Of a stretch of DNA of 64,000 nucleotides, positions 1-64,000 are shown one piece after another (positions within the stretch are counted from its first letter, which is position 1; every line of letters begins with the position of its first letter). Source of the DNA: a virus. Its lineage: Duplodnaviria > Heunggongvirae > Uroviricota > Caudoviricetes. The notes under the pieces were generated by a model. It worked only from the letters and a program-made list of their open reading frames with translations, had not been told where the DNA came from and ran no database searches. The position numbers were made by a program, and so were the translations under genes. Location of the stretch: IMG/VR virus record IMGVR_UViG_3300037512_000782, positions 188,732 to 252,731 of that record; one strand, given 5' to 3'.

Positions 1-90
1 CTCTGGCGGAATCTCCTCTGATGAAGAAGGGAGTTCCGTACGAGCCAGTAAGAAAGAAAAAGAAATCTAAAAAGAAAAAGGAAAAGAACA

Positions 91-483
91 ATGACTAAAG
101 CAGAAGAATTCAAGCAGAAGGCTGCTAACGCTCGCAGCAAGGCCCCGGCAGTCCTCAAGTACGAGGCTTTGCTGGAAGAGATCGATACGGCGGCCAAGGC
201 TGGTATGGTGGCTCTCCCGCAGACGAAGTTCACCGTCGAAGGTCTGAAGTACACCAGAGGCGGCTTCGGCTGCCTTGACTATCAAGCTCTCTACGACGAC
301 CAAGAAGCTGTCTATGACCTTCTCCGCAAGGACGGCTTTGACGTGCGTGAATCGGATCCGGACGTGCCGTCGACCCTCGACATCAATCTGACTCAGGAAG
401 CTCGCCAGAAGATCGAACTGACTAAGATGATGATCGAGAAGGAAGTTCTCATCATCTGGGACACCGAAGAGTTTGACAAGTAA
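91..483 (+). CDS. hypothetical protein
   Basis: Intact ATG ORF of 130 aa, followed by hairpin terminator 508-540. No recognisable motif. Confidence 0.55.
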   Translation: MTKAEEFKQKAANARSKAPAVLKYEALLEEIDTAAKAGMVALPQTKFTVEGLKYTRGGFGCLDYQALYDDQEAVYDLLRKDGFDVRESDPDVPSTLDINLTQEARQKIELTKMMIEKEVLIIWDTEEFDK

Positions 484-507
484 TTGTAAGTAAACTTTTA
501 CACAAAA

Positions 508-540
508 ATCCAGCAAAAACGCTGGATTTTCATGTTTTTG
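508..540 (+). terminator. intrinsic terminator
   Basis: Hairpin ATCCAGC-aaaaac-GCTGGAT, then TTTTCATGTTTTT. Confidence 0.6.
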
Positions 541-630
541 CTCCAACTGTCAGATTATGACATTCGATTTAAACTATATTTCTCTTTACAAAAACGAAGT
601 CAATTACTATAATTATCCTAGAGGTACATA

Positions 631-2853
631 ATGAATACTATCACATCTTCTTACAAGATCTCGCAGGGCTTCTGCGTAAACGAATACGAACTAAAGGACA
701 CCGACGTCAAGGACGAAGTCAAGGTTCGCGAACCCATCAACCACGTCTTCTGCTGCGACATTTCTGGCAGTATGTGGCGTAGTCTTCCCAAGATGCGTGA
801 ACAGTTGAAGAACCGTCTCTCGTCCATCGTCGAAGAAAACGATACAATTTCCATCATCGTCTTCGCAGACCCGGAAGACTGCGTGGTCGTCAAGGAACAT
901 GTACACTGCAACAACGCACGTGAACTTTCCGAACTCCACAAGGCTATCGACCGTTTCTTGGTCGATCAGGGCTGCACCGACTTCTATACGCCGCTTGAAC
1001 TTACTCGTAAGCTCATCCGTCCGAAGGAACGCTACAACTTCGTGTTCTTGTCCGACGGCTACCACAACTGCTGCAGCTACGACAAGGTCATCGACTCTCT
1101 CAACAAGCTTGCTCCGGAAATCGCCCAGTGTACAGTGATCGAATACGGCTACAACGCTGACAGTGACCGTCTTTCTCAGATGGCCGAAATCCTCGGCGGT
1201 TCCAAGATTCCGTCTGCCGACTTTGACGAATACGTGCCGATCATGGAAAACGTGTTCAAGGGCGGTGCGGTCGCACCCAAGGTCAAGGTGTTCGTCACTG
1301 CCGACGTCAAGAACTTGATCAAGCCGATCGTCATCTTCATGAACGAAGGTACGAGCCAGGTGACTTCTGTCGTTGTTGAAGACGACGGCTACGCACTTCT
1401 TCCGACTTCCGTCAAGAAGTTCTGGACGGTGACTCGCAAGAACAGTGCGGCAACTATCAGCCAGAAGCCGATCGACATTGACGGTTTCTACGCTGTCGCC
1501 TACATCCTTGCAGACAAGCTTGAATACGACCTCGTCGAAGACTTGCTCTACTACATCGGCGACAAGAAGTTCATCAGCCAGTATCAGTCTTCCTTCGGTA
1601 AGCAGAAGTTGTTCGTGTTCCAGAACGACATTGCCGCTGCCGTGTTCGACAAGACGCTTCGCGGTGAAATCGATCCGTCCTACAAGGCTTCCGACGACCG
1701 CTATTGCGTGATCGACTTCTTCAACGAATTGTCGACCAACGAAGACAACCTCGTCCGTGTCGCTTCCGAAGACTTCAACTATAACCGCATCGGCGCAAAG
1801 TCCGTCGACAAGGTTGTCCTCACCGACGAAGAAAAGAAGGCTCTCGCCGAAGCCAAGTCTACAGCGGCTGCCGAAGCCATCCTCAACAAGGCCAAGGAAC
1901 GTCAGGTCAAGATGACCAAGATCGACAAGGGCTATCCGCTCGATTCCTTCGTCTGGAACGAAGACCGTGCAAACCTCGGCGGCCTCTTCAACATCGAAGT
2001 GGAACTCGAATTGCCGGAAAACAAGTTCGGTCTCACCAAGGTCAACTCCACCATCTTCCGCAATTATACCATCATCAAGGATGGTATAGTTAACATTCCG
2101 GTGCTTCCGTTGATCATCACCAAGGACACCCTCAATGCTATCAAGAAGCATGACGGCGTCGTGGTGACTATCCAGAAGGAACTCGACAACGGCATGACTC
2201 AGTGCTTGGTCGATATCTCCGCACTTCCGGTCATCAACAAGAAGAAGATCAAGGGCGCTAAGAAGGCCGAAATGACCAAGCTCGCCTTGAACCTCACCGA
2301 CAGCAAGTTCTGCTTGAAGTACCTCAAGTCCCTCGTGACCAAGGCTGCTCCGGCACCTCTCAGCGACGGTTACACGCCGGAACAGGCCGACTACCTTGCT
2401 TCCCTCGGCATCACTTCCAAGGGCTACAATCCGCCGAAGGAAGCTGTCAAGGACGGCGACTTCTACATGGCACCGACCATCAACTCCGCATTCAAGGGCT
2501 TCTCGTCCGAACCGAAGATCTCCGACGTTCTCGACAAGGTCAAGGGTGGCAAGAAGCTTACTCCGTCCGTGGAATACATGGCCGCCGTCATCAAGCGCGT
2601 GGACGAATACCTCGCCAAGAACTCTACCGACGCTAACCGTGAAGAAGTCATCAGCCAGATGATCGCTGACATGGAAGCCGACAAGAAGAACTTCGCTCGT
2701 CAGCTCGCACAGATGAAGTTCGCAATGTTGGTCAGCCGCAAGTGGTTCGAAGGTTCCACCAACTTCGACGACAACACGGATACGATCCATTCCCAGTACG
2801 GTCTGGACATGTTGATCGAATACCGATTCGTCGACAAGAAACAGAATCTTTAA
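631..2853 (+). CDS. von Willebrand factor A (vWA) domain protein, large
   Basis: N-terminal MIDAS motif DISGSMW (DxSGS), with downstream T and D residues typical of vWA. 740 aa. Antisense ORF 691-2790 judged spurious. Confidence 0.75.
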   Translation: MNTITSSYKISQGFCVNEYELKDTDVKDEVKVREPINHVFCCDISGSMWRSLPKMREQLKNRLSSIVEENDTISIIVFADPEDCVVVKEHVHCNNARELSELHKAIDRFLVDQGCTDFYTPLELTRKLIRPKERYNFVFLSDGYHNCCSYDKVIDSLNKLAPEIAQCTVIEYGYNADSDRLSQMAEILGGSKIPSADFDEYVPIMENVFKGGAVAPKVKVFVTADVKNLIKPIVIFMNEGTSQVTSVVVEDDGYALLPTSVKKFWTVTRKNSAATISQKPIDIDGFYAVAYILADKLEYDLVEDLLYYIGDKKFISQYQSSFGKQKLFVFQNDIAAAVFDKTLRGEIDPSYKASDDRYCVIDFFNELSTNEDNLVRVASEDFNYNRIGAKSVDKVVLTDEEKKALAEAKSTAAAEAILNKAKERQVKMTKIDKGYPLDSFVWNEDRANLGGLFNIEVELELPENKFGLTKVNSTIFRNYTIIKDGIVNIPVLPLIITKDTLNAIKKHDGVVVTIQKELDNGMTQCLVDISALPVINKKKIKGAKKAEMTKLALNLTDSKFCLKYLKSLVTKAAPAPLSDGYTPEQADYLASLGITSKGYNPPKEAVKDGDFYMAPTINSAFKGFSSEPKISDVLDKVKGGKKLTPSVEYMAAVIKRVDEYLAKNSTDANREEVISQMIADMEADKKNFARQLAQMKFAMLVSRKWFEGSTNFDDNTDTIHSQYGLDMLIEYRFVDKKQNL

Positions 2854-2879
2854 TACAACATATTCGGTTCAATCACAAT

Positions 2880-2916
2880 CAAGGGGTTCGGCTATTGCCG
2901 AGCCCCTTTCTTTTTG
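2880..2916 (+). terminator. intrinsic terminator after vWA gene
   Basis: AAGGGGTTCGGC-tatt-GCCGAGCCCCTT hairpin with T-rich tail. Confidence 0.55.
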
Positions 2917-2926
2917 CTATATTTGT
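2912..2926 (+). promoter_or_regulatory. host-like promoter box TTTTGCTATATTTG (Bacteroidetes-type -7 element TAnnTTTG)
   Basis: Ends 5 nt before ATG 2931, suggesting a leaderless mRNA. Related boxes at 6803-6815, 8058-8070, 16347-16360, 19977-19990, 26262-26276, 28099-28117, 32896-32913, 36487-36500, and on the minus strand at 41878-41893. Confidence 0.5.
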
Positions 2927-2930
2927 TGGC

Positions 2931-3938
2931 ATGAATGAAGACATGACTATCAAAGGTGGCCAGTACATGCCGTTTCGTTCGTCCGTAATCATGGACATGA
3001 ATGGCAATGTATCTGAAGTCCACAACATGAACGACTGGATCAAGGACACGAAGACTCGCGTCCTCAATATCACCCACGATGACTTGGACGGAGCAGTAGC
3101 TGGTATCGTTGTGCGCAACGTGTATCCGGCTTGCATCACTGTCCGTACGAACTACAGCGGTCAAGTGTATCGTGACGCCGTCGACGCTATCTCGAAGCCT
3201 GAGACCTATGACGCTATCATATTCAGCGACTTCAGCCCGGACGACAATATGATCGACGCCGTACACGCTGTACGCAAGCCGTACTTGGTAATCGACCATC
3301 ACCAGACCGCCATCGTGCGACCAGATGATCCGTATGGCGAATATTTCGTCAAGGAAGGCCGCTGTGGCGCTTTGCTGTGCTATGACTACTTCAAGGGCAT
3401 GGCTGACTTGGAAAAGCTCTACCAGCTGTGCGTGGTGACGAATGACCACGATCTGTGGCTGAGAAAGATGATTCCGATTTCGGACGATCTGAACACGCTT
3501 CTGTACGAATACGGCTACGAAGAATTTATGACAAAGTTCATGAACGGTCTTGAACCAGATGGTAGCCTTCCGGGCGACGCTCGTTCTATCCTCGCCAACC
3601 ACGAGCATGAGGTGGAAGAATACATAGCTACGTGCGTCCAGCACGAGCTTCCGTACAACGGCCACTACATCGAGTGCAACAAGTTCAATTCCGACATCAA
3701 CATGCGCATGACGCCGAAGTATGACTGGCTAGTCATGGCCGGAACCGACGGCGTAGATCCAGGAATGACAAAGCTGTCCTTCCGCACGAGGCGAAAGGAC
3801 ATCAATCTCGGTCAAGCTATTAAGGAATTTGGTCGAGGCGGCGGTGGCCATCCAGCCGCAGCTGGTCAAGTAATTCCTACTGCGGAACGTGATGAATTTA
3901 TCCAGCAGTTGGGCGACAAGCTGTTTGGGGGAAAATAA
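2931..3938 (+). CDS. DHH/DHHA1 family phosphoesterase (NrnA/RecJ-like)
   Basis: Motifs ITHDDLDGAVAG (DHH motif I), VIDHHQT (DHH) and GGGHPAAAG (DHHA1 GGGH). Start ATG 2931 chosen because the track ORF from 2742 overlaps the upstream gene. Host-like promoter box TTGCTATATTTG ends 5 nt before the ATG. Confidence 0.8.
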   Translation: MNEDMTIKGGQYMPFRSSVIMDMNGNVSEVHNMNDWIKDTKTRVLNITHDDLDGAVAGIVVRNVYPACITVRTNYSGQVYRDAVDAISKPETYDAIIFSDFSPDDNMIDAVHAVRKPYLVIDHHQTAIVRPDDPYGEYFVKEGRCGALLCYDYFKGMADLEKLYQLCVVTNDHDLWLRKMIPISDDLNTLLYEYGYEEFMTKFMNGLEPDGSLPGDARSILANHEHEVEEYIATCVQHELPYNGHYIECNKFNSDINMRMTPKYDWLVMAGTDGVDPGMTKLSFRTRRKDINLGQAIKEFGRGGGGHPAAAGQVIPTAERDEFIQQLGDKLFGGK

Positions 3939-3942
3939 GAAA

Positions 3943-3971
3943 AGCGGCTCGATTGAGCCGCCTTTTCGTTT
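3943..3971. terminator. bidirectional intrinsic terminator
   Basis: GCGGCTC-gatt-GAGCCGC followed by TTTTCGTTT, between convergent genes. Confidence 0.6.
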
Positions 3972-4428
3972 AGAATATCTCGGTTAAGTCTTCCGGATCG
4001 TCGAACAGCATGTCATCCTTCGATACGGTAATGTCAGACCAGTCATCGAAGTTAATTTCGTCCGCAGTCGGCTGCTTCGGTTGCTTTGTGGGGTTCGGCA
4101 GCGAATTCCTGAGAGTTTCGGTCTCCACATTCGCGGCGATATCGTCGACGAGTCCAGCATCTTCTGGAGCGACATTGACTTCTGGGCGAGCCGTCATTTC
4201 AGTCATTTCCATCAAACCGAACACGCCACGGATCGAGTTGATTTCGTCGCGTTCAGCTTGGGTGGCCGCTTGCGCTTCAAGCTGGGCGAGCGTGTCAACG
4301 AACGTGTTGTCGGAACCGAACTTGGCGACATAACGGCCACGGACGTTGTTGATGATGTCACGTTCGGCTTGTGTTGCTGAGACGGACTCCAGCATTGCGA
4401 GAGATTTCATGAAAGTCTGGTTGACCAT
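3970..4428 (-). CDS. hypothetical protein with internal repeat ATQAERD(I/E)IN
   Basis: 152-aa ORF, convergent with the DHH gene and sharing bidirectional terminator 3943-3971. Two copies of an ~12-aa repeat. Confidence 0.55.
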   Translation of the reverse strand: MVNQTFMKSLAMLESVSATQAERDIINNVRGRYVAKFGSDNTFVDTLAQLEAQAATQAERDEINSIRGVFGLMEMTEMTARPEVNVAPEDAGLVDDIAANVETETLRNSLPNPTKQPKQPTADEINFDDWSDITVSKDDMLFDDPEDLTEIF

Positions 4429-4512
4429 AGTATATCCTATTGATTCTGATTGCAGTTTATATAAAAATGCGTCACCGATTCCGGCGACGCATTGTGTATA
4501 TGGTATTTTAGA

Positions 4513-6747
4513 CTAGCGCTTTCTAACCTTAACGGCTGGTTTTGCTGGTTCGATCGGCTTCACGCCAGGAACGGTCTTTCCGAGATCGTCGAATGTCTTG
4601 ACGATGACATCGTTGATGCTGCCTTCGTACAAGTCGATTACGGATACGTTGTTCGTGTCATTGAAGGAAGTGACCATTTCGACACGGCTGAACTCGTCGT
4701 TCGGAACGTACACGACCTTCCAGCGAGACTTGCCCTTGAGATTTTCAGCAAGTACGTAGGAGTCGCCTTCTGCACCGAAGGTATAGAAGCCATTTGCCAG
4801 TTCGTATGCGACCTGGATAGGAACGTTGACTTGAGCCTTGTCTACATGCAAGATGTACTGGAGCTCGCCAGCGGCGTTCTTGGTGAACTTCGCCGGATCC
4901 AACGATTCGCCGTTGAAGTAGTCTTCAAGACGAGTGTCTTCACCCTTTGCGTGACGGACGTGCTGGGTCTTGAGGGCGTTCATGACCTTGGCGATGTCGG
5001 CAGCGTTTGCCTTGATCGTTTCGATCGTTGCGTTGATGGTGGCGTTGAGACCGCTGGCCTCGTCACTCAACTTGGCGATTGACGACAATGCGGAGGCGTC
5101 CTGTCCGTCAGTGTTTATGCTGGCGGATGCGGCGCTTGTGATGCTGCCGAGGATGTCGAGCTTCGCCTTGCGAAGAACTGCAAGCTGGGAATCAAGATTG
5201 GCCTTCATCATTTCGTTGGTCGTTTCGGAACGCTGCGCTTCGAGACTGGACATCTTTTCGCCCATGTAGGTGTTCAAGCGTCCCTTCACGTCGTCTTCAA
5301 TTTTCTTGGCCTTTTCGGCGTTTCCGAACGACTTCATACGGGCGGCTTGTTTGATGGCGTCACCGATGGTGATGTTGCCGTCATAAGTCTGTCCCATGAA
5401 CTCGTTGATGATATTGCTCTTTACGCCGCCTCTATCCTTGCTGAAGTTTTCCATGTCACGGCGAGCGGTTTCGGCAGCATACTGCTGATTCAACACGTTG
5501 GCGGACTTGTTCTGGTAGTTGGCTTGGTTGATTGCGCGTTCGAGAGTACTCAGGGCATCCTTGACGCCAGTAATCGGCTTGGCCGAGTTGCGAAGCTCGT
5601 TAAGGTTGTCCGTAGTGGCCTTGTATTCTTCACGCAATGCCCTTGCTTTCTTCAATGCGCCCATGTCGTTGTTGCGACCGATCAACGGCTTGAACTCACG
5701 CTGAATCTCATCGAGTTTACGCTGGAGTTCGTCGATGTGACGAGTGAAATCCGGCAACGATGCGGCAAGCGCTTTGGCGGTGTCGATCTTGAGCGATGCG
5801 ACATCTGGGCTCTTTTGCATCAAGTCGATATCCGTGAGAATTTCATTTGCGCGACGTGCGGCACCTCTCGGAAGAATGTGTCTGAACTTGAGGCTTTGGT
5901 TAATCTTTGTGCAGTAGTCATTGAGGTTGAGACGATCAGCGACATCGTTCATGTCGGTCGGCTCGTGCTCGGTTTCGAATTCGATTGGCCCAGTCGGCTC
6001 GACTTCTGGTTCTGCGGCGACAACTGGCTCTGCTGCGGTAGGTTCTTCCGCAACTGGAGCTTCGCCTATGCCCTTCGCTTGTTCGACATTGGTCACGACC
6101 TTTTGCAGAGTCTTGGCAAGTGCCGGGAGATTGTTCTTCACTTCTTTTAGCACGGATACATTGCGACGAACAGTGTTCACTTCTTTCAATGCATCCTTGA
6201 TGTTCGTAGAAAGCTCGTTGAGTTCTGGGTCGTTCACGCGAGCCTTGGAATTGGCCAAGGCATCTTGACGGCTATGGAAGTTGGCTCGCATGCTGTCCAA
6301 CGAATCAGCAAGTTCAGACAAGGACTGTTCTTGTGTAGCGATAGAGCTATCGAGTGCAGCAGATGTAGTACTCGGAGTAGAAAGCTGGCGCAAGGCTTCC
6401 AGTGAATCGGAAAGGTCGATATCGCCGAAGTCTGGACTGGACTTCAGTCTAACCAGCAGTTCATCGGCGTCGGCGACGTATTCGTTGAACTCGTTAGAAA
6501 ATTCCTCGTACGATGTCTTGGGGAACTGGCCGTTAAGCAAATTTCCTAGCTGCTCAACTGTGTAGTTGAAGTCTTGAACGTCTTGCGCGGAGTTGCTTGT
6601 ATCGGGAGCTTCCGTCGGCGCGGCAACGCCAGTTTCGGCCTCAAAAACGCATCTTGCGATGGTTTTTAGTGGGCTTGTGAGCGTTTTCAGCTCCTTGATG
6701 GATTCGAGGTAGGTATCGAAGGTCTTAAACCGTTCCTTAATGTTCAT
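4513..6747 (-). CDS. large coiled-coil protein (structural or scaffold-like), function unknown
   Basis: 744 aa with long heptad-like, Ala/Glu/Lys/Gln-rich segments and a PTAAEPVVAAEPEVEP linker. No catalytic motif seen. Confidence 0.65.
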   Translation of the reverse strand: MNIKERFKTFDTYLESIKELKTLTSPLKTIARCVFEAETGVAAPTEAPDTSNSAQDVQDFNYTVEQLGNLLNGQFPKTSYEEFSNEFNEYVADADELLVRLKSSPDFGDIDLSDSLEALRQLSTPSTTSAALDSSIATQEQSLSELADSLDSMRANFHSRQDALANSKARVNDPELNELSTNIKDALKEVNTVRRNVSVLKEVKNNLPALAKTLQKVVTNVEQAKGIGEAPVAEEPTAAEPVVAAEPEVEPTGPIEFETEHEPTDMNDVADRLNLNDYCTKINQSLKFRHILPRGAARRANEILTDIDLMQKSPDVASLKIDTAKALAASLPDFTRHIDELQRKLDEIQREFKPLIGRNNDMGALKKARALREEYKATTDNLNELRNSAKPITGVKDALSTLERAINQANYQNKSANVLNQQYAAETARRDMENFSKDRGGVKSNIINEFMGQTYDGNITIGDAIKQAARMKSFGNAEKAKKIEDDVKGRLNTYMGEKMSSLEAQRSETTNEMMKANLDSQLAVLRKAKLDILGSITSAASASINTDGQDASALSSIAKLSDEASGLNATINATIETIKANAADIAKVMNALKTQHVRHAKGEDTRLEDYFNGESLDPAKFTKNAAGELQYILHVDKAQVNVPIQVAYELANGFYTFGAEGDSYVLAENLKGKSRWKVVYVPNDEFSRVEMVTSFNDTNNVSVIDLYEGSINDVIVKTFDDLGKTVPGVKPIEPAKPAVKVRKR

Positions 6748-6819
6748 AACAGTTACCGTGATTGTTTGAATTCAGTTTATCACTTGTCGAGTTAACGGTT
6801 ATTTACTATATTGGGCGGT

Positions 6820-7134
6820 ATGAATAATAAGCCGCTTGATAGATTGGATGCGATTACGCTGCATGGCCTCATGAGAGCCATCATGTCGGCGCATTTTGAG
6901 GATGCCATGGACGCCAAGGCCAGTGTCACTGAAGGGTTCGGCTGGTCGCCGGATGACTCCAGGGCCAAGGCGCTTGAACAGTCCCTTTGTACATTGTTCC
7001 AGTGCGTCGATAAGTCGATGGCGAACGGAACGCTTACGCCGTTCAAGGGCGACTATATCAAGTGGCTGGAAGACTTGGGATTGATCTCTCCCAATACGAA
7101 GCAAGGTGTAGGAAATGCACAGCAAAAGCAGTGA
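6820..7134 (+). CDS. hypothetical protein
   Basis: The track ORF starts at TTG 6811; the first ATG is 6820. Box TTACTATATTGGG ends ~5 nt upstream, suggesting a leaderless transcript. Confidence 0.5.
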   Translation: MNNKPLDRLDAITLHGLMRAIMSAHFEDAMDAKASVTEGFGWSPDDSRAKALEQSLCTLFQCVDKSMANGTLTPFKGDYIKWLEDLGLISPNTKQGVGNAQQKQ

Positions 7135-7447
7135 TTTGATGAAGCGCGAGCTTGCCGAAGCCGCTAAGTCGGTGACTGAAATGTCTGCGACTATGGCTCG
7201 TGTCAAGGCGTGTAAGGCGATGTATGTACTTGATTCTACCGTCCGTACAGTAGTGGACGGCCAGACGGTTGTTAAGCGCATGACGACGTACCATCCGACG
7301 AAGAAAGCGGCGTTCATCCGAATGTCAGAACAGTATCGAGAAGTTACCGGGAACGCGCTCACTGGGCGTGACGACTTTGTACGGTTCGAGACGGATGACC
7401 AGTCGGTGGTCGCAATGTTCGAGATTTACAAGCCAGCGGTAGGGTAA
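7115..7447 (+). CDS. hypothetical protein
   Basis: 110-aa ORF that overlaps its neighbours slightly (translational coupling). Confidence 0.5.
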   Translation: MHSKSSDLMKRELAEAAKSVTEMSATMARVKACKAMYVLDSTVRTVVDGQTVVKRMTTYHPTKKAAFIRMSEQYREVTGNALTGRDDFVRFETDDQSVVAMFEIYKPAVG

Positions 7448-7791
7448 TGGAAGAGCAACAGCAGCAGCCTCTGCCGAAGTTCACTGTGGACAACATGTTG
7501 TACCAGATGTGTGTCAGCAGTGCATGGAGAGAGGAATTCGACGTGAAGTCGGCCACATATACGGAATACTGGCCGAACGGCGAGATCCGTATGCGCCAAT
7601 TCGAGACTGTCGATATCCCTATGGATACCGAGCTTACCTTGATGGAAAAGTATTCCGCGCTCGAACTGATCCAGAAATATTTTGATAATGATGAAGTTGT
7701 CATATCCGCAATGAACAATCACAACATGTTTGCGACCCGTAAAGACGGCGATAAAGTGATTGTGCTCGGATGGAATGACCGAAGTAGGTAA
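7447..7791 (+). CDS. hypothetical protein
   Basis: 114 aa, start overlaps the previous stop (TAATG). Confidence 0.5.
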   Translation: MEEQQQQPLPKFTVDNMLYQMCVSSAWREEFDVKSATYTEYWPNGEIRMRQFETVDIPMDTELTLMEKYSALELIQKYFDNDEVVISAMNNHNMFATRKDGDKVIVLGWNDRSR

Positions 7792-7793
7792 TT

Positions 7794-8057
7794 ATGGCTA
7801 AGGCACCAGAAATTCGCAGTTCTATTGTTTTCGATGAAGTAAATGCTACGTTAAACCGTGTTCAGCTAGTGATGAACAATAGCGATGACCCAGTCGAAGT
7901 GTTTGTAGCTGCCCAAGTGAGTAATGTATTGAGCAATGTTATTGCCGACGTAGGAATGCTGTTGATGAATCCGTCGCTCGACGCGACTGCGGAACAGTTC
8001 GTGAAGGCGCTCAAAAAGCAGAATTCTGAAGAAAATCCCTTGCCAGAGGACAGGTGA
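7794..8057 (+). CDS. hypothetical protein
   Basis: 87-aa ORF, tightly packed with the upstream gene. Confidence 0.45.
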   Translation: MAKAPEIRSSIVFDEVNATLNRVQLVMNNSDDPVEVFVAAQVSNVLSNVIADVGMLLMNPSLDATAEQFVKALKKQNSEENPLPEDR

Positions 8058-8107
8058 TTTGCTATATTGCATAGCACATCAAAATGAACATCTAACAAGG
8101 AAATCTT

Positions 8108-8272
8108 ATGGCTGAAAAACTTTCTAAAATCGGTAAAAACTCTGTTGTCGCACTTGCTATCGTCGGCGCGATTTCTGTTGTGCTTACGATCGTCCGCGTG
8201 GTCGTGGCTCGCAAGAACGAACCGCAACTCAAGGCAGAACTTGATACGGCAAATGGCGACGCTCAGGAATAG
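8108..8272 (+). CDS. small single-pass membrane protein (54 aa)
   Basis: Not in the ORF track (<60 aa). ATG 8108 is preceded by AAGGAAATCTT and by promoter box TTTGCTATATTGC at 8058-8070. The product is MAEKLSKIGKNSVVALAIVGAISVVLTIVRVVVARKNEPQLK..., with a clear TM helix. Stem-loop terminator 8299-8330 lies downstream. Confidence 0.45.
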   Translation: MAEKLSKIGKNSVVALAIVGAISVVLTIVRVVVARKNEPQLKAELDTANGDAQE

Positions 8273-8298
8273 CCTAGTTGAATGTGTGTCCTGTGGGG

Positions 8299-8330
8299 CG
8301 GCGGTCTCTGACCGCCGTTCTTTTGTTTTG
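8299..8330 (+). terminator. intrinsic terminator
   Basis: CGGCGGTC-tct-GACCGCCG followed by TTCTTTTGTTTTG. Confidence 0.65.
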
Positions 8331-8383
8331 TCGGTTGTAAAATTTCATAAACGGTGTACAAATCACTAAATAATTGCTATATT

Positions 8384-8626
8384 ATGAGTGTGGCTGACGA
8401 AAGTATCATAAAAACGATAGATAATGAAGTTGAAAAACTTACAAAAAGCATCCAAGAGGGGCAACCCTTGCACATGCGCGACGAGCGCATGGCTCCGGAT
8501 GACGGCTACGGGAACTACATCACAATAGTCGAAGCTCAAGTTACCGACGCGATACAGTATGAAAAGAAGGCGGCGGTCGCTTCGCTCAATGCTTTAAAAC
8601 GAACCCTACTGGATAATGGAATATGA
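8384..8626 (+). CDS. hypothetical protein
   Basis: Track ORF starts at GTG 8354; the first ATG is 8384. The start is uncertain because a TATATT box overlaps it. Confidence 0.4.
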   Translation: MSVADESIIKTIDNEVEKLTKSIQEGQPLHMRDERMAPDDGYGNYITIVEAQVTDAIQYEKKAAVASLNALKRTLLDNGI

Positions 8627-8913
8627 CTGAAACTGAAGAAATACTTTCGTTTACGGACAAGCCGTTCAGCGGATTACTACGATATCTGCTGTCGCACGGC
8701 TACAAGTCTAACGGCGGCCAGACCGACCGCGCACACAATTTGAACAAAGTCGTGTTTCTAGCCCACAACAAGAGTAAGCACCTCAAGGTGACTGTATGGC
8801 ACATGTGGCTTACTCCAGATTCATTTGGAATCTCGTCACCGGGCTTAATAACGGATATCGACGTAAAGGATCTCGAACCAAAGGAAGATTTGACAAATGT
8901 TCGGACTAATTGA
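8623..8913 (+). CDS. hypothetical protein
   Basis: 96 aa, 4-nt overlap with the upstream gene. Confidence 0.5.
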   Translation: MTETEEILSFTDKPFSGLLRYLLSHGYKSNGGQTDRAHNLNKVVFLAHNKSKHLKVTVWHMWLTPDSFGISSPGLITDIDVKDLEPKEDLTNVRTN

Positions 8914-9157
8914 CGACTTGTGGGACAAGTATCGCGACGACGTCGCGTCAATCGCTGGAAATATTGGCATCGGAAGCGATACGCCTAACGACAAGCTTAC
9001 CATCTTGTTTATCGCATCGAAGTGCGGCATTATCGAGATCGACGGCGACGACGCCAAGTATGTCGATGACATGATGAAGAAGAACGCGACGACTGGCCAC
9101 ATCGAGGGCAGCGTGAAGTCCGTATTTGATGACCCCGATTTTAAGGCACTATTCTAA
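8897..9157 (+). CDS. hypothetical protein
   Basis: 86-aa acidic ORF. Confidence 0.45.
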   Translation: MFGLIDDLWDKYRDDVASIAGNIGIGSDTPNDKLTILFIASKCGIIEIDGDDAKYVDDMMKKNATTGHIEGSVKSVFDDPDFKALF

Positions 9158-9441
9158 TGCACGTGAAGTACGAACCGACAAAGGATGTTGTTCAAGCCGT
9201 CGAAGGCGTGACGCCGCAAGCGGAGCTTGAACTGCATGTATTTACCGACAACAAGGACGAAACATTCGACGAGGCCATGCTTCGTGCGTTGCGCTCTATG
9301 CAGCTGCAGCTGAAGGCGAGCGGAGTGTCCGATCAGATGATCGACAATACGGTGAAGGCTGCGGTTCCTATGTTGGCCGTGCTTATACGACAGATAAAGA
9401 AGAAAACAGCAAGCTACCGAGAAACTAATTTCCCACACTAA
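9157..9441 (+). CDS. hypothetical protein
   Basis: 94-aa ORF coupled to the upstream gene. Confidence 0.45.
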   Translation: MHVKYEPTKDVVQAVEGVTPQAELELHVFTDNKDETFDEAMLRALRSMQLQLKASGVSDQMIDNTVKAAVPMLAVLIRQIKKKTASYRETNFPH

Positions 9442-9465
9442 CAACAATCCCAGGACACCACACAC

Positions 9466-10206
9466 ATGACAGCAAAAGCGATTCGTGATCGGTTTCGTGA
9501 TGAATACCATCGTGCTAAACTCGCAATACCAACCCGTGACGTAGAAGCGGTCTACGTAGAGCAAGCCAAGAAGGGCAACAAGGCCGCACTGCGAATGCTT
9601 GTAAACAAGTACATTCCGTTCTTGTACAAGATGGCGAAGAAGCTCAGCGACGCCTCGTACAATCTGACCGAGGATGAAATGGTGAACGCTGCCGTGTTCG
9701 GTATGCAGAAGGCCGTGGATGCTTTTGATCCGACGCTGGGCATCGCCTTCTATACGTACTATGCGCCGAAGGCCATGAACGAAATGCGCAAGGCTGGCTT
9801 CGATAGCTTGCTGGTGCATCGACCGGAAAACCAGCTCAAGTCCAAGGACGTAAACAAGGTGTCCGTGGCGATGGTCGATATCGAGAAGCGCAACGACCAC
9901 GAGCTGTCCATCATGGATAGGCTGTCTAGCGGAATCGCCACCGATCAAGAGACCAAGGACAATGAGAACAAGGCCCTCGTTGACGAGTTCATGTCTCTGC
10001 TTCTCCCTACTGAACATGACGTAATGAGCCGTATCTACTTGTATGACGACGATGACGTGACTCTTCGCAGCGTAGGCACCGACCTCGGCGTGTCTCACGA
10101 ACGAGTACGCCAGCTCAAGGCGTCCGCTATCCGCCGCATCCATAATACTGCGAAGTACCATGACATGATGGCTGAACAAGCATATCTCCACAACGAGGCG
10201 ATATGA
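9466..10206 (+). CDS. phage-encoded RNA polymerase sigma factor, sigma-70 family
   Basis: Region-2-like segment LVNKYIPFLYKMAKKL ... GMQKAVDAFDPTLGIAFYTYYAPKAMNEM. Classic region 4.2 HTH at TLRSVGTDLGVSHERVRQLKASAIRRI. Confidence 0.8.
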   Translation: MTAKAIRDRFRDEYHRAKLAIPTRDVEAVYVEQAKKGNKAALRMLVNKYIPFLYKMAKKLSDASYNLTEDEMVNAAVFGMQKAVDAFDPTLGIAFYTYYAPKAMNEMRKAGFDSLLVHRPENQLKSKDVNKVSVAMVDIEKRNDHELSIMDRLSSGIATDQETKDNENKALVDEFMSLLLPTEHDVMSRIYLYDDDDVTLRSVGTDLGVSHERVRQLKASAIRRIHNTAKYHDMMAEQAYLHNEAI

Positions 10207-10691
10207 GAAACGACGACGAACTTCTGCAGTTGATCCGAGCCGACAAGCGCAAGAAAGTGGATCCGGTTCATATTGAGCTGAATATCTTTCCAGACAACAT
10301 GGGTGCCGACCATGAGGTATTCGCTGAAGAGCGAGTCGATCTCGATGTCGTTCGGTTCACGATGGATCAAGAGTCCATTGTCGCCCAGATCAAGATCGCT
10401 GCCAAGCTGGACGACTTTATCAGAAATCTGGAAAAGCTGCGCAGCAACTACGTCAAGCAGCTTGCGGTCGCCTATGGGCCGCTTATGAAGGAATTCTATA
10501 CCCAGTATAGCGCCGCATACCTCAAGAAGACTCCGGATCTGTTCGGAATGCGCCAAGTAATGGCGCATATCAGGACGTTTGCGAAGGAACTGGCCTTGCG
10601 TGAAGACAAAGATGAATCTATATTTGACGCTAGGCGTATTGAACGCGAACTTGCTAACTTGACGGAGGAACCCAATGGCAGTAATGATTAA
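10203..10691 (+). CDS. hypothetical protein
   Basis: 162 aa, ATGA overlap with the sigma gene stop. Confidence 0.5.
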   Translation: MRNDDELLQLIRADKRKKVDPVHIELNIFPDNMGADHEVFAEERVDLDVVRFTMDQESIVAQIKIAAKLDDFIRNLEKLRSNYVKQLAVAYGPLMKEFYTQYSAAYLKKTPDLFGMRQVMAHIRTFAKELALREDKDESIFDARRIERELANLTEEPNGSND

Positions 10692-11181
10692 TGGCGACAG
10701 CGTTGTGCGGCTGTTCGAGAACAACTTGTTCGACTACGACAAAGACCGCCAGTTGATGCTGTATAACGAGAATGGATTGAGCATGGAATTTTCAGTACCT
10801 TGGCTGAGCCTTGAGGTCGGTAAGACTTACGATTTAGCTAAGGTGCGATCCGTACTCGGCGAAATGATGCGCAATGTGCATCACACCGAGGCTATTCGGG
10901 ATAAGAAGAACGACCAGTCGTTTATGGAAACGCTGTCCAAGGAGATGACCGAGTTCGGTATGCAGCATATCGAAAATACAGAGTCATTCGCTTATGAAGA
11001 GGACGGAAAGTATTTATTCGGGTTCGACCTTGATTACATCCTCTCGTTGCTTGTGATAAACAAAGGGGAAACCGTCACGTCGTTGCTTACAGCTATGCGT
11101 GACTCCGAAAGAGATAAACGGAATAACACATTGGAAACGCGAGGTACAGACGATGGGAAGAAAACCGAAGAAGCAAATTAA
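10675..11181 (+). CDS. hypothetical protein
   Basis: 168-aa ORF. Confidence 0.5.
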   Translation: MAVMINGDSVVRLFENNLFDYDKDRQLMLYNENGLSMEFSVPWLSLEVGKTYDLAKVRSVLGEMMRNVHHTEAIRDKKNDQSFMETLSKEMTEFGMQHIENTESFAYEEDGKYLFGFDLDYILSLLVINKGETVTSLLTAMRDSERDKRNNTLETRGTDDGKKTEEAN

Positions 11182-11341
11182 CGAGGAGCTGCTGGACGAT
11201 AGTCTCGACCAGGGTGCAGAACCGATTGACGAAACACTAGACGAGGAACCGGAAGATGTCGAAGAAACACAAGAACTCTCGTTCGGAGACGACTCCTACA
11301 GACGACTTGGAGAAATCCCAGAACTCGACGAGTGGAACTAA
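11153..11341 (+). CDS. small acidic protein (start uncertain)
   Basis: In-frame ATG within track ORF 11099-11341. Strongly acidic (DEE-rich). Overlaps the next ORF out of frame. Confidence 0.3.
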   Translation: MGRKPKKQINEELLDDSLDQGAEPIDETLDEEPEDVEETQELSFGDDSYRRLGEIPELDEWN

Positions 11342-11717
11342 CTCAATCAGAAACCTTGGAGCCACGCTAACGCCGCACAAGTACACGGCGACGTACGTTC
11401 GAGCTGGCACCCTTGGAAAGACTAAGAACGCCTTGCTGGTCATGCTGCGCGACGAGCAAGACCACTTGCTGTGCGACCACATCTGGGTCAAGTACTGCAA
11501 TGCCTTCAAGCGTATGAACGCTGGCGACTTGATGTCATTCACGGCTACGCCGTACCGATACATCAAGGGGTACAGCGGCGATAACCATGCGATGTCTGAT
11601 TTCTCGGTAGATGTCAGTCTGACGGATTTCCGACAAGTTCGAGTGGTAGGGCACAACCCAGTAGTCGAACAGAAAGTAAATGACCTAAAACAAAGATTCG
11701 AAAACTCAGAAAAGTAA
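11256..11717 (+). CDS. hypothetical protein (start uncertain; alternative ATG 11442)
   Basis: 153-aa track ORF. Bidirectional terminator 11721-11752 follows. Confidence 0.45.
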   Translation: MSKKHKNSRSETTPTDDLEKSQNSTSGTNSIRNLGATLTPHKYTATYVRAGTLGKTKNALLVMLRDEQDHLLCDHIWVKYCNAFKRMNAGDLMSFTATPYRYIKGYSGDNHAMSDFSVDVSLTDFRQVRVVGHNPVVEQKVNDLKQRFENSEK

Positions 11718-11720
11718 TAA

Positions 11721-11752
11721 AAAAGCTGACCAGAAACTGGCCAGCTTTTTTG
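11721..11752. terminator. bidirectional intrinsic terminator
   Basis: AAAAGCTGACCAG-aaa-CTGGCCAGCTTTTTT, between convergent genes. Confidence 0.65.
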
Positions 11753-11770
11753 CTTAGGATGATAGAATGA

Positions 11771-13552
11771 CTAGATGTCGACTTCATCACTGTCTGTAAC
11801 GTCGATGTCGTCCGAACTTGGTGCTTCCGCATTGGAACCATCGTCGTCGTAGTCACCGAGCATCACGGTCTTGTTCTTGTTGGCCGCGTCTTGGTTACGC
11901 AACTGGTCGCGCTGCATCTGCTTGAAGCTTCTTGCAGACAAGATAGTCTGGACAAGGCGTCTTGCAGTTGCATTGTAATCGCCAGTGCCACTCGTGTTAG
12001 CGAGGCTTGCCTTGCGGTCAGCGATGTACTGATTGATCTTTTCGAACAAGTTGCTTTCAGTAAGGGTAGCCAAGTACGGATCTTCGTTCTCGGTTTCGTT
12101 TGCTTCGGAACCGAAGAAGTCGATGTCGTCCGGATCAGTGTCAGCGTCCTTGAGGGCTGCGCTGAGTGTCGTGTAGAAGCTGTCCTTGTTGGCAAGCATC
12201 TTGTCGTCAAGAACCAAGGAAATCTTCTGTGCAAGCTGGTCGTCACCGTTGTTGAGCATGCCCTTGATGTCGGCGCGAGTCGGCATGGAAACATTGAGTG
12301 CTTCGAGGTCGGCTGGGAAGAGCGAAATCAAGACTGGCGTACGCGGGTCGGACATGTCGTGCTTGACCGAGTTGGCGATGTTGAGACCGATGGTAGCCTT
12401 GCCAGCGCCGAAACGGTTCTGTGCATCGAGATAGACGGCATAAGCAACGATGTTGTGCTTGGTCATTAAGCTGCCAGTACCCTTGCTCTGCTTGTTGATG
12501 AGGTCGTTCTCGACCTTGAGGTTAACTACGTTGGTCGTAGAGCCGTCTTCGTTCTGAATCTGGCCCGGCGTCAAGGTAAAGTAGTTCGGATTGATCTTGC
12601 TACCGACGCGACCCTTCTGTGCGATAACCGTCAAGTTCTGCTTGATGCCGCCGATGATACGAGCGGTATCAGTATTGGCGTCGAACGGAATCTGGATCGT
12701 ATCCGGGTCGAGCTTGCCAGTTACATCTACCGTACCATCAAGATGACGATATTCGTTAGTTGCTGGAGCTTCTTCCTCAGTCGGAGCCGCCTCAGGAGCC
12801 TCCTCCGGCTTTTCTGGTTCAACCTTTGGAGATGCTTGGGTTTCGACGGCGTCTTCGCTGGTCAAGAAGTCGTGTCCGATGTAGACACCATTTTTCTTCT
12901 TGCCTCCCTTGGCGGTAAGTTCCTTCATCTTGGGATTTGCGTTGATCATCGGAATCCATGCGTCATGGAATGCGGCAATCGTCTTCATGATTGGAAGCAT
13001 GACATTGTTGTAAACGAAGCTGGCTGCGCCTGGGACTGGGTCGCTTGCTTTAGGAGATTCAAACTTGTCAAGCAAGGTTTTCTTGATGCGCTGCTTGGCC
13101 TCAAGGCTGTCAGGAATGGCTTCGGAATAAAGCTTCTTGACCGCAGCGACTACGCCAGTATAGGCTTGATTGTCAGTGATAGACTTTTCTTGAAGCTGCT
13201 TCAGAATGCGGTTGAGAGTAAGGATCGGACTGGTCGTATCCATACCACCGAAATATCCGCGCAAGTAGGAACGCTTGTCTTCCGTGTTGTCGATGATGTG
13301 CTGCTTGTTCGGCATTTCGAGTTCATGCATTCGCTCGATCTTGCCCAGCTGGCTCACCAACTTGGAAAGGAAAGTGACAAGTACGGTGTGCGGATCGGTG
13401 CTGTCGATAAACGCCTTCGGGTCGTTGTCCGCATTCGTGTGGGTCTCAATTTGTTCTTCGAACAAAATGTTGAAAATCTTTGCAACGGCTTCCAGATAGA
13501 TTTCGTTGCTCTTGGTCTTGAATTCCGAGATGGTAGACTCGAATAGATTCAT
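11771..13552 (-). CDS. hypothetical protein with acidic C-terminus
   Basis: 593-aa ORF, divergent from the 13645 gene. Confidence 0.65.
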   Translation of the reverse strand: MNLFESTISEFKTKSNEIYLEAVAKIFNILFEEQIETHTNADNDPKAFIDSTDPHTVLVTFLSKLVSQLGKIERMHELEMPNKQHIIDNTEDKRSYLRGYFGGMDTTSPILTLNRILKQLQEKSITDNQAYTGVVAAVKKLYSEAIPDSLEAKQRIKKTLLDKFESPKASDPVPGAASFVYNNVMLPIMKTIAAFHDAWIPMINANPKMKELTAKGGKKKNGVYIGHDFLTSEDAVETQASPKVEPEKPEEAPEAAPTEEEAPATNEYRHLDGTVDVTGKLDPDTIQIPFDANTDTARIIGGIKQNLTVIAQKGRVGSKINPNYFTLTPGQIQNEDGSTTNVVNLKVENDLINKQSKGTGSLMTKHNIVAYAVYLDAQNRFGAGKATIGLNIANSVKHDMSDPRTPVLISLFPADLEALNVSMPTRADIKGMLNNGDDQLAQKISLVLDDKMLANKDSFYTTLSAALKDADTDPDDIDFFGSEANETENEDPYLATLTESNLFEKINQYIADRKASLANTSGTGDYNATARRLVQTILSARSFKQMQRDQLRNQDAANKNKTVMLGDYDDDGSNAEAPSSDDIDVTDSDEVDI

Positions 13553-13644
13553 GGATTACTCCTAAGCAATTAGTACAACAAGTTTATAACATTTTCAATC
13601 CCACGATTATATAAACTGCGTACATACAACAACGGATATACGAT

Positions 13645-16083
13645 ATGAGCGTAGAAACTCAAAAAACAGCGTTAAAACAGGTTCTGGACACGATTTTCGA
13701 ACTGAAGCCTAGCCAGACCTACCAGCTGTCGCTGGATGACTACAATGTACTGAAGAATCGAGAAGCTGTCGTTGCCTACTTCGTGATCGGCGATGGCGAG
13801 CGTCTTAGCTGGTACATTATTGCGCAGAATAACGCCGTGTATCTTGTAGACAAGGAACGCCAAGTCAATACGCTATTGGCTCGTATGAATCCGGATACCG
13901 AAGAATTGACATTCGCCAACAACCTCGAAGAAGTCATGCAAGATATCTTGCTGCGCAGTACGTCGACGCTCGGCGCAGTCATCAACAATATCATTTCTAG
14001 CACTTTCTTCAATGCGCTGGAAATGTCAGATGAATATTACGAAGTGTATCCGAATGTATCCGACTATTTTGGTGAATTTTATGTAAAGTTTGGCGATAGC
14101 GAACCGACTCGAATTGACGATCCAGCAATTTCTCAAATCATGAATAAGTCGATTACCAATATTGACCGCATTGCGCTTGATATTTTCGGTAAGCAGCAGA
14201 AGTCGATGATTCCGCTATTTCATGTGACGATTGATGATGGCATCTTGGCGTTCGGACGATATACAAACCAGCAAGAACGCGGATATACAGCAAACTTCCC
14301 GTCTAAAGACGATGCTGATTCCGTCGTTACGCCGACGAAACAAGCAAACGCTTCGCTTATGAGTAATACGGTTCACCGCGAGCACATCGATAAGCTGATT
14401 AACAACTCGTCTGAATCGCATGACTATCTGCGTGAATGGATCGAGAAAAGCGTAAAGAGCTTTACCAAGGTGGACAAGATCAAGGGCATGAATTCATTCG
14501 AACCCGGCCATCGCGTCATTCTCGGTAAAATCGATACGATTAAGTGGCTTACACAGAATCCAGAAATTATTGAAAAGAATGGATTGAAGACGGCAACCAA
14601 GTTCGCTATTGATAAGTTCCCGACCATCTATACGCCGCATTCCGGAACGATCCATCTAGGCATTTCTGAATCGACGCTACGTACCGTCCAGCTTACTTAT
14701 AGCGTAGACGGTATTGGAACTATCATTGAAATCCACATTAAGCCAGACCCGAAATTTATTACGAACAAGCGTGACTTGAGCGATCCGAGGAACTTCTTTG
14801 TAATTTCCAACCAGAACGACGTCGTCATTCAGTACAACACCGGAAACAAGACGCTGGCTGCAGCTAAAGTTTCACAGAACGTCGCCTTCGTGGTTGCATG
14901 GCGAATGATCGTTATCGCATTGGGTATCAAGGACGTGTATGACGTGGCCCAGATGTGTACGACGAAGGCTCGCGGTAGTGCGGCGACGGAATTGGATACG
15001 TATGGCGCTACCGTCATGTACAATATGACGCTGCATGGCGAATACAAGGAAAATCCAGTTGCCAAGGTCACCGTGTCATCTCGTACAAACCAAAGCGACG
15101 CCAAGAACGACAATGTCGTTGATGCTCGCCGCATGATTATCGAAATGACGACGAACTTCGAAAAGAAGGTTCTTGAATGTAAGACGAATGTTATCCAGTA
15201 CGTACAGAATACTACCGAATCTGGTGAGACGGAAGTTACTCCGGAAACGGCTACAAAGCTTTATACGTACGGCAACGGCGAAAGTATCTATGAAGAAGCA
15301 AAGGAAGACTTGCTGCTTACGTCGAAGGCGAAGAAGCTGCGAGTGGCTGCACCGAATCCGAGTGACTGTCTCGGCGCTGTCATGCACCGTCAGATCGAAA
15401 CCCATATCAACAAGGGAGTTACTGAAATGGAGCGCCAGCTGAACTTGGGTAAGACGAATACACTTAGCCGCATAAATTCCGCAGTCCGTTTCCAGCCGGG
15501 ATCGCCGCTTGGTAAGGCATTGATTGGCGTACGAAATGCAATCATCAATACGTTCGCACCGCTTGTCGGAACGGACGCAAGACCGGGTATCTTCACAAAG
15601 TTCAACATCAAGGCTGACGACTACCATAACGTGTCGAAATTCATTACCGTCAACGGTTCGTCGACGCCAGTTCCAGTTATGGCCGAAATGCGAATTGACA
15701 ATGGCTATGCTGGTGTATTCTCCGTGGCAAGAGCTGCGGACGGAACTCCAGTAGTGTATGCGTCATTCCCTGGCGATGCGTACCGCGCCGTCGGAAAGTT
15801 TGCTGGAACTCCAGAAGCGCCAGAACTTAGTGATGAATTCTTGCAGTGGTATCTCGTCCAGTGCTTTGAGGACAATACTCTGGCCAAGGACATCGCGATG
15901 ACCCTTGACAACCCAGAAAACGAGGACGCCATCCGTATTCCTCCGCGCATTGCAAAGTTCTTCGAACGCGAAGAAGAACCGCAAGAAGTCGAAGAACAAG
16001 AAGTGCCGGAAGAGCTCAACTTCGACCATGCGCACGATCCAGCCGATAAATCGAGCTATGAGCCAGATGAAGAATTGACATAA
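13645..16083 (+). CDS. large hypothetical protein (812 aa)
   Basis: Long intact ORF with acidic C-terminal tail (EEPQEVEEQEVPEE). No recognisable catalytic motif. Confidence 0.65.
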   Translation: MSVETQKTALKQVLDTIFELKPSQTYQLSLDDYNVLKNREAVVAYFVIGDGERLSWYIIAQNNAVYLVDKERQVNTLLARMNPDTEELTFANNLEEVMQDILLRSTSTLGAVINNIISSTFFNALEMSDEYYEVYPNVSDYFGEFYVKFGDSEPTRIDDPAISQIMNKSITNIDRIALDIFGKQQKSMIPLFHVTIDDGILAFGRYTNQQERGYTANFPSKDDADSVVTPTKQANASLMSNTVHREHIDKLINNSSESHDYLREWIEKSVKSFTKVDKIKGMNSFEPGHRVILGKIDTIKWLTQNPEIIEKNGLKTATKFAIDKFPTIYTPHSGTIHLGISESTLRTVQLTYSVDGIGTIIEIHIKPDPKFITNKRDLSDPRNFFVISNQNDVVIQYNTGNKTLAAAKVSQNVAFVVAWRMIVIALGIKDVYDVAQMCTTKARGSAATELDTYGATVMYNMTLHGEYKENPVAKVTVSSRTNQSDAKNDNVVDARRMIIEMTTNFEKKVLECKTNVIQYVQNTTESGETEVTPETATKLYTYGNGESIYEEAKEDLLLTSKAKKLRVAAPNPSDCLGAVMHRQIETHINKGVTEMERQLNLGKTNTLSRINSAVRFQPGSPLGKALIGVRNAIINTFAPLVGTDARPGIFTKFNIKADDYHNVSKFITVNGSSTPVPVMAEMRIDNGYAGVFSVARAADGTPVVYASFPGDAYRAVGKFAGTPEAPELSDEFLQWYLVQCFEDNTLAKDIAMTLDNPENEDAIRIPPRIAKFFEREEEPQEVEEQEVPEELNFDHAHDPADKSSYEPDEELT

Positions 16084-16090
16084 TCGTGTA

Positions 16091-16155
16091 AAAACCTATA
16101 TTTGGGTCATTATGCGCAAAATAACCAGTTAAAAACCTATATTTGGTACATTATG
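16091..16155 (+). repeat. ~25-bp imperfect direct repeat x2 (AAAAACCTATATTTGG(G)TCATTATG / ...TACATTATG)
   Basis: Two copies separated by ~15 nt, upstream of the Thg1-like gene. Confidence 0.6.
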
Positions 16156-16363
16156 AGCAATATAGACAACATCAAGGAAACGAAGGCCCAGAGGGCCGCT
16201 AGGATTGCCGGGACTGGCAACGGTGCGACACTTCGCACCAGACTGGTTCTGGATAGGAAGAAATACTCACGGAAAATCAAGCATAAAGGACAATCCATCG
16301 CAAGCGCGATGGATTTCGCTTTTATAGTGGACAATTTTGTGGGTTATTGCTATATTGTCCATT

Positions 16364-17236
16364 ATGGAAAGAATAATATCAGATACAATGCCGTTAGGTG
16401 ATCGTATCAAGTCGTACGAACACCAGTTCACTGGCTACACTATTGACTCGTCACTACCATTTATAGCTCGTGTGGACGGTAAGGCGTTCCATACCTATAC
16501 AAAGCGTATGCGCAAGCCGTTCGACGAACGTTTCGTGAAGGCGATGCAAGAGACTGCAAAAAAGTTGACAGAAACGTTCGATCCGATTCTGTCCTATGTG
16601 CAGTCCGATGAAATCACGTTACTATTCAAGCCGACAGCGGAACCGTTCTTGAGTGGAAAGCTGTCGAAGATGAACAGCATCATCGCAGCGACGGCGACTT
16701 ACTGGTTCAATCAGTTAATAGACCCAGAGACGCCGACCGTTGGCATTCCTATTTTCGATTGCCGCGTGTTCAACGTCCCAGATGAATGGGAAGCCGTCAA
16801 CGCGCTTCGCTTCCGTTACCGTGACGCCGTGCGCAATGCGGTTAGCGCTGCCGCTCGATACAAGGTCGGCCACTCGAAGTGCAACGGACTGAATACCGAC
16901 GAAAAACTCAAGTTAATAGGCAGCGACTGGAAGGGCTATTCTGTAGCGGCTCGCTACGGTACTTTCTACCGTCGAGTCAATGTCGTGAAGCCAGTCGCAG
17001 TCGATCGCGCCGCGCTTCCACCAGAGGTGGCTGCGAAGATTCCAGAAACTTGCCTCCGCACGGAAATTCACGAATACTACGTGAACATTGAGCAAACGTG
17101 GAACACTAGCTTGCCATACAAGTCGGAACCAGTCCCAGCTCCGTTAAGCTGCCCAGTGAGCGGCATCGACCACATCAAAAATGCCACGGACGTTATCTTC
17201 CGTGGACAAAATGCGGTACTTGATTCAAACGTATAA
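16364..17236 (+). CDS. tRNA-His guanylyltransferase-like protein (Thg1/TLP family; 3'-5' nucleotide addition, tRNA 5'-end repair)
   Basis: IARVDGKAFHTYTKRMRKPFDERF matches the Thg1 VVRLDG+xFHxF core; SDEITLLFK matches the SDEYSFVF metal-binding motif. The start could be ATG 16364 or 16388. Promoter box TTGCTATATTGTCC at 16347-16360. Terminator 17240-17270. Confidence 0.8.
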   Translation: MERIISDTMPLGDRIKSYEHQFTGYTIDSSLPFIARVDGKAFHTYTKRMRKPFDERFVKAMQETAKKLTETFDPILSYVQSDEITLLFKPTAEPFLSGKLSKMNSIIAATATYWFNQLIDPETPTVGIPIFDCRVFNVPDEWEAVNALRFRYRDAVRNAVSAAARYKVGHSKCNGLNTDEKLKLIGSDWKGYSVAARYGTFYRRVNVVKPVAVDRAALPPEVAAKIPETCLRTEIHEYYVNIEQTWNTSLPYKSEPVPAPLSCPVSGIDHIKNATDVIFRGQNAVLDSNV

Positions 17237-17239
17237 TAA

Positions 17240-17270
17240 AAGAGGCGGAATATTCCGCCTCTTTATTATA
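17240..17270. terminator. bidirectional intrinsic terminator
   Basis: GAGGCGGAATATTCCGCCTC palindrome followed by TTTATTAT. Confidence 0.65.
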
Positions 17271-18915
17271 TAGTGTAGTGAGTATTGAACGTATTGTTTA
17301 AGATTTCTGGGTGGTGTGCTCTGAGGTATTTGTATAGTCCGCTGCAATGCGCCTTAAAGATGGATACCGTTTCATATTTTTTTGTTTCGTCGATCATTTG
17401 CGGTACTGTCCAATAGTAATACGTATGTCGAACTACTTTGTTGATTGGTAGATACTTATCGAGTAAATCTTTTCGATTTGCCCATACATACCTAAATAAC
17501 GCATGACAGTGTTTTTCTAAATCACTGCGATATTGAAATTTTGTAATCTCAGCAATGATTTTCGTGTCTGACCAACGACAGTATTTACTAGGTCGTTTCG
17601 GTAGATGGTTTTTATAATACGACTTCAATAAGTCATTACAATGTCGACGGGCGTAATAATATAGACTAGGTTCGTTTTTATGCAACAAGCTTTGTGTCTT
17701 ATATTTCTTAAAGTGCTTCAAGAATAATTCATTATCCCATGTTTCATATTTCAGGTGCTTGCCGCGTTGTGGCGAAGGCGGTAAATACTTATCAAAATAG
17801 TCCATGTGATATTTCAATAAATATTTGTGTAATCCGGCATGCCGCTTTTGAAATGCGTTACGTTTTGTATATTTGGTCAAAACGTCAGCAATTTGCTGCT
17901 CCGTCCATTTATCGAATTTTGAGTTGATCTTCGGTAAATATTGATCAAGTAATTCAGGGAATCGCCTTTTGATATTTATATAAAGTTTTCCATTTTTCCG
18001 ACAAAAGGTTGCACGTCGTTTATATTTTTTGAGCTCCTTTATGATACGGTCTTTTGACCATCCATTGTATCCACGATTTTTATATGGAAACTGGTTATTT
18101 AGAAGTTCTGGTTTTTCGTGTAGCACGTATTTATAAATACCGTTTTTATGACGAGCGAATTCCGCTCGTGTTTTATACTTGCTCATGATACCAACGATGT
18201 CGGCATCCGACAGTTTCGTTAGATCATGAATAATTTTCAGTGGAAATACTGTATTAAGGAGTTCTTGCTTATTTTCAAGTAAATATGTATAGTATCGAGA
18301 TCCAGTTTTTGCAAGTCGTTGACGAGTCTTATACTTTGTTTTTAATAGCTTGGTATGTTCCTCATCAGTCATATTCTCGTAGTCGGCGTGTGACGACGGG
18401 ATGATATCATCGAGTAAGTGCAGTCGATTGGCTTTGCATAAATGTCCATATAGCGAACTATGGTTGTCCGAAAATTCAGACCGAGAATCACATGGGATTT
18501 CTTTAAGCCGTTTTCTAATCAAACGTCGAATTTGCCCATCAGTTTTATTTTTATATATGAATTCAGCAAATCCTCCTAGTTCGCCGCCCTTGGTCTTGTT
18601 AAGACACACAACATTATCCATCGATCGATATCGGCTAATTTCTGATTTTTCATAAGCAGCAGCCTCATCGGCTAGATAATTTTCGTGAGTGATTGTAAAA
18701 TACGGCAATACCTCAATATTATGGGACATTGCAAATTTTTTAATCGGTGAATAATGCTTATACTGTGTATGTTCAGAATTATGGTCGGTGAATCGTCGAT
18801 TCACATCTACAGTAATACCTACATACACATAAAGTATGCCATCTACATCGGTATACTTCCATTCATACGTACTGTACCTACGAAGGTCTTTTAGTCTTTT
18901 AGAATATGCTCGCAT
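17266..18915 (-). CDS. free-standing GIY-YIG homing endonuclease with C-terminal tandem-repeat DNA-binding array
   Basis: N-terminal ILYVYVGITVDVNRRFTDHNSEH...N..GG is GIY-YIG-like. At least 7 tandem ~40-aa repeats follow, of form (D/E)xxIxxxxKYKTRxEFxKHxxGxYKYxLxxxPELLxxxLP. AT-rich relative to flanking genes. Confidence 0.7.
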   Translation of the reverse strand: MRAYSKRLKDLRRYSTYEWKYTDVDGILYVYVGITVDVNRRFTDHNSEHTQYKHYSPIKKFAMSHNIEVLPYFTITHENYLADEAAAYEKSEISRYRSMDNVVCLNKTKGGELGGFAEFIYKNKTDGQIRRLIRKRLKEIPCDSRSEFSDNHSSLYGHLCKANRLHLLDDIIPSSHADYENMTDEEHTKLLKTKYKTRQRLAKTGSRYYTYLLENKQELLNTVFPLKIIHDLTKLSDADIVGIMSKYKTRAEFARHKNGIYKYVLHEKPELLNNQFPYKNRGYNGWSKDRIIKELKKYKRRATFCRKNGKLYINIKRRFPELLDQYLPKINSKFDKWTEQQIADVLTKYTKRNAFQKRHAGLHKYLLKYHMDYFDKYLPPSPQRGKHLKYETWDNELFLKHFKKYKTQSLLHKNEPSLYYYARRHCNDLLKSYYKNHLPKRPSKYCRWSDTKIIAEITKFQYRSDLEKHCHALFRYVWANRKDLLDKYLPINKVVRHTYYYWTVPQMIDETKKYETVSIFKAHCSGLYKYLRAHHPEILNNTFNTHYTI

Positions 18916-18955
18916 GGCCCTAATTATAGTATTATTTTAGGGCGCTGTCAATTCC

Positions 18956-19942
18956 TTATTGTTTTCGACATAATATACGCTTGATACGTTCGATGAATTT
19001 ATCGAACCATGTCAGATGGACTTGTTCCTCGGCTGGTTCGCTGGATTCGACTTCGGCGACGTAAGGGTCGCCGTTTTCGTTTTCCTTGACGACAAATTCA
19101 CGATGGACGACGTCGGTCTCCGGCTGTGGATCTTTCACGGCTGGCTCTGGGTCTTCTGCTGGCTTCTCTGGTTCTGGCTCCGCAGCGACTGTCTCGACTA
19201 CCTTGTTCATATCGTCGAGCGTATCCTTTATCTGCAGAGTGAATTCCGGCGGTATGTCGTACTTGTCCTTGCGGACATTCGAGTGACAGAAGATTCCCTT
19301 GTACGCAACCGCTTCATCTGCAGTATCGAATACGTCTCCGATCATTTCCTTGAAGGTCAGCGGAATGCCGTGCTTCTCGGACAGATACTTGAGCAAGTGC
19401 GCGACAGCCTTCTTCTGGATTTCCGTCATCTTCGCATAGTAGCAATAGCCACGGTACGAAATGAAGTCGACGTTGGCCGGATCCTTCGTGTAGAGGTTGC
19501 CGTATGCGTCGATGTAGTTGCCGTTCTGTTCCTTGTCCTTGAGTGGGCCGTAGTTAGAGATCTCTATGCCGATTGACTGCTTGGACATGACGGCATTTCC
19601 GCCGATCGCCGTAGAACCGAGGTGATACGACCAGAAGGCGTCATCGAACAGTCTGTAGATGTGTCCGCTGCGGTCTACGACGTAGGGCACGGACATGTGG
19701 TTGTTCTCCTTGGTAAGTGACGCGACGTCGCCAGTAATCACGCCTACGGTGAAATGTAGGCATATCTGCGTCTTTACCGTGCGTGTCTGGTAGAAGTAGG
19801 TCTTGAAACCGGGAGAAATGGGGATGATGCTGAAACCGTCGCCGATATCGATCGGGTTTCCAGCGGTGAACTTCTTGCCGGACGAATCCGTCAAGGTATT
19901 GGCAAACTTGGCCTCACGGCTAGCGATTGTTTCTGGAGTCAT
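18956..19942 (-). CDS. N-acetylmuramoyl-L-alanine amidase (Amidase_2/PGRP, T7-lysozyme-like) endolysin
   Basis: ICLHFTVG...VPYVVDRSGHIYRL matches the Amidase_2 zinc-binding core. The C-terminal half has a Pro/Glu linker (PEPEKPAEDPEPAVKDPQPE) followed by an extra domain. Confidence 0.75.
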   Translation of the reverse strand: MTPETIASREAKFANTLTDSSGKKFTAGNPIDIGDGFSIIPISPGFKTYFYQTRTVKTQICLHFTVGVITGDVASLTKENNHMSVPYVVDRSGHIYRLFDDAFWSYHLGSTAIGGNAVMSKQSIGIEISNYGPLKDKEQNGNYIDAYGNLYTKDPANVDFISYRGYCYYAKMTEIQKKAVAHLLKYLSEKHGIPLTFKEMIGDVFDTADEAVAYKGIFCHSNVRKDKYDIPPEFTLQIKDTLDDMNKVVETVAAEPEPEKPAEDPEPAVKDPQPETDVVHREFVVKENENGDPYVAEVESSEPAEEQVHLTWFDKFIERIKRILCRKQ

Positions 19943-19994
19943 GTCGAGCCTCCTTTTATAGCCGTTTATAAAATCTTTTACTATATTGGTTGTT

Positions 19995-21185
19995 ATGAAA
20001 TACCTTAAAAATTACGACTTTATATTTGTCGGCGCTGGTCTCACCAACGCCACCATCGCAGAAACCATTGCAACATACCGTGGCAATTTTGACCGAAAGA
20101 TCAAGATGCTCGTCATCGACAAGCGTCCCCATATCGGCGGAAACTGTTACACCGAAACCAAGAACGGTATCGACGTACACAAGTACGGTGCGCATATCTT
20201 CCACACGTCTGACGACTTCGTACATGAATATATCAGCGATTTCGGCGAATGGGTTCCGTTCATCAACCAGCCGATTGCTGTATTCACGCAGCCGGACGGT
20301 ACGAAGCGCATGTACAACATGCCGTTCAACATGAATACCTTCGTGCAGCTGTTCCCCGGACTCACTACGCCAGCCGAAGTCAAGGCGGCCATCCAGAAGG
20401 AAATCGACGAGGCTGGTATCAAGGAACCGAAGAACCTTGCCGAACAAGCTATCTCCATGGTCGGTACGACAATCTTCAATACGCTCGTCAAGGGCTATAC
20501 GGAGAAGCAGTGGGGCCGTAAGTGCGAAGACCTTCCAGCCAGCATCATCAAGCGTCTCCCAGTGCGTTTCACGTTCGACAACAACTACTTCAATGACAAG
20601 TACCAGATGATGCCAGCGCATGGCTATACGAAAGTCATCGAGAACATGTTCAAGCATGCTGGCGAAATCGATGGTGCCCGTGTAGACATCATGCTCAACA
20701 CGTCCTACACGCAGTTGCAAGTTCTGGGTATCAAGGCCAAGCAAGTATTTTATTCTGGCGGCATCGACGAGTTCTATGACTACAAGCTCGGTGCGCTCAA
20801 GTACCGTTCCGTCAAGTTCAAGGAAAAGAAGTTCAAGACGGACAACGTGCAAGGATGCCCGGTCTGCAACTATACGTCGACAGACGTGCCGTACACTCGC
20901 TCTATCGAGCACAAGTGGTTCTGTCCGCACGACGACGCAAAGGGTTCTATCGTGAGCTACGAATACTCGTCCGAATGGAAGAAGGGCATGGAACCGTACT
21001 ATCCGGTCAATGACCAAGCAAACCACGACTTGTACGAGCGTTATAGGAAGTTGCACGAGGAAGAGCAAGCTACCGCGAAGACGAAGGTGACGTTCGTTGG
21101 ACGCCTCGGTCTGTATAGCTACATGGATATGGACGACTGTATCATGTCTGCACGGACTGCGGCCTTCTTGAGCATGCAAGAATAA
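19995..21185 (+). CDS. glf: UDP-galactopyranose mutase
   Basis: N-terminal FAD-binding YDFIFVGAG...KMLVIDKRPHIGGNCYTE and HKYGAHIFHT are diagnostic for UGM. Track ORF starts at TTG 19986; the ATG is 19995. Promoter box TTTTACTATATTGG lies just upstream. Confidence 0.9.
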   Translation: MKYLKNYDFIFVGAGLTNATIAETIATYRGNFDRKIKMLVIDKRPHIGGNCYTETKNGIDVHKYGAHIFHTSDDFVHEYISDFGEWVPFINQPIAVFTQPDGTKRMYNMPFNMNTFVQLFPGLTTPAEVKAAIQKEIDEAGIKEPKNLAEQAISMVGTTIFNTLVKGYTEKQWGRKCEDLPASIIKRLPVRFTFDNNYFNDKYQMMPAHGYTKVIENMFKHAGEIDGARVDIMLNTSYTQLQVLGIKAKQVFYSGGIDEFYDYKLGALKYRSVKFKEKKFKTDNVQGCPVCNYTSTDVPYTRSIEHKWFCPHDDAKGSIVSYEYSSEWKKGMEPYYPVNDQANHDLYERYRKLHEEEQATAKTKVTFVGRLGLYSYMDMDDCIMSARTAAFLSMQE

Positions 21186-21219
21186 TATATAAACTGCATA
21201 TACCAAACTGAGAGTGTAT

Positions 21220-22557
21220 ATGCAGTTTTTCGATTATGACAACGACTTGGTTGCGTTCAATACCTTGATGGAAGACATCGAGGATCCGACCCCGTTGGTA
21301 GAAGACGATGACGAAGTCGTTATCCGACTGGAAGCTGACGAAGGTGGCGACGCGAACCAATTCAGCGGCGCTATGGTCGCAAATGCGGTATCTAACGCCG
21401 TAATCAACAACGCAGAAATACGTACAAAGGTATTTATGTCGGCATACTGGCATACTAATGCCGAGCCGTTCGAATTCGCCGACATAGACGGTCGCAAAAT
21501 CATCAACGATCCGTCCCTCAATGCAATTATCGAAGAACGCGACGACGGTACGGTTGCCGTCAATTTCTCTCGTTTGGTCTACAAGAAGACTCCGGCTTCC
21601 TTTATCAACTATCTACAAGGCGTCGAGGACTGGTCTGACTTGCCGCACAAGCAAATCAGCCCATTTGCAAAGGCGCTCAATGCCGCTGTTACTTCGTTCT
21701 TGACAGTCGTCAAGAAATACTTCAAGGACAAGAACACCGCTGCCAATACGTTCGACAAGCCAGAGAAGGAAGAACCGAAGCAAGACGAGCATCAGAAGGC
21801 TCCGCCGACCGAGGAAGAAAAGAATGAACAGCCGCAGAATCAAGAGCAGCAAGAGCCGCAGAAGCAACAGCAGCAAGAACCTCAGAAGGAACCGCCGCCG
21901 CAAGACGAAGAAGCTAACACGCCCGACGATAACGGAGAAGTGGATCAGCGTCAGCTCTATTCTTCTATCTTGAAGGACTTCCGCGACAATTACCAGCAAG
22001 AACTTGAAGCCGATTGCGCCGATAACAAAGACAATATTGATAACGAAGGTCGTCAAGCGATTGCCGACCAGTATTACGACGCGCTGATGGAACCGTACAA
22101 CGACAAGGCCGACGACGACACGAAGGCTCGTGTGATGAAGGTCGTCAAGCACACCGTCGTAAAGAACACGACGGATCCGAACGCAGCAAACAACAATGCG
22201 AACACATCCGACAATCCGGATGACGACAACATGGATTGGAGCGGCGACACTGGCAATAAGGACGATGGCGACGACGATCTCGACGACGACGATGATGACG
22301 ATGACGAGAAGAAGAAAAAGACGTCGACCAAGGCTCCAGCGAAGGACAAGGGATACGGCAACTGGTTCAAGAACACCATGCAGAACTGGGGCGACGAAGG
22401 TGTGGTCAACAAGAAGCTATACCAGCACCCAGTATTGAAGGGCCCATCCGCAGCCAAGGAAGCGAGCCGTCAAGCTCGTGAAGCGAAGGACGCCGAGCTG
22501 AAAAAGAAATATCCGAACATGGGTCAATTCCGTAGGAATATGAATAACTGGAAATAG
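21220..22557 (+). CDS. highly acidic low-complexity protein (poly-D/E and Q/P/E repeats)
   Basis: Contains EEPKQDEHQKAPPTEEEKNEQPQNQEQQEPQKQQQQEPQKEPPPQDEE and DDDLDDDDDDDDEKKKK. Track ORF begins at GTG 21214; the ATG is 21220. Confidence 0.55.
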   Translation: MQFFDYDNDLVAFNTLMEDIEDPTPLVEDDDEVVIRLEADEGGDANQFSGAMVANAVSNAVINNAEIRTKVFMSAYWHTNAEPFEFADIDGRKIINDPSLNAIIEERDDGTVAVNFSRLVYKKTPASFINYLQGVEDWSDLPHKQISPFAKALNAAVTSFLTVVKKYFKDKNTAANTFDKPEKEEPKQDEHQKAPPTEEEKNEQPQNQEQQEPQKQQQQEPQKEPPPQDEEANTPDDNGEVDQRQLYSSILKDFRDNYQQELEADCADNKDNIDNEGRQAIADQYYDALMEPYNDKADDDTKARVMKVVKHTVVKNTTDPNAANNNANTSDNPDDDNMDWSGDTGNKDDGDDDLDDDDDDDDEKKKKTSTKAPAKDKGYGNWFKNTMQNWGDEGVVNKKLYQHPVLKGPSAAKEASRQAREAKDAELKKKYPNMGQFRRNMNNWK

Positions 22558-22565
22558 GGGATCTT

Positions 22566-22946
22566 ATGATTCAGAACTGGAAAATGAACGCTTTACATGA
22601 TGTCGCTACTAGCTTGACAGCCCACACTGGATTGAAGACCCAGCCGAAGGGCGACGACGCAGTCGATATCACCATCAACGATATGCGTCTAGGTACATTG
22701 ACGGCGGATAAAAGCGATCCGGCCTTGTTCATGTACACCTCAGCCGACGGCTATGACGTGACTGGAACCTACGACGACATCGAAGGTGCCATCAAAAAAG
22801 ACCTCGACAACCAAGTCGAGTTCGTGGAGGTCACACCGGATTTTTTTCCTCCGGGAACCACCTTTGAATCAGTAGTCAAGGACAAAGTAAAGACTCCGCA
22901 TCTGTTGGAAGCGATACTAAAATCCTACAAGAATTACAAGCAATAA
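22566..22946 (+). CDS. hypothetical protein
   Basis: 126-aa ORF, followed by bidirectional terminator 22948-22985. Confidence 0.5.
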   Translation: MIQNWKMNALHDVATSLTAHTGLKTQPKGDDAVDITINDMRLGTLTADKSDPALFMYTSADGYDVTGTYDDIEGAIKKDLDNQVEFVEVTPDFFPPGTTFESVVKDKVKTPHLLEAILKSYKNYKQ

Positions 22947-22947
22947 A

Positions 22948-22985
22948 AAGAAAGGCTGGTCAAACGACCAGCCTTCTTATTCTAT
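22948..22985. terminator. bidirectional intrinsic terminator
   Basis: GGCTGGTC-aaac-GACCAGCC followed by TTCTTATTC. Confidence 0.6.
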
Positions 22986-23001
22986 CTCAAACAATCAATG
23001 A

Positions 23002-23592
23002 CTAGGCAGCAGCCTTGCGGATGATCGTGAAGCCGCAGCGTTCCATGACGAGGATTGCAGCAGCCTGTGCGCCCGGTGTAGCGGCACAAGCGTATTCCAC
23101 GATTTCGATCGGCGTGTCCTTGAACATTGCACGGAGAATCATTGCGTTGGAAATGACGCAAATGTCGGTGCAAGTTCCGACAAGGCGAATGCGCTTGATG
23201 CGTTCCTTGCCGAGCTTTGCGAGCTCTTCCTGGCTCTTGAGGGAGCCGTCCGCATTGAAGGCATCGTCGCCGAGGAAGTACTTCGCCCAGCCGAGGTAGC
23301 CGAACGTCGGCTTCTCGATACGAGTAGCGTAAGCGTCGTCGAGCGCTTGCTGGATGGATTCTTCGAACTTCCAGCCTTCCGTGCCCTTGATGCAGTGTTC
23401 CGGAAGAACGCCTTCGAGGGTCTGCTTGAAGTCTGCGCCGTGGGTGTCCATCGTGTAGAACACGTAGCCCTTCCATTCACGGATTTCTACGATGACTGCA
23501 CCGATGATTGCCTTGGCGTCGTCGTTTGCAAGAGAACCGTCGATGAAGTCCTTCTGCATGTCGATAACGATGAGGTATTCTTTTGGATTCAT
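23002..23592 (-). CDS. pncA: isochorismatase-family cysteine hydrolase, probable nicotinamidase
   Basis: LIVIDMQKDF (catalytic Asp), a lysine region and VGTCTDICV (catalytic Cys) give the D-K-C triad of PncA/isochorismatase. Start trimmed to MNPKEYL at 23592; the track ORF extends to 23754. Confidence 0.7.
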   Translation of the reverse strand: MNPKEYLIVIDMQKDFIDGSLANDDAKAIIGAVIVEIREWKGYVFYTMDTHGADFKQTLEGVLPEHCIKGTEGWKFEESIQQALDDAYATRIEKPTFGYLGWAKYFLGDDAFNADGSLKSQEELAKLGKERIKRIRLVGTCTDICVISNAMILRAMFKDTPIEIVEYACAATPGAQAAAILVMERCGFTIIRKAAA

Positions 23593-23605
23593 GATTTTGT
23601 CCTTG

Positions 23606-24802
23606 TTAAAGAGTTTGACGGAGCTGGATCGCCTTGGCAATGAGCTCACGGTGATGGAAAGCGAGAGGAATTTCGTCGAGCTTGTCGATCGGATACCACA
23701 TGGCGTCCTTTGCGTCGTCTTGTGCTTCCGGATCGGCTGGCAAGATTCCTTCACGGTTGAAGTCGAACATCATGCCGATGTCGTAGCCCCAGTAGTCCTT
23801 GTGGACATCGCAGCGAGGATCCTTCGGCTTGAATACGCCGACTTGATGCACTTGCGACGTGCCGATGGTAAAGCCAGTTTCTTCCTTGACTTCACGGACA
23901 CCAGCTTCCTCGCAAGTTTCCTTCGGATTGGCGAAGCCTCCCGGCAAGCACCAGTAATCGTGGTACGGAGCCTTCAAGCGCTTCACCAAGAGGATACGGT
24001 CGTTGTGGAAGATGGCCGAAGTCACGGTGACGGAAGGACGAGGGAAGCGGAACGGATCGTAGTTGGCTACGAGTTCGTCCTCAACATCCTTGTATTCCTT
24101 CGGTTCGGACTGTCCGTACAACTTGTTGCGGCGGATATACGACATCACTACCGGAGACACTTGGTCACAGAAGCACAGCGGATCGAAATTCATCATAAGG
24201 CGAGCCTTGGTAGAACTCGTCTTCGGAATGATCCAGTCGACGTATTCCAAGCGTTCTTGGCTGCTGCGCATCTGCTTGTAAGTTTCATCCGAGATGGTGC
24301 CGAGTCCTTTGGCAGAGTCAAGTGTTTCGATGAAGGCGGTACGACGGACAATCAAGAAGTTGACGTTCTTGAGAATCCAGTCGCTGTTCACCCACTGCTT
24401 TGTAAGCAAAGAAATCCATTCGTCGGAACCGAGAACCAGCATGAAGGTCGCATCGGCCATGCTCGTCTCCTTGCGGAGATTCTGCAGAGCTTCAGCGGTG
24501 CGGCTGACTTCGTCGATGATCTTGACTCGGTGGAAGATTTCGGACGGTTCGCCTTGATTGTAGGCAGCCGGAGAATCCGAATTATCGGAGTACAGACTGT
24601 GAAGCGAATTGACCGTATGGACAATCATGGCCATGCGGTCTTCGCACTCAACCGAGTACTTCTTGGTATCGTTGTCGCTTACCAAGATGTACAAGAGGGC
24701 TTCTGGTTCCTTCTTGAGACGGTTGAGGAGTTCGGTAATAATGGCGGTGTGCGCAGTCGTTACCGGATCGAATGCGCCGCCGTAGATGTACACCTTCTTC
24801 AT
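23606..24802 (-). CDS. nadM: bifunctional nicotinamide/nicotinate mononucleotide adenylyltransferase + Nudix hydrolase (NadM-Nudix type)
   Basis: N-terminal GGAFDPVTTAH matches the (H/T)xGH nucleotidyltransferase motif; LVLGSDEW also present. C-terminal Nudix box GGFANPKETCEEAGVREVKEETG fits Gx5Ex7REUxEExGU. Confidence 0.85.
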   Translation of the reverse strand: MKKVYIYGGAFDPVTTAHTAIITELLNRLKKEPEALLYILVSDNDTKKYSVECEDRMAMIVHTVNSLHSLYSDNSDSPAAYNQGEPSEIFHRVKIIDEVSRTAEALQNLRKETSMADATFMLVLGSDEWISLLTKQWVNSDWILKNVNFLIVRRTAFIETLDSAKGLGTISDETYKQMRSSQERLEYVDWIIPKTSSTKARLMMNFDPLCFCDQVSPVVMSYIRRNKLYGQSEPKEYKDVEDELVANYDPFRFPRPSVTVTSAIFHNDRILLVKRLKAPYHDYWCLPGGFANPKETCEEAGVREVKEETGFTIGTSQVHQVGVFKPKDPRCDVHKDYWGYDIGMMFDFNREGILPADPEAQDDAKDAMWYPIDKLDEIPLAFHHRELIAKAIQLRQTL

Positions 24803-26151
24803 TAGTCGAGTGCGTCCTTGTTTTCTGGAATGGGTTCGTACTGGTACGCATCCTTCGCACGTTCGATCACCTTCGGATCGGGGCAGTTGACCTTGCCCGG
24901 AGAGTCGGAGAGCTTCACGGCGTACTTGCCGTTGGACATGACGAGCTTCATGATCATGCGAAGCGCGTCACGCTTGATGCCTCCCTTGAAGCGGAGCACC
25001 TTGCAAGCGAGGAAGCCGCCGATACCGAACGCAACATTGATACGAGTGTGGAAGCGTTCAGCGATATCGAGAGACTGGTCGCAGTTGAGGCTGTCAGACC
25101 AGCAGCCAACCTTGCTCTTGGAATTGATTGCGTTCTTGAGGTAGTGTGCGATAAGCATTTCGCCCCAGACATACGGGTCGCCGGAATCGTGGCGGCAGCC
25201 GTCGAACAGCTTTGCGTAATACTTGTCGAAGTCGCGCAAGAATGCGTTGAAGCCGAAGTTGTCGGAAAGCGCGATACCGAGGTCGCCACGGAATTCGTCA
25301 GACCAGTCTTCGAGAACGCGCTGCTGCACGAGTTCAAGCGGAATGTCCTTGATGCCCTGATACAAGGCATACATTTCGTGGGCGAAAGTACCGATGGCCT
25401 TGCAGCCGAGCTTGATTGCCAAGTATACGTTGGACGTGCCAACGAAGGCCGGGCAGAAGTCGAGCATGGTCTTGACCATGTATTCGTTCCATTCGTCAGA
25501 TACGGAACGACGGACGCCGAAGTCGGAAATGGTGAACTTGACACCACGGCGGAGTGCTGCGTTCCACTTGGCGATAGATTCGTTGAGGGCCTTCTTGGAT
25601 TCTTCCCAGTCGATTTCGAGGTCGTCGAAGAAGAGGTTCTGGATGATCTTCAAGACGTAGATTTCAAACCAAGTGACTTGGATGGCTGGGCCGTCAGCCC
25701 AGATGTGGAGACCGCCGTTGCGAGAAGGGTCGTAGTCGACGTGGATGTACTTGCGCTTGAGCTGGAAGTCGGCAAGCCATTCGATGAAGTCGTCTGACAG
25801 CCACGGCATGACACGGCGGATGCCTTCGAGTTCCCATTCAGTAAACTTGAGTGTGCAAAGGTGGTCGAGTTCGCGATTGATTTCGTCATAGAACGGAGTA
25901 AGGTCGACGCCTTCGGAACGGAGCTTGAATTCCCAGTAAGCTCGTTCGTTCGGATGCTTGTGGAACACGCACTGGCACATACCGAACTTGTACGTATCGG
26001 TCTGCGTTAGGTTGTTCACAAACCACTTGTCTTTGTTCTTGCGCTGATACTGCTTGTTTACAGTGACGCCGACTGCACGGCGCTTGCGAACAACGGTGCG
26101 ACAAGGCTGCTTCGCCCTCGCGATTGTTTTTTCTGTGACTTTAACTGCCAT
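24802..26151 (-). CDS. pncB: nicotinate phosphoribosyltransferase
   Basis: Collinear matches to PncB: TDTYKFGMCQCVFH, ISDFGVRRSVS, FVGTSNVYLAIKLGCKAIGTFAHE, RHDSGDPYVWGE, AFGIGGFLAC, KLSDSPGK. Has a basic ~45-aa N-terminal extension. 1-nt stop/start overlap with nadM. Confidence 0.9.
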   Translation of the reverse strand: MAVKVTEKTIARAKQPCRTVVRKRRAVGVTVNKQYQRKNKDKWFVNNLTQTDTYKFGMCQCVFHKHPNERAYWEFKLRSEGVDLTPFYDEINRELDHLCTLKFTEWELEGIRRVMPWLSDDFIEWLADFQLKRKYIHVDYDPSRNGGLHIWADGPAIQVTWFEIYVLKIIQNLFFDDLEIDWEESKKALNESIAKWNAALRRGVKFTISDFGVRRSVSDEWNEYMVKTMLDFCPAFVGTSNVYLAIKLGCKAIGTFAHEMYALYQGIKDIPLELVQQRVLEDWSDEFRGDLGIALSDNFGFNAFLRDFDKYYAKLFDGCRHDSGDPYVWGEMLIAHYLKNAINSKSKVGCWSDSLNCDQSLDIAERFHTRINVAFGIGGFLACKVLRFKGGIKRDALRMIMKLVMSNGKYAVKLSDSPGKVNCPDPKVIERAKDAYQYEPIPENKDALD

Positions 26152-26279
26152 CGGAATAGTCCTTGTTAAAGATGAATGTTTCGCGGAAATATAGCAAATG
26201 AGTGTGAGTCTGGCAAGCCCAAGCAGAAATAGTTAAAAAGTAAGCTATGTTGTTCGAAGGCTTTATTATATTTGGCGGC

Positions 26280-26477
26280 ATGTTGTGGAATGTATTGCTA
26301 ATATTGCTGATTTTGACGATAATATCGGTGTATGGGATTGCCATCGTCAAGCTGGTTTGCTATATTAAGACCCAGAAACGGGTCGACCGTCTGGAACACA
26401 CAGTCGGCGACCTATCACAAAAACTCACCGAAATTATGAAGGACACTAATGAGAGCAACGACGGAAACCTACAATAA
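26280..26477 (+). CDS. small membrane protein (alternative start 26247)
   Basis: Product is MLWNVLLILLILTIISVYGIAIVKLVCY..., a TM helix. A TATATTTG box ends 5 nt before ATG 26280. Confidence 0.4.
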   Translation: MLWNVLLILLILTIISVYGIAIVKLVCYIKTQKRVDRLEHTVGDLSQKLTEIMKDTNESNDGNLQ

Positions 26478-27231
26478 TGTGCATAGCATCTTGACCGCAC
26501 CAGATGTGGTGGATCGACTTGAGCGTGAACGGAGCAATCCTCTGTTCGGTTTCATCGACCAGTACTTGGCCGGATGTGAGCACGTCAACTATCACTACGA
26601 AGGTGATGTGTGGGTTCATACGAAGCTCGTCATTACGAATATCTTCAAGGGCGAACATGACTACTTGGATGTCGCTGCGGCGTTGCTTCACGACATCGGC
26701 AAGAAGGATGCGCTTGCGAAGAACAACGGCAAGAACATGGCCGGACATGAATTTATTGGTCGTCCGCTTGCCGAAGAAGTTTTGAACAAATTCGACTTCA
26801 GCCAGAACGAGAAGGATGTCGTTCTGTGGATGGTAGAGAACCATACGAAGGCGAACGGCTTGCCGAAGGCGAAGATGAAGTTCGCTTGCTGGACATTCGT
26901 GTCTCATCCGTTGTTTTATCGCGCAGTACGTCTTGCAGTAGCCGATTCCAACGGCACTATCGGCGCTGATGGTAAGCCAGTCATGGACTACATGGCGGCA
27001 ATCGAAGCGAACAAGATTGTCAATCTCTGCTTGCACAATCCGATGCCCGGCCATCTCGTGACATGGAATGACATGATTGCCTACCCAGGTGTCGAAGAAA
27101 TTACTGACGCGAACAAGAAGTTTGAGCTTTACGAACTCTGCCACAAGATCCAGATCAACGGTGGCGGTAACAAGAAGGATTCAATTCTCAGAGCTGCGCT
27201 TAGGTGCATGAAGGACAAAGGATCGATATGA
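26449..27231 (+). CDS. HD-domain phosphohydrolase
   Basis: WVHTKLV ... LLHDIGK ... D gives the H..HD..D signature of the HD superfamily. Confidence 0.7.
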   Translation: MRATTETYNNVHSILTAPDVVDRLERERSNPLFGFIDQYLAGCEHVNYHYEGDVWVHTKLVITNIFKGEHDYLDVAAALLHDIGKKDALAKNNGKNMAGHEFIGRPLAEEVLNKFDFSQNEKDVVLWMVENHTKANGLPKAKMKFACWTFVSHPLFYRAVRLAVADSNGTIGADGKPVMDYMAAIEANKIVNLCLHNPMPGHLVTWNDMIAYPGVEEITDANKKFELYELCHKIQINGGGNKKDSILRAALRCMKDKGSI

Positions 27232-27830
27232 AACAGAAACAAGTAATAGACTTGCCGCACATTGAATGCCCGGTGTACGGCATCGCACACAAATACACGC
27301 TGGATATCGCTGGCGAAAAGGGCTCCAAGGAACTGAAGTATCGTTTGTACGGAACATTCTATTCCTACAGCGAACCGACCGAGATTACTGTGGTTGGCAT
27401 CTATGTATCTTCCGAAAGTCCTAACAAGATTATGTTCGGTTACATCGATCCGAAGACGAACCAGCTCAAGGTCTCCATGGCTAACGGCATCCGTGAAATT
27501 CCGAAGGAAGACAAGTCGATTCTCTCCGAAGCGAGCGAAGAAGACTATCTTGTCGGCCTTCATCACGCGGCCTCGCTGTTCATCCGCTACCGCAACAAGA
27601 AGACCTTCATCGTCAAGGCGAACAAGCTGAACCGCACCATTCGTGGCAATGCGCACTACCGCATCTACGATGTCAAGAACAATGATGGCAAGTTCGAGTT
27701 TGTCGTCGCCAACGAAAACAAGCTTGACGCACGATTCACCGTCATTGCCGAAAGCATCACGCACGGAACTTGGCATAAAATCCCCGGTACGCTCTGTCCG
27801 GTTCCTGGGGTTGATCCAGACGAGCGATAA
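27228..27830 (+). CDS. hypothetical protein
   Basis: In-frame ATG 27228 overlaps the HD gene stop (ATGA). Track ORF starts at GTG 27204. Strong terminator 27838-27875 follows. Confidence 0.5.
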   Translation: MKQKQVIDLPHIECPVYGIAHKYTLDIAGEKGSKELKYRLYGTFYSYSEPTEITVVGIYVSSESPNKIMFGYIDPKTNQLKVSMANGIREIPKEDKSILSEASEEDYLVGLHHAASLFIRYRNKKTFIVKANKLNRTIRGNAHYRIYDVKNNDGKFEFVVANENKLDARFTVIAESITHGTWHKIPGTLCPVPGVDPDER

Positions 27831-27837
27831 GCCGAAA

Positions 27838-27875
27838 CAAAACGAGCTGGCCGATCGGCCAGCTTTTTTATTTCC
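27838..27875 (+). terminator. intrinsic terminator
   Basis: AGCTGGCCGATCGGCCAGCT, a perfect 20-nt palindrome, followed by TTTTTTATTT. Confidence 0.75.
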
Positions 27876-28098
27876 TTCTACTTAAACTGTGTAGAATCCA
27901 TCTATGTATGGCTTCGAGGACGTTGCCCATCAGTGGAGTCATGCCATGCATCATCCTCGTCTTGACGGCGATCCATCGTTTCTTCATGAGGCTATAAAAA
28001 TGGTGGCATGCGCCTATGGCAAACGCTATGTATATGGCCATAAAAATTTTTTCACGCATATTTCACAAATTATATCAAAAACCTCTTGACGCTGATGA

Positions 28099-28117
28099 GT
28101 GTTATTACTATATTTCG
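28099..28117 (+). promoter_or_regulatory. host-like promoter box GTTATTACTATATTTCGTG upstream of cca
   Basis: TATATTTC ends ~5 nt before ATG 28122. Confidence 0.5.
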
Positions 28118-28121
28118 TGGC

Positions 28122-29378
28122 ATGAAGATTGATTTGAGCAAATACCACGAATTGGAGCTGAGTGACGGCCTCGCATTGGCGAAGGCGATCACCGAGCTCG
28201 GAGACGGCAAGGCGGAAGCTTATGTCGTCGGCGGATGCGTACGTGACCTTGTTCGTCATCAGCTAGGGCAGACTAGCACGGTAGATATCCATGATGTCGA
28301 TATCGCCACGTCGCTGTCTCTCGAAGAACTGAAGGCTAACTTCCAAACGGTCAGCAACAACGGCGAAAAACACGGAACGCTGCTGGTATTCTGGAACACA
28401 CAATACTTTGAAGTGACGCACTTCCGCGTCGACGGCGACTATAGCGACGGTCGTCATCCGGACGACGTATCCTTCACGAGTTCTTTCGAAGAAGATACGG
28501 CTCGCCGTGACTTTACTATCAACGCGCTCGGCATGAACTGGGACGGCGAAATCATCGACTTCCATGGCGGCGTTGAAGATATCAAGAAGAGAACCATCCG
28601 CGCTGTCGGTAATCCTGACGAGCGTTTCAAGGAAGATGCTCTCCGCATGATTCGTGCGGTGCGCTTCGCGGTAAACTTCGATTACATTATCGATAATAAC
28701 ACGTCTAGCGCAATCAGCAAGAACGCCGAGTTGGTTGAACATGTATCGAACGAACGTATTCGTTCCGAGTTCTTGAAGCTGTCCTCTTACGACAACATGC
28801 CCGATTTTATCGACCGTTTGATCTGGGTCGGCTTGATTAAGCATATCAGAGCGTTCGTCGGCATGGACTGGTACGAAGTCAAGTGCAACCTTATTGAGTG
28901 CGATGACTTGCTGACTGCAGACAACCTATTCCCCGCTATCTGCTACACGGCTAATGACGAAAGCAACTTGGAAGCATTCGTTCCTACTCGTGAGGAACGC
29001 AAGATGTGGAACTGGCTCCGTTCTTACAAGAATGTGTACGCATGGGATCCGGATTCCAAGCTGTATTGGACTTCGCTGGTGGATTTCGTGTCTGGTCAGT
29101 TCGAGCTGCTGCTTGCGCTCAATGCTGATCTGTATTGTGATCGTGCGTGGTTGCCCAAGCTTCCAGCAGCAAGCTATCTGTTGCAGAATCCGCCCGACAT
29201 GAAGGCGATTTCTAAGAGGGTCGCCGATATGGGCATTCCTCAAGGCAAGGCTTTTGGTGAAAAGGTGAAAGAACTCACTGAAGCCGAATACGCCAAGATG
29301 GCGGCTGTATTCCCAAACACAGTCTCGCTGACGATGGGCAACAGTACGCTTGTCTATAAAATTGAATCTGTCAAATAA
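28122..29378 (+). CDS. cca: tRNA nucleotidyltransferase (CCA-adding enzyme), class II
   Basis: AYVVGGCVRDLV (GGxVRD), DVDIATS (DxD catalytic motif) and RRDFTINAL (RRD motif). Track start 28086 is TTG. ATG 28122 sits 5 nt after a TATATTTC box. Confidence 0.85.
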   Translation: MKIDLSKYHELELSDGLALAKAITELGDGKAEAYVVGGCVRDLVRHQLGQTSTVDIHDVDIATSLSLEELKANFQTVSNNGEKHGTLLVFWNTQYFEVTHFRVDGDYSDGRHPDDVSFTSSFEEDTARRDFTINALGMNWDGEIIDFHGGVEDIKKRTIRAVGNPDERFKEDALRMIRAVRFAVNFDYIIDNNTSSAISKNAELVEHVSNERIRSEFLKLSSYDNMPDFIDRLIWVGLIKHIRAFVGMDWYEVKCNLIECDDLLTADNLFPAICYTANDESNLEAFVPTREERKMWNWLRSYKNVYAWDPDSKLYWTSLVDFVSGQFELLLALNADLYCDRAWLPKLPAASYLLQNPPDMKAISKRVADMGIPQGKAFGEKVKELTEAEYAKMAAVFPNTVSLTMGNSTLVYKIESVK

Positions 29379-29399
29379 CCAACAAAAAGGAACAACACA

Positions 29400-29972
29400 A
29401 TGGGTAAAACAATCATTCTCGGCGCGGTCGGCTTTATCGTCGTCGCAATCCTCACAGTAATCGCATCCATCTTCATGGTTCAGAACTATCAGAACCGTGC
29501 AATCCAGATGGAACAGCTGGTGGAAAAGTCGCAGTCCAACCTCAACGCGGAATACAACCGCCGCGCTGGCCTTCTCGTCAACTTGGCGGAAGCCGTGATG
29601 AGCTATGACGAACACGAAGCCAAGGTTCTCGTGGAACTCTCGAAGGCTCGTACTCCAGACGGCGGCAAGGGAAACGTGAACGCTTCCGCTTACATCCAAG
29701 GTGTCGTGGAACGCTATCCGCAGCTCAGATCGATCGAGAATTACGATAGGTATATGACGGAACTTGCGATGACTGAAAATCGCATTGCGTCACATCGTAA
29801 TGATTACAATACCATGGTTGGGAACTATATCGCCTATGTGCGCGGATTCCCGGCTCGTTTCTTGCTCTCTATTCTCGGATATCAGCCGAAGAATTACGAA
29901 TACTTGCAGTTCGAAAAGGCTCCGGTAGACGCACCGACTGGCCTCTTGAAGAAGAAGGCTGATAAGGAATAG
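29400..29972 (+). CDS. LemA family membrane protein
   Basis: N-terminal TM helix, then QNYQNRAIQMEQ and EYNRRAGLLVNLAEAV, matching the LemA signature QxxRRADLIPNLV. Confidence 0.75.
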   Translation: MGKTIILGAVGFIVVAILTVIASIFMVQNYQNRAIQMEQLVEKSQSNLNAEYNRRAGLLVNLAEAVMSYDEHEAKVLVELSKARTPDGGKGNVNASAYIQGVVERYPQLRSIENYDRYMTELAMTENRIASHRNDYNTMVGNYIAYVRGFPARFLLSILGYQPKNYEYLQFEKAPVDAPTGLLKKKADKE

Positions 29973-29973
29973 C

Positions 29974-30765
29974 ATGAGCTCTCGCACACTGATCGACGGT
30001 GGCACGTGGGATCTCACTGTCCGTGAGCTGTTCTTGTCGATCGTTGGCTTACTGCTTGCCATAATCATTGGCTGCATTATCGCCAACAGCATCGCGCAAG
30101 CCGAAGACGAGTATAACGTGAAGTTCTATCACGCTATACAAGTGTCCGACTCCACCCAGTTCAATTATGCCTTCAAGACCAACGCTGGCCACATGCTGGC
30201 GTACGGCACTGTCAGCGCTGTTGGGTTCGTTACCGACAACGGTATCGGAAACTACATGTCGTTGACTAGGGACTTGGAGGAATACCGTAAGCACCATCGC
30301 ACAGTCTGTTCTGGCGAAGGGAAGCACCGTCATTGCCATACGGAAACCTACTGGACATGGGATGTCATCAAGACTGAACGGTTCCATGTCGATCAAGTGG
30401 ACTTCCTCGGCAAGCGGTTCTACTACTCTCAGTTTCCTCAGCTTCCGTCTGAACGCTATGTCGGCACAGTACCGATTCCGTCCGGCGGATTCATTGAAGG
30501 ATTGTTTAAGAACAGACAGCGGTATGTGTATCACGGCAGACGTTTAACGTACACTGGTACGATGTACACGAATGCGGTCAACCACACGATCAACGACTCC
30601 AAGTGGGCTGACGGCATTACGCTTGACAGAGCTATCGACTTCTACATCCATGAACATGGAGTATTGATTTTCTGGATTATCTTCGGTGTCATTATCGTCG
30701 TGGCCATCATCTTCTTTGTGGCGGCTCCGAACGAATGGCTTAACGGTTCAGTAAGGGACTGGTAA
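29974..30765 (+). CDS. two-pass membrane protein with ~180-aa extracytoplasmic domain
   Basis: TM helix at the N-terminus (LFLSIVGLLLAIIIGCIIA) and at the C-terminus (VLIFWIIFGVIIVVAIIFFV). 2-nt gap from the LemA gene. Confidence 0.6.
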   Translation: MSSRTLIDGGTWDLTVRELFLSIVGLLLAIIIGCIIANSIAQAEDEYNVKFYHAIQVSDSTQFNYAFKTNAGHMLAYGTVSAVGFVTDNGIGNYMSLTRDLEEYRKHHRTVCSGEGKHRHCHTETYWTWDVIKTERFHVDQVDFLGKRFYYSQFPQLPSERYVGTVPIPSGGFIEGLFKNRQRYVYHGRRLTYTGTMYTNAVNHTINDSKWADGITLDRAIDFYIHEHGVLIFWIIFGVIIVVAIIFFVAAPNEWLNGSVRDW

Positions 30766-30766
30766 T

Positions 30767-31177
30767 ATGAACGTAAAAATTGTAAATGGACTTGACGGAA
30801 ACGGATCCGTCACAATTACGGACAGCAATGGCGATGTCATGGTGTCCTTGAAGGACTGCCCGGAATTTCCGGTGTCTGGCGACATCACGATGGAATCCGA
30901 CAATGTTCTTATCGTCGGTGGCCGCCGCATCGAATGCGGTAAGCGTATCGCCGGGATCAACATCTGCGGTAACATTAAGTCCGTCCAAAATCTTCCAAAC
31001 ATTGTCGTGAACGGAAATGTCAGCAACGTCAGTACGACGTCTGGTGACGTGACTGTCCACGGCGACGTAAATGGCTCGGTGTCCGCCGTTTCTGGCGATG
31101 TCGAAGTCAGAGGTAGCGTCGCTGGCTCGGTCAGTACCGTGTCTGGCGATGTAGACGTCAGAAACAATCAACAATAA
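30767..31177 (+). CDS. beta-helical repeat protein (bactofilin/polymer-forming-like)
   Basis: Repeated (V/I)xGDVxVxGxV units: VSGDITM, VHGDVNGSVSAVSGDVEVRGSVAGSVSTVSGDVDV. Confidence 0.55.
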   Translation: MNVKIVNGLDGNGSVTITDSNGDVMVSLKDCPEFPVSGDITMESDNVLIVGGRRIECGKRIAGINICGNIKSVQNLPNIVVNGNVSNVSTTSGDVTVHGDVNGSVSAVSGDVEVRGSVAGSVSTVSGDVDVRNNQQ

Positions 31178-31189
31178 AGGAAAGTAAAC

Positions 31190-32827
31190 ATGGATATGTC
31201 CAATGTTCTTCTTTACGGCGGAATAGCAGTCGTCGTGCTGTTCCTCCTCGTACTCTTCTGTGTGTCCTACATCAAGGCCGCACCCGACGAAATCATCATC
31301 ATTTCTGGCTTCCGCAAGCGCCGTACCATCATTGGCCATGCCGGATTCAAGATTCCGTTCTTGGAACGAGCCGACAAGCTCAGCTTGAAGCTCTTCTCCA
31401 TCGACGTGAAGACCAAGGACATTCCGACCAGCGACTACATCAATGTGGGTGTGGATGCCGTCGTGAGTGTGAAGGTGTCTGATGAACCGACCCGCATCGA
31501 ATCTGCTGCACAGAACTTCTTGAACAAGAAACCTGAAGACATCGCCGAAATGATCACGGATATCCTCGAAGGTAATATGAGGGAGATCGTGGGCCAGATG
31601 GAACTCGTGAAGTTGGTCAACGACCGCAAGGGTGTGTCCGAACTTGTCCAGAAGAACGCTGACCCAGACCTCCAGCGCCTCGGCTTGGAAATCCAGACGT
31701 TCAACATCCAGAACTTCAGTGACGATAAGGGCGTAATCGACAACCTCGGCGTGGATAAGACCTCCGCTATCCGCAAGGCTGCAGCAATCTCCAAGGCCAA
31801 TGCAGAACGCGACATCAGCGTTGCTGAATCTCAGGCCAAGAAGGAAGCCAACGACGCCGCCGTGGCTGCAAACCTCGAAATCGCCCAGAAGCAGAACGAA
31901 CTCGAAGTGAAGAAAGCTGACCTCAAACGCATCGCCGACACGAAGAAGGCTGAAGCTGACGCTGCTTACGAAATCCAGAAGCAAGAACAGCAGAAGGTCA
32001 TCAACATCAAGGCCGCTGACGCCGAATGTGCTCGCCAAGAAAAGGAAGCAGAAATCCGCGAACGCATGGTCAACGTGAAGAAGAAAGAACTCGAAGCCGA
32101 ACTCGAAAAGACTGCAGAAGCAAAGCGCAACGCTCAGATCCAGAACTCCGAAGCTGACCTCTACCGTCAGAACAAGGACGCAGAAGCAAAGCTCTTTGCA
32201 AAGACTCAAGAAGCAGAAGCCATCAAGCAGATCGCTGAAGCTGAAAAGGCTCGCGCCTTCAACGAAGCTGAAGCCATCCGCGCAAGAGGTCAGGCAGAAG
32301 CTGACGCCATCAAGGCAAAGGGTCTTGCAGAAGCCGCTGCCCTCGATCAGAAGGCAGAAGCCATGCAGAAGTATGGTGAAGCCGCTCGTCAGGAAATGCA
32401 GTTGAAGGCCCTTGAAAAGTACTTCGACCAGTTGCCGAGTGTCGCAGCCGCCATCGCAAAGCCGATGGAAAGAATCGGCGGCATCACCATGTACGGCAAC
32501 GGCAACACCGCTGCTCTCACTGGCGACATCATCAAGACTTTGACCCAAGTATCCAATGGTCTCACCGAATCGCTCGGTATCAGCCTCCCCAATGTGCTTA
32601 GCTCCATGTTCGGCGCAAAGCTTGCTGGCGTAGGCAACAACAAGGCCGAAAAGGTTCCTTGCGACGTCGTGAACGAAGCACCGAAGGTTGATACAGAAAC
32701 TCCGAAGGCCGCCCCGGCTCCGAAGGCTGAAGCTCCCAAGATGACCGCTGAACAGGTCTCCAAGATCGCAGCGACCGTCAAGAAGACTCAGCAGAAGCCG
32801 TCCGAACGCAAGCTTCCGTGGGAATAA
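31190..32827 (+). CDS. flotillin-like SPFH/band-7 protein with long EA-rich coiled coil
   Basis: N-terminal TM helix, then an SPFH core (IIIISGFRKRRTIIGHAGFKIPFLERADKLSLKLFSIDV...). Followed by ~250 aa of AEAxxKAxAEA flotillin-type coiled coil. Terminator 32853-32884. Confidence 0.85.
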   Translation: MDMSNVLLYGGIAVVVLFLLVLFCVSYIKAAPDEIIIISGFRKRRTIIGHAGFKIPFLERADKLSLKLFSIDVKTKDIPTSDYINVGVDAVVSVKVSDEPTRIESAAQNFLNKKPEDIAEMITDILEGNMREIVGQMELVKLVNDRKGVSELVQKNADPDLQRLGLEIQTFNIQNFSDDKGVIDNLGVDKTSAIRKAAAISKANAERDISVAESQAKKEANDAAVAANLEIAQKQNELEVKKADLKRIADTKKAEADAAYEIQKQEQQKVINIKAADAECARQEKEAEIRERMVNVKKKELEAELEKTAEAKRNAQIQNSEADLYRQNKDAEAKLFAKTQEAEAIKQIAEAEKARAFNEAEAIRARGQAEADAIKAKGLAEAAALDQKAEAMQKYGEAARQEMQLKALEKYFDQLPSVAAAIAKPMERIGGITMYGNGNTAALTGDIIKTLTQVSNGLTESLGISLPNVLSSMFGAKLAGVGNNKAEKVPCDVVNEAPKVDTETPKAAPAPKAEAPKMTAEQVSKIAATVKKTQQKPSERKLPWE

Positions 32828-32852
32828 TATTGCTCAATTACCTCTGTTGTTC

Positions 32853-32884
32853 CAAGGCCAGCCGAAAGGCTGGCCTTTCTGTTG
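32853..32884 (+). terminator. intrinsic terminator after flotillin operon
   Basis: AGGCCAGCC-gaaa-GGCTGGCCT followed by TTCTGTTG. Confidence 0.65.
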
Positions 32885-32917
32885 ACAGCAGTGAGTGTAT
32901 TTACTATATTTTGGCCG

Positions 32918-33796
32918 ATGACTTACCCTTTACACAACGAAACCCCTATCATCAATACGGCACCGAGAAAGCTCAAGAAGGAAGCCGATATTGAGATCTA
33001 TGTCGATATCGAAGGAACCCTTATCGACAACTTATTCGATGCGAATTTTCTGAACCACAACTGCGACAATATCCGTGACTACATCCGCAAGCATGATGGC
33101 CATCACTACAAGGTTCATATCTTTACGTGGGGATGGGTTCACCGTTCCGAGATCGAGCTTGGCCTTGTCGATAACTTGTACAAGCGTCTGGAAGTCGCCA
33201 AGGAACACCGTGGCTCAATCTATGTCAAGGAAGACGCAGTCAACGCTTTGATCGACTTTTGCCCAGACATGCCGTTCGACCGCAATACCCTCATGAACCC
33301 AGGCGGATTCGGTCACTACGGTTTCTCGAAGCCTTCTATATGGAGCTTGATGATTACGTCCGAAAACAAGTTCAATGTGTTGATCGATGACACGGTGGAC
33401 TGCGAAATCGATAGTGAAAAGATAAAGTACATCAATCCGGCAAGAATGAAGGTCGTCATCCGCAACTACCTTGACAAGCCAGCATTGCTGTACAATCCAG
33501 ACGGCTGCATTGTCGGCGAAATCAAGAACGACACCGCATTCGAGGATGTGCGCAGCCAGATCGGTCTGCAGAGGCTATCCGGATATTACTTCATGTTCGA
33601 AGGACAGCGCATCAATATTGACCGTTATGGTGGTGTTGAAGACTATCCAAAAGGATTCTTTGATACTGTTATTTCAGCAGCTGGTGACTTGTTGTCGAAT
33701 GACCAAGAAGCACAAACAATTTTCAATGAAAAACTCGCCGGAATTTATCCGCAACCAATCAATCCAGAGGTGACTGATGACGAAGACGACGCATGA
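32918..33796 (+). CDS. hypothetical protein; C-terminal domain paralogous to 34289-35362
   Basis: Track start 32882 is TTG; the ATG is 32918, 5 nt after a TATATTTT box. C-terminal GxIKN...I...GYYxxxxGxRINxDxxGxxxxYPxGFxD is shared with the 34289 gene. Confidence 0.55.
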   Translation: MTYPLHNETPIINTAPRKLKKEADIEIYVDIEGTLIDNLFDANFLNHNCDNIRDYIRKHDGHHYKVHIFTWGWVHRSEIELGLVDNLYKRLEVAKEHRGSIYVKEDAVNALIDFCPDMPFDRNTLMNPGGFGHYGFSKPSIWSLMITSENKFNVLIDDTVDCEIDSEKIKYINPARMKVVIRNYLDKPALLYNPDGCIVGEIKNDTAFEDVRSQIGLQRLSGYYFMFEGQRINIDRYGGVEDYPKGFFDTVISAAGDLLSNDQEAQTIFNEKLAGIYPQPINPEVTDDEDDA

Positions 33797-34292
33797 AGAA
33801 GACGTGAACCGTCTCAAGGAAATCGAGACGACAATCGACAAGTTGTACGACGAGCAGAATCAAATCCGTGACCGCTTGTTGCTGGACGATATCAACGGAA
33901 AGCTTGGTCGTATCATGGACAAGTGGGTCGTGATTCCTGGTTGGGATCCGTGCGACGAAGCCGACGGAGATAACTATTTCCGTCTCGGAAAAGTCGTCGG
34001 TTTCAAGAAATGGGACGGCAACGACAGATACTTTCTGCAGTTCTCTAGGCTGGTCTATATGGGTCATGCAAAGAAAAATGACCAGTATGACAAGAACGCC
34101 CAGACGATCAGGTTCACAAGCAAGAAGGACATGGATAATCATTGCGTGGGCGACATCAAACGCGCCAAGGTGATTACCGCAAGGAAGGCGAGCAAGATGA
34201 TTGACGACGCTCTGGCTTCTATCACTCGCCGTCTGAAGAATGTCCAGAACGAAGCCCTCAAGGACTACGCCGACAAGGAAATGACAAAATGA
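33777..34292 (+). CDS. hypothetical protein
   Basis: 171-aa ORF overlapping its neighbours by 20 and 4 nt. Confidence 0.5.
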   Translation: MTKTTHEEDVNRLKEIETTIDKLYDEQNQIRDRLLLDDINGKLGRIMDKWVVIPGWDPCDEADGDNYFRLGKVVGFKKWDGNDRYFLQFSRLVYMGHAKKNDQYDKNAQTIRFTSKKDMDNHCVGDIKRAKVITARKASKMIDDALASITRRLKNVQNEALKDYADKEMTK

Positions 34293-35362
34293 ACACGACC
34301 GTAGCTCACTTGTTCCGTCAGTTGCGCCAGATCGCCGCAGAGCGACCGGATTGCATCAATGCGGAACTCATCGACGAAGCAGAAAAGAAAGCATTGGAGA
34401 AGTCCGTAGGCGCTCGCATCGAGGGCCCGGCACTCATGGAAGTGTGGAAGCTCGTGAAGCTCCGCATCAAGCCGCCGAAGAAGCTCATGCCGAGGATAAT
34501 GGCCGAACTGAAACATTGGAAGTGCAAGGATATCAAGGTCACGGTATCCAACCACTACTCGACCGATTACGCCGCCAAGGAAACCGACGACTATCCTCCG
34601 TACTGCTTTGCGTACAACATCGAATGCACTCGCCATGTGGGCGGAAAGTGCTTCTTCCGCGTAATGGTCATCGGCGTGTTCTCCGATATCTTGGAAGTTC
34701 TGAACAACGACCGTTACGACGTAGTCGACTACCGTCTTATCTATGGCAAAATGGAAGTGAACGGAACCGACGTTCCGGAAAACCAGTACAACTGCTATAT
34801 CAGCGACCAGTCTCGTGTCCGCGACGATATCTGTGACGCTCTGTGGAAATATCACGAAGGCATCTTGTGCTGCGCCAACGCAAACGATGAACACGCGATC
34901 ATCCGCGACTTTATTCGTAGCGAGTATAGCCACAAGACGATCGAAGAATTGAACGAGTACGATATCGTCGTACAAGTTCAAGAATATGTCAAGTCACACA
35001 CGCTGCTCGACGGATATAAGCCTACGCCAGCCGCGATCTTCAAGGTAGTCTATGACATGCGTCGCAGCAAGACCGAAAAGTCCGTGAAGAAATGGCAATT
35101 GCTTGAACAGCCATCGGTCATCATACACAACGACCTCGATCCGGAAGTACAGGCGTTCGACCCTAAAGGAAACTTCGTCGGAGTCATCAAGAACATTGCC
35201 GCCTTGTATGATTTCAAGCTGCAGATCAAGACGCTGGGTGTCCGTGGATACTACATGTACTACGGAGACAAACGAATCAACGTAGACCAGAATGGCGAAT
35301 TCGACGAATATCCACCGGGATTTTACGACTTGTTTGCCGACTGCGCCGCAAGAATTATCTAG
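34289..35362 (+). CDS. hypothetical protein; C-terminal domain paralogous to 32918-33796
   Basis: 357-aa ORF. Its C-terminal ~70 aa align with the C-terminus of the 32918 gene. Confidence 0.6.
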   Translation: MNTTVAHLFRQLRQIAAERPDCINAELIDEAEKKALEKSVGARIEGPALMEVWKLVKLRIKPPKKLMPRIMAELKHWKCKDIKVTVSNHYSTDYAAKETDDYPPYCFAYNIECTRHVGGKCFFRVMVIGVFSDILEVLNNDRYDVVDYRLIYGKMEVNGTDVPENQYNCYISDQSRVRDDICDALWKYHEGILCCANANDEHAIIRDFIRSEYSHKTIEELNEYDIVVQVQEYVKSHTLLDGYKPTPAAIFKVVYDMRRSKTEKSVKKWQLLEQPSVIIHNDLDPEVQAFDPKGNFVGVIKNIAALYDFKLQIKTLGVRGYYMYYGDKRINVDQNGEFDEYPPGFYDLFADCAARII

Positions 35363-35371
35363 GAGAATACA

Positions 35372-36439
35372 ATGTCATTACCAGCACCAATCCCACCAAC
35401 GTACGACCCTCATACATCCGACTCGGTTGTATTCACTGAATGGCATACCGAGACCAGACAGTACAAGTACATCGTCCACTATCTGAAGACGGTTCCTCAA
35501 GCCATCAAAGGCGTCCGCCGCAAGTTCCATGTCCAGCCGTATCAGGATTTCTTTATCCGTGACGAACGATTTGAATGCGATATAGCATGCGCATACATCA
35601 TCGAGGATAACGACAAGGAATTGTACCTCGCAGCCCTCATTGAGAAAGCTATCCTTCACTACGAAGGTACTGAAGAAGTGCTCCTCTCCAACTGGAATAC
35701 AAATTCCGAAGAATTGGGAGAGTACATGCGGTTTGCGCCGAATTCCATCTTCAAGCCTATGCAAGACAGCTATCCCAAGGCGAGCGCGATGCCGTTGGTG
35801 TACTTTATGCATATCGACCGCCGAATGCCGTGGTTCCATAAGGTCGATACCTTGAGCCAGTACATCCGTAACGGCATGAACATCCTCAGAAACGCGATCA
35901 CGATTAACTTGGGATACTACCATGACTTCGCAGTATCGGAGTCCTATTCGGCCCAGTTCGGCGACTACTACAACGGCTATGACCAGCATAGCGTCCCCGT
36001 CATCAACCCTTGCTGCGTCGAACATTCCAAGTTCGATCTGTTCCCTTGGCTGATCACGCTGAACCCGGCCCAGTTTGTCCTCTATACCGACATACTCGGC
36101 GACCGACCGATGATGCTCAAGTACAAGCAGTACGTACGCTACATGTTTGCGCATAACAAGTCGCAGTCGTATATCAATCTGCCTGTCTGCGTCGTTCCGA
36201 GGTTCGATATGCCGGATTATACGCCGACCAAGCCGACGTCTATCAGCAAGTACGCGCCGTACATCAAGGTTCTGTCATACGAGGCATTCGAGAAGGTCGC
36301 CACGAACGTCGAGCTCAACTCAAAGGACATGGACGAGAAGGAAATCAAGTCCGTCCTTGAGAAGATTGCCAACGACTCCAGCACGGTATTTGGCGAACCA
36401 GTCGAAATCAACAAGTTCCCAGAACACTGCCAGCTCTAA
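35372..36439 (+). CDS. hypothetical protein
   Basis: 355-aa ORF, followed by strong terminator 36450-36490. Confidence 0.6.
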   Translation: MSLPAPIPPTYDPHTSDSVVFTEWHTETRQYKYIVHYLKTVPQAIKGVRRKFHVQPYQDFFIRDERFECDIACAYIIEDNDKELYLAALIEKAILHYEGTEEVLLSNWNTNSEELGEYMRFAPNSIFKPMQDSYPKASAMPLVYFMHIDRRMPWFHKVDTLSQYIRNGMNILRNAITINLGYYHDFAVSESYSAQFGDYYNGYDQHSVPVINPCCVEHSKFDLFPWLITLNPAQFVLYTDILGDRPMMLKYKQYVRYMFAHNKSQSYINLPVCVVPRFDMPDYTPTKPTSISKYAPYIKVLSYEAFEKVATNVELNSKDMDEKEIKSVLEKIANDSSTVFGEPVEINKFPEHCQL

Positions 36440-36449
36440 AAAATCTAAC

Positions 36450-36490
36450 AAAACGTGTCAACTATGGTTGACACGTTTTTACTTTTTTGC
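36450..36490 (+). terminator. intrinsic terminator
   Basis: AACGTGTCAAC-tatg-GTTGACACGTT followed by TTTTACTTTTTTG. Confidence 0.75.
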
Positions 36491-36534
36491 TATATTTTTC
36501 AATAACTTCACATTAAACACAAAGGAAATCCACT

Positions 36535-37398
36535 ATGAAAGAACAAATTCCCGACGAACTTCTCACTCAATTCAAGGACAAGGCTAACTTGCCGAAAACT
36601 GACAACGTAATTATTACTCCGAAAAAGGCTACCGCATGGCTCAATATCACGAAGGCAAGTGGCTTCAAGAACCGCGCAATCCTTCCGCATCTGCTTGAAA
36701 AACTTTGCTCTGACTTGAAGGCTGGCAAGTGGATTCACAATGGCGAATCAATCAAGCTGGACAAGGAAGGTGTCGTTATTGACGGTCAGCATCGATTGTT
36801 GGCATGTATCAAGACTGGCATTCCGTTTATTGCGTCAGTGGCAAAGAACGTTGACCGTGACTCTTTCCCCACAATCGACTGCGGATGTTCTCGTAATTCA
36901 GCCCAAGTTCTCCGTATGGAAGGCGTGAAGTATCCGAAGACCGTCGCCGCCGTCATCAATACCATCGACCAGATCCGTACAAAGACTATATTGTCGAGAT
37001 CCAACGTTATGACGAACACCGACTCGCTTGAATTCCAGAGAGCTCACGCTGAACTTCTCGACAAGGTCATCATGACTGTCTATCCGCTTGCCAACAAGAA
37101 CAGACACCTGACTCCGCGCATGGCTGGTGCTGCATTGTACGTCCTTGTGACCGACTATGGCTATTCTTGGGACAAGGCGACCGACTTCATCTTGGGTTGC
37201 CTCTCGTCTGAGACGCATCCGAATGACATCGTCAACAAGTTCCGCAACGAACTTTACCAGAGAGCCCACACGAAAACGTCTGAAGGCATCAAGTTCTGCA
37301 ACCTTGTGCGCGTATGGAACGCTATCCAGAATGGCAGACGCTGCTGCCCGGCCTTCCGTACCGAATTCGACGAAATTCCGGAATTCGTACACGCCTAA
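36535..37398 (+). CDS. ParB/Srx-fold DGQHR-motif protein (DndB/ParB-like nuclease domain)
   Basis: VVIDGQHRLLACIKTGIPF carries the DGQHR motif. Promoter box TTGCTATATTTTTC 36487-36500 and SD-like AAAGGAAAT lie upstream. Bidirectional terminator 37422-37452. Confidence 0.55.
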   Translation: MKEQIPDELLTQFKDKANLPKTDNVIITPKKATAWLNITKASGFKNRAILPHLLEKLCSDLKAGKWIHNGESIKLDKEGVVIDGQHRLLACIKTGIPFIASVAKNVDRDSFPTIDCGCSRNSAQVLRMEGVKYPKTVAAVINTIDQIRTKTILSRSNVMTNTDSLEFQRAHAELLDKVIMTVYPLANKNRHLTPRMAGAALYVLVTDYGYSWDKATDFILGCLSSETHPNDIVNKFRNELYQRAHTKTSEGIKFCNLVRVWNAIQNGRRCCPAFRTEFDEIPEFVHA

Positions 37399-37421
37399 TA
37401 GTTTTTCTTTGCCTGAATACC

Positions 37422-37452
37422 AAAAGGAGCCGAGAAATCGGCTCCTTTTCCT
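37422..37452. terminator. bidirectional terminator at island boundary
   Basis: GGAGCCGA-gaaa-TCGGCTCC followed by TTTTCC. Ends both the ParB-like gene (+) and the island operon (-). Confidence 0.65.
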
Positions 37453-38014
37453 ATACGCTGGAAATCCTTATCGGTTCCGCAAGAGTCTCGCTCTCGAACC
37501 ACCGTATGTATTCCTCGACCGGAGCCTTCAAGTCCGGATACTTGGCGTACAGCTTGTACTTGTCTAGGTGCATGAACTTCAGCGTCGTCGCTATCATGCG
37601 GCTATCGTCGTCGGCGGAAGACGTATAGGTTGATATGCAGCAGCTGCACTTTCCGTAGCCGAAATGCGTCTGGAACAAGCGCACAAACCTTGCCTCGACG
37701 AAGTTCTTCGCATTTAACCGTTCATTTTCGCCAATGACGACCTTGTGTCCCGGTATCTTGGGTACGATATGTATGTAGATGCTGCGCTCCGACAGAAGGT
37801 ACGCCTCGCCGCCACCGATGACGAGCATGCGGATAAATACCTTCACTGCGGCAGTGCTGCTGGCCCTTCTCCGTATGTAGTCGGTTCGGCCCTTCGTAAT
37901 CTTGTTTACGACGTGCCTCAGGGCCATTACGACCGCAGCCGAGTAAAGTACCGCTGTAATCTTCTTGAGCACGTTATACCTCGTCCATGAGCAAATGAGT
38001 GAGGAACCCGACAA
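37451..38014 (-). CDS. island gene, hypothetical (start uncertain, alternative 37927)
   Basis: First ORF of the higher-GC minus-strand island; hydrophobic N-terminal segment. Confidence 0.45.
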   Translation of the reverse strand: MSGSSLICSWTRYNVLKKITAVLYSAAVVMALRHVVNKITKGRTDYIRRRASSTAAVKVFIRMLVIGGGEAYLLSERSIYIHIVPKIPGHKVVIGENERLNAKNFVEARFVRLFQTHFGYGKCSCCISTYTSSADDDSRMIATTLKFMHLDKYKLYAKYPDLKAPVEEYIRWFESETLAEPIRISSV

Positions 38015-38414
38015 GGAACGATCCGCCGATCGCCCAAGACTCCGTCGATCCGAAGTCGAGCATCATCCTCAGCAAGAACACGAGGAACAGCGAGGTTATC
38101 GCTCCGTAAAGCAAGGTATGCCCGGCTCCTCGGTGAGTGAACAGCTGCGGAAGCATCGAGTACGCCATCACGAGGAATCCCAGCAGTACGTTCCCGGTAC
38201 AGAGAAGCGCGATGGAGCCGATCAGTACCAAGGCGTAGCAGATGCGCGACGAGTGCGACTTTACGTCCATGTCGGGCGAAAGCGCCCCAAGGAACGACGC
38301 GACTCCGCACATGAGCGAAGTCTCCCAAGAAAGATCGGTGAGCATTGCGCCGAGTCCGGCGATCGAAAGCCCGGTGACCGCCCCTACGGCGGCATGAGGT
38401 GCGAAGTCTGACAT
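37974..38414 (-). CDS. YdjM/DUF457-like membrane-bound metal-dependent hydrolase
   Basis: Polytopic membrane protein of 146 aa ending ...FLTHLLMDEV, resembling the YdjM-type H..D motifs. Similarity-based call. Confidence 0.5.
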   Translation of the reverse strand: MSDFAPHAAVGAVTGLSIAGLGAMLTDLSWETSLMCGVASFLGALSPDMDVKSHSSRICYALVLIGSIALLCTGNVLLGFLVMAYSMLPQLFTHRGAGHTLLYGAITSLFLVFLLRMMLDFGSTESWAIGGSFLVGFLTHLLMDEV

Positions 38415-38417
38415 GTA

Positions 38418-38900
38418 CTATCTCCTTCTGAAAAGCGTGAATTTTATCGGTATGTCGATATGGGACGGAAGCTCGTCGAACGCCTTGCAAAGTTCCATGA
38501 CGAATTTCTTCTCGGTCGGACTGATCGAAGCGAGGAAATCCTTTCCGTCACCGTAGGACTCGATCATTTCGTCGATCTCGTCTTGGTTCAGCGTGACCTC
38601 CGTGACGCTGACGAGTATGCCGCTGTGGTTGAATGCGGTGAGCATGTGCTTGGGCATCATGTCGCGGATATAGTATCCGAAGCTGCTTACCGAAGTCGCG
38701 TGGGTCACGGTGAACTCCTTTATGCTGTACACCCAGCCATGCATGCTGTTAGAGAACAGCAGAGCCGCCTTCTTCTTCTCTACGCCGCCGTGCCATTGTC
38801 CGGCGTAGTCGCCAACGAACTTCCGCATGCTCATCTTCGACAGACGCCACACGGCGAGCACGGCGGACACGCCGTACAGTATGCCCTTCCAGTACCTCAT
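38418..38900 (-). CDS. N-terminally membrane-anchored island paralog P1
   Basis: MRYWKGILYGVSAVLAVWRLSKM signal-anchor. 4-nt overlap with the upstream paralog. Confidence 0.55.
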   Translation of the reverse strand: MRYWKGILYGVSAVLAVWRLSKMSMRKFVGDYAGQWHGGVEKKKAALLFSNSMHGWVYSIKEFTVTHATSVSSFGYYIRDMMPKHMLTAFNHSGILVSVTEVTLNQDEIDEMIESYGDGKDFLASISPTEKKFVMELCKAFDELPSHIDIPIKFTLFRRR

Positions 38901-39361
38901 TTGATCGTCCTCGGCAATCTCATGAATATCTTCTCTATGCGGTCGACCTCGGCTATCACGTCCTTCGGTATGTCCGACTCGTCGTGGTGTAGGAAAAGGT
39001 GTACGGTGTTGATGTTCACCAAGACGACCTCGTACGAAATTATCTTGTCGCGGTCTACGCGAGTCCGAAGGTGCATCTCGTTCGATACCAGCTGGATAAG
39101 GCTGCTGCCAGGCATGTCGCCCTTGTAGCGGAACTCGCGTACCCGGTGACGCGCTATCTGGGCGATGCTATGCACCATCATGTTGTTCCGCATGTGGCTG
39201 TATGTCACGGTGAACGCCAGCGCCGCCCTTACGGTGCTGTATCCGTTGCCGTACGACTCGATAAACCAGCGGAACAGCATGCGGTCGTGCGAGTCCTTGA
39301 GGAACCGTCGTAGCCCAGCCGCCAGAAACCCGATGTATATTGTCCACAGCGCTATTCTCAT
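38897..39361 (-). CDS. N-terminally membrane-anchored island paralog P2
   Basis: Start set to MRIALWTIYIGFLAAGLRRF by analogy with the 4-nt overlaps of the other paralogs. The track ORF extends to 39457. Confidence 0.5.
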   Translation of the reverse strand: MRIALWTIYIGFLAAGLRRFLKDSHDRMLFRWFIESYGNGYSTVRAALAFTVTYSHMRNNMMVHSIAQIARHRVREFRYKGDMPGSSLIQLVSNEMHLRTRVDRDKIISYEVVLVNINTVHLFLHHDESDIPKDVIAEVDRIEKIFMRLPRTIK

Positions 39362-39828
39362 AGGTTCCTCGGTATGTTCATGAAGGATTCGTATATGGGA
39401 TGGTACTGTTCCCATGTGACGTCGTCCATGAAAGACGTCTTGCCCGACAGCATGCACCGAGACGGTGTGTACTGATAGAGTTCATACGGTAGGTCGAATC
39501 TTGGGTAGTACTTGGCGAGGTACTTGTCCATCGCGCCTCGTATCCTTGGTATCGCTTCCAAATAGCCGTGCGCACCTCTGCAGCGGAAGGTCTTGACAAT
39601 ACACGTAGGTATGGACACCCTCAGTCTGACCGCTTCGCCGTCGACGGTCATCCCCAAGTCCTTGGTCTTCACGTACACCAGCACAACCCTGTAGGCGTCA
39701 AGGCCGAACATCTGCAATGCCAGCGTCTGCTGGACACGGAAGCTGCGATAGCTCTTGAGCGTCTCCCATGCGTTCCTTGCAGCGCCGACGGCAAAGAAAC
39801 CGTATATTGTCCACAATACCTTGTTCAT
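39358..39828 (-). CDS. N-terminally membrane-anchored island paralog P3
   Basis: MNKVLWTIYGFFAVGAARNAWETLK anchor. C-terminus ends ...FMNIPRNL, homologous to P4. Confidence 0.55.
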   Translation of the reverse strand: MNKVLWTIYGFFAVGAARNAWETLKSYRSFRVQQTLALQMFGLDAYRVVLVYVKTKDLGMTVDGEAVRLRVSIPTCIVKTFRCRGAHGYLEAIPRIRGAMDKYLAKYYPRFDLPYELYQYTPSRCMLSGKTSFMDDVTWEQYHPIYESFMNIPRNL

Positions 39829-40283
39829 AGTTCCCTCGGCATGGCCTCGAACGCCTTGTTGATGCAGCGTACGTCGTAGCTGTCAAGGTGCTGTATGAGC
39901 TTCCACTCCCAGCCTTCCGTGTCCGGGCTGGACGTGTAGTCGCTCTCCAAGGTGAATTCGAGGTCGAGGCTGCCGTAGTGCCGACTGATGTACCTCTTCA
40001 TCCGTGCCTTCAGTATGATCGTCACGTCGAAGAACCCTTCGGCCCTCTTGCAGACGAACGTCCTCGTGATTCCGCTGGCGACCGAGACGTACATCGGCTG
40101 CTTGCCGCCGTCCGGAATGTCGATCCACAGAACCTTCCTGTACGATAGCGAGACATCGTACTTCCCCGGCGGAAGGTACGTGTCCCTCAGCCGCATGCCT
40201 ACGCCCATCTTCACCAGCTTCGAGAACCGCCGTGCGGCTCCGACGAGGAATCCTAGATACACAATGTAAAGAAACTTTTTCAT
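39825..40283 (-). CDS. N-terminally membrane-anchored island paralog P4
   Basis: MKKFLYIVYLGFLVGAARRF anchor. TFVCKRAEGFF...FEAMPREL is homologous to P3. Confidence 0.55.
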   Translation of the reverse strand: MKKFLYIVYLGFLVGAARRFSKLVKMGVGMRLRDTYLPPGKYDVSLSYRKVLWIDIPDGGKQPMYVSVASGITRTFVCKRAEGFFDVTIILKARMKRYISRHYGSLDLEFTLESDYTSSPDTEGWEWKLIQHLDSYDVRCINKAFEAMPREL

Positions 40284-40786
40284 AATAGCTCGTCCTCACG
40301 CATCTCCCCGCAGTTGACCAGCCGACGGTAGAACTCCCTTCGGTACTCGTTCATCACCCAGAGAAGCCTAGACATCCTGACGCCGTGCTTCTTGCAGAAC
40401 GTGTCGAACTGGTACTCCTCCTTCACCATGCGGTATCCGTCGTCGCTTGGGCAGTCCTCGGTACACCTGTAGGGGACGTAGTCGTCGATCGTGATGAAGA
40501 ATCCGTCGAGGTCGCCACGGTACTTCTCGCCGAGACGGCACCTCACGTCGTCGAACACCGAGTCGCGAACCTTGAACGGTATGTACATCGACGAGTACGT
40601 GAAGTACATCTCGCCCAGCTTCCTTATCACGAAGTAGCAGACGTACACGTCGCTTCCCCTGAACTTCTTCGGGTTCAGCCAGCCCTTGTATCGGTAGTTC
40701 TGCACGAAACGCGCCTTCCGCAACACCGACTTCCAGATGCCGACCACGGCAAGCAGTATGCCTATCCACGGAACCATCTTCCTCAT
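40280..40786 (-). CDS. N-terminally membrane-anchored island paralog P5
   Basis: MRKMVPWIGILLAVVGIWKSV anchor. C-terminal EEYQFDTFCKKHGVRMSRLLWVMNEYRREFYRRLV is shared with P6 and P7. Confidence 0.55.
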   Translation of the reverse strand: MRKMVPWIGILLAVVGIWKSVLRKARFVQNYRYKGWLNPKKFRGSDVYVCYFVIRKLGEMYFTYSSMYIPFKVRDSVFDDVRCRLGEKYRGDLDGFFITIDDYVPYRCTEDCPSDDGYRMVKEEYQFDTFCKKHGVRMSRLLWVMNEYRREFYRRLVNCGEMREDELL

Positions 40787-41334
40787 AGCAGCATGTCCTC
40801 GCTCATCTTTCCGTCGAGAACCAGCCGTCTGTACAGCTCCCTACGGTAGTCCACCATCGCCATCTCCACTCTCCTCATCGGTACTCCGTGCCTACTGCAG
40901 AACGTAGAGAAGCGGTACTCCTCCTTGATAGTCCCCGTGCCGTTTCCGTTGTCGTCCATGTACTGCGGCGGAACGTTGGGCTCTATCGTCATGAGGAACC
41001 CGTCCATACGACCGAACGAACCGCCTCCGCCAACGTCGTAGAGGCCGAGTGTAAGGTCGAACTGGTATCGGTAGTCGTCCACTACGTCCTTCGGCAAGTA
41101 GATCGGAGAACAGTTGTAGTAGAACTCGGACACCAGCTTCCGCTTGCCGTGGACGCTCTTCAGCTTCACGTCGTACAGACAGAAGCACATCTGCCTCCAC
41201 GACCAAGGACGGAACTTCCTACCGTCCAGAAGACCCAAGTGACGCCTCTCAAGGAACGCCACGCGACGCCGCATCGACTTCCATACGCCGATCCCCAGTA
41301 TGCCGAACGCTATCATGGGCATGCCGATCCTCAC
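40783..41334 (-). CDS. N-terminally membrane-anchored island paralog P6
   Basis: MRIGMPMIAFGILGIGVWKSM anchor. EEYRFSTFCSRHGVPMRRVEMAMVDYRRELYRRLV is homologous to P5. Confidence 0.55.
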   Translation of the reverse strand: MRIGMPMIAFGILGIGVWKSMRRRVAFLERRHLGLLDGRKFRPWSWRQMCFCLYDVKLKSVHGKRKLVSEFYYNCSPIYLPKDVVDDYRYQFDLTLGLYDVGGGGSFGRMDGFLMTIEPNVPPQYMDDNGNGTGTIKEEYRFSTFCSRHGVPMRRVEMAMVDYRRELYRRLVLDGKMSEDMLL

Positions 41335-41870
41335 CGTACGTCCTCCTCCTTGATGTACCCGTCCTCGATCAGCTTCACGTACAGCTGGCCACGCAAGTCG
41401 TCCATCGCTCCCTTCAGCTTGCTGTAAGGAACCCTATACACCTCGCAGTACGCCTTGAACGTGTACTCCGGCTTCACTTTCCATACGGCGTCGCCCTTGA
41501 ACGTCCTTCCAGACAGATACCGTGCAAACCCAGGGATGTTCACGCACAGAAGCAGCTCCCAGCCGCCAAGCATCTCCTTGTACGGAGCAGTTATCTCCAC
41601 GGCGAGACTCGCCGCGTATACCGTAGGGACGGCAGTAGGCAACAGCACCTCGCACATGTCGTAGTACCGCAGCACCGAGCCGTCCTTCACCCGGCACAGC
41701 ATGTAGTGGTAGCTTCGGCATGGGTAGTTGAACAGCATGTGGCTGTACGACGTCCTAGCACGGCCTCCCAGTCTCCTAACGAACTTGAAACGGCCTACCA
41801 GCGCACGGTATCCGCCGTACGCTGCAAGACATACCGCAAGAAGCGGATATATGACCGTGCCTATCCTCAT
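41331..41870 (-). CDS. N-terminally membrane-anchored island paralog P7 (first gene of island operon)
   Basis: MRIGTVIYPLLAVCLAAYGGYRAL anchor. KPEYTFKAYCEVYRVPYSKLKGAMDDLRGQLY relates it to P5 and P6. On the minus strand, a TTTGCTATATTTCGG box ends ~8 nt upstream of the ATG. Confidence 0.55.
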   Translation of the reverse strand: MRIGTVIYPLLAVCLAAYGGYRALVGRFKFVRRLGGRARTSYSHMLFNYPCRSYHYMLCRVKDGSVLRYYDMCEVLLPTAVPTVYAASLAVEITAPYKEMLGGWELLLCVNIPGFARYLSGRTFKGDAVWKVKPEYTFKAYCEVYRVPYSKLKGAMDDLRGQLYVKLIEDGYIKEEDVR

Positions 41871-41875
41871 TTCTT

Positions 41876-41910
41876 GCCGAAATATAGCAAAATTCCCTAT
41901 ATGCGACTAC
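41876..41910 (-). promoter_or_regulatory. host-like promoter of the island operon (minus strand TTTTGCTATATTTCGG)
   Basis: Reverse complement of 41880-41895 gives TTTGCTATATTTCGG, ending ~8 nt before the P7 start codon at 41870. Confidence 0.5.
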
Positions 41911-41973
41911 GGGGCCCCCAGGGCAATTTTTCGAAAATCGGGGCATCCGCTTCCGTAGGAAACCCCAGTGGGG

Positions 41974-43125
41974 TCATTTACTCGGTGATTTACGACAACG
42001 GCCAGTTTGTTTTGGAATTAACTTAATTATGTCTTGGTATATACCAGATCGATACGCTTGCCCGTAAGCGACCCTATGATTTGTCTTGAATTCTGTGCGA
42101 GTTGTACATGACCTCGCGATTTCACATAATTCGTCATACGTATATGTGTGGTATATGTTGACTCGTAAGGGAGGAACCTCGGCAGTGAGTCGGCCAATGA
42201 GTCCTCGATGAACGATTTCGTTATATATGCTTGGGTGTTTTTTGCGGCACTTAGACATACTCCCTGATTGTTGGACAGTCAAAAGTAGTTCGTCGTCGGC
42301 TAGTTGGCTTGGCGTGGTTCGCGGCTTAAATAAGTCGCTGATCATATTTCGCCGAACGGCTTCGCTGTATTCTGAATAATATTGTGATTTGAATTTACGC
42401 TTGCTTGAGCATAACGATGCTTTAGTGCGGATGTCCTCATCGGTAATATTACATAATGCCGCTGATGATGTATGTGTGGATTGATTCCAATGGGAGATTT
42501 CAGATTCGAATTTACTGTATATCCCTCGTCTAAGCGATTCTTTGTAATCGGCGGCATGATAATTCATGAATTCGCTTCTGTTTCGGCAGCTGAATGCGAT
42601 ATCGTATAGCTGTTGATCACTTAATGATTGTATATATCGGTTGGCTCGGCGATGCACTGGGGTATAATCAGGTAGTCGGCGGAGCAGATGTGTCCAACCG
42701 TGGTATTGAAGAGAACTGTATTCTCTTGGAAATTGGGTTCTAAATTCCTTGCATGTCTGACATCGGTCTATAAGGACTGCAATTTTATCTTCGGTCAGGC
42801 CGCTATATCGGCCAAGTGCCCCGCCATTATTCTTGTTAAGCACGGTGTAACCGTTTCGCTTATGCCGCGCAATTTCGTCGCGTTCTAGCGCAGACGCCTC
42901 ATTCCCGGTTAGACGGTTATGCAGCAGTGACACCGTAAACGTGCATCCAGTGGTGTCTAAGTAGTCCTTGACTAGACTGGCCTTGCGATAGTGGTATTCT
43001 TGATAAATTCGCCGTTCATAGCAACTAGTTAACCCTATGTATACCGCATTAGTTTCGATAAAATGCCAGCGGTATACGACCCAAATGGGCAGCTGCCGTA
43101 TAATTGCACTATAGTCAGATTGCAT
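41974..43125 (-). CDS. free-standing GIY-YIG homing endonuclease with C-terminal ~33-aa repeats
   Basis: VYRWHFIETNAVYIGLTSCYERRIYQEYHY...E...N..GG is GIY-YIG-like. C-terminal repeats of form xCxxRxEFKxxHxxAYxxAYRxGIYxxI. AT-rich. Confidence 0.7.
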   Translation of the reverse strand: MQSDYSAIIRQLPIWVVYRWHFIETNAVYIGLTSCYERRIYQEYHYRKASLVKDYLDTTGCTFTVSLLHNRLTGNEASALERDEIARHKRNGYTVLNKNNGGALGRYSGLTEDKIAVLIDRCQTCKEFRTQFPREYSSLQYHGWTHLLRRLPDYTPVHRRANRYIQSLSDQQLYDIAFSCRNRSEFMNYHAADYKESLRRGIYSKFESEISHWNQSTHTSSAALCNITDEDIRTKASLCSSKRKFKSQYYSEYSEAVRRNMISDLFKPRTTPSQLADDELLLTVQQSGSMSKCRKKHPSIYNEIVHRGLIGRLTAEVPPLRVNIYHTYTYDELCEIARSCTTRTEFKTNHRVAYGQAYRSGIYQDIIKLIPKQTGRCRKSPSK

Positions 43126-43593
43126 GATATGTACACTATGGATATTTTTCTTAATATTACTAATCTATGATTAGAATGTCAAATGAGATGAGCCCCCATA
43201 CCCCCAGCCCACCTAAATTTTTGAAGAATATAGTAGGGGTATAATATGTAAATTTATTTTTATTTTTATGTACCCTGAAAAATAATCATGAAATGGACAG
43301 ACCATTTGCTGCTGGTGATACGAGCGGTGCTTGTCGTGCGAAGTCACTCATGGAACCCCAGGTTAACAAGAACAAGATTGCACTGCTCAGATGTGCCTTA
43401 CGGCGATTTAGCCTAGACTAACTTAGCCCTGGCTAACCTTGTGATCCTCGGCTAACATCGGACAGACTGCTCGCCTACAGATCCCCTTACGGCGTTTTGG
43501 ACTGGCACGAGTTCGGCGGGACTGCTTCCCAAGTGTATGCAAGCTTTGTCAAGCAACGACGCTTGATACGATACACCACTAACCAAAAGGGTT

Positions 43594-44388
43594 ATGACTA
43601 TGAAAAAGCTCAATCTCACCGTTCTCTCCAAGCTCTCCAACACGTTCGCTAGCCTCCGCTACTTCGGCGAGGTCAAGATGAACAAAAAGGCACGTGTCGC
43701 CAACGAAGTTCTCACCAAAGCTATCGCTGAACACGGTGGCAAGGTCGCCGAAGTCGGCTCGCCGTGTCCGTTCAAGACGGTCAAGAAAGCCAACACCTAC
43801 ACGGTGTCTATCGGTGCCAAGCTTCAGTATAAGCGCAAGGTCGAAGCCATGACTAAGCGCAACGGCGTTGAAACCGAATACCACCCAGAAGTGAGGAACT
43901 TGGGAATGTTCCCCATCTTCGGCGAACTCGTTTGGCTGAAGAATGACCTCAGTGAGGTCTACATTCGTGCCTATCAAGTTTCAAAGCCCAAGGCTGCTAC
44001 CTACTACGGTGACGGCGTTGTGGTTGCCAAGGAAAACATTGGGCAGTGGCTTCCGATTAAGGACTACAACACGGTCAGCGGTCTTGAAAATAATGTTTCT
44101 GTGGTCGCCACCGCAAGCGGTGAGGTAATTTATTGCCAAGACGAAAGCGGAAATATTATTAAGGATGAAAACGGCGAGCCGATGACTATGGCTCTTCCGG
44201 AAGTCCGCAGCTTGAAGCTCTCCAACATCGAACTCTATCGCAAGGGTGAAAAAATTGAATTTTTCACTGACGAAGAGTGGGATGACGCCGAACTCATCAA
44301 GATTCGCGACGAGTACCACGCAAGAATGGCGAAAGCGGCTGAAGCCTACGAAAAGGCGATGGCTGAAGCCCAAGCCAAGCAGAACTAA
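43594..44388 (+). CDS. hypothetical protein (alternative start 43600)
   Basis: First gene of the hyperplastic region; 264 aa, Ala/Lys/Glu-rich C-terminus. Confidence 0.55.
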   Translation: MTMKKLNLTVLSKLSNTFASLRYFGEVKMNKKARVANEVLTKAIAEHGGKVAEVGSPCPFKTVKKANTYTVSIGAKLQYKRKVEAMTKRNGVETEYHPEVRNLGMFPIFGELVWLKNDLSEVYIRAYQVSKPKAATYYGDGVVVAKENIGQWLPIKDYNTVSGLENNVSVVATASGEVIYCQDESGNIIKDENGEPMTMALPEVRSLKLSNIELYRKGEKIEFFTDEEWDDAELIKIRDEYHARMAKAAEAYEKAMAEAQAKQN

Positions 44389-44527
44389 CAACAACCGCCC
44401 CCAATATGGGGGCACTTTTATTTTTCATTTGTGTGGAAAATAAAAGTGTTTCCGTAGTGGTGTACGGTCGGACGGTAGCCCTTACTCCCAGGGTTGCCGT
44501 CTTTTTTATTTTGTACTCACACCCATC

Positions 44528-44581
44528 GGACTGGCACGGTTCCGACGGGGCTGCCGACGGCGGATATTCTGACTATGTAAA
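44528..44581 (+). promoter_or_regulatory. phage-specific promoter/stem-loop cassette (PeSL-like), copy b
   Basis: GACTGGCAC, then N8 CGGGGCTGCCGACG, then N14 TATGTAAAC, then CCAAAGGAGA and ATG 44599. Confidence 0.6.
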
Positions 44582-44598
44582 CCAAAGGAGATTTCAAA

Positions 44599-44796
44599 AT
44601 GTCCAAAGAAACCAAACAATTTGATATTGCAATTATGGACTACTCGGATGCTAGCATCCGCATTTTTACTCGCACCCTTCCGAAGGATATTCAAAGCGAG
44701 GAATTAGAGGAAATTCTGACCGCTGAAGGAATTTACAAGCAGTCCGAATGTTATTTCATGTACGCTGAAAAAATCAACATTATCAACGAGGTATAA
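44599..44796 (+). CDS. hypothetical small protein
   Basis: Preceded by cassette b and SD AAAGGAGA. Confidence 0.5.
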   Translation: MSKETKQFDIAIMDYSDASIRIFTRTLPKDIQSEELEEILTAEGIYKQSECYFMYAEKINIINEV

Positions 44797-44797
44797 A

Positions 44798-45124
44798 ATG
44801 CGTAAAATGTTGTTTACAATTCTTACTTTGTGTGCGCTCGCTTGCGCCACCGAACTACCTATTTGTGAAGAGTTCGAGGGCGAAAAGAATGTTTCGTGCG
44901 TAGCTGGCGACCGCCAAGCGGTCATTATCACCTATCACGCCGATGGGTCGCGGTCTTACGAGTATTTCAAGGACAACCGCAAAATTTATTTGGAATATGG
45001 CGAAAACTATGTTTATGCGTCCGATGGCAAGCGTAAAATAGATGTTAGCCCTATACCGAACGATGACCATATAGCGTATATAGACGAGCTATTTTATGGT
45101 CTAATAGATACTTTGGACTTCTAA
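44798..45124 (+). CDS. putative secreted protein or lipoprotein
   Basis: MRKMLFTILTLCALACATELP signal peptide with a lipobox-like LxxC. Coupled to the upstream gene (TAAAATG). Confidence 0.5.
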   Translation: MRKMLFTILTLCALACATELPICEEFEGEKNVSCVAGDRQAVIITYHADGSRSYEYFKDNRKIYLEYGENYVYASDGKRKIDVSPIPNDDHIAYIDELFYGLIDTLDF

Positions 45125-45126
45125 CC

Positions 45127-45150
45127 AAAGGGGCGCAAGCCCCTTTATTT
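45127..45150 (+). terminator. intrinsic terminator (GGGGCGCAAGCCCC family)
   Basis: AGGGGCGCAAGCCCCT hairpin with GCAA tetraloop, followed by TTATTTGG. Near-identical copies at 49515-49545, 50269-50292, 55662-55690 and 59163-59190, with variants at 46259-46292 and 46975-47000. Confidence 0.7.
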
Positions 45151-45267
45151 GGTCGCTATACGGTGTCAGACTGGCACGGCGATGGCGGGACTGCTACGCA
45201 GTCCTATTTTTATTTTGTAAGCCGATGGGGCTTACGAAAACGCCATTCTCAAAAGGAGATACGAATT

Positions 45268-46257
45268 ATGGCTTACAAAAAGACCGGAAAAACGGCTTCC
45301 CAAGTTGGGGAAGAAATCAAGTCCACCATTACATCCAAGTTCCTTGAATGCCTCGACAAGGGCTGTATCCCTTGGAGAGAACAGTGGAACCGCAGCGAAA
45401 GCGGCTTTCTGAAGAGTGACGGCAAGTCCTACTCGTTCTTGAACACTCTGTTGCTCGTCATTGACGGCTGCACGGAAGGCGAGTTCGTGACCTTGAACGG
45501 TATCGCTGAACGCTTGGGCATTGAACCCAAGGAAGCTTGGAACCACATCAAAAAGGGCGACAACGGCAAGGCTGTCCATGGTCACCATGTCTACTTCTAC
45601 ACCATGGTTCCTATCTACCTCAAGGAAGACGGCAAGGTAGTATACGAAAGGGACGCTCGTGGTCAGTTTGTCTTGGACTCCAAGGGCAAGAAGATACCGA
45701 AGATTAGCGGTCATTATCCTATGCTCAAGAGTTCGGTTGTTTGGCAAGTCGGCACTGAAGCTTTTTGTCCGACGAAGTTCGAGAAAAAGAAAAAAGTAGT
45801 CCACAACAATCCGATTGCGGTCGCTGAACAAATTATTGTTGACTATCAAGCTCGCGAGGGTGTCAAGATTGAATTCCGCAACGCCACGCCAGGATATTCG
45901 GATAAGCTTGACAAAATCTATATTCCGTCCATCAATGACTATCCGAACGCAAATATTTATTATTCGGATTTGTTCCATGAAATTGCTCACTCTAGCGGTC
46001 ATCCGAAAAGATTAAATCGTGACCTCGACAACCGCATGAAACGTGGTTCTTACTCTTTTGAAGAGTTGGTCGCTGAAATCTGTTCGTGTGCGATAATGCA
46101 CGACAACGGATTTGACACTCCGCAGTGCGACGAATTAAGTCAATCCTATGTAAAGGATTGGGCGAAAACTCTCAGAAGTGACCCCACAATGATTGAAAAA
46201 GCTTGTCGCGTGGCGGTCAAGGCTGCAAACTTTATCTACAACGGAGAAAAGAAGTAA
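45268..46257 (+). CDS. ArdC-like antirestriction protein (DUF1738 ssDNA-binding N-domain + zincin HExxH metallopeptidase domain)
   Basis: N-terminal ITSKFLECLDKGCIPWREQWN matches the DUF1738 core IxxxIxxLEKGxxPWxxPW. C-terminal FHEIAHSSGH has HExxH. ATG 45268 follows AAAAGGAGA; the track ORF starts at 45163. Confidence 0.7.
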   Translation: MAYKKTGKTASQVGEEIKSTITSKFLECLDKGCIPWREQWNRSESGFLKSDGKSYSFLNTLLLVIDGCTEGEFVTLNGIAERLGIEPKEAWNHIKKGDNGKAVHGHHVYFYTMVPIYLKEDGKVVYERDARGQFVLDSKGKKIPKISGHYPMLKSSVVWQVGTEAFCPTKFEKKKKVVHNNPIAVAEQIIVDYQAREGVKIEFRNATPGYSDKLDKIYIPSINDYPNANIYYSDLFHEIAHSSGHPKRLNRDLDNRMKRGSYSFEELVAEICSCAIMHDNGFDTPQCDELSQSYVKDWAKTLRSDPTMIEKACRVAVKAANFIYNGEKK

Positions 46258-46307
46258 GAAAAGGGGCTTCGCCCCTTTTCTTTTTATTTTGTGCTGATCG
46301 ATCCAGT

Positions 46308-46361
46308 GACTGGCACGGCGACGGCGGGACTGCCTCGACTGGATATTTTTTCTATGTAAAC
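46308..46361 (+). promoter_or_regulatory. PeSL-like cassette, copy d (upstream of radC-like gene)
   Basis: GACTGGCAC GGCGACGG CGGGACTGCCTCG ACTGGATATTTTTTC TATGTAAAC, then AAAGGAG and ATG 46376. Core to TATGTAAAC spacing is exactly 15 nt. Confidence 0.65.
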
Positions 46362-46375
46362 GAAAGGAGTTTAAT

Positions 46376-46972
46376 ATGAAAGACGCATTTGTTCTTATGA
46401 GCACTATTCTTGGCGATGAAAATGTTGCATACGATGTATGCAGATATTTAGAGGGACGTCAGACACCGCCCACGGTAGAAGAGCTTACTCATATTCACGG
46501 TGTCGGCGAGGCGACCGCCAATAAGGTTCTCGCTTGTATGGAATTGTCGGCGACCTATATGGTCGGCACGAATACAAAGGTGTTCAGCGACCCAGACGAT
46601 ATCGCTCGCCGCTTCTGTAACCTCAAGTATGAGAATCAAGAACACTTGTATGTTCTCACGCTCGACTCGGCTAACCACGAGGTCGGCTGTCACGAGGTCA
46701 CTTGTGGGCTGGTTAACCAGACACCGTTCCATCCTCGTGAGGTGTTGCGTTACGCCCTTATGGATAACGCTGTAAGCGTTGTTCTGTGCCACAACCATCC
46801 CAGCGGCTCGACTGACCCATCGCAGCAAGATTTGGGCATTACGAGGGTGCTGGCGGCGGCTTGCAAGATAATGCAAATTGCTTTCCTCGACCACGTGATA
46901 GTATCACGCAGCGGATTTTATTCAATTTGCAGAACTAATCCGGAAATTTTTGAAGCAACACTCAAGACCTAA
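46376..46972 (+). CDS. radC: RadC-like JAB-domain protein (UPF0758/DUF2466)
   Basis: Diagnostic HNHPSGSTDPSQQDLGITRVL (HNHPSG...PS..D JAMM-like motif). N-terminal helix-hairpin-helix THIHGVGEATANKVLA. Confidence 0.85.
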   Translation: MKDAFVLMSTILGDENVAYDVCRYLEGRQTPPTVEELTHIHGVGEATANKVLACMELSATYMVGTNTKVFSDPDDIARRFCNLKYENQEHLYVLTLDSANHEVGCHEVTCGLVNQTPFHPREVLRYALMDNAVSVVLCHNHPSGSTDPSQQDLGITRVLAAACKIMQIAFLDHVIVSRSGFYSICRTNPEIFEATLKT

Positions 46973-47015
46973 TCCAAAGGGCGAACGCCCTTTTTTAATT
47001 CATTATACGTCAGAC

Positions 47016-47069
47016 GACTGGCACGACGGCGACGGGACTGCCTCGACTGGATATTTATTATATGTAAAC
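47016..47069 (+). promoter_or_regulatory. PeSL-like cassette, copy e
   Basis: GACTGGCAC ... CGGGACTGCCTCG, N15 with TATT, TATGTAAAC, AAAGGAG. Confidence 0.65.
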
Positions 47070-47082
47070 GAAAGGAGCTTAT

Positions 47083-47238
47083 ATGGACATCAAGTTCATC
47101 ATTCTTGCTATTCTCTCGCTGTTCATCACGGTCAAGGTCTTCGCGTCCGCCAAGGCTCTCCCAGCCGTCGTCGGATTCTGTGGCGTGTTCGCCATGCTCT
47201 TGATTGCGTGGAATACTATTGCAGACAAAATTCACTGA
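47083..47238 (+). CDS. small two-helix membrane protein (51 aa)
   Basis: Not in the track. Cassette e and SD AAAGGAGC lie 6 nt upstream. The product MDIKFIILAILSLFITVKVFASAKALPAVVGFCGVFAMLLIAWNTIADKIH is hydrophobic. Confidence 0.4.
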   Translation: MDIKFIILAILSLFITVKVFASAKALPAVVGFCGVFAMLLIAWNTIADKIH

Positions 47239-47270
47239 ACACAAACAACCTAACCAAGGAGTAAAAACAA

Positions 47271-47552
47271 ATGAAACTCATTGCATTTTTTGCCGCGCTC
47301 GTGCTCGCTGCTTTCATCTTCTTTGGCTGTGACGCCAAGACAAAAGAAGCTGGTGACAAGATGGCCGAGGCCACAAAAGAATTAGTTAAGACGGCGCTCA
47401 CCGAAGCCGCCGACACCGCCAAGGCCAAGGCCGCCGAGGCTGCCGATGTCGCCAAGGATAAAGCAGCAGAAGCCGCCGAAAAGGCCAAGGTAAAAGCCAA
47501 GGCCAAGGCTGCCGAAGCTGCCGAAGCCGCCGCAGAAGCTCTTAGAAAATAA
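47271..47552 (+). CDS. Ala/Lys-rich secreted protein or lipoprotein
   Basis: Signal peptide ending FFGC, then KAKAAEAA repeats. Terminator 47568-47600. Confidence 0.55.
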   Translation: MKLIAFFAALVLAAFIFFGCDAKTKEAGDKMAEATKELVKTALTEAADTAKAKAAEAADVAKDKAAEAAEKAKVKAKAKAAEAAEAAAEALRK

Positions 47553-47833
47553 AATAACACGGCATGGGCTACGCCGAGGAGTAGCCCACCTTTTTATTTG
47601 GGACTCTATAACATGGCTAAATCAAGCAAAATTATCACGGTGCGCACCACTAAGCGCGTGGGCGGTCGATAATGAAAGTCGATATCGTATACATCAAGTT
47701 GACCCCAGTCGAGGGCGCGTGGTGGCGCAAGATCGCTAGCAAGAAGAAGTAGACTGGCAAGAGCTTGGCGGGACTGCTCCCCAAGCTTATTACATCTATG
47801 TAAGCAGTTGAACCCCTAACCAAGGAGATTGAT

Positions 47834-48352
47834 ATGGGTTTTGCAAATCCTAAAGGTCGCTACCATGTAGGGCCTAAGAAGAAGACACGCTCTCGCAAGT
47901 TCCACAAGCCTATCTGTGACGAAGTCAAGCAGACAAGTGGTCTCAATCCGATGGACGAAGCCACCGTCAAGGTGCTTAGTCAGATGGACGATACTGCCAT
48001 GGGCGAGTTCGTCATGGCGACCGCACATCCGAATCCGAAGGATGTGGTCATCATCAAGGAGAATGGCCGTGTCAAGCCTCTCGTGCTTGATGACAACGAT
48101 GAGCGTCAGACCAACCGTGGGCGTGTCTATGTCGGTCTCGGTGGTGTCGGTGTCGGTCTCGGTGTCGGTCTCGGCTCTCGTCCGACCGAACGCCACGATG
48201 ACGATGACCGCGAACCCGTGGTGGTCATTCCGACACGCACCGCAAGGGTCGCTACTCCGACTCCGAAGGTCACGGCTCCGCAGACCGAAGGCGAGATTGT
48301 GGGCTACATTATCAAGAAGCCGAATGGCGAATTGGTTTTGAAGCTCAAATAA
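47834..48352 (+). CDS. hypothetical protein
   Basis: Cassette f plus SD AAGGAGA. Contains VGLGGVGVGLGVGLG low-complexity. Terminator 48366-48400. Confidence 0.55.
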   Translation: MGFANPKGRYHVGPKKKTRSRKFHKPICDEVKQTSGLNPMDEATVKVLSQMDDTAMGEFVMATAHPNPKDVVIIKENGRVKPLVLDDNDERQTNRGRVYVGLGGVGVGLGVGLGSRPTERHDDDDREPVVVIPTRTARVATPTPKVTAPQTEGEIVGYIIKKPNGELVLKLK

Positions 48353-48432
48353 ACTTCGGTCGCAAATGGCTAGGGTTGCTCCCTAGCCATTTATTTTCTA
48401 TCTTTCACCCTCAATTAAAGGAGAAATAAAAA

Positions 48433-48804
48433 ATGAAAAAGACAATCCTAGCAATTCTTTTGTTTGCAGTGCTCGCCCTCGCTGAAAACTTTAATACCGA
48501 CAAGGGTCTCGTCACCGTATCTAAGAACAAGTACGGCACGGAATATGTTTTGCATCCCTCGGCTCCGCTCGCTGGTCTCGGTGATGTCAAGCGCATTGAA
48601 ATGAACGAGTGCAGCGACTTCAAAAACATTATTATTACCTACAATGACGGTACGGTACAGCAGTACAGCGCAGACGGCGACAAGACGCCCACGATGACTA
48701 TACAGCGCGACGACCGCTTTATATCGTGGGAAAATATAAGTGCGAACAAGTTTGCTAAAGCGTGGCGAACCTACAGCAAGATATTCCAGGGCTACACCGC
48801 ATAG
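48433..48804 (+). CDS. secreted hypothetical protein
   Basis: Signal peptide MKKTILAILLFAVLALA. SD AAAGGAGA. Confidence 0.55.
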   Translation: MKKTILAILLFAVLALAENFNTDKGLVTVSKNKYGTEYVLHPSAPLAGLGDVKRIEMNECSDFKNIIITYNDGTVQQYSADGDKTPTMTIQRDDRFISWENISANKFAKAWRTYSKIFQGYTA

Positions 48805-48931
48805 GGTAGCCCCCTTTTTTGTAGGGATCGATCCGGACGACTGGCACGACGGCGACGGGACTGCTCCGCTGGTGTATTATATTCATGTAAGCAAGAGAGC
48901 TTACGGCTACACCACTCACAAGGAGTTTTAT

Positions 48932-49513
48932 ATGTCAAGAAGACAATCGACTAGCGAAACCGAATCTCTGAACTATGTATGGACTGATTCCGTGGACTTG
49001 ACCAAGAGCAAGTCCTACGAGACCGAACGCAACGACGACGGCAACGAGGTGTTCATCTTCTGTGGCAAGGAGGTCTACGAGAAGCTGGAGTGCGGCAACT
49101 CCAGCGCCACCAAGGACATCGTGGCTGGGCTGCTGGGCTGGCTCGCTCAAGGCGACAGAGGCGACGCTGGTAGCGTCGAGGTCAACGGCTGGTACGAACC
49201 GCCTACCTACTGCTGGAGCGACCCCAGCTGCTCCGACCCAGGCGACGGCGACATCACGAGCGCCATCGTATCGCTGGCTACTGGACTGGAGGACAGCTTC
49301 AGAGAGGACATCGACCTCTACTTCAAGGACATCAGCGAACTGGACGCTGAAGCTCTCAAGACTATGGACATCGACGCCATAATCGAGAAGTGCCGAGAAG
49401 TCAAGGGCGAAAACAAGAACTGGAACGCCAGTGCCAAGAAAGTTTACAATAGGTTCCCCAAGCTTCTCGCGGAAGAACTTTATTCTGAACTTGATGGTAA
49501 GGACATTCTTTAA
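48932..49513 (+). CDS. hypothetical protein
   Basis: Start moved to ATG 48932, which follows cassette g and SD AAGGAG. Track ORF starts at 48740. Confidence 0.55.
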   Translation: MSRRQSTSETESLNYVWTDSVDLTKSKSYETERNDDGNEVFIFCGKEVYEKLECGNSSATKDIVAGLLGWLAQGDRGDAGSVEVNGWYEPPTYCWSDPSCSDPGDGDITSAIVSLATGLEDSFREDIDLYFKDISELDAEALKTMDIDAIIEKCREVKGENKNWNASAKKVYNRFPKLLAEELYSELDGKDIL

Positions 49514-49514
49514 T

Positions 49515-49545
49515 CAAGGGGCGCAAGCCCCTTTTTATTTTATTT
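49515..49545 (+). terminator. intrinsic terminator (GGGGCGCAAGCCCC family)
   Basis: AAGGGGCGCAAGCCCCTTTTTATTTT. Confidence 0.7.
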
Positions 49546-49637
49546 GTGATCGATCCGGACGACTGGCAGTCCAGCGACGGGGCTGCCTCTACTGGATATT
49601 TTATTTATGTAAACAAGTTCAACCAAGGAGTTATCCA

Positions 49638-49940
49638 ATGTACAAAATTCAAGTTATGCCGTTCCGTGGCGCGATGTACGCCATCAATGTACTCAACACT
49701 GACACCAACAAGCAGTGCAAATTTATGGTAGGCGTCGATACTACCGTGGGCTACGCCAATGGTCAGAGCAAGACGCTCGACGCTGGCGGACATACGCTGA
49801 ACATTGATAGCCGCTCTCCTACTCCAGGCTTCGCACCCAAGAACGAGATGACCAAGGACGAAGTCAAGGCGGAGTTCGACGCCATGTGTACGGCTATCGC
49901 CGAAGATTTTACCAAGAGCTTAACCACAACCAAGGAGTAA
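49638..49940 (+). CDS. hypothetical protein
   Basis: ATG 49638 after cassette h and SD AAGGAG. Confidence 0.5.
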   Translation: MYKIQVMPFRGAMYAINVLNTDTNKQCKFMVGVDTTVGYANGQSKTLDAGGHTLNIDSRSPTPGFAPKNEMTKDEVKAEFDAMCTAIAEDFTKSLTTTKE

Positions 49941-49943
49941 ACT

Positions 49944-50120
49944 ATGCTGAAAGTATGGCGTGAAGTGAAACAAGTCTGTGCCCTCGCTGGGTTCAAGTAT
50001 CTAGGCCGTGACGACTTTGCATTTGCAAAGAAGCTGCTGGCCGCTGGCAAGAAGCCGAGAGAGATAGCCAATAGGGTTCTCGACTCTATCTATGGCCTTG
50101 AAAAATGTTACGACTGCTAG
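49944..50120 (+). CDS. small protein (58 aa)
   Basis: Not in the track. SD AAGGAG overlaps the previous stop. Product is MLKVWREVKQVCALAGFKYLGRDDFAFAKKLLAAGKKPREIANRVLDSIYGLEKCYDC. Confidence 0.35.
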   Translation: MLKVWREVKQVCALAGFKYLGRDDFAFAKKLLAAGKKPREIANRVLDSIYGLEKCYDC

Positions 50121-50420
50121 GGGCTGCCATGATGACCAAGATAATTAAAGTCAAGGTGAACGGACGGATAGAAGATATTACCGTGACCGTGGGCATGAGA
50201 AAGGTGGAACCGCAACCGCAACGGTCTCGCTTCCGTCTGCCCAAGTTAGGAATGTTGTTTCACTGGTAAGGGGCGCAAGCCCCTTTTTTTCGTATAGGCG
50301 CTTTACAATTCGCACGGATCGATCGATAATAACTGTAGAGACTGGCACCGCGACGGCGGGACTGCTCTCGACATGTATTATATTTATGTAAACGATACAC
50401 CACTTAACAAGGAGTTCAAC

Positions 50421-50840
50421 ATGGAAGTATCTGTTGTTTCTCGCACCGATTCTGAACACCGCATCCTTGAGAGTGTCCACTTGGACAAGCACGAGGCTGA
50501 AGAAGCTCGCCTCGCCATCGTCAAGCGCTACAAGAATGCGCCTCACCTCTGCACCGACACGGAGACGGACAGCTTCACCGTCGATGTGTGGGTGGCTACC
50601 AAGGTCAAGGCGACCAAGGACGGCCAAGCTCCGGAGACGACGGTGCTCGCCGTCGGCAGCCAGCGCAAGTGCGAAGGCGCAGCAGCCCTCGAAGTGGCGT
50701 CGCTGGAGCGCTTCGTCAACGGCGAGGTCGAGGGCGACGCTGACCACGGCTGGACGGCGACGGACGACGACACTGGAGCCACCTACACGGTGCAGCTGCA
50801 CCACGGCTCCGCTAACCCTTTAATCACCATTGGAGGCTAA
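50421..50840 (+). CDS. hypothetical protein
   Basis: ATG 50421 after cassette i and SD AAGGAG. Confidence 0.5.
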   Translation: MEVSVVSRTDSEHRILESVHLDKHEAEEARLAIVKRYKNAPHLCTDTETDSFTVDVWVATKVKATKDGQAPETTVLAVGSQRKCEGAAALEVASLERFVNGEVEGDADHGWTATDDDTGATYTVQLHHGSANPLITIGG

Positions 50841-50841
50841 T

Positions 50842-50991
50842 ATGGCTAACTTCGAACAGTATCTGAAAGAACAGCATAACATGACCATCAGCGAATATCA
50901 AGCGCTGGACAACGACACGAGACTCGGTTTTCTCCGTGGTCATCAGATGTTCAATATGCTTGAGCTTCTTGATAAGGTCAGAAGCCGTTAA
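50842..50991 (+). CDS. small protein (49 aa)
   Basis: Not in the track. SD GGAGG lies 8 nt upstream. Terminator 51001-51034 follows. Confidence 0.35.
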   Translation: MANFEQYLKEQHNMTISEYQALDNDTRLGFLRGHQMFNMLELLDKVRSR

Positions 50992-51000
50992 TAAAATTTT

Positions 51001-51034
51001 GGTGAGTATCAACATGATACTCACCATTTTATTA
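51001..51034 (+). terminator. intrinsic terminator
   Basis: GGTGAGTATC-aacat-GATACTCACC followed by ATTTTATT. Confidence 0.65.
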
Positions 51035-51101
51035 ACACTTTATCAACAAGATCTCAACAAAATATTAAACATTATTCACCATCTATCAACAAGGAGGCCG
51101 T

Positions 51102-51374
51102 ATGGCCAAGCTCTATTATCTCGAAAACTCGGTTCCTACATACAACGACCAAGCTAAATATTTTGTTAGTGGTAGCGATGCTAGTGGCGAACACTACAAC
51201 GGTGCGAGCGATTTGCTGAACGCTCGATTCTTCTTTGACGAGGAAGAAGCGAAGCGCTGTATTCACACGGCAAATAATTGGTGGCAGAAGTACGACTTCA
51301 AAGTCAAGTCCATTGAAATCACCGAGCTTCAAAGCTTGATGGCGAAGAAGAAAGATTCATTCATACTTATCTAA
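51102..51374 (+). CDS. hypothetical protein
   Basis: SD AAGGAGG; 90 aa. Confidence 0.5.
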   Translation: MAKLYYLENSVPTYNDQAKYFVSGSDASGEHYNGASDLLNARFFFDEEEAKRCIHTANNWWQKYDFKVKSIEITELQSLMAKKKDSFILI

Positions 51375-51379
51375 CTGGA

Positions 51380-51426
51380 TGGACGACGACGGGGCTGCCT
51401 CGCCGTCGTATTTTTGTTGTACGAAC
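51380..51426 (+). promoter_or_regulatory. PeSL-like cassette, copy j
   Basis: GACGACGAC-GGGGCTGCCT-CGCCGTCGT: covarying stem around the conserved loop. N15 then TGTACGAACC, then AAGGAG. Confidence 0.6.
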
Positions 51427-51443
51427 CTAACAAGGAGTTGACT

Positions 51444-51734
51444 ATGGTTGATATGAATACACCGCTTGCACCGGAAATTGAAGCTGCTCTCGCCAAACTG
51501 GACGACGGCGAGGTCATTGAGTGTGACATCAAGTATAAGGATAACGGCGAACTGCGCACTGGCGTATCGATAGCGTTGCACGGCGACGACTGCCAAGACG
51601 GTAGCGACGACGATATCTTCTTCTACTGTGACAGCTTGAACGACTTCAGAGCGCTGCTCAAAGAGGACAACGGCGAGGACTTTGTGGTCGTCGGCTTTGA
51701 CAACGGCAAGGAAGGAGGAAGCTGGCATAGCTAG
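51444..51734 (+). CDS. hypothetical acidic protein
   Basis: Cassette j plus SD AAGGAG. Confidence 0.5.
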   Translation: MVDMNTPLAPEIEAALAKLDDGEVIECDIKYKDNGELRTGVSIALHGDDCQDGSDDDIFFYCDSLNDFRALLKEDNGEDFVVVGFDNGKEGGSWHS

Positions 51735-51744
51735 CAGACTGACA

Positions 51745-51791
51745 TCCGGACGGCGAGGCTGCCTCGTCGTCCTATTCCTTCTATACAACCT
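51745..51791 (+). promoter_or_regulatory. PeSL-like cassette, copy k
   Basis: GGACGGCGA-GGCTGCCT-CGTCGTCC, then TATTCCTTC TATACAACC, then AAGGAG. Confidence 0.6.
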
Positions 51792-51806
51792 CAACAAGGA
51801 GCTGCT

Positions 51807-52280
51807 ATGAAACTGGAATATAAGGTGGACAAGGTATCGTTGACCATCGTGAAAGTGCCGTCTGATTATCGTGAATGTTCTGTTTGTGGACACTGGAAAC
51901 CGTTTAGCGAGTTCTGTAACCAGCAAGGAGTAATGACACGCACGAACTGTTCAGACTGCTACAATATGCCGTTGGAAGATATGCGAGCGCTGTCCAAGCA
52001 GACAAGCGATTTTATACGCGCCCATCGTGTGGACATTTACAACATTTCTGAACGTGTCACTACTGGTAGCCAGTTGATGACCAAGAGAGCTTTCTTGGAA
52101 CAGATAACCGAACAGCTAAAGGATATCGGCGACAACGAGCTTGTGCATGCGGTATATGATACCTATGACCCAGACGGCTATTCATGTAAGGAACCATTGA
52201 ATAACTTGTCGGTAAACACAAAGCGCACCAAGATAGAACTGGATGTTCCGACAGACATCGTCCAGGTCACTCTCTGCTAA
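51807..52280 (+). CDS. hypothetical protein with Cys4 zinc-ribbon-like motif
   Basis: CSVCGHW ... CSDCYN. Cassette k. Confidence 0.5.
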   Translation: MKLEYKVDKVSLTIVKVPSDYRECSVCGHWKPFSEFCNQQGVMTRTNCSDCYNMPLEDMRALSKQTSDFIRAHRVDIYNISERVTTGSQLMTKRAFLEQITEQLKDIGDNELVHAVYDTYDPDGYSCKEPLNNLSVNTKRTKIELDVPTDIVQVTLC

Positions 52281-52285
52281 CTGGC

Positions 52286-52332
52286 TACTGGACGACGGGG
52301 CTGCCTCGTCGTCCTATTATTTCTATACAACC
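52286..52332 (+). promoter_or_regulatory. PeSL-like cassette, copy l
   Basis: GGACGACG-GGGCTGCCT-CGTCGTCC, then TATTATTTC TATACAACC. Confidence 0.6.
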
Positions 52333-52350
52333 TAATCAAGGAGCTTGAAA

Positions 52351-52908
52351 ATGAAACGAGTAAATGTAGAAGTCAAGGGCGTTATCTCTCTTATGATTGA
52401 TGACGATGCAAATGTGGAAGATGTTCTCACCCATGCGACACTGGTGGATGTGAAGCAGTCAACTGTGATTGAATCCCACGAGGTCAGTGAAGAGGCACTG
52501 GACTGGGCCGTCTACTACAACGAGAAGTACGGCGTACTGCTCCAGATGGTGCTGGGTTCCGGCTCCAACATCTCCGACGAGGACGGCCAGTACATCAACG
52601 GCGTGTTCGTGACCTACGACCAGGACATCGTCGGCTCTACCTACAGTATCAGCGCCGAGCTTGCCAAGGAGCTTCTGGAAGGTAAGCACGAGGTAGACGG
52701 CTCTTGCGACGGCGTTCTGACCATTGACGGCAATGACCTTAATGTCGAGGATTCTGGCGACGACGACCAGGACTACGAGGCACAGTGGGTAGGCTATCAG
52801 AAACAGATGGGCAACATCGGACACCGTGAATGTTTGGTTGGCTACCTTGACCTCATCGGCTACAACAGCAATGAGGCGGACGACTGGAAACTGGTTGCGA
52901 AGGGCTAA
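52351..52908 (+). CDS. hypothetical acidic protein
   Basis: Track start 52345 is TTG; the ATG is 52351. Cassette l. Confidence 0.5.
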   Translation: MKRVNVEVKGVISLMIDDDANVEDVLTHATLVDVKQSTVIESHEVSEEALDWAVYYNEKYGVLLQMVLGSGSNISDEDGQYINGVFVTYDQDIVGSTYSISAELAKELLEGKHEVDGSCDGVLTIDGNDLNVEDSGDDDQDYEAQWVGYQKQMGNIGHRECLVGYLDLIGYNSNEADDWKLVAKG

Positions 52909-53027
52909 AGAATGGGGCGAGTGCCCCATTTTTTATTTGTTCGCCGATCGATCCGGACGACTGGCACAGCAGCGACGGGGCTGCCTCGACTGGATATTTT
53001 ATCTATGAAACCAACAAGGAGATTACC

Positions 53028-53432
53028 ATGGCTAAGAAAATCATTAACAAAGAAATTGAATTCGTTCAGAAAGCAAAGGCTATTGTGTTCGAGTCTAACC
53101 AAGATTCGCTGGCGAGCGCTAAGGCTGGCGATACGCTGGTCGTCGATGACCAGTACGGTATCGAACACGGTAAGTGGCTCTCGATACGGTCTGGCGACGA
53201 GTTCAGAGTGAAGTTCGTGGACACGCATAACCCCTTGATGAAGCCAGTCTACATCGTGGTCGTGACTAAGGCTCCGTCTGACGGTGGCTATTCTCCACGC
53301 CACAAGGTAGGCGACGAGCTTGAAATCAGCGAGCACATGCCGTTGTACGCCCACATCCACAAGAAGAACGACCCCACATTGGCGACAAGGCTCCGCAAGC
53401 TCTGCCGAGACTACCTCGACGGACTGCTGTAG
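53028..53432 (+). CDS. hypothetical protein
   Basis: Cassette m plus SD AAGGAG. Confidence 0.5.
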   Translation: MAKKIINKEIEFVQKAKAIVFESNQDSLASAKAGDTLVVDDQYGIEHGKWLSIRSGDEFRVKFVDTHNPLMKPVYIVVVTKAPSDGGYSPRHKVGDELEISEHMPLYAHIHKKNDPTLATRLRKLCRDYLDGLL

Positions 53433-53489
53433 CGACGACGGGGCTGCCCAGCAGCCCTATTCCTTTATTGTAACCAACAAGGAGCTACT

Positions 53490-53936
53490 ATGATGAAAAT
53501 CGTAACCAAGTCTATCAAGATACCGCAGAGCCGTGAGGATTTCCATGGGATGATGGAATTTATCCGTGAACACGCCCAGTTTAAGGAAGAGCACAATGTT
53601 AAAGCCGTCCAAGGTCGCATTAGGGATAACTATTGCTGCAATTATGGGGCAAAAGACAAGCCTAAAGCTTACAAGGTGCTTGACTTCTTTGTGGAATGTG
53701 GGGCAATGCTCCGCACTCTCAAGCGACTTCCGCTTGACACGTTCGGTGTCCGTATGGACGATGTAATTAAGGGGATAGAACAGCCCTACGGCGAATATGT
53801 TGCCAAGATGTGGGATTTCTTGCGACACTATCCTAGAGATTGGCAACTTAGAGATACACAGATGTTCCCCTTTGAAGTTAACGAGTCATTGGGCAAGGTC
53901 AGACAGCTCTCCAAACAGCTGGGAGACTGGATATAA
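53490..53936 (+). CDS. hypothetical protein
   Basis: Cassette n plus SD AAGGAG. Confidence 0.5.
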   Translation: MMKIVTKSIKIPQSREDFHGMMEFIREHAQFKEEHNVKAVQGRIRDNYCCNYGAKDKPKAYKVLDFFVECGAMLRTLKRLPLDTFGVRMDDVIKGIEQPYGEYVAKMWDFLRHYPRDWQLRDTQMFPFEVNESLGKVRQLSKQLGDWI

Positions 53937-53978
53937 GATGACGGGGCTGCCTCGCAGCCCTATTCATTTATTGTAACC
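53932..53978 (+). promoter_or_regulatory. PeSL-like cassette, copy o
   Basis: GACGGGGCTGCCTCGCAGCCC (the core pairs with GCAGCCC), then TATTCATTT ATTGTAACC, then AAGGAG. Close copies n (53430-53476), p (54610-54656) and q (55138-55184). Confidence 0.6.
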
Positions 53979-53993
53979 AACAAGGAGTTCAAT

Positions 53994-54608
53994 ATGCAAA
54001 GACTTTATAAGTTCTACATCGCCCACGCACACGGCTGCTTTATGGATCCAAGCGAACGCTATCTTGCTCGCTCTATGTTCTCGTGTGAAGATACTGCTGA
54101 CACCCAGCTGCATCACAGTGCGCAAGAGTTTCTGCGCAGCCATGTGGGCTGTATCCATTTCAGCGAGCCACAGACCATTCTCGAATCTAAGGCCGACGAC
54201 GAGTGCAAGGTGCTTTGGAAGAAGCACGAGGACGACATCGAGGCTATCCAAGTCAAGTACACGGAGCTGCTTCGCAAGGCTTCAGAGAAGCTTCCTCGCA
54301 GTGCGCTGATGTTCGAGAGCGATGAGTGCAACAAGCTCATTAACGAGCGAGCCAACGAGTACCGCAAGGTTGACGACGAGTACAGCACCGCTCGCGACGC
54401 CGTCTATGCCAAGTGCGAAGAGGCCAAGAAAGAATGGCGTATCTACAAGGCCGAGGATGTGGACGCATTTATTAAGAAGTGCCAGGCCTACAATAAAGAA
54501 AAGAAAAAGTCTGGGCTGCAATTCTATTGCACCATCGACCGAAAGAAAGATAACAGTGGCTTCCCCTATGTGGACATGGGCTACTGCAAGATGCAGGTCG
54601 AAGACTGA
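53994..54608 (+). CDS. hypothetical protein
   Basis: Cassette o plus SD AAGGAG. Confidence 0.5.
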   Translation: MQRLYKFYIAHAHGCFMDPSERYLARSMFSCEDTADTQLHHSAQEFLRSHVGCIHFSEPQTILESKADDECKVLWKKHEDDIEAIQVKYTELLRKASEKLPRSALMFESDECNKLINERANEYRKVDDEYSTARDAVYAKCEEAKKEWRIYKAEDVDAFIKKCQAYNKEKKKSGLQFYCTIDRKKDNSGFPYVDMGYCKMQVED

Positions 54609-54672
54609 CCGATCGACGACGGGGCTGCCTCGCAGCCCTATTTTATTTTTGTAACATCAACAAGGAGCTTTT

Positions 54673-55131
54673 ATGAATACGAAATATAGCATTGCCAGTG
54701 CGGATGGATTCCAGACCACCAGCGGACAAATTGTCGAATTCAAGTTGGGCAGCTCGCCGACAATCGAGGCACTGCGAGCCGACCTCGAAACTTTGTCTAA
54801 AGAAGCGCCCATCAAGGTCTGCTTGCTGGATTTGACGGCTGCGGTGCTGCGAGCCGAACAGCTCTACACCGACAAGACGGTCACTGGGCTGGTGATTGAC
54901 CCAACACAGAAGGTATCAAGCTCGTGGGACTTGTTCAGCGACGGCACTCATCGAGAAATCTGGGAAGTGTGGACACGCATCCGCAAGGACGGCAAGTGGG
55001 TCTTTGGTACTAGCTACTTGTTCGAGTGCGAACGGCTGCCGACCGACTATAGCAAGTCTATGCTACACGCTGACTACCTCGTGTGGGGAATTCATGAGTC
55101 TGACGACATGTGGGGCAAGGTCGCTGGCTAG
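54673..55131 (+). CDS. hypothetical protein
   Basis: Cassette p plus SD AAGGAG. Confidence 0.5.
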   Translation: MNTKYSIASADGFQTTSGQIVEFKLGSSPTIEALRADLETLSKEAPIKVCLLDLTAAVLRAEQLYTDKTVTGLVIDPTQKVSSSWDLFSDGTHREIWEVWTRIRKDGKWVFGTSYLFECERLPTDYSKSMLHADYLVWGIHESDDMWGKVAG

Positions 55132-55211
55132 ACTGAAACAAGATCGACGGGGCTGCCACGCAGCCCTATTTCTTTTATACAAACCCAATCACAATCAACC
55201 AAGGAGTTATT

Positions 55212-55658
55212 ATGGGTCACTATATCAGCGGTAAAGAAGTTTACAAGGTTAAGTTCCGTCCAGGCTACGAAAAGACTGACTTCGAAAAGTGGTGGATGAA
55301 TCAGACGCCTTACACTCGTGACCATAGCGGGTGCCAGGGAATCTCCGTCAAGGTGGACTCTACGGACAACCTCACCAAGCTCCGCAAGGACAGGTTCTAC
55401 AAGACGGTCGACAAGAAGTACGGCGACTTCTTGAGCTATCCGAATAGCTACTGTTGCAACGCCGTGCTCGTGGGCATTGTCGGTTGGCGTTCTGAACGCA
55501 AGGTGCGCAAGGTGGTCGACCACCACATCAAGGAAGTCACCGAGAGCCGTACCTACAAGACCAAGCCCACCAAGGGGCTGAAGGGATCGACTATCTACGC
55601 TATCGGTGAGTTCGTGATCTGCTACGATGGGCGCGACTACGATCCGATGGAACACTAG
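55212..55658 (+). CDS. hypothetical protein
   Basis: Cassette q plus SD AAGGAG. Terminator 55662-55690. Confidence 0.5.
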   Translation: MGHYISGKEVYKVKFRPGYEKTDFEKWWMNQTPYTRDHSGCQGISVKVDSTDNLTKLRKDRFYKTVDKKYGDFLSYPNSYCCNAVLVGIVGWRSERKVRKVVDHHIKEVTESRTYKTKPTKGLKGSTIYAIGEFVICYDGRDYDPMEH

Positions 55659-55706
55659 AACCAAGGGGCGCAAGCCCCTTCTTTTGTTTGTAAAATATAA
55701 CAAAAC

Positions 55707-55761
55707 TGACTGGCACACTTGACACGGGACTGCCATTTAGTTATATTTAATATATACAAAC
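55707..55761 (+). promoter_or_regulatory. variant cassette r carrying sigma70-like TTGACA-N17-TATATT
   Basis: GACTGGCAC ACTTGACA CGGGACTGCCATT TAGTTATATTTAATA TATACAAACC AAGGAGA. Near-duplicate cassette w at 59207-59260. Confidence 0.55.
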
Positions 55762-55776
55762 CAAGGAGAATTACTT

Positions 55777-56031
55777 ATGGCTCGCAAGAAAAAATATGCA
55801 ATCACTTTCAGACTGAGCGCCACCGTGGAACTCACAGAAAAGGAACTTTTGATGGTCATCAACGGCGACAGCTCGCCTATCAAGACCAAGCTCAAGCGTG
55901 GCGATATTGCTTTGGGCGGTGGTGACTCTTACTGGCCTGGCTGCTGGCTCACCGACGACGACAAGCTCCCACAAACGGTCAAGGACGCTTACAAGGCGGC
56001 TGACTGCGACGACGTGGAAATCATGGTGTAA
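55777..56031 (+). CDS. hypothetical protein
   Basis: Variant cassette r (with TTGACA-N17-TATATT) plus SD AAGGAGA. Confidence 0.5.
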   Translation: MARKKKYAITFRLSATVELTEKELLMVINGDSSPIKTKLKRGDIALGGGDSYWPGCWLTDDDKLPQTVKDAYKAADCDDVEIMV

Positions 56032-56040
56032 GGGGTGCTT

Positions 56041-56280
56041 ATGAACGGTGTTCTTATTACTGCCATTATCGTTGTCGGTATCGTCGCCATCGTCGTCGCT
56101 TCGCTCGTGTATGCGAGCAAGTTCAAGTGTAAGCACGAATGGGGCGAAGGTCAAGCGGTCACTCGTGAGCTCGAAGATGTTTACGGCCACACGAAGAAGC
56201 TGCTCTTTATGATGTGCCGTTGCAAGAAGTGCGGCTGCTACCGTTCGTTCGACACGAGGCCGACGGATCAACAATACTAG
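56041..56280 (+). CDS. small membrane protein with zinc-ribbon cysteines
   Basis: TM helix ITAIIVVGIVAIVVASLVYA, then CKHEW...CRCKKCGC. Track start 56035 is GTG. Confidence 0.45.
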   Translation: MNGVLITAIIVVGIVAIVVASLVYASKFKCKHEWGEGQAVTRELEDVYGHTKKLLFMMCRCKKCGCYRSFDTRPTDQQY

Positions 56281-56333
56281 ACTGGCTCCAGATCGGCGGG
56301 GCTGCCTCGCCGATCTATTCCTTTTATACAAAC
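56280..56333 (+). promoter_or_regulatory. PeSL-like cassette, copy s
   Basis: GACTGGCTC CAGATCGGCG-GGGCTGCCT-CGCCGATC (perfect 8-bp stem), then TATTCCTTT TATACAAACC, then AAGGAG. Near-identical stems in copies z (60491-60544), aa (61504-61556) and cc (63232-63284). Confidence 0.65.
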
Positions 56334-56353
56334 CAATAACCAAGGAGTTACCT

Positions 56354-56995
56354 ATGATGGATGTTGCATCTTTCCTCGAAACCAAGCCCACGTTCGAACA
56401 GATGATGAACCTTCGCCAGACGATGGCCGTCGCCGAAAAGCGTATCAAGAAGGCTGTTCTGAAGCTCAACGACCAGAACCCTACCGACGAAGAGCTCAAG
56501 AAGATGGACTTGCGCTGCGACGACGATGAGATCGTTGTCGGTACGTGGACGAAGAACGTCAGAGCGACGAAGGAAGCCGTCGAAGCCTACATCAAGGAGA
56601 ATCCAGGCTACGCCGTCGTCACCCACACGCCCACGAGCGCCGACGACATCAAGGTAGGCGACATCTACTACAGCAGCTGGGGCGCTACCATGGCCATGAT
56701 CACGTTCTTCAAGGTCGTCAACCGTACCAAGCAGTTCGTGACTCTCCGCATACTGGAACAGATCGAGACTCACGACAACATGTTCTCTGGCACCACCATG
56801 CCGCTGGACGAGTTCGAGAACCGCAGCAACGTATATGACGACGAGCGCTTCGAGGACGAAAACGGTTTTGTTTACGGACAGCGCACGGTCAAGGTCAACC
56901 CAGACGGCAACGGCTCCGCAGTGCTCCGCTACAAAAAATTCATGTGGTGCTATCCGTGGGACGGCAAAAGCAAGTCCTTCGACCACTGTGACTAA
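56354..56995 (+). CDS. hypothetical protein
   Basis: Cassette s plus SD AAGGAG. Terminator 57003-57040. Confidence 0.5.
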   Translation: MMDVASFLETKPTFEQMMNLRQTMAVAEKRIKKAVLKLNDQNPTDEELKKMDLRCDDDEIVVGTWTKNVRATKEAVEAYIKENPGYAVVTHTPTSADDIKVGDIYYSSWGATMAMITFFKVVNRTKQFVTLRILEQIETHDNMFSGTTMPLDEFENRSNVYDDERFEDENGFVYGQRTVKVNPDGNGSAVLRYKKFMWCYPWDGKSKSFDHCD

Positions 56996-57002
56996 TTCAG
57001 AA

Positions 57003-57040
57003 ATGGGCGGCGTCGCCGTCGCCCATTTTTTTTCTATTTT
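57003..57040 (+). terminator. intrinsic terminator
   Basis: ATGGGCGGCG-tcgccg-TCGCCCAT followed by TTTTTTTTC. Confidence 0.65.
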
Positions 57041-57147
57041 TTGTTTGACAAATCGACAGCAGCAACCGATATATAAGAAGGAGGCCCAAATGGCAAAGAA
57101 TCAGAACAGAATCGTCAAACCGTCCAAGAAGCGCGTAGGAGGCTAAT

Positions 57148-57417
57148 ATGCAAGAATCGGACATCGGAACATTTAACATCTACTTTCGCGAGGAGAAGGG
57201 CCAGTTCGTGTGCCACAAGCCCATACCGTCCAAGAAGGCCCTCGACAATCGAGAGATTAGGACGACGCTCACGAAAGATAAGACCAAGTACCGCATCCAC
57301 CTCGTCGATCTGACGGCGAACCGTCGCAAGCTGCTGGCTACTGGCAGCGTGAAGACCATCGGCGAGCTCGTGTGCGCGGCGAACGCCTTCCTCGACATCT
57401 ACCAGCAGCTGGGCTGA
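57148..57417 (+). CDS. hypothetical protein
   Basis: Preceded by an 18-codon uORF (57090-57146) and a sigma70-like TTGACA/TATATA promoter instead of the usual cassette. Confidence 0.5.
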   Translation: MQESDIGTFNIYFREEKGQFVCHKPIPSKKALDNREIRTTLTKDKTKYRIHLVDLTANRRKLLATGSVKTIGELVCAANAFLDIYQQLG

Positions 57418-57511
57418 TCCGGAGACTGGCATAGCTCCAGCGGGACTGCCTCGCTGGAGTATTTATATGGTGTAGGGCAATGAAGCTCTACGGTACTAGG
57501 GAGTAACCATT

Positions 57512-58288
57512 ATGGCTCAAGTTTTCGACGACATCAACAACATTGTGAGACCTACGAAGGGTATCAAGGCGTTCAAGTTCAATCCCAACACCGTCAAGTA
57601 CAAGTTCGAGACCAAGGGTAACTCGAAGATCGGCAAGATCGCCGTCTGGTCTACCTTGATGGGCGACTACACCTACAAGGGCATGCGTGGCAAGCTCAAG
57701 GACATCAAGGGCACGTGCAAGAACTGCAAGTCGTGCAAGCCGTCTTGCTACTGCCGTCACGGCTACTGCATCCATCCGTCCGAGGTGTTCAACCACGCCA
57801 AGAACACATGGGGACTGCGCAACGACCGCGACTACGTGCTCGCTTGCCTCACCCAGCAGCTCTCCCACGGCAACATCCACACGGTACGCATCAACGCTTC
57901 CGGCGAAGTCGAGGACGACAACCAGATGATTCTGTGGGTCACGCTCGCCATGTGCTTCTCGAAAGTGAAGTTCTACCTTTACACAAAGAACTACGAGCTC
58001 GCCGAACAGTTCTTGCTCAAGGGTCTCGTGCCGGAAAATTTTGTGATTCTCTACTCGGTCTGGGGCGAGAACGGCGTGAAAGAATTTGAACGTGTAAAGC
58101 ACTTACCGAACGTAAAAGCTTTTGTTTTCGACGACGGCGATATGAAAATCGAACCTAACAAGTATTGCCCAGCATACGTCGAAAAGTTCAAGAACTCGAA
58201 CAAGTACAAGCGCAAAAACATTCATTGCGACCAGTGCAAAATGTGTTTCGCTGGCAAAACAAAAGTTATCGCTTGTCACGACCATTAA
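57512..58288 (+). CDS. cysteine-rich hypothetical protein
   Basis: Cluster CKNCKSCKPSCYCRHGYC and a C-terminal CDQCKMC. Degenerate cassette t. Confidence 0.5.
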   Translation: MAQVFDDINNIVRPTKGIKAFKFNPNTVKYKFETKGNSKIGKIAVWSTLMGDYTYKGMRGKLKDIKGTCKNCKSCKPSCYCRHGYCIHPSEVFNHAKNTWGLRNDRDYVLACLTQQLSHGNIHTVRINASGEVEDDNQMILWVTLAMCFSKVKFYLYTKNYELAEQFLLKGLVPENFVILYSVWGENGVKEFERVKHLPNVKAFVFDDGDMKIEPNKYCPAYVEKFKNSNKYKRKNIHCDQCKMCFAGKTKVIACHDH

Positions 58289-58426
58289 TTTGACCATAGG
58301 TAAGCTCCAGGCTCCGCTCGAAAGGGCGGAGCCTTCTTTTATGCGTGATCGATCCGGATGACTGGCTGGAGATCGACGGGGCTGCCACCGGAAGATATTT
58401 ATTTTATGTAAAACAGAGGAGTTATT

Positions 58427-58690
58427 ATGACCGACGAACAAATCGCACAGTATAAAAAGCGCACAGAGAACTATCGCAAGTTCGCTATCACCGCACAAGA
58501 GCTTTATGACAAGCTCGGAGAATTTATTAAGCAAGGGCACGGCGACGCCATGTTCGATGTCTCGGACAACTGTGGTGGCTCGTATGTATTGGGCCGAAAC
58601 GATATTTACCTCGTCGAACCCAATAAAGAAGTCGAGAACAGTATCGAAGTGTTCGGCAAGTGGATATCCCTCGGCGAAGAATGTCCGTAA
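58427..58690 (+). CDS. hypothetical protein
   Basis: Cassette u plus SD AGAGGAG. Confidence 0.5.
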   Translation: MTDEQIAQYKKRTENYRKFAITAQELYDKLGEFIKQGHGDAMFDVSDNCGGSYVLGRNDIYLVEPNKEVENSIEVFGKWISLGEECP

Positions 58691-58751
58691 GACGGCGGGG
58701 CTGCCTCGCCGTCCTATTCTTTCTATACAACCTCAACAAGGAGAATTACTT

Positions 58752-59159
58752 ATGGCAACTAAAACAGTTTACGAACAGCTCGACTACGATTCCAAGTGTG
58801 CTATTCACACTCTGAAGTGTACGCTCGACTCCATGTATGCGAACTATGTCACCGCTGGACAGAAGACGAACAAGAACGCCGTCATTTCAGCGCTCACCGA
58901 AATCGAACAAGTCAGCAAGGGTATAGCGGAACACGCTCGCTTGCTCATTGACAAGCTCGAAGACGGCACTGGCGACCCTACTCCCAAGGGCAAGGGCAAG
59001 ACCGCAGCGGTGAAAGATGAATCTTTCGAGGACAAGATCCGCCGTATGGTGGCCGAAGAGGTCAAGAAGCACCTCAAGATCGACGGTTGCTACTATGACG
59101 GCGGTGGCAGCGTGACCTTGCTCTGGGACAAGAAAGAGTTCGCGAGCGACAGTCTTTAA
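58752..59159 (+). CDS. hypothetical protein
   Basis: ATG 58752 after cassette v and SD AAGGAGA. Track ORF starts at 58506. Confidence 0.5.
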   Translation: MATKTVYEQLDYDSKCAIHTLKCTLDSMYANYVTAGQKTNKNAVISALTEIEQVSKGIAEHARLLIDKLEDGTGDPTPKGKGKTAAVKDESFEDKIRRMVAEEVKKHLKIDGCYYDGGGSVTLLWDKKEFASDSL

Positions 59160-59270
59160 CCAAAGGGGCGCAAGCCCCTTTTGTTATTTGTAGATATAAC
59201 TTTACAGACTGGCACTATTGACACGGGATTGCCTAAAAGTTATATTATATATGAGAACCAAGGAGACATT

Positions 59271-59669
59271 ATGAATTGGCCTTTTGAATCCAAGAATGTA
59301 AAGAAAATGAACGAAACCGCCTATAACAAGGTGGCGAACTATATGCAGTGCCACGCAGCGGAATTTATGAATGGCGATGAGGCTACCCACAAAAGGGCGC
59401 AGTCTATCGCTGACGCTATCAACGCGAAAGATAATTCCAAGTGCATCGTGGACACCGACAAGGCTCTCGTGGACGATGTGCTTCAGTGCTTGGCCTCTAT
59501 GGGCGAGCATATCAGCAACGGCTACCCTAACGCATTGGTGGCGTGTGGCTATGACCCATCCATCGTGTTCATGGTAGGCGATACCGCAGAAGACGGCCAG
59601 TCCAAGTGCGTCTATCTCCGTCTCACCATCCTCGACTGGCCCAAGAAGGGCGGGGCTGCCTCGGCCTAG
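59271..59669 (+). CDS. hypothetical protein
   Basis: ATG 59271 after variant cassette w and SD AAGGAGA. Confidence 0.5.
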   Translation: MNWPFESKNVKKMNETAYNKVANYMQCHAAEFMNGDEATHKRAQSIADAINAKDNSKCIVDTDKALVDDVLQCLASMGEHISNGYPNALVACGYDPSIVFMVGDTAEDGQSKCVYLRLTILDWPKKGGAASA

Positions 59670-59701
59670 TATTGGTTCTATACAACCAAGGAGAAACACT
59701 T

Positions 59702-60109
59702 ATGGCAGACAGACTTATTTTCAGACTGAAGCACGACGGCGAAACGCTGGCCTACCTCTACCAGCGCTGGGGCCGTGGTGACGGCGCGGAAATTGAACGC
59801 CTCGTGCGTGAATCCGCCGAAAAGTACAAGCTCGACCTCACGAAGCGAGCCGACGCTATCCAGGCCGTCCGTATCGCTGGCGAGGAACAGTATGGACACG
59901 CTCTGTGGAACTTCATTCCTACTGGCGACAACGACAAGAAGTTCGTCGAGTCTCTGAAGCGTGACTTGGACTACCTCGCAGCCCATCGAGACGAGCTTAT
60001 CGCCGACAACCAGGACGAGAAGGGTATCGTGTTCTTCTACGGAACCTTCGAGGACTATCCGGCCTACATCGACGAATGGTGCGAAGATGAATACACGATG
60101 ACCGTGTAG
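59702..60109 (+). CDS. hypothetical protein
   Basis: ATG 59702 after cassette x and SD AAGGAGA. Confidence 0.5.
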   Translation: MADRLIFRLKHDGETLAYLYQRWGRGDGAEIERLVRESAEKYKLDLTKRADAIQAVRIAGEEQYGHALWNFIPTGDNDKKFVESLKRDLDYLAAHRDELIADNQDEKGIVFFYGTFEDYPAYIDEWCEDEYTMTV

Positions 60110-60175
60110 GACTGGAACCGGAGCGGCGGGGCTGCCTCGCCGTTCTATTCACTTTATACAAACAAAGGAGCTTTT

Positions 60176-60490
60176 ATGAAAGATTACTACAAGAACGAAC
60201 TCACTACGCTCACGCCGCGACGTGCAGCCGCCGTCCACACTATCGCTAACAAGCTTTGCGCCGTCAGAGACCGTCTCAAGTCCACCGACTGGGTGAAAAC
60301 TGTTCTGTACAAGTGGAACGGTAATAAATCGTGCTGGGTGGAACTCCGAGAAATCTGGGTAGGCCGTTTAAAGTCTAACAGCATTCTCGCCGAGGCCGTC
60401 CACGAAGCCATGCCTCGCCAGTTCAAGAACTGCACGTTCCAGCTGGTCGTCCACGGTAAACGGTCGCTTGGGTATCGTTACACCGTCTAG
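60176..60490 (+). CDS. hypothetical protein
   Basis: Cassette y plus SD AAAGGAG. Confidence 0.5.
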   Translation: MKDYYKNELTTLTPRRAAAVHTIANKLCAVRDRLKSTDWVKTVLYKWNGNKSCWVELREIWVGRLKSNSILAEAVHEAMPRQFKNCTFQLVVHGKRSLGYRYTV

Positions 60491-60557
60491 GACTGGAACT
60501 GGATCGGCGGGGCTGCCTCGCCGATCTATTCACTGTATACAACCAAGGAGATTTAAG

Positions 60558-61106
60558 ATGAATACAACGCATGAATTTAACAACGCCGACGAACTGCTCG
60601 AACACCTCGACAGCGAATACGAGTTCGGCGAAGTGCTGGACGTAATCAAGAAGCACTACGACGTCAAGCTTTACGACGGCTGCGGTAAGACGATCGACGA
60701 CCGAGACGAAGACGACAAGGCCGACGAGGAAAAGGTCGAATACAGCGACATCGAGACCTTGACCTACAAGGGCAGCAAGGACGATCCAGAGTTCGTCATC
60801 TCTGTAGACAACAGCGACGAGCGCAGCGACTACTACTCCGAAGATCGCTACACTATCCAGTTGCCGAACCGTGCGGCTGCCGACGAGCTGGCTCGCGCTA
60901 TCGACTACAATGCCAAGGTGGTCGTGGACAACTCCAAGCCGACTGGCTCCAAGGAGTTCCGTATCACCTACCGCATGGAAGTGTATGTCAAGGCCGACAG
61001 CGAGGACGAGGCCAAGACGACCTTTGAAAACATGGCCGACGACCAGTTGAACCGCGACGCAAAATTTGTTGAAATGGTCTCTTGCGAGGACGCTTCGACA
61101 CTGTAA
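60558..61106 (+). CDS. acidic hypothetical protein
   Basis: ATG 60558 after cassette z. D/E-rich sequence. Terminator 61110-61142. Confidence 0.5.
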   Translation: MNTTHEFNNADELLEHLDSEYEFGEVLDVIKKHYDVKLYDGCGKTIDDRDEDDKADEEKVEYSDIETLTYKGSKDDPEFVISVDNSDERSDYYSEDRYTIQLPNRAAADELARAIDYNAKVVVDNSKPTGSKEFRITYRMEVYVKADSEDEAKTTFENMADDQLNRDAKFVEMVSCEDASTL

Positions 61107-61109
61107 AAA

Positions 61110-61142
61110 CACGGTGCCCATGTGGGCACTATTTTTTATTTA
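61110..61142 (+). terminator. intrinsic terminator
   Basis: GTGCCCA-tgt-GGGCAC followed by TATTTTTTATTT. Confidence 0.65.
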
Positions 61143-61163
61143 TTCGAAAAGGAGGTTCAGAAC

Positions 61164-61505
61164 ATGGACGGTAAATGGGTATTGATAGTAATCGGCGTAT
61201 TATTTTTAGCGGTCATTATCGCTATCGTCGTTGACTGCTTGCGTAATACAAAAGAAAGTGAACCAGAGCCAGAGCCGTATGTGCAGCCACGCGCTGGAGA
61301 GGTGTCGCCGAGTAACTGGGCCACGTCGTCGTTCTCGCCGTCGGTGTTTGTCGGTATGTCTCCGACCATTTATTTTGTGTGCGGTGCTTGCGGTGGCGAG
61401 ACCCAGTTAAAGGTGCCTATGGCTACGGTTCCGTATGACGGCGGCCTACGCCTACGGTGCCAGTGTTGCGGCAAGCCGAACAGACTGCCGATCCGGCGGC
61501 TCTGA
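61164..61505 (+). CDS. membrane-anchored zinc-ribbon protein
   Basis: TM helix VLIVIGVLFLAVIIAIVV, then CGACGG...CQCCGKPN. SD AAGGAGG. Confidence 0.5.
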   Translation: MDGKWVLIVIGVLFLAVIIAIVVDCLRNTKESEPEPEPYVQPRAGEVSPSNWATSSFSPSVFVGMSPTIYFVCGACGGETQLKVPMATVPYDGGLRLRCQCCGKPNRLPIRRL

Positions 61506-61574
61506 CTGGCACTGGATCGGCGGGACTGCCTCGCCGATCTATTCTCTTTATACAACCTCAACAAGGAGACACCA

Positions 61575-62177
61575 ATGTCTACACGCTCTATTCTCGCTCT
61601 TCAAAAGGGCAACAAGGTACGCTACTGCTTCCTTCATTGGGACGGCGACAATCACGGCCAGACGCTCAAGCACATGCTCGACTCTGAAATCGAGGAACTG
61701 TTCGAGGGCATGGGCGCGGTCGAGAACGGCAACTACATCATGCTCGACCATCTCCATTCGAAGTCCTACTGGGACGGCTACATCGAAGCCCAGCGTATCG
61801 ACTGGAAGAACTCTTACCCTGGACGTTCCATGACGGAGTTCGAGAGGATCTACATCGGCTCCCAGAAGTCCGGCTACATGCCGATCGTCGTCGAGCCGAA
61901 GAAGGACTCGGAAGGCAACGTGATCGAGCCGATCGAGCTGGATCCGGAAGAAACTGGGTTCTACGAGACCAAGACGAAAGCTCCCAAGACGGTCAGAGAT
62001 GCTTTGTACGGTCACAGTCCGTTCATGTGCTGCGAATACGTCTGGTTCTACAATCTTGACACTCACGTCATCACGTGGTTCCACGACGACGAAAACTGGA
62101 AACAGCGGCAGATGAACCGTCGCAAGCGCTTGACTCCGAAAAAATATGATTTCTCGTGGGTCTACACGCGAAAGTAA
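61575..62177 (+). CDS. hypothetical protein
   Basis: Cassette aa plus SD AAGGAGA. Terminator 62190-62230. Confidence 0.5.
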   Translation: MSTRSILALQKGNKVRYCFLHWDGDNHGQTLKHMLDSEIEELFEGMGAVENGNYIMLDHLHSKSYWDGYIEAQRIDWKNSYPGRSMTEFERIYIGSQKSGYMPIVVEPKKDSEGNVIEPIELDPEETGFYETKTKAPKTVRDALYGHSPFMCCEYVWFYNLDTHVITWFHDDENWKQRQMNRRKRLTPKKYDFSWVYTRK

Positions 62178-62189
62178 AAATAACTTTAC

Positions 62190-62230
62190 GATTAGGTAGG
62201 TATTGACAACCTACCTAATTTTATTATATT
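62190..62230 (+). terminator. intrinsic terminator
   Basis: TTAGGTAGGT-attgacaa-CCTACCTAA followed by TTTTATTATATTTCTTTTT. Confidence 0.65.
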
Positions 62231-62252
62231 TCTTTTTAACCAAGGAGTTTTT

Positions 62253-62453
62253 ATGAAGAAACCAGTCAAAATGTTACGAAAGTTTTTCTATGTCGAAATG
62301 GGCATAGTGTTTCTCGTGTTGGTCTATTTGACCTACACAAACGCCCAAGAGAGCATCGAAAAGGCTATTGTCGTGTTGCCGTTCTATATCTTATGGGGCT
62401 TAATGGTCGTTGTCGGCATTACCGATAAGGACTTATCCGACAGCAAATTTTAA
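62253..62453 (+). CDS. small two-TM membrane protein
   Basis: SD AAGGAG; hydrophobic 66-aa product. Confidence 0.45.
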   Translation: MKKPVKMLRKFFYVEMGIVFLVLVYLTYTNAQESIEKAIVVLPFYILWGLMVVVGITDKDLSDSKF

Positions 62454-62466
62454 CCAAGGAGAATTT

Positions 62467-62718
62467 ATGGCCAGCAAGCAAGTCGAATCTATGAAAAAGA
62501 CAATCGCCGAGGCGGTTGAAAAATTTAACTCCAGCCACGACAAGAAGCTCGAATATGTAGGCGAGGAACCGCCGAGCGGCGTGGTAAAGTACGCGGCAAA
62601 ATACAAGTTCGGTGAAAAGCTTGTCTACTTGATGGGCTGCCAGGATAGGCCGTTCTTCGGTTGCACTGGCAAGGACGACCTCGAATTCATGGACGAGTTC
62701 CTTGAGACACTGACATAG
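62467..62718 (+). CDS. hypothetical protein
   Basis: ATG 62467 after SD AAGGAGA. Confidence 0.45.
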   Translation: MASKQVESMKKTIAEAVEKFNSSHDKKLEYVGEEPPSGVVKYAAKYKFGEKLVYLMGCQDRPFFGCTGKDDLEFMDEFLETLT

Positions 62719-62784
62719 CGACGGCGGGACTGCTCCGCAGTCCTATTGTTTCTATACAACCAACAACCAAAAGGAGATTAAACC

Positions 62785-63228
62785 ATGAGAAAGCATAGCA
62801 GAGACCCACGTCGTTGTTTCATCGTATATCTTACGACAACAGACAGCGAAGACGGTACGACCGTATCGAACGACGGCTTCAACGTATTACTTACCAAAGA
62901 CGAGGCTGCCATCGTAGATAAAGCAGCCGACGCACAGCGCGGCGACTTGGTGCTGAAGTATTTCAATCAGAAGATCAAGAACGCCGTCATCCAGTGGTTC
63001 AATGAATCGCCTCACACCTTGCGTAAAACGCTCGATGAATATTGCTTTGGTTACGACTACGAAAACGAAGCCGACAAAGGCCAGAGCGAACTCGATTACG
63101 CTTTGTCCAAGTTTACCGCAAGGTGTGTCGTGTTGATTTCGGATGGTATCGCTAGTCAGAATGGGTTCAATACATTGGATGTTAACGTCACAGCTACATC
63201 CGATTACGCCGATAGCTTGTTCGACTAG
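62785..63228 (+). CDS. hypothetical protein
   Basis: Cassette bb plus SD AAAGGAGA. Confidence 0.5.
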   Translation: MRKHSRDPRRCFIVYLTTTDSEDGTTVSNDGFNVLLTKDEAAIVDKAADAQRGDLVLKYFNQKIKNAVIQWFNESPHTLRKTLDEYCFGYDYENEADKGQSELDYALSKFTARCVVLISDGIASQNGFNTLDVNVTATSDYADSLFD

Positions 63229-63306
63229 CGACTGGTGGATCCTCGGCGGGGCTGCCTCGCCGATCTATTCCCTTTATACAACCAACAACCAAAAGGAGAA
63301 ACAACA

Positions 63307-63537
63307 ATGTTCAAATTTCTTTGCGCTCTCTTTCTCGCTGGCGTTCTTGCTGGCCTCTACATGTTCTCTTCGGATTCTGCGAAGGCTTCTGTCAAGAAAG
63401 CTGGAACGGAACTTGTGCGTGACGCCGCCGACAACGCGACGGAAGCCGCGCTCGACCAGACCGAAAAGGCTGGCAAGAAGATGATCTCTCGTGTGAAGGA
63501 CATCAGAAAGGCCAACAACGACAAGTTCAAGAAGTAG
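63307..63537 (+). CDS. small membrane or secreted protein
   Basis: ATG 63307 after cassette cc. Signal-anchor MFKFLCALFLAGVLAGLYMF. Confidence 0.45.
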   Translation: MFKFLCALFLAGVLAGLYMFSSDSAKASVKKAGTELVRDAADNATEAALDQTEKAGKKMISRVKDIRKANNDKFKK

Positions 63538-63589
63538 ACTGGATCCGGCCCGGCGGGGCTGCCCTGCCGGGTTATTCTTTCTACACAAC
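63537..63589 (+). promoter_or_regulatory. PeSL-like cassette, copy dd
   Basis: GACTGGATC CGGCCCGGCG-GGGCTGCCC-TGCCGGG, then TTATTCTTTC TACACAAC. Confidence 0.55.
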
Positions 63590-63590
63590 A

Positions 63591-63618
63591 AACAATCAAC
63601 AATCAACAATCAACAATC
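63591..63618 (+). repeat. (AACAATC)x4 heptanucleotide tandem repeat in 5' leader
   Basis: Four perfect AACAATC units lie between the cassette -10-like element and the AAAAGGA RBS of the last gene. Confidence 0.8.
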
Positions 63619-63634
63619 AAAAGGACACAATCCA

Positions 63635-64000
63635 ATGAAAAAAACAACAATCATCGCAACCCTCATCGCAGCCCTTGCCCTCATCACGTTCTTCGGCATG
63701 GAGAATAACGCCAAAACGGTCTATGATCCGACTATGCAAGGACAGATCTCGTCGGTACTAAGTCCTACTGGAGAACAGCAAGTCGCCAGAACGTATGTTC
63801 GAGGGTATACCAAGAAGAATGGTACTTATGTAGCACCGCATTATCGCAGTACGCCGTCTGAATCGTATGACAAGTATGGTAACTATAAGTGGCGTACGCT
63901 GTCTTATTACGGTCAGTATAACACTTACAACAATTCGTTCCGTACGAACTACGTAAGACCGTACATCAGAAGTAACGGTTCCTATGTGGGTGGCTATTAT
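63635..64000 (+). CDS. secreted Tyr/Asn-rich protein, 3'-truncated by the window end
   Basis: ATG 63635 after cassette dd, the (AACAATC)x4 repeat and AAAAGGA. Signal peptide MKKTTIIATLIAALALITFFG. Open frame runs to position 64000. Confidence 0.45.
   Translation, partial: MKKTTIIATLIAALALITFFGMENNAKTVYDPTMQGQISSVLSPTGEQQVARTYVRGYTKKNGTYVAPHYRSTPSESYDKYGNYKWRTLSYYGQYNTYNNSFRTNYVRPYIRSNGSYVGGYY

Follow-up and report, generated by a model that had tools for sequence, protein, structure and literature searches.

Within a 343-kb uncultured, jumbo-phage-like contig, the stretch of 64,000 nucleotides analysed here (the window) encodes a Thg1-like protein (TLP), a stand-alone HD phosphohydrolase and a class II CCA-adding enzyme, which, at a probability of about one half, constitute a set for the maintenance and repair of tRNA acceptor ends that would keep tRNAs chargeable during infection. 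All three ORFs are intact and match exactly the coordinates of an original prediction made from the letters of the DNA (Table 1). The genes are scattered across 13 kb, with amidase, Glf and NAD-salvage genes between them, and the TLP gene, the HD gene with its downstream neighbor, and the CCA gene possess promoters and terminators of their own and thus form three separate transcription units.

Table 1. Coordinates (window positions) and strands of the genes and putative control elements.
Feature	Position	Strand	Remarks
Terminator-like hairpin 5' of TLP gene	16292..16315	+	10-bp stem, 5 G-C pairs, then T-rich tail
Promoter-like TGGACA-N17-TATATT, TG extension	16328..16356	+	-10 hexamer ends 7 nt before TLP ATG
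Thg1-like protein, bacterial-type TLP, 290 aa	16364..17236	+	Predicted templated 3'-5' RNA polymerase
NAD-salvage genes, Preiss-Handler type	23002..26151	-	Conserved neighbor; module membership not implied
Promoter-like site facing NAD-salvage operon	26216-26188	-	Back to back with HD promoter, 120 nt apart
Promoter-like TTGCCA-N17-TATATT of HD/200-aa unit	26338..26366	+	~82-nt leader
Stand-alone HD phosphohydrolase, 260 aa	26449..27231	+	Predicted tRNA 3'-end phosphoesterase
Conserved 200-aa protein	27228..27830	+	ATG overlaps HD stop codon (ATGA)
Bidirectional intrinsic-terminator-like hairpin	27844..27865		9-bp stem, 6 G-C pairs, then TTTTATTT
Promoter-like TTGACG-N17-TATATT	28086..28114	+	Ends 7 nt before CCA ATG, leaderless geometry
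Class II CCA-adding enzyme, 418 aa, Bacillus/Planococcus type, HD-less	28122..29378	+	Pfam PF01743 and PF12627

Family Assignment and Active Sites

As originally predicted, profile searches place the three proteins in the Thg1, PolyA_pol and HD families. The TLP matches Pfam Thg1 (PF04446) with an E-value of 3.8e-29 (101.7 bits; cut-off 29.2) and phrog_4717, 'tRNA-His guanylyltransferase', with 1.9e-58, and it contains the two motifs named for it beforehand: IARVDGKAFH and SDEITLLF. The closest solved structure is the B. thuringiensis Thg1-like protein (BtTLP; 4kgk, E 2.7e-24): In an alignment that spans residues 11-180 only, E19, R36, D38, H43, K51 and S81-D82-E83 of the window TLP coincide with E12, R28, D30, H35, K43 and S74-D75-E76 of BtTLP, and carboxylates and NTP-binding residues, with roles taken from PMC3701042, are common to both enzymes. 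E19, R36, D38 and S81-D82-E83 are furthermore invariant in an alignment of 16 sequences. Unlike BtTLP, the window TLP is phage-encoded, longer (290 vs 245 aa) and equipped with a clade-specific insertion near its C-terminus.

The CCA protein matches PolyA_pol (E 7.7e-32) and PolyA_pol_RNAbd (E 2.4e-09) in Pfam, and among solved structures it comes closest to two CCA-adding enzymes, 6ibp (E 1.6e-50) and 1miv (E 6.8e-45), the match to a poly(A) polymerase being weaker in the same PDB comparison (3e-21). Motifs A-E were located: GGCVRD at residue 37, DVD at 58, RRDFTINA at 128, DFHGGVED at 146, EDALR at 171 and ERIRSE at 211. The predicted GGxVRD, DxD and RRDFTINA motifs are thus present, and the catalytic residues of both TLP and CCA enzyme are intact on alignment. 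An HD motif is absent across all 418 residues, in agreement with the prediction; the accompanying statement that bacterial CCA enzymes usually carry an HD domain proved too broad, as the nearest relatives belong to the Bacillus/Planococcus type (NCBIfam PRK13299; 242.6 bits, under the cut-off of 290), to which the protein matches without such a domain.

Lineage of the Stand-Alone HD Protein

The HD protein scores 27.8 bits against Pfam HD (cut-off 22), and H57, H81-D82 and D166 as well as H49, H100 and H132 are invariant among 40 homologues. Almost the whole protein aligns with the C-terminal half of HD-bearing class II CCA enzymes, which comprises HD and tail: The top NCBIfam match is to the multifunctional CCA addition/repair protein, at positions 208-334, the profile matches PDB 3wfo from the HD motif through the C-terminus (E 5.8e-14), and an AF2 model (pLDDT 96) finds 3wfo, 3wfp and 3wfr as its best Foldseek matches (TMq 0.53-0.63). 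Outside its own clade, the closest relatives are PolyA_pol+HD fusions, and all 30 cultured-phage matches listed out of 39 records lie inside a gene annotated as tRNA nucleotidyltransferase or a close equivalent (a putative polyA polymerase, a 'hypothetical protein' in one duplicate record, and one unannotated metagenomic record). These comparisons support the assignment of the HD protein to the HD lineage of CCA 'addition/repair' enzymes rather than to a nucleotide-pool HD family.

Relative to the E. coli-type CCA addition/repair protein (PRK10885; HD-bearing class II; PDB 3wfo-3wfs), the HD protein thus corresponds in sequence and predicted fold to the half made up of HD and tail and keeps every metal-binding residue, but it has neither nucleotidyltransferase head nor neck; polymerase activity would come instead from the CCA enzyme, a separate protein of full length and of a different subtype. 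The two genes are not, as the term split CCA/HD arrangement had suggested, one CCA-HD gene cut in two, because the CCA enzyme is a full-length Bacillus type with its own C-terminal region and the HD protein matches the other, HD-bearing type. For E. coli, a passage in PMC6961547 that cites Yakunin 2004 reports that the HD domain of the CCA enzyme takes off 2',3'-cyclic phosphate and thereby permits end repair.

Transcription Units and Conserved Linkage

The TLP and CCA genes have in common a conserved promoter type, TTGACA-N17-TATATT-like, which sits exactly 7 nt 5' of both ATGs in the window and in relatives and appears placed for leaderless transcripts. Its geometry is identical for the TLP gene at loci L002 (1292-1320), L003 (249-277) and L006 (762-790) and is kept for the CCA gene in L001-L007. 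A -10 hexamer 7 nt from the ATG implies a leaderless or near-leaderless mRNA, and the exact spacing supports the predicted start codons of both genes. The TLP gene is monocistronic, since the following gene lies on the opposite strand, and the hairpin preceding it is the putative end of the upstream transcription unit. The HD promoter, too, is conserved in L001-L007. Its second gene encodes a protein that is confined to this phage clade and invariably found directly 3' of the HD gene. The HD and CCA genes are therefore not direct neighbors, contrary to the original statement: the 200-aa gene, a strong terminator-like hairpin with a counterpart in L005 (7257-7278) and a spacer of ~260 nt lie in between.

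The order HD, 200-aa gene, CCA is kept in relatives with 45-93% identity in the HD protein, the TLP gene and the NAD-salvage cluster remain within ~10 kb, and in L014, despite an inversion, the HD/200-aa pair still adjoins the CCA gene. That co-location holds down to 45% HD and 59% TLP identity and across rearrangement argues against the improbable alternative that the three are separately acquired accessory genes without joint function, which merely share a region of early genes that varies among jumbo phages, as does the repeated co-occurrence of TLP and CCA genes in cultured phages that are unrelated (Caulobacter, 13 records for each gene; Lak, 15 for each; Vibrio D series). Pointing the other way, the genes are separate units with unrelated genes in between, TLP and CCA enzyme differ in their nearest relatives and in phage distribution, and homing-endonuclease-like genes have been gained and lost in this region among relatives. 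Since the region is a general accessory one, the linkage may mirror common expression timing instead of a common pathway.

The NAD-salvage genes (nicotinamidase, an adenylyltransferase-Nudix fusion and a PncB-type nicotinate phosphoribosyltransferase) are divergent from the HD gene, which suggests that another substrate class is possible; in L002-L006 and L014, too, they are linked to the HD, CCA and TLP genes. Accordingly, the HD protein might, with its 200-aa partner, serve NAD salvage or the clearance of nucleotide signals, acting not on tRNA ends but on NADP or 2'-phospho-nucleotides, 2',3'-cNMPs or ADP-ribose-derived cyclic phosphates; its proximity to the CCA gene would then be no more than a relic of its ancestry. 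The back-to-back promoters of the HD gene and the PncB operon, their conserved adjacency, and the adjoining NAD cluster of L014, enlarged by NadE, Macro and a calcineurin-like phosphoesterase, are consistent with this, and the HD domain of the E. coli CCA enzyme reportedly hydrolyses NADP, 2'-AMP and 2',3'-cNMPs in vitro as well. We nevertheless judge it unlikely: the HD protein retains, beyond the HD core, the entire body/tail region of tRNA nucleotidyltransferases, and the HD/200-aa pair stays beside the CCA gene despite the change in orientation.

Proposed Function and Comparison with Known Systems

In the acceptor-end reading that we prefer, the HD protein, probably together with the 200-aa partner to which it is translationally coupled, would strip blocking groups (2',3'-cyclic phosphate, phosphate or pyrophosphate) off tRNA 3' ends by means of the tRNA-binding body/tail scaffold common to HD-type CCA enzymes. 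The HD-less CCA enzyme would then restore missing C, C and A, and the TLP would refill lost 5'-strand nucleotides of the acceptor stem with the 3' strand as template.

The same enzymes might merely take part in routine tRNA maturation, a possible though doubtful explanation: CCA would be added to phage tRNAs lacking it, the TLP would add G-1 to tRNA-His or fix 5' ends, and the HD protein would tidy 3' ends, all in the service of a large set of phage tRNAs with genes in other parts of the 343-kb genome. The three are indeed the same in kind as cellular maturation enzymes, and the TLP-carrying phage records listed are all large (88-550 kb). Many TLP-carrying phage groups are tRNA-rich. A weak argument against it, since ~270 kb of the genome lie outside the DNA covered, is that ARAGORN detects tRNA genes neither in the window nor in a 10-kb downstream extension nor in any related locus examined, and that Rfam gave no match in the window. 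Moreover, RNAVSAA occupies the position of the eukaryotic Thg1 motif HINNLYN, which marks the protein as TLP-type, not Thg1-type; tRNAs with truncated 5' ends are repaired in vitro by bacterial TLPs (PMC3061083, PMC3701042), and the main role described for BtTLP is the repair of 5' ends (PMC3701042).

No RNA ligase or polynucleotide kinase is recognisable by Pfam among the scanned window ORFs of at least 250 aa, which fits routine maturation and also means that these genes alone could not mend cuts in the anticodon loop. In T4, such breaks, made by the anticodon nuclease PrrC, are mended by a kinase-phosphatase (Pnkp) and a ligase (Rnl1); retron and PARIS effectors are likewise anticodon-loop cutters. 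T4 repair is also a phage answer to tRNA damage with a similar end-healing logic (3' phosphate off, RNA restored), but it relies on two activities not found in the window, whose enzymes would act at the acceptor end only. The predicted reversal of anticodon-nuclease, retron and PARIS damage, which requires an end-healing kinase and a ligase, was therefore overstated: TLP, CCA enzyme and HD protein could reverse acceptor-end damage only. Defences acting at the tRNA 3' end do exist, namely Cas12a3 and toxSAS/CapRel. The 3'-CCA pyrophosphorylation by the latter is reversed by small alarmone hydrolases, in which a metal-dependent hydrolase likewise frees a blocked 3' end; as these belong to another branch (the RelA-SpoT homologue hydrolase domain), the likeness to the HD protein is a functional analogy only.

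As predicted, few phages carry Thg1-like genes (162 of 50,697 records), yet such genes are routinely annotated; the window TLP shares 27-43% protein identity with those of cultured phages. Many phages with a TLP, among them 44 records of Bacillus phages, belong to genera missing from the ten commonest in the CCA search, and TLP and CCA are thus not obligate partners. For jumbo phages, CCA and Thg1 have already been proposed as RNA repair enzymes restoring tRNA 3' and 5' ends (Iyer et al. 2021, PMC7824862); the same two families lie a few kb apart in Caulobacter CcrSC and Vibrio D181, whose genomes are likewise very large. In D181, a 12-kb block unites the TLP gene, a CCA-HD fusion gene with an HD domain of the same kind, and an annotated polynucleotide kinase and RNA ligase, both T4-type tRNA repair activities; in the window, no such kinase or ligase is seen nearby, the CCA enzyme belongs to the Bacillus type without HD, and the HD part is a protein by itself, coupled to the 200-aa protein that is specific to the clade. 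The original reading as tRNA-end repair hence stands in part: enzyme families and linkage in diverged, rearranged relatives support it, whereas its extension to anticodon cuts and its novelty do not hold.

The likeliest purpose of the set would be that tRNAs stay chargeable although enzymes of the host or of competitors trim or block their acceptor ends. The gene set is not new, having been annotated before in other giant phages; its twist, a small one, is that the HD protein, with its predicted phosphate removal, is a protein of its own, unfused to the CCA-adding enzyme.

Identity of the Thg1-Like Protein and the CCA-Adding Enzyme

Three tRNA-related enzymes had been read from the sequence in the original prediction, and the open reading frame of each is present at exactly the coordinates claimed for it: a Thg1-like protein (TLP, 290 aa), a class II CCA-adding enzyme (418 aa), and an HD-domain protein (HD protein, 260 aa), all of which are listed with their neighbors in the table. 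The TLP matches positions 2–130 of the 130 positions of the Pfam profile PF04446 with 101.7 bits against a cut-off of 29.2 (E 3.8e-29) and the PHROGs family phrog_4717, annotated as 'tRNA-His guanylyltransferase', with E 1.9e-58. Its closest solved structure is the Bacillus thuringiensis TLP (BtTLP, PDB 4kgk; E 2.7e-24), which scores 89 bits, whereas eukaryotic Thg1 structures reach 32–36 bits. The catalytic carboxylates are retained: D38, D82, and E83 align with D30, D75, and E76 of BtTLP (D29, D76, and E77 in the human enzyme), and E19, R36, H43, K51, and S81 correspond to E12, R28, H35, K43, and S74 of BtTLP, the respective roles in metal coordination and in NTP binding and activation being those described for BtTLP (PMC3701042). 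Across 16 TLP homologues, D38, D82, E83, E19, R36, and S81 are invariant. Where yeast-type Thg1 reads VDTHINNLYNT, the TLP reads RDAVRNAVSAA; the HINNLYN segment is tied to Thg1 specificity, and bacterial TLPs likewise lack it. By these sequence features we classify the protein as a bacterial-type TLP rather than a eukaryotic Thg1, and as a predicted 3′–5′ polymerase. Bacterial TLPs fill in 5′-truncated tRNAs with the 3′ strand as template (PMC3061083, PMC3701042), and PMC5041481 describes TLPs as being of unknown function; the literature searched held no experimental study of any phage Thg1-like enzyme.

The CCA protein exceeds the Pfam cut-offs for both the PolyA_pol head (110.7 bits vs 23) and the RNA-binding neck (37.3 vs 22). 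Motifs A–E, searched as GGxVRD...DxD, RRDFTxNA, D-x-GG-x-x-D, EDxxR, and ERxxxE, are all found (GGCVRD at residue 37, DVD at 58, RRDFTINA at 128, DFHGGVED at 146, EDALR at 171, and ERIRSE at 211) and align with those of 6ibp and 1miv, and no gaps are needed to align the A–B inter-motif loop to CCA-adding enzymes. Against solved CCA-adding enzymes (Planococcus, Geobacillus) the protein scores 157–175 bits, whereas poly(A) polymerase reaches 77–79 bits and the A-adding model 57.5. The NCBIfam equivalog PRK13299 yields 242.6 and thus stays below the required 290, a shortfall due to divergence in the last third of the protein. The claim that this enzyme lacks an HD domain holds as well: its sequence contains no HD motif.

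Features of the window and their coordinates
Feature	Position	Strand	Remarks
DHH/DHHA1 phosphoesterase (RecJ/NrnA-like)	2931-3938	+	leaderless promoter geometry as at the TLP and CCA genes
Sigma-70-family protein (regions 2 and 4)	9466-10206	+	phage-encoded
TLP	16364-17236	+	
GIY-YIG-like protein	17266-18915	-	549 aa, many repeated ~40-aa modules; directly after the TLP gene
N-acetylmuramoyl-L-alanine amidase and UDP-galactopyranose mutase (Glf)	18956-21185		between the TLP gene and the NAD cluster
NAD-salvage trio, Preiss-Handler-type	23002-26151	-	nicotinamidase-like isochorismatase, adenylyltransferase-Nudix fusion, PncB-type nicotinate phosphoribosyltransferase
HD protein	26449-27231	+	
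200-aa partner	27228-27830	+	translationally coupled to the HD gene; 63 invariant positions
CCA-adding enzyme	28122-29378	+	
LemA-like and flotillin/SPFH (FloT-like) membrane-organizing proteins	29400-32827	+	directly 3′ of the CCA gene, same orientation
Eight back-to-back genes (146-186 aa)	37974-41870	-	stops and starts overlapping; one YdjM-like; GC 0.56, the window maximum
ArdC-N and zincin metallopeptidase protein (anti-restriction-like), then RadC/JAB protein	45163-46972	+	
TTGACA-N17-TATATT-like sites	2895-2923, 6784-6812, 16328-16356, 28086-28114, 32882-32910	+	-10 ending 7 nt before ATG
TTGACA-N17-TATATT-like site	18951-18923	-	-10 ending 7 nt before ATG

The HD Protein as a Free-Standing Half of a CCA Enzyme

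The HD protein scores above the Pfam HD threshold, and its residues H57, H81-D82, and D166 as well as H49, H100, and H132 do not vary across a set of 40 sequences, CCA-HD fusions among them. Its own clade comprises 13 clusters of 34–93% identity. Outside this clade, the relatives are mostly the C-terminal halves of 410–450-aa proteins built from PolyA_pol, RNA-binding neck, HD domain, and tail, together with a few HD-kinase fusions, and the nearest non-clade relatives among those checked are PolyA_pol+HD fusions. From the HD motif through the C-terminal tail, the clade profile matches 3wfo (E 5.8e-14), the PDB entry of a class II tRNA nucleotidyltransferase with structures both free and tRNA-bound, and the structural model (pLDDT 96) finds 3wfo, 3wfp, and 3wfr as top matches with TM-scores of 0.53–0.63 on query length. 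Among cultured phages, where 39 records are matched, 30 of the 30 matches listed lie within a gene for a tRNA nucleotidyltransferase or a near-equivalent (putative polyA polymerase; one duplicate record labeled 'hypothetical protein'; one metagenomic record without annotation). From the clade, profile, structural, and phage-annotation matches we conclude that the HD protein is the HD-plus-tail half of an HD-type CCA enzyme in free-standing form.

The HD protein contains no PolyA_pol domain, and head and HD domain never occur here in one polypeptide; it is a homologue of the HD half rather than a member of the fused family, since the two domains reside on separate proteins. The same feature sets it apart from the multifunctional, HD-bearing CCA addition and repair enzyme, whose HD residues are equally intact here but in which head and HD domain are fused. 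An origin of the CCA and HD genes by the splitting of one gene was considered and rejected, because the neighboring CCA enzyme is complete (418 aa vs a 396-position model) and belongs to a different subtype, whose model match contains no HD domain. Free-standing HD halves are not rare: the clade profile matched 13,137 proteins among 1.84 billion representatives, and 58 of the best 150 of these matches measure at most 330 aa, some of them being clearly fragments.

A Coupled Partner Gene and a Predicted Shared Promoter Class

The stop codon of the HD gene overlaps the start of the next gene in the sequence ATGA. The encoded 200-aa partner is confined to this phage clade, and its invariant positions include an HH pair and a C-terminal CPVPGVDP-ER motif; comparison with protein families and folds gave no match, and its predicted fold is all-beta. 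A strong hairpin terminator (27844-27865) closes the pair and is followed, after ~260 nt, by the promoter-like site of the CCA gene, with exactly 7 nt separating its −10 hexamer from the start codon. The TLP gene is arranged likewise, with a terminator, a promoter-like site, and an ATG 7 nt past the −10 hexamer. This geometry is found in 6 of the 17 strict promoter-like sites of the window (chance 1/64 per site; P about 1.6e-7), and relatives keep it in front of their TLP and CCA genes. From the common geometry we predict that a single promoter class serves both genes and that their mRNAs are leaderless or nearly so. It also favors the start codons originally chosen for the two genes: for the CCA gene, a start at 28122 is backed by both the geometry and the relatives over some public gene calls, which place it at another codon. 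The phage-encoded sigma-70-family protein may be related to this conserved promoter class, and the DHH/DHHA1 phosphoesterase could degrade short RNAs or nucleotide signals.

Conservation of the Gene Neighborhood

A near-identity search of the DNA from 16000 to 30000 against 50,697 phage records returned a single chance-sized match of 54 nt, so that no cultured close relative is apparent, and a scan of the TLP protein against IMG/VR found no relative. Several open reading frames of the window match phage protein families, a 740-aa VWA protein shares ~30% identity with Ackermannviridae proteins, and GP88, an amidase, and ArdC-like and RadC-like proteins are encoded as well; we treat the window as part of an uncultured jumbo phage. 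One protein from the end of the window is encoded on a metagenome contig of 342,771 bp (ENA ERZ27256849, k141_3706846), in which the window would take up about 187-251 kb. In related loci, the order TLP, amidase, Glf, NAD-salvage trio, HD, 200-aa partner, CCA, LemA is the same from 93% down to 53% HD identity, and the LemA-like and flotillin/SPFH genes are kept in the close relatives. In the more diverged locus L014 (TLP 59% identity) the region is rearranged: the HD gene (45% identity, E 5e-72) still overlaps its partner (33%, E 2e-36), both remain next to the CCA gene though on the other strand, and the TLP gene and an enlarged NAD cluster lie within 10.8 kb. That L014 lacks the HD gene and employs a calcineurin-like phosphoesterase in its place was refuted by direct comparison, which locates HD and partner genes on the other strand.

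L014 and the other relatives provide the best evidence in this analysis that the HD-partner pair is functionally tied to the CCA enzyme, as judged from gene arrangement, with the TLP in the same accessory region. The three genes may merely share that region without cooperating; their joint travel through rearrangement and their common promoter type strengthen the case for a working set.

The GIY-YIG-like gene is present in the window and in L003 and missing at the equivalent site in L002 and L006; in L002, a NUMOD3-like gene is found instead, inserted between PncB and HD. The pattern looks like mobile homing-endonuclease traffic. In L005, an IS605 OrfB/Cas12f-like TnpB gene (13712-15112, minus strand), absent from the window, lies a few kb downstream of the CCA gene. 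Glf is unusual in a phage and hints at surface-sugar modification, and an acidic open reading frame (21214-22557), compared with PHROGs only, gave no match. Within the NAD-salvage trio, the PncB-type protein lies above its NCBIfam cut-offs (393 vs 379 and 327 vs 270), and the L014 cluster adds NadE, a Macro domain, and the calcineurin-like phosphoesterase. The pathways published for NAD reconstitution by phages run, as far as is known, through nicotinamide (Nampt); salvage in the window may follow a different route.

Related Gene Sets in Other Phages

Among the 50,697 phage records, TLP genes occur in 162, each of those among the matches listed being at least 88 kb in size, and CCA genes occur in 417. 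Both are found together in several groups, among them the jumbo phages of Caulobacter (13 TLP and 13 CCA records) and the Lak phages (15 of each); 44 Bacillus phage records carry a TLP, and Bacillus does not figure among the ten names met most often in the CCA search. Caulobacter phage CcrSC has its own TLP and CCA genes 13 kb apart. In Vibrio phage D181, genes for a TLP and a CCA-HD fusion share a 12-kb stretch with phosphoesterase, polynucleotide kinase, and RNA ligase genes, which makes this block a fuller repair cluster than that of the window.

Iyer et al. (2021; PMC7824862) have already proposed that CCA and Thg1 genes of jumbo phages restore tRNA 3′ and 5′ ends after attack by host RNases, and the repair idea of the original prediction is for this reason a rediscovery. 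Particular to the window is the unfused HD half with its 200-aa partner, a minor architectural variant of a concept and a gene pair that have been described.

Proposed Function and Its Alternatives

The most economical reading of the gene set is acceptor-end maintenance: the tRNA 3′ end would be deblocked, the CCA end would then be added, and finally the 5′ strand would be refilled. [quoted passage not shown]

The tRNA-end repair interpretation is partly supported: enzyme identities and linkage stand, while its novelty and the breadth of the defenses said to be countered do not. The latter list was too wide, because these enzymes cannot rejoin cuts in the anticodon loop, and neither component of T4-type repair, Pnkp and RNA ligase, has a Pfam match among the scanned window open reading frames of at least 250 aa. 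The relevant defenses are those acting at the tRNA 3′ end: Cas12a3 cleaves CCA tails, and its authors call viral counter-measures unknown; toxSAS/CapRel toxins pyrophosphorylate the CCA end, a modification that some hydrolases reverse. We infer that the HD protein could counter defenses of these two kinds. In its full form, to which we assign roughly one chance in five, the reading holds that the HD protein and its coupled partner constitute a new two-subunit tRNA 3′-end deblocking enzyme, which would clear the cyclic phosphate, phosphate, or pyrophosphate that immunity targeting the tRNA tail leaves behind (for example toxSAS/CapRel pyrophosphorylation or 3′-end nucleases) and pass the tRNA to the CCA enzyme that lacks an HD domain, the other strand being restored by the TLP; joined by the neighboring NAD-regeneration genes, the set would form a conserved counter-defense island against abortive-infection effectors.

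Two other functions were weighed. A housekeeping role in the maturation of phage tRNAs is a less likely but serious possibility; ARAGORN detected no tRNA genes in the window or in 13 loci that are related to it or extend it, nor did Rfam in the window, the coverage of this phage's own sequence being 74 kb out of ~343 kb. A nucleotide or NAD-derived substrate of the HD protein is possible because its gene is transcribed divergently from the conserved NAD-salvage operon, the position next to the CCA gene in L014 being the arrangement that points to the tRNA end instead. For acceptor-end maintenance, the HD half-protein and its 200-aa partner are the candidates for the end-deblocking activity and the part most worth an experiment. 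The phage is uncultured, and cultured phages with the same genes, namely Vibrio D181, Caulobacter CcrSC, and Cronobacter GAP32, offer practical test systems.

Follow-up and report, generated by a model that had tools for sequence, protein, structure and literature searches.

The open reading frame at 19995-21185 of the window, by which we mean the whole analysed stretch of 64,000 nucleotides, is, as judged from its sequence, an intact gene (glf) for UDP-galactopyranose mutase (UGM), in a jumbo phage. The explanation tentatively preferred, to which we give somewhat less than an even chance, is that an active accessory UGM feeds a distal transferase, with the phage DNA as the likeliest acceptor. 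The UDP-Galf would have to be consumed by a galactofuranosyltransferase encoded away from glf, whose presumed place is most likely in the unread portion, about 79%, of the 343-kb genome. The acceptor, more speculatively, would be the phage's own DNA, which a glycosylated hypermodified base could shield from restriction, an idea already put forward for Pootjesviridae.

Identity and integrity of the glf gene

The glf reading frame (+ strand) begins with an ATG and encodes 396 amino acids, its stop codon being included in the coordinates. An alternative TTG at 19986 would add three codons; the ATG at 19995 was preferred because a conserved promoter-like element, TACTATATT, stops exactly 7 nt 5' of it, and the same distance between motif and ATG, found at five other genes, supports this choice.

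The product matches the Pfam family GLF (E = 1e-70, 238 bits, cut-off 26.3) and, as second match, NAD_binding_8 (9.3e-14). Membership of the family was judged by a full-length match above the curated cut-off of TIGR00031, the UGM equivalog profile of NCBIfam, and the product scores 331.3 bits where 303.75 are needed. In PDB, 4mo2 of C. jejuni (6e-106) and 1i8t of E. coli (1e-104) match it best by sequence. The AF2 model (pLDDT 93.1, pTM 0.90) has the three-domain UGM fold, and Foldseek aligns it to both these structures with a target TM of 0.94 (E = 1.5e-46). The UGM identity, which had been called by a sequence-only reading of this DNA, is borne out by the profiles, the PDB matches, the model and the residues described below.

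Both motifs named in that reading, HIGGNCYTE and YGAHIFHT, were found. The FAD-binding motif, which it had given as GxGxxG, is in fact G13-A-G15-L-T-N18, that is GxGxxN. In an alignment of 22 sequences, asparagine replaces the third glycine in all 16 sequences of the phage lineage, and this clade-wide conservation suggests that the replacement is tolerated; FAD binding is predicted, and at this motif a beta-strand is followed by a helix in the AF2 model.

Residues R187, R302, Y168, W173, Y198, Y335/Y336, Y376, E323, H62 and H67 are invariant across an alignment of 68 sequences, while D378 shows no variation among the 22 aligned sequences and is conserved to at least 90% in the larger set. We take the E. 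coli equivalents, in the 1i8t literature, to be R170, R278, Y151, W156, Y181, Y311, Y346, E298 and D348. Inactivating substitutions at substrate-binding residues, proposed earlier as a check, were looked for and none was found, the catalytic and substrate residues being all kept. The product is predicted to be a catalytically competent FAD-dependent UGM, interconverting UDP-Galp and UDP-Galf.

It is very unlikely that the enzyme uses a different UDP-sugar (UDP-GalNAc, UDP-L-arabinopyranose or similar) and makes a product other than UDP-Galf. This possibility is suggested by the best PDB match, 4mo2, deposited as a UDP-N-acetylgalactopyranose mutase, by the insertions and the GxGxxN motif of the phage clade, and by the existence of UGM homologues with different substrates, a precedent being the C. 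jejuni UGM-family enzyme that converts UDP-L-Arap into UDP-L-Araf (PMC10615251). The score above the TIGR00031 equivalog cut-off and the full invariance of the Galp-contacting residues speak against it. So does the occupancy of the positions corresponding to Arg59/Arg168 of the C. jejuni enzyme, which presumably confer GalNAc acceptance, a role said to have been described by Poulin and co-workers in 2014: the phage protein has His70/Lys186, the same pair as E. coli UGM.

Organization of the locus

The features of the glf region are as follows.

18956-19942, - strand: peptidoglycan amidase gene, with an acidic Pro-rich C-terminal extension of the product (Pfam Amidase_2, 2.7e-09; PHROG amidase/endolysin), likely an endolysin
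19979-19987, + strand: promoter-like element of the extended -10 type, TACTATATT, ending 7 nt ahead of the glf ATG
19995-21185, + strand: glf, intact UGM gene by profiles, residues, AF2/Foldseek and dN/dS (0.18), 396 amino acids
21186-21194, + strand: another promoter-like motif, TATATAAAC(TGC), starting 1 nt downstream of the glf stop, 25 nt ahead of orf445
21220-22557, + strand: orf445, acidic low-complexity protein (orthologues in L002, L003, L005 and L006, 34-91% identity)
22566-22946, + strand: orf126, conserved small protein, the true start of which is probably the ATG at 22584, following an alignment with relatives
22952-22975, both strands: bidirectional terminator-like hairpin (10-11 base pairs in the stem, including 6 G-C, and a T-rich tail on both strands)

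The window has 13 occurrences of the motif T(T/A)(G/A)CTATATT, where about 0.6 would be expected, and the N7-ATG spacing after it recurs at genes 2931, 6820, 16364, 28122 and 32918. The glf ATG is not preceded by a Shine-Dalgarno sequence, and the TACTATATT-N7-ATG arrangement implies a leaderless mRNA. The other motif, TATATAAAC, which is T4-late-like, was found three times (0.16 expected): besides its place after glf, it is found 5' of the genes for the 152-aa and 812-aa proteins, and the 593-aa and amidase genes have variants of it in front of them. Both elements are kept at glf, upstream and downstream respectively, in three relatives (L002, L003, L005). A single glf/orf445/orf126 operon was considered and dropped, a conserved promoter-like motif beginning 1 nt past the glf stop; by its motif, orf445 appears as a separate unit under another promoter class. 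According to these predictions, glf would be transcribed alone, leaderless, from a sigma-70-like extended -10 promoter. Its promoter-motif class is common to tRNA-repair genes (Thg1-like, CCA-adding enzyme) and other enzyme genes, whereas neighbouring genes have the T4-late-like motif instead; the expression timing of the classes we infer from these motifs.

The amidase gene is divergent to glf and is its constant neighbour in the lineage. On the other side, the hairpin separates the glf/orf445/orf126 block from convergent NAD-salvage genes. No match to orf445 was found in Pfam or PHROGs, nothing in its sequence is glycosyltransferase-like, and its single-sequence AF2 model (pLDDT 49) is confident solely in a helical segment, at 240-320. 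The orf126 product has no PHROG match, and HMMs of the two proteins, run against all the fetched loci, matched within the lineage only. An Rfam scan of the window gave no match, and no tRNA genes were found in it.

The promoter classes bear on the idea that UDP-Galf serves for the glycosylation of virion proteins (of capsid, tail or fibres), which we hold to be quite unlikely. Glycosylated mycobacteriophage virions are reportedly a precedent, glf lies among the genes with the T4-late-like motif or its variants, and PHROG matches to virion structural and portal proteins occur somewhere in the window; glf itself, however, has the leaderless sigma-70-like promoter class, no transferase was seen close to the putative structural genes, and no link of this kind appeared in any glf context examined.

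Lineage, conservation and selection

The contig to which the window belongs (ENA ERZ27256849:k141_3706846) is that of a jumbo phage, comes from ruminant-gut metagenomes and has 342,771 bp; the window, at about 187,021-251,020 of it, makes up about 19%. Relatives include a JGI contig of 348,092 bp, which carries P0123/P0125, and WILK20-1 scaffold_12, of 468,552 bp. A wider jumbo-phage clade, defined by the 740-aa VWA protein, has members with and without glf. The window is of phage origin, given the contig and the PHROG matches to virion structural and portal proteins, an anti-restriction protein and a phage sigma factor. At the DNA level, its sole match among GenBank phages is a 54-bp stretch with 92.6% identity, and no relative of the 812-aa neighbour gene was found among them. 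Members of the lineage were found neither in IMG/VR nor in GTDB genomes, where identity to the glf product reaches 50% and 52%, respectively; the closest cellular homologues are from Clostridia and Coriobacteriia.

The glf of the lineage is represented by 16 sequences with 55-96% identity, monophyletic in a neighbour-joining (NJ) tree. After L053/L068, the nearest to the lineage are the glf genes of phages RL38J1 and ATCCB, in a tree that carries no support values and where the phage grouping could reflect long-branch attraction. The order Amidase_2, glf, acidic ORF is kept in six related phages (L001, L002, L005-L007 and L233); the triad persists even with rearranged surroundings, and in L002 it has received a TnpB insertion beside glf. 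The dN/dS of glf is about 0.18, and its GC content is 0.51, against 0.50 for the window. Allele exchange is suggested by the dS of glf between two relatives compared, about three times as high as in the flanking genes. Taken as a whole, glf would be a long-resident accessory gene of one ruminant-gut jumbo-phage lineage, under purifying selection and fixed in position between the Amidase_2 lysin gene and the acidic ORF.

That glf is a neutral passenger, a host gene recently captured and with no role in infection, is hardly credible. The mobile elements near it and its raised dS are what such a history could leave, but the reading is largely refuted by synteny kept across relatives down to 55% identity, by the low dN/dS, by a GC content equal to that of the genome, by a nearest cellular homologue just 52% identical and by the conserved promoter-like motif that glf has of its own.

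A few further observations concern mobile and repeated sequences. A low-GC repeat protein, mobile-element-like, is encoded at 17266-18915, close to glf, and TnpB adjoins glf in both L002 and L053. A homing-endonuclease-like gene, putatively multi-copy, has four homologues, and the one looked up (P0122) is at the same syntenic place. A search of metagenome contigs with an intergenic motif of 20 specified bases gave 51 stretches; those sharing genes with the window all map to a single small-gene region (window 43-73 kb). Genes of the small-gene class have a strong AAGGAG Shine-Dalgarno sequence, which speaks against a host among Bacteroidota.

Phage glf genes in other contexts

Phages commonly carry glf, and the UDP-Galf-making enzyme has been seen in many large ones before: annotations of glf exist for 90 GenBank phage records, T4-like Aeromonas phages and Pootjesviridae among them, and 337 IMG/VR contigs have the gene, so the novelty implied by the sequence-only reading was overstated. 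S. suis "phage" matches were set aside as precedents, since they lie within about 35 bp of record ends and may be flanking host genes.

The one phage whose glf has been linked to a product is the Rhizobium phage RL38J1. Its DNA carries Gal-Glc on 5-hydroxycytosine, and the UGM of this phage has been proposed as supplier of UDP-Galf for the galactosyl-glucosyl-5-hydroxycytosine (PMC13326640). Its glf lies 29, 62 and 75 kb from three candidate DNA glycosyltransferases. In Lactobacillus phage ATCCB, a thymidylate-synthase (TS) homologue, a beta-glucosyltransferase (BGT) and glf are consecutive, and in L022, a 394-kb IMG/VR jumbo contig, glf follows a TMP-kinase/TS fusion, a TAGT DNA glycosyltransferase, a homing-endonuclease-like gene and a 348-aa ORF. 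ORFs flanking viral glf genes match TAGT (4 of 99) and C5 methylases (2 of 99), but also GT2 (14 of 99), GT11 and Polysacc_synt (2 of 99 each); in a 241-kb rumen jumbo contig, a gene for a GT92+DUF4422 protein is directly upstream of glf. In short, phage glf genes have two kinds of surroundings at the least, DNA-modification cassettes in some cases and ordinary glycan transferases in others, and the position of viral glf genes beside GT2 or GT92/DUF4422 transferases indicates that a DNA role is not universal.

Search for a transferase or base-modifying enzyme

No glycosyltransferase was found among the Pfam matches listed (25 of 29 families) for the 82 ORFs of the window, nor among their PHROG matches. 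Ten unannotated mid-size proteins of the window, scanned leniently against Pfam (E<=1), gave noise and no glycosyltransferase, and comparison of the conserved glf neighbours with PHROGs revealed no hidden transferase. The types sought, in the window as well as in its flanks, were thymidylate-synthase-like, TET/JBP, TAGT, BGT-like and other glycosyltransferase genes. According to Pfam tables, none of these types is present in about 10 kb of the contig past the 3' end of the window, or in about 10 kb upstream, represented by two relatives only; the same holds for about 10 kb further 3' in a near-identical relative. By phmmer, no ORF similar to RL38J1 gp151, gp215, gp216 or gp237 was found in any lineage locus examined, and none similar to the TS, TAGT and 348-aa proteins of L022, or to the TS and BGT of ATCCB, in the lineage loci. 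A base-activating enzyme (a TS homologue making 5-hydroxy- or 5-hydroxymethyl-pyrimidines, or a TET/JBP dioxygenase) is accordingly missing from the window and about 30 kb of flanks, and a DNA glycosyltransferase (TAGT, T4 BGT/AGT-like or RL38J1-type GT-B) from the lineage loci, with about 79% of the contig lying outside in either case.

The earlier description of glf as an orphan holds locally, as the window, about 10 kb on its 3' side and about 20 kb of relatives' flanks lack a transferase, but does not extend to the genome. A partner Galf transferase outside the window, named there as a point to check, was not found in the 3' 10 kb or in the relatives' flanks. The missing neighbour is weak evidence for orphan status, because the window is such a small part of the genome and the RL38J1 glf is itself 29-75 kb from the candidate transferases.

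Integrase, flippase, polymerase, acetylase and polysaccharide-synthesis families were also sought, and none is among the Pfam matches listed (25 of 29 families) or the PHROG matches of the window ORFs; in the six relatives, likewise, no Galf transferase of the GT2, DUF4422 or a similar type, and no flippase, polymerase, acetylase or integrase, flanks glf. Classical seroconversion is disfavoured by the lack of integrase, flippase and polysaccharide-synthesis families in these lists. Remodelling of envelope glycans in a broader sense is possible, though we doubt it. The phage UGM would here create or raise a UDP-Galf pool for a galactofuranosyltransferase of the host, or a distal one of the phage, acting on cell-wall polysaccharide, teichoic acid, LPS or capsule; superinfection exclusion, receptor masking on debris or an aid to lysis could result. 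The peptidoglycan amidase that always adjoins glf in the lineage, and also in Pootjesviridae, is consistent with such a role, but the same adjacency occurs in RL38J1, where the sugar goes onto DNA. Further points in its favour are the GT2, GT11, Polysacc_synt and GT92+DUF4422 neighbours of other viral glf genes, and the relationship to Clostridia and Coriobacteriia, in groups like which Galf-containing wall polymers occur. On the other hand, no transferase, flippase, polymerase or integrase is seen in the window lists or the flank Pfam tables, and a Galf-making host already owns a glf for a reaction that is an equilibrium, which makes the benefit of a second copy doubtful.

The sequence-only reading listed several roles and singled out none; of these, the comparative context favours, in our analysis, DNA or another glycosylation encoded elsewhere in the genome. 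DNA as acceptor is suggested by the precedents of RL38J1, ATCCB and L022, the TAGT and C5-methylase neighbours of viral glf genes, the NJ grouping and the many counter-defence functions encoded around glf (ArdC-like anti-restriction, NAD+ salvage, tRNA repair). The window region is bordered by two C5 cytosine methylases, in the 3' extension and in the relatives' upstream flanks, and these argue against a wholesale replacement of cytosine by a C5-substituted form as in RL38J1; a pathway of TET type, or one based on thymine, would possibly be compatible with them. It is also conceivable, albeit unlikely, that the lineage attaches Galf to DNA or another phage macromolecule through a transferase, and possibly a base-activating step, dissimilar to known families. 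One possible route would build on the 5-methylcytosine made by the flanking methylases, and jumbo phages would then have a new hypermodification pathway of furanose type.

At present, the glf of this lineage stands as a solid yet ordinary accessory-gene annotation. If DNA is the acceptor, furanose hypermodification of DNA would extend from the Pootjesviridae, of about 150 kb, to uncultured gut jumbo phages of 340-470 kb, and would point to transferases escaping current profiles. As a rule for annotation, a glf that stands alone in a large lytic phage calls for a genome-wide search for base-modifying enzymes, rather than for an automatic "host cell-wall gene" label.

Comparison with known systems

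The phage protein resembles E. coli K-12 Glf (1i8t) and the C. jejuni UNGM (4mo2) in fold (TM 0.94), sequence (46-47% identity) and length, with identical substrate residues and, one glycine excepted, the same predicted FAD-binding residues. It is set apart from the bacterial enzymes by a longer C-terminus (396 vs about 365 aa), by four short insertions specific to its clade, by asparagine at the third glycine of GxGxxG, and by being encoded in a jumbo phage without adjoining polysaccharide genes. Cellular glf-galactofuranosyltransferase clusters (O-antigen, capsule, arabinogalactan) share with it the enzyme and the need for a Galf transferase, whereas no transferase, flippase or polymerase is near the phage gene.

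Among phages, the T4-like Aeromonas and Stenotrophomonas phages (IME13 gp079, Aeromonas phage 25) are also large lytic myoviruses with a single glf, located in an early-type region by motA with hypothetical neighbours; identity is 34%, the phage family is unrelated, and the role of glf is putative there as well. The UGMs of ATCCB and L022 belong to the same broad clade (45-48% identity), but their glf genes lie inside a DNA-modification cassette, no member of which was found with the jumbo-lineage glf. RL38J1 gp084, a Pootjesviridae UGM, is only 40% identical, and the 5-hydroxy-dCMP synthase and three DNA glycosyltransferase candidates of this phage have no detectable homologue in the readable part of the lineage. 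Synthases of this 5-hydroxy-dCMP kind are TS homologues with a D169N signature. The methylases are of the adenine type in the RL38J1 region examined and of the C5 cytosine type around the window. Both are, nevertheless, UGMs of large lytic phages: the glf of RL38J1 is also a lone gene, tens of kb from candidate transferases, adjoins an Amidase_2 gene as in the jumbo-phage lineage, and groups with the lineage glf in the NJ tree.

Identity of the glf product

The glf gene (396 codons plus stop, intact) encodes a protein that is, short of an enzyme assay, almost certainly a UDP-galactopyranose mutase (UGM) in identity and predicted function. The UGM call of the sequence-only reading was confirmed by Pfam (GLF, 1e-70, with an additional NAD_binding_8 match), by the NCBIfam equivalog model of this enzyme, passed with 331 bits (cut-off 303.75), and by end-to-end alignment with the solved enzymes of C. 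jejuni (6e-106) and E. coli (1e-104). It is also borne out by an AlphaFold2 model, built with 68 sequences as input (mean pLDDT 93, pTM 0.90), which superposes on 1i8t and 4mo2 with a target TM of 0.94. The dinucleotide motif, given in the same reading as FAD-binding GxGxxG, was inexactly spelled: it reads G-A-G-L-T-N, Asn replacing the third Gly throughout the clade.

In a 68-sequence alignment of phage and cellular proteins, Arg187 (the mobile-loop Arg), Arg302, Tyr168, Trp173, Tyr198, Tyr335/336, Tyr376, Glu323, His62 and His67 are invariant; Asp378 is invariant among 22 aligned sequences and reaches at least 90% conservation in the larger set. Substrate-binding and catalysis-supporting residues, matched to E. 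coli numbering by a correspondence that we take to hold, are conserved as judged from these alignments. Arg59 and Arg168 of the C. jejuni enzyme, presumably the positions giving UDP-GalNAc acceptance, align with His70 and Lys186, the same residues as in E. coli UGM, which points to UDP-Galp as the likeliest substrate. A different sugar is possible, is not favoured, and seems quite improbable.

Gene content of the window

The features around glf are listed below.

Selected features of the window
16364-17236 (+): Thg1-like tRNA-His guanylyltransferase
17266-18915 (-): repeat-protein gene, GC 36%
18956-19942 (-): Amidase_2 gene, divergent from glf
19995-21185 (+): glf
21220-22557 (+): orf445, acidic, low complexity
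22566-22946 (+): orf126, small protein
23002-26151 (-): three-gene NAD+ salvage set (nicotinamidase-like isochorismatase, NMN adenylyltransferase-Nudix fusion, NAPRTase-family enzyme)
28122-29378 (+): CCA-adding enzyme
29400-32827 (+): LemA-family protein, two hypothetical proteins and a 545-aa SPFH/flotillin-like protein in a row
37451-41870 (-): eight-gene tandem array, 127-179 aa each, GC 56%
41974-43125 (-): repeat-protein gene, GC 44%

A phage sigma factor and ArdC-like and RadC-like proteins were also identified by Pfam/PHROG, as were, by PHROG matches, a virion structural protein and a portal protein. The window holds no tRNA genes and no Rfam matches, and its DNA matches GenBank phages over a 54-bp stretch only. 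The Thg1-like and CCA-adding enzymes, in a window free of tRNA genes, suggest tRNA end repair. The NAD+ salvage set probably counters NAD-depleting defence; an NAD synthase is added to it in three relatives (L003, L233, L068), and the whole set is missing in another (L005). The flotillin-like gene is kept in the relatives examined. The tandem array exceeds the rest of the window in GC, includes at least two paralogue groups (39358/39825 and 40280/40783/41331), and several of its N-termini look hydrophobic by eye. About 10 kb past the 3' end of the window, a near-identical relative encodes a Fib_succ_major (Fibrobacter succinogenes major paralogous domain) protein (L113:12473-13003), a possible hint to host range.

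Conservation and exchange at the glf locus

An identical glf protein is encoded on a 342,771-bp ENA contig, of which the window represents about 187-251 kb, roughly 19%. The lineage comprises 16 database proteins with 55-96% identity to the glf product, monophyletic among 165 UGM sequences in a neighbour-joining tree without support values. Contigs of relatives reach 468,552 bp, that one from an African-cattle rumen assembly; some others come from JGI samples, and the remaining assembly labels are, we assume, those of ruminant-gut studies. The 740-aa VWA protein at the 5' end of the window marks a large clade of 190-475-kb contigs. Since VWA-clade contigs at 55-67% VWA identity are absent among the glf homologues, this indirect comparison of the two homologue lists points to glf being accessory and specific to a single sub-lineage.

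The order Amidase_2 (minus strand), glf, acidic ORF of 395-498 aa is retained in six distinct relatives, also in those that lack the NAD cluster or carry the 812/593-aa gene pair elsewhere; in L003/L004, a 179-aa ORF without Amidase_2 match lies upstream of glf. Because dN/dS is 0.18 against an 87%-identical relative, GC content equals that of the genome, and cellular homologues, the closest from Clostridia and Coriobacteriia MAGs, reach at most 52% identity, glf is regarded as an old, functional resident. That it is a neutral passenger is contradicted by this conservation and selection, and is scarcely credible.

Between the window and the 468-kb relative (L002:10001-11191), dS is 0.57 for glf and 0.17-0.23, about threefold lower, for the flanking amidase, orf445 and orf126. 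Together with the selfish-looking elements that adjoin the locus, this indicates, at the level of sequence, a mosaic exchange of alleles between related phages. The two repeat-protein genes, low in GC (versus 50%), look like selfish insertions; their proteins consist of repeated modules of about 45 aa, are weakly similar to each other and share phrog_20046. In relatives, a TnpB (OrfB_IS605) gene adjoins glf instead (L002:8871-9959; sister contig L053:11394-12605).

Transcription signals

Three classes of upstream motifs were distinguished.

Positions of class (a) and class (b) motifs
Class (a), T(T/A)(G/A)CTATATT: 2914, 6804, 8059, 8374, 16347, 19979, 26188(-), 26357, 28106, 32902, 36487, 41881(-), 43227(-)
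Class (b), TATATAAAC or ATAAACTG: 4455-4463(-), 6773-6780(-), 13608-13616(+), 21186-21194(+)
Class (b) variants: 13589(-), 19971(-), 5' of the 593-aa gene and the amidase

The 13 class (a) sites, against about 0.6 expected, all fall within the first 43 kb. In six cases, including glf, exactly 7 nt separate the motif from the ATG and a Shine-Dalgarno is absent, a geometry that suggests leaderless mRNA from an extended -10 promoter, and a gene class alongside a strongly SD-dependent one in the same phage. Genes of this class include the Thg1-like, CCA-adding and DHH-phosphoesterase genes, and the motif is kept 5' of glf in three relatives. Class (b), TATATAAAC(TG), resembles the T4 late promoter. 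Copies stand 25-35 nt 5' of orf445 and of the genes for the 152-aa and 812-aa proteins, and the shorter form ATAAACTG at such a distance 5' of a 744-aa gene; neither the 812-aa nor the 593-aa protein is matched by Pfam or PHROG. The orf445 copy starts one base past the glf stop and is conserved in three relatives, and a bidirectional terminator-like hairpin (22952-22975) closes the block. The glf gene appears to form a unit by itself, with a unit of another promoter class on either side; we infer that class (a) may be early and class (b) late. These late-like neighbours are the one observation in favour of glycosylation of the virion as the role of glf, which is considered unlikely.

Class (c) is a hairpin cassette that precedes 20 or more small genes (49579-64029, +); in the contig locus L089 the series runs on to about 72.5 kb. 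Its layout is GACTGG-N12-GGGGCTGCCTCG-N6-TATT...TTTATACAAC...AAGGAG...ATG. The hairpin (9-12 bp, G+C-rich, z-scores -2.2 to -4.0) has an invariant core and a covarying outer stem. Next come a T-rich tail, a -10-like TATACAA and a strong Shine-Dalgarno. The whole resembles a terminator/promoter cassette serving a single class of small genes; its 20-specified-base pattern recurs in 51 stretches of a metagenome-contig collection.

Search for a partner enzyme

No glycosyltransferase, thymidylate-synthase (TS) homologue or TET/JBP was found in the Pfam matches of 82 window ORFs (25 of 29 families inspected, the other four with E above 1.4e-4), among PHROGs matches, in a lenient scan of ten unannotated proteins, in precomputed Pfam tables of the 342,771-bp contig to 260 kb, about 10 kb further 3' in a near-identical relative, about 10 kb upstream in two relatives, or in syntenic stretches of other relatives. 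Modification proteins of Rhizobium phage RL38J1, Lactobacillus phage ATCCB and a 394-kb IMG/VR contig (L022), used as phmmer queries, matched nothing in any lineage locus. Among the loci compared, neither orf445 nor orf126 has relatives outside the lineage; the structure model of orf445 is poor, a helical segment excepted, and nothing in it points to a transferase. The search reached about 95 kb of lineage sequence, with about 21% of the 342,771-bp contig readable. The earlier description of glf as an orphan holds locally, for window and flanks, on a fifth of the genome, too little for a genome-wide judgement; among large phages, a local orphan of this kind is no exception.

On either side of the window region lies a C5 cytosine DNA methylase gene, two in all: about 6 kb past the 3' end of the window (L089:17367-18251) and, in relatives, about 5-7 kb before its 5' end (L229:4030-4914 / L230:3373-4590). 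Their presence makes it less likely that a C5-substituted base replaces cytosine completely. L230 also encodes a 494-aa Nuc_deoxyri_tr2 protein, and L229 a choloylglycine hydrolase (CBAH).

Comparison with other phage glf genes

The glf gene occurs in 337 IMG/VR contigs and 90 GenBank phage records, the latter including Pootjesviridae of Rhizobium and Agrobacterium, T4-like Aeromonas and Stenotrophomonas phages, Erwinia FBB1, Lactobacillus ATCCB and gut metagenomic fragments. According to a 2026 paper (PMC13326640), 5-hydroxycytosine in RL38J1 virion DNA bears galactose and then glucose, and the phage UGM is proposed there as UDP-Galf source. Three candidate transferases of this phage lie 29, 62 and 75 kb from glf, and an Amidase_2 gene lies directly 5' of it, the same odd adjacency as in the window; glf of large lytic phages may lie far from its partners. 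In ATCCB, a TS homologue, a beta-glucosyltransferase and glf are contiguous, and L022 carries TMP-kinase/TS, TAGT, a homing-endonuclease-like gene, a 348-aa ORF and then glf. A GT92+DUF4422 protein adjoins glf on a 241-kb rumen contig, and 99 glf-flanking ORFs from 54 IMG/VR loci include 14 GT2, 4 TAGT, 2 C5 methylase, 2 GT11 and 2 DUF4422. By these contexts, phage glf genes occupy two or more kinds of surroundings: cassettes for DNA modification, and neighbourhoods of ordinary glycan transferases.

Phage DNA is tentatively favoured as acceptor of galactofuranose, by analogy with the RL38J1, ATCCB and L022 precedents. It is further favoured because glf neighbours the RL38J1 and ATCCB sequences in the tree, shares its promoter class with enzyme genes, unlike the adjoining late-like units, and lies in a neighbourhood of counter-defence flavour; against it, the roughly 95 kb showed no modification enzymes, and the two C5 methylase genes weigh on the same side. 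Remodelling of the envelope glycan appears somewhat unlikely; its main supports are the amidase gene conserved next to glf and the GT2-type surroundings in which other viral glf genes lie.

The earlier interpretation is partly supported: the UGM and the local absence of a transferase stand, and the weight given to the orphan status is reduced by the phage precedents. To anyone looking for galactofuranose-based modification in uncultured jumbo phages, the glf of this lineage offers a reasonable starting point. Phage-encoded UGM is an already known type, to which the window glf adds another member.

Follow-up and report, generated by a model that had tools for sequence, protein, structure and literature searches.

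A predicted Preiss-Handler type NAD+ salvage operon with a NadD-like::Nudix fusion gene in a large phage

Operon anatomy and phage setting

The minus strand of the window (the whole 64-kb stretch of DNA analysed here) carries, between positions 23002 and 26151, a single operon of three coupled genes, with a sigma-70-like promoter in front and an intrinsic terminator behind (Table 1). The genes encode PncB, an adenylyltransferase::Nudix fusion protein and PncA. All three open reading frames were recovered at the same coordinates as in the original prediction, and the 1-nt and 13-nt junctions it described are present: pncB and the fusion gene overlap by one base in TAATG, and a gap of 13 nt separates the fusion gene from pncA. 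Each gene is preceded by the ribosome-binding context AACAAGGAC. These features support the operon structure that had been described. For pncB, the ATG at 26151 has a good Shine-Dalgarno sequence, and no other ATG occurs before the conserved PncB core. A GTG start at 23754, given for pncA by the mechanical ORF list, was rejected, as the gene would then overlap the fusion gene, and homologues are 191-196 aa long.

Table 1. Features of the operon in the window (positions refer to the 64-kb stretch).
Feature	Position	Strand	Remarks
Putative sigma-70-like promoter, extended -10	26188..26216	-	TTGCCA-17-TATATT, TG before -10; 37 nt upstream of the pncB ATG
pncB, predicted ATP-coupled nicotinate phosphoribosyltransferase, 449 aa	24802-26151	-	ATG preceded by AACAAGGAC (26159-26167)
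Basic N-terminal extension of PncB, residues 1 to ~44	26020..26151	-	Outside PncB models and 1YIR
Fusion gene, 398 aa	23606-24802	-	Start overlaps pncB stop in TAATG
NadD-like adenylyltransferase domain, residues 1 to ~235	24098..24802	-	PF01467, TIGR00482, NadD structures
Nudix domain, ADP-ribose pyrophosphatase / NrtR type, residues ~250-398	23609..24055	-	PF00293, intact Nudix box
pncA, predicted metal-dependent nicotinamidase, 196 aa	23002-23592	-	ATG at 23592, preceded by AACAAGGAC; 13 nt after the fusion gene
Intrinsic terminator	22951..22976	-	11-bp G+C-rich hairpin, then T-run

In a consensus scan the putative promoter scored 10 of 12 matches. The window has 5 sites with the motif TTGACA/TTGCCA-N15-TGCTATATT, which is kept upstream of pncB in the relatives L001 and L004. 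The terminator is bidirectional and also serves the convergent gene at 22566-22946. Its hairpin (AAGGCTGGyC...GrCCAGCCTT) is kept after pncA in L095, L001 and L004, and after nadE in L096. With dN/dS values of 0.03-0.27 across the operon (0.07-0.13 for pncB against its close relatives and 0.03-0.05 for pncA), purifying selection acts on each of the three genes. The neighbouring genes are those of a large phage, which supports the phage setting originally noted, and the closest copies of the operon come from rumen samples.

The three predicted enzymes

Each protein matches, at scores well above chance level, the Pfam families expected of it (PF04095/PF17767 for PncB, PF01467 and PF00293 for the fusion protein, PF00857 for PncA). 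The identification of the first as a nicotinate phosphoribosyltransferase holds well. PncB passes the curated cut-offs of NCBIfam NF003704 (393 bits against 379, E = 1.5e-117) and TIGR01514 (326.9 bits against 269.55), has both the N-terminal (PF17767, 97.6 bits) and the catalytic domain (PF04095, 182.2 bits), and matches Pseudomonas aeruginosa PncB (1YIR) with 241 bits. The phospho-histidine motif GTFAHE is present, IGTFAHEM being aligned to LGTMAHEW of 1YIR. The histidine of GTxAHE is the autophosphorylated residue of the ATP-coupled enzyme, as in the PncB of Salmonella and E. coli. From its sequence, the phage enzyme is predicted to be specific for nicotinate and stimulated by ATP. Its closest cellular kin is gammaproteobacterial PncB. 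The PHROG annotated as nicotinamide phosphoribosyl transferase reaches just 55 bits with partial coverage. An unusual basic N-terminal extension of ~45 aa had been described. The extension exists, with 14 lysine and arginine residues among the first 50, and is kept in the phage relatives L001, L004, L006, L008 and L011, including a KQYxRKN motif. It is, however, shorter than stated, with about 30-35 extra residues: residue 44 of the query is the first to align with 1YIR, where it faces chain residue 12.

Sequence and structural modelling support PncA as a predicted nicotinamidase. It matches PF00857 with 56.6 bits (cut-off 27), and the nicotinamidase D-K-C triad originally described is present as D11, K94 and C145, all invariant in homologues. 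Equally invariant are the putative metal ligands D49, H51 and H66 (TMDTH...PEHC), which align with DWH...PRHC of Pyrococcus horikoshii PncA (1ILW), the segment that holds the metal ligands of that enzyme. In solved PncA structures, an Asp/His/His metal site sets nicotinamidases apart from other isochorismatase-like hydrolases. The best PDB sequence matches of the phage protein are nicotinamidases. The best fold match of its AlphaFold2 model (pLDDT 96) is B. subtilis PncA 5ZN8 (TM 0.72-0.78), and the first six Foldseek matches are all nicotinamidases (including 5ZN8, 6A8L, 1ILW, 3S2S and 3R2J). It is of the short Firmicutes/archaeal type and not of the E. coli type, whose model NF008623 it fails (23.9 bits against a cut-off of 174). 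It is 40-50% identical to ~170-aa cysteine hydrolases of gut Firmicutes and carries a lineage-specific insertion of 20-30 aa.

The middle gene does encode an adenylyltransferase fused to a Nudix domain, with PF01467 (residues 6-167, 38.8 bits) and PF00293 (residues 262-389, 66 bits) in one chain. The motif GGAFDPVTTAH sits at residues 8-18, and the Nudix box reads G289-x5-E295-x7-R303 E304 V K E307 E308 T G310, then F. The original prediction had called the N-terminal domain NadM-type, and this did not hold: NadD models and structures fit the N-terminal half, and NadM-Nudix models fit the Nudix half only. The best NCBIfam model for the N-terminal domain is NadD TIGR00482, at 65.6 bits and thus under its cut-off of 112.45, and phmmer matches the domain to S. 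aureus NadD 2H29. Foldseek on the predicted structure (pLDDT 88) returned the NadD structures 2H2A, 5DEO, 8AIH, 3E27 and 1KAQ with target TM 0.70-0.79 (rmsd 3.4 for 2H2A). The PRK05379 NadM-Nudix models cover just residues ~223-392 and score 30-56 bits, where the cut-offs are 347-449. Over the full length, 2QJT and 2QJO are the best fold matches, but their rmsd of ~15 A shows that the domains are packed differently. Judged by models and predicted fold, the domain is NadD-like, not NadM-like. The nucleotidyltransferase signature (H/T)xGH is recognisable, in the form TTAH instead of HxGH, and position 17 is A or G in homologues. Across 40 homologues G8, P13, T15, H18 and R201 are invariant, the last in the C-terminal SxTxxR motif (SSTKAR). 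NadD is the NaMN-preferring bacterial family, so a NadD-like domain is consistent with a deamidated route. Together with the coupling to pncB and, in relatives, to nadE, the family assignment suggests that the domain prefers NaMN over NMN.

In the Nudix half, R303, E304, E307, E308 and a D328-P329 motif are invariant in homologues. Its best solved relatives are 2FML, the Nudix domain of Shewanella NrtR (3GZ8, with ADP-ribose) and Francisella NadM-Nudix (2QJT). The domain may be specific for ADP-ribose, at an identity of just 17-27% to the ADP-ribose-binding or -hydrolysing structures 3GZ8, 2QJT and 2QJO.

Relatives, nadE and known phage NAD+ routes

The NadD::Nudix fusion was found only in metagenomic and viral contigs. 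A tblastn search of 50,697 GenBank phage records gave no full-length match, phage NadM-Nudix genes matching the Nudix half only, and the fusion was absent from the isolate genomes among 185,579 species representatives. Phages whose fusion proteins are 25-62% identical carry the genes pncB-fusion-pncA-nadE, and the order pncB-fusion-pncA holds down to ~25-40% fusion-protein identity. At 14 of the 30 full-length fusion loci in IMG/VR, pncB, pncA and nadE all lie at most 6 kb away; at 11 there is no partner gene within 6 kb. The four-gene relatives comprise L006-L011, L096 and 14 IMG/VR loci.

NadE itself had been reported as lacking, and neither tblastn nor an HMM of six phage NadE sequences, run on six-frame ORFs, found it in the 64 kb. 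The gene is missing from its syntenic position in the operon. In the syntenic sister L096, nadE sits precisely between pncA and the same terminator; its presence there, and in the other four-gene relatives, suggests that the three-gene form lost it. In addition, NadE similarity follows fusion-protein similarity across lineages, as is expected under vertical inheritance followed by loss. Most likely, the three-gene operon is the four-gene phage operon minus nadE and would depend on the NadE of the host. Alternatively, nadE could lie elsewhere in the phage genome, outside the window.

The experimentally tested phage NAD+ routes that we found in the literature are NARP1-3 only. The operon had been proposed to be distinct from NARP1 and NARP2, and this stands: PncB passes its cut-offs, and no NadV, Adps or Namat (Phass-1 queries for the latter two), PnuC or NadR was found in the window. 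The wider claim of a new PncA/PncB-based variant holds as far as this distinction goes; it is not unprecedented in phages, since jumbo-phage clusters and a set of genes in phage Phosso were already known.

NARP2 and the NadV + NatV pair of Vibrio phage KVP40 likewise salvage NAD+ from nicotinamide (Lee et al. 2017; Osterman et al. 2024). Here, too, a phosphoribosyltransferase of the PF04095 superfamily is followed by an adenylyltransferase::Nudix protein, and the Nudix halves are homologous. Unlike NARP2, the window operon appears to be deamidated, adds a nicotinamidase and has PncB in place of NadV/Nampt; its adenylyltransferase is NadD-like and not NadM-like, and the product NaAD would still require NadE. 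NARP1 (Adps + Namat) and NARP3 (PnuC + NadR) presumably share the purpose of rebuilding NAD+ in infection. In contrast to these, the window operon has none of the four proteins, and ADP-ribose would be hydrolysed, not pyrophosphorylated and religated.

Preiss-Handler clusters (pncB-nadD-nadE, for instance in Kuafu_71) have been reported bioinformatically in 'NAD-jumbo phages' (Microbiome 2024, PMC11662467). According to the relevant passages of that study, these show the same pathway logic and clustered genes in large phages of the gut and rumen. Our four-gene relatives are of this kind. They are defined there by phage-encoded pncB, nadD and nadE; the window has pncB and a nadD-like gene, with nadE absent from the 64 kb, and taken alone would not qualify there as a full pathway. 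It differs further in its pncA and its NadD::Nudix fusion, neither of which is mentioned in those passages; the study describes no experiment.

Two cultured jumbo phages carry comparable genes. Sinorhizobium phage Phosso (PV764938.1) has nadE, pncB, a MutT-like Nudix gene, an NMN adenylyltransferase gene and an isochorismatase-family hydrolase gene within ~6 kb, and Agrobacterium phage Atu_ph07 has pncB, an ADP-ribose pyrophosphatase gene and a PncA-like ORF. Unlike in the window, the Nudix and adenylyltransferase genes of these phages are unfused, the order is reversed, hypothetical genes lie in between and there is no compact three-gene operon; their PncB proteins are just 28-30% identical to that of the window. 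Bacterial salvage by PncA, PncB, NadD and NadE uses the same enzymes and chemistry. Here, by contrast, a phage carries the genes, the NadD-like enzyme is joined in one chain to a predicted ADP-ribose Nudix domain, PncB has its basic extension and PncA its insertion.

Proposed pathway and role in infection

The operon would probably be transcribed by the host RNA polymerase from its strong putative sigma-70-like promoter. PncA would convert nicotinamide to nicotinate, from which PncB would form NaMN with PRPP and ATP. The adenylyltransferase half of the fusion protein, which is NadD-like, would turn NaMN into NaAD. The Nudix domain may hydrolyse ADP-ribose to AMP and ribose-5-phosphate, products that host enzymes can return to PRPP and ATP. 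For the last step, from NaAD to NAD+, the phage would rely on the NAD synthetase (NadE) of its host. Nicotinamide and ADP-ribose are both products of NADase immune effectors, which suggests that the likely benefit is to keep up NAD+ during infection. Against this reading, removal of nicotinamide could relieve product inhibition of some NADases. Overall, we think it probable that this is a phage operon for deamidated, Preiss-Handler type NAD+ salvage, derived by loss of nadE, whose benefit would most likely lie above all against NAD+-depleting defence.

A possible, though clearly less likely, alternative is a general auxiliary metabolic module, unrelated to immunity, which tops up NAD+ for the replication of a large phage whose infection uses up NAD+ or takes place in niacin-rich, NAD+-limited rumen hosts. 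The biochemistry would be identical, and a general boost accounts for the same genes equally well. The NAD+ synthesis genes of jumbo phages are interpreted in this way in the relevant passages of PMC11662467. No NADase- or Thoeris-related gene was found in the window, and the few links to defence were all seen in relatives. Against this, the nicotinamidase and the fused Nudix hydrolase would act on the very two compounds that NAD+ cleavage releases and not on de novo precursors, and all phage NAD+ pathways tested to date act in counter-defence. The relatives include a single Tad2-like::PncA fusion (83 bits, one protein cluster), and Macro and NADAR genes adjoin the operon in relatives, though not in the window; these links to counter-defence are circumstantial. 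The window itself has, near the operon, an ArdC-like anti-restriction gene and tRNA-repair-type genes.

It is improbable that the fusion protein serves the amidated branch, taking NMN as does the NadM-Nudix protein NatV of NARP2, or has dual specificity, in which case PncA and PncB would not be its main suppliers and the absence of NadE would be irrelevant. The two-domain layout is that of NadM-Nudix proteins, with 2QJT and 2QJO as the best full-length fold matches, and the adenylyltransferase domain is divergent enough to fall under the NadD cut-off. Moreover, some NadD-family and eukaryotic NMNAT enzymes take both NMN and NaMN. Yet the N-terminal domain fits NadD and not NadM models, the window encodes no NMN-producing enzyme (NadV or NadR), and translation of the fusion gene is coupled to that of pncB, whose product would make NaMN. 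In most relatives the operon continues directly with nadE, which is needed on the deamidated route only.

It is very unlikely that these genes are bacterial, whether from a host island or from a piece of chromosome that was mis-assembled or mis-binned. Copies with 95% identity do occur in MAGs labelled Prevotella and Fibrobacter, and close homologues of PncB and PncA exist in cellular organisms, but the two labels conflict and both contigs are short. The window encodes a vWA protein typical of phages, which 504 phage records contain, and has phage-style genes as well as many ORFans. Relatives were seen on IMG/VR contigs that reach 424 kb and carry T4-like genes, and no isolate genome among the 185,579 species representatives has the fusion.

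With NARP1-3, phages rebuild NAD+ and so defeat NADase defences (10.1101/2024.02.11.579819; PMC13464706). It is plausible that the operon described here likewise confers resistance to NAD+-depleting bacterial immunity.

The operon and its expression signals

The three-gene, minus-strand arrangement at 23002-26151, with the 1-nt and 13-nt junctions put forward in the original prediction, was confirmed. The stop codon of pncB and the start codon of the adenylyltransferase::Nudix fusion gene have one base in common, within TAATG, and a 13-nt gap separates the fusion gene from pncA. A mechanical ORF list offers an alternative pncA start, a GTG at 23754 that lies within the fusion gene. A ribosome-binding site precedes the ATG at 23592, which results in a protein of the same length as its homologues. 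All three ATGs are preceded by an identical AACAAGGAC context. A sigma-70-like promoter with an extended -10 element lies upstream of pncB, and a G+C-rich terminator hairpin with a T-run follows pncA. Gene coupling, promoter and hairpin therefore make the operon a single transcription unit, which is probably read by the host RNA polymerase.

The promoter belongs to a motif class, TTGACA/TTGCCA-N15-TGCTATATT, of which the window has five copies and which is also kept upstream of pncB in the relatives L001 and L004. Two copies point away from each other at the pncB upstream region. Among the window's own genes is one for a sigma-70-family factor with regions 2 and 4, which implies a second promoter class beside the host-type one of the NAD operon.

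Purifying selection acts on all three genes, with dN/dS of 0.03-0.27 in comparisons with relatives whose dS is not saturated. When window positions 23002-24802 were compared with L001, PncA was 98% identical and the adjacent fusion protein only 74%, with PncB at 91%. The operon is mosaic, and this uneven identity suggests recombination within it.

Features of the window, in window coordinates
Feature	Position	Strand	Details
pncB	24802-26151	minus	449 aa
PncB N-terminal extension region	26020-26151		residues 1-44
adenylyltransferase::Nudix fusion gene	23606-24802	minus	398 aa
pncA	23002-23592	minus	196 aa
sigma-70-like promoter, extended -10	26216-26188	minus	TTGCCA-17-TATATT, TG; copy of the promoter-like motif
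terminator hairpin	22976-22951	minus	G+C-rich, 11 bp, T-run
promoter-like motif	2895-2923	plus	TTGACA/TTGCCA-N15-TGCTATATT
promoter-like motif	8040-8068	plus	TTGACA/TTGCCA-N15-TGCTATATT
promoter-like motif	26338-26366	plus	TTGACA/TTGCCA-N15-TGCTATATT
promoter-like motif	36468-36496	plus	TTGACA/TTGCCA-N15-TGCTATATT
vWA protein	631-2853		740 aa
sigma-70-family factor	9466-10206		regions 2 and 4
Thg1-like tRNA-His guanylyltransferase	16337-17236		flanks operon
UDP-galactopyranose mutase	19986-21185		
HD-domain protein	26449-27231		flanks operon
CCA-adding enzyme	28086-29378		flanks operon
LemA and SPFH/flotillin pair	29400-32827		
ArdC-like and RadC-like proteins	45163-46972		

Identity of the three proteins

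PncB contains both Pfam domains and passes the curated NCBIfam cut-offs of NF003704 (393 bits, cut-off 379) and TIGR01514 (326.9 bits, cut-off 269.55), in agreement with the identity first proposed for it. Over 394 residues it aligns with Pseudomonas aeruginosa PncB (1YIR), with a score of 241 bits, and the aligned region takes in the GTFAHE motif, in which lies the histidine that is autophosphorylated in ATP-coupled PncB. That the protein is NadV or Namat is ruled out by the curated cut-offs and by this alignment. The basic N-terminal extension noted earlier is real and is kept in phage relatives, where it carries a KQYxRKN motif, but it comprises ~30-35 extra residues rather than ~45. It is strongly basic, with 14 lysines and arginines within the first 50 residues; cellular PncB proteins have no basic N-terminal extension. 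A start-codon artefact is ruled out by the good AAGGA ribosome-binding site at the ATG, by the lack of any ATG ahead of the conserved core and by the conservation of the extension in relatives.

PncA passes PF00857, and its best sequence matches in the PDB are nicotinamidases. Its structural model (pLDDT 96) is closest in fold to the nicotinamidases of Bacillus subtilis, Pyrococcus horikoshii, Streptococcus mutans and Leishmania. The predicted D-K-C triad was found as D11-K94-C145 and is invariant, as are the metal ligands D49, H51 and H66. On the metal site and the fold neighbours, a non-nicotinamidase hydrolase was rejected as an alternative.

The fusion protein matches both PF01467 and PF00293, so that the proposed fusion of an adenylyltransferase with a Nudix domain stands, but its assignment to the NadM type does not. 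The N-terminal half fits the NadD equivalog TIGR00482 best, with a score of 65.6 bits that lies under the model's cut-off, and phmmer matched the protein to Staphylococcus aureus NadD. All NadM-Nudix models align to residues ~223-392 only. The AlphaFold2 model (pLDDT 88) matches NadD structures at TM 0.70-0.79, and whole-chain fold matches to the NadM-Nudix structures 2QJT and 2QJO have an rmsd of ~15 Å. Profile, phmmer and predicted fold thus characterise the N-terminal half as NadD-like and not NadM-like, albeit with a sub-cut-off model score. By its predicted structure, the protein has the same architecture as NadM-Nudix but differs in adenylyltransferase family and domain packing. Across 40 homologues, G8, P13, T15 and H18 (GGAFDPxTxxH) and R201 (SSTxxR) are invariant, as are R303, E304, E307 and E308 of the Nudix domain, which is nearest to the ADP-ribose-binding NrtR and NadM-Nudix group.

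Among 1.84 billion proteins, the full-length NadD::Nudix family comprises ~45 clusters at 90% identity and ~60 representatives, seen on metagenomic or viral contigs only. No such fusion was found in isolate genomes among 185,579 species representatives, and no full-length match in 50,697 GenBank phage records. The fusion thus apparently defines a small, virus-restricted family without a characterised member. One relative (L011) encodes a second fusion paralogue of 402 aa after nadE (10810-12018; E = 1.6e-24 to the window protein).

Relatives, probable loss of nadE and phage setting

Synteny was surveyed at 30 full-length fusion loci in IMG/VR, on contigs of up to 424 kb and within a 6-kb radius. 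Within this distance, 14 of the loci have pncB, pncA and nadE, and 2 have pncB and pncA only. Three loci have pncB only (two of them on short contigs) and 11 have no partner gene. In lineages whose fusion proteins are 25-40% identical (L006/L007, L008-L011), the order is pncB-fusion-pncA-nadE.

The decisive comparison for nadE loss is the syntenic sister locus L096, whose fusion protein is 59-62% identical and which has the same HD...GLF neighbourhood as the window. Here, nadE sits exactly between pncA and the conserved terminator hairpin. In the window and in the relatives L095, L001 and L004, the hairpin follows pncA directly, with nothing between. Across lineages, NadE similarity follows fusion-protein similarity, which fits vertical inheritance and subsequent loss. 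As originally predicted, NadE is missing from the 64-kb window, and tblastn and HMM or phmmer searches of six-frame ORFs of at least 40 aa found no NadE, Macro, NADAR, Adps, Namat or Tad2. The L096 layout, the NadE trend and the lack of NadE in 64 kb suggest that the three-gene operon is most likely a reduced form that has lost nadE and ends at NaAD.

The window is phage DNA. Its vWA protein matches PHROG 2426 at 437 bits and 504 GenBank phage records, Ackermannviridae-like, at ~30% identity. Further gene content includes the sigma factor, Thg1, a CCA-adding enzyme, an HD protein, an amidase, UDP-galactopyranose mutase, LemA, a flotillin-like protein, an ArdC-like protein, RadC and GP88; many window ORFs have no match, and scanning the whole stretch for tRNAs and Rfam families gave no hit. 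The tRNA-repair-type surroundings of the operon look like a repair or counter-defence neighbourhood. Relatives add a T4-type RNA ligase 1 and a Metallophos+kinase (Pnkp-like) gene. The ArdC-like protein (ArdcN plus a zincin-like metallopeptidase) and the RadC-like JAB protein after it form a pair typical of mobile-element anti-restriction modules. UDP-galactopyranose mutase and the LemA and SPFH/flotillin pair are unusual phage cargo, and their synteny with the operon is kept across relatives.

The operon copies nearest to this one, 91-95% identical at the protein level, were found in ruminant gut metagenomes and on two ruminal MAG contigs; SRR33917151 and ERZ27257204 are among the rumen datasets with such copies. 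These contigs (L102/L103) carry one phage segment (fusion 95% identical) that was binned in both a rumen Prevotella MAG and a Fibrobacter MAG. These labels contradict each other, so that no single host was assigned. Phage DNA contaminates one of the two bins or both. Host cues from promoter and Shine-Dalgarno style and from the likeness of PncA to Firmicutes proteins gave no consistent answer. A megablast of the operon against GenBank phages and a single-sequence pattern scan of IMG/VR were empty; the operon's clade is absent from both collections.

The proposed pathway and its probable benefit to the phage

From the family assignments, PncA would convert nicotinamide to nicotinate, PncB would form NaMN from nicotinate, PRPP and ATP, and the NadD-like domain would convert NaMN and ATP to NaAD, which host NadE would turn into NAD+. 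The Nudix domain would cleave ADP-ribose to AMP and ribose-5-phosphate. The first three genes are repeatedly kept without nadE, suggesting that host NadE is sufficient.

NADase effectors release nicotinamide and ADP-ribose, the predicted substrates of the operon, and phage NAD+ reconstitution is an established form of counter-defence, represented by NARP1 (Adps and Namat), NARP2 (NadV and NMNAT) (10.1101/2024.02.11.579819) and NARP3 (PnuC and NadR) (PMC13464706). Evasion of NADase defence is therefore, in our analysis, the most likely benefit and would be plausible, with thin direct genomic support. In other relatives, Macro and NADAR genes lie next to the operon, and the window neighbours comprise only general anti-restriction and tRNA-repair-type genes. 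In the relative L009 (9181-10227), the operon nicotinamidase is fused at its N-terminus to a Thoeris anti-defence 2-like domain (PF11195, 83 bits). Among the stand-alone Tad2-like proteins nearest to this domain is one from Fibrobacter succinogenes. As this fusion is a single protein cluster, it constitutes weak evidence. A plain metabolic boost, in which the operon merely tops up NAD+, is a serious rival.

The operon belongs to none of the classes NARP1, NARP2 and NARP3. It would work similarly to NARP2 and the KVP40 NadV/NatV system, but on the deamidated branch and with another adenylyltransferase family. The predicted distinctness from NARP1 and NARP2 thus holds, but its novelty is lessened by jumbo-phage Preiss-Handler clusters (pncB-nadD-nadE), described bioinformatically in 2024 (PMC11662467). 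Unfused versions of the gene set occur in the GenBank jumbo phages Phosso and Atu_ph07 and in the uncultured phage LR756501 (735 kb) and MT835470 (117 kb). No experimental test of the PncA/PncB route was found in literature searches on phage nicotinamidase, PncB or a fourth NARP. Four points are new: the pncB-NadD::Nudix-pncA operon in its compact form, the recognition that the fusion constitutes a family restricted to viruses, the evidence that nadE was lost and the basic PncB extension that phage relatives share.

In two human-gut phages, Phage Phass-1 (L012; OQ749652.1, 5872-10427) and MT835544.1 (L099; 2242-7540), a PncA-like protein and NadE cluster with NARP1-like Adps and Namat. The PncA-like nicotinamidase has complete catalytic and metal residues, and NadE is of the NH3-type (annotated 'hypothetical' in Phass-1). 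These sequences suggest a deamidated NARP1, in which ADPR-PP and nicotinate would yield NaAD and NadE would finish the route.

Tentatively, and with somewhat less than even confidence, we propose that the operon represents a fourth class of phage NAD+ reconstitution, one that runs on the deamidated branch and is built around a phage-restricted NadD::Nudix protein. It would recycle nicotinamide through PncA and PncB and ADP-ribose through the Nudix domain, and would be trimmed here to a form that ends at NaAD and needs host NadE. If topping up NAD+ is all that the operon does, it would be an auxiliary metabolic module of the ordinary kind in a large phage. The tested NARP1-3 routes all use the amidated branch or ADP-ribose religation. 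If the deamidated route works, classical deamidated salvage would also be used by phages against NADase immunity, and bacteria would not escape by controlling NMN-branch enzymes alone. The operon would then offer a compact cassette for phage engineering. A phage could drop the last enzyme and rely on essential host NadE, a reliance that would be a vulnerability and a possible host-range determinant. Together with the parallel in the two human-gut phages, such a fourth class would mean that gut and rumen phages systematically route NAD+ rebuilding via nicotinate.
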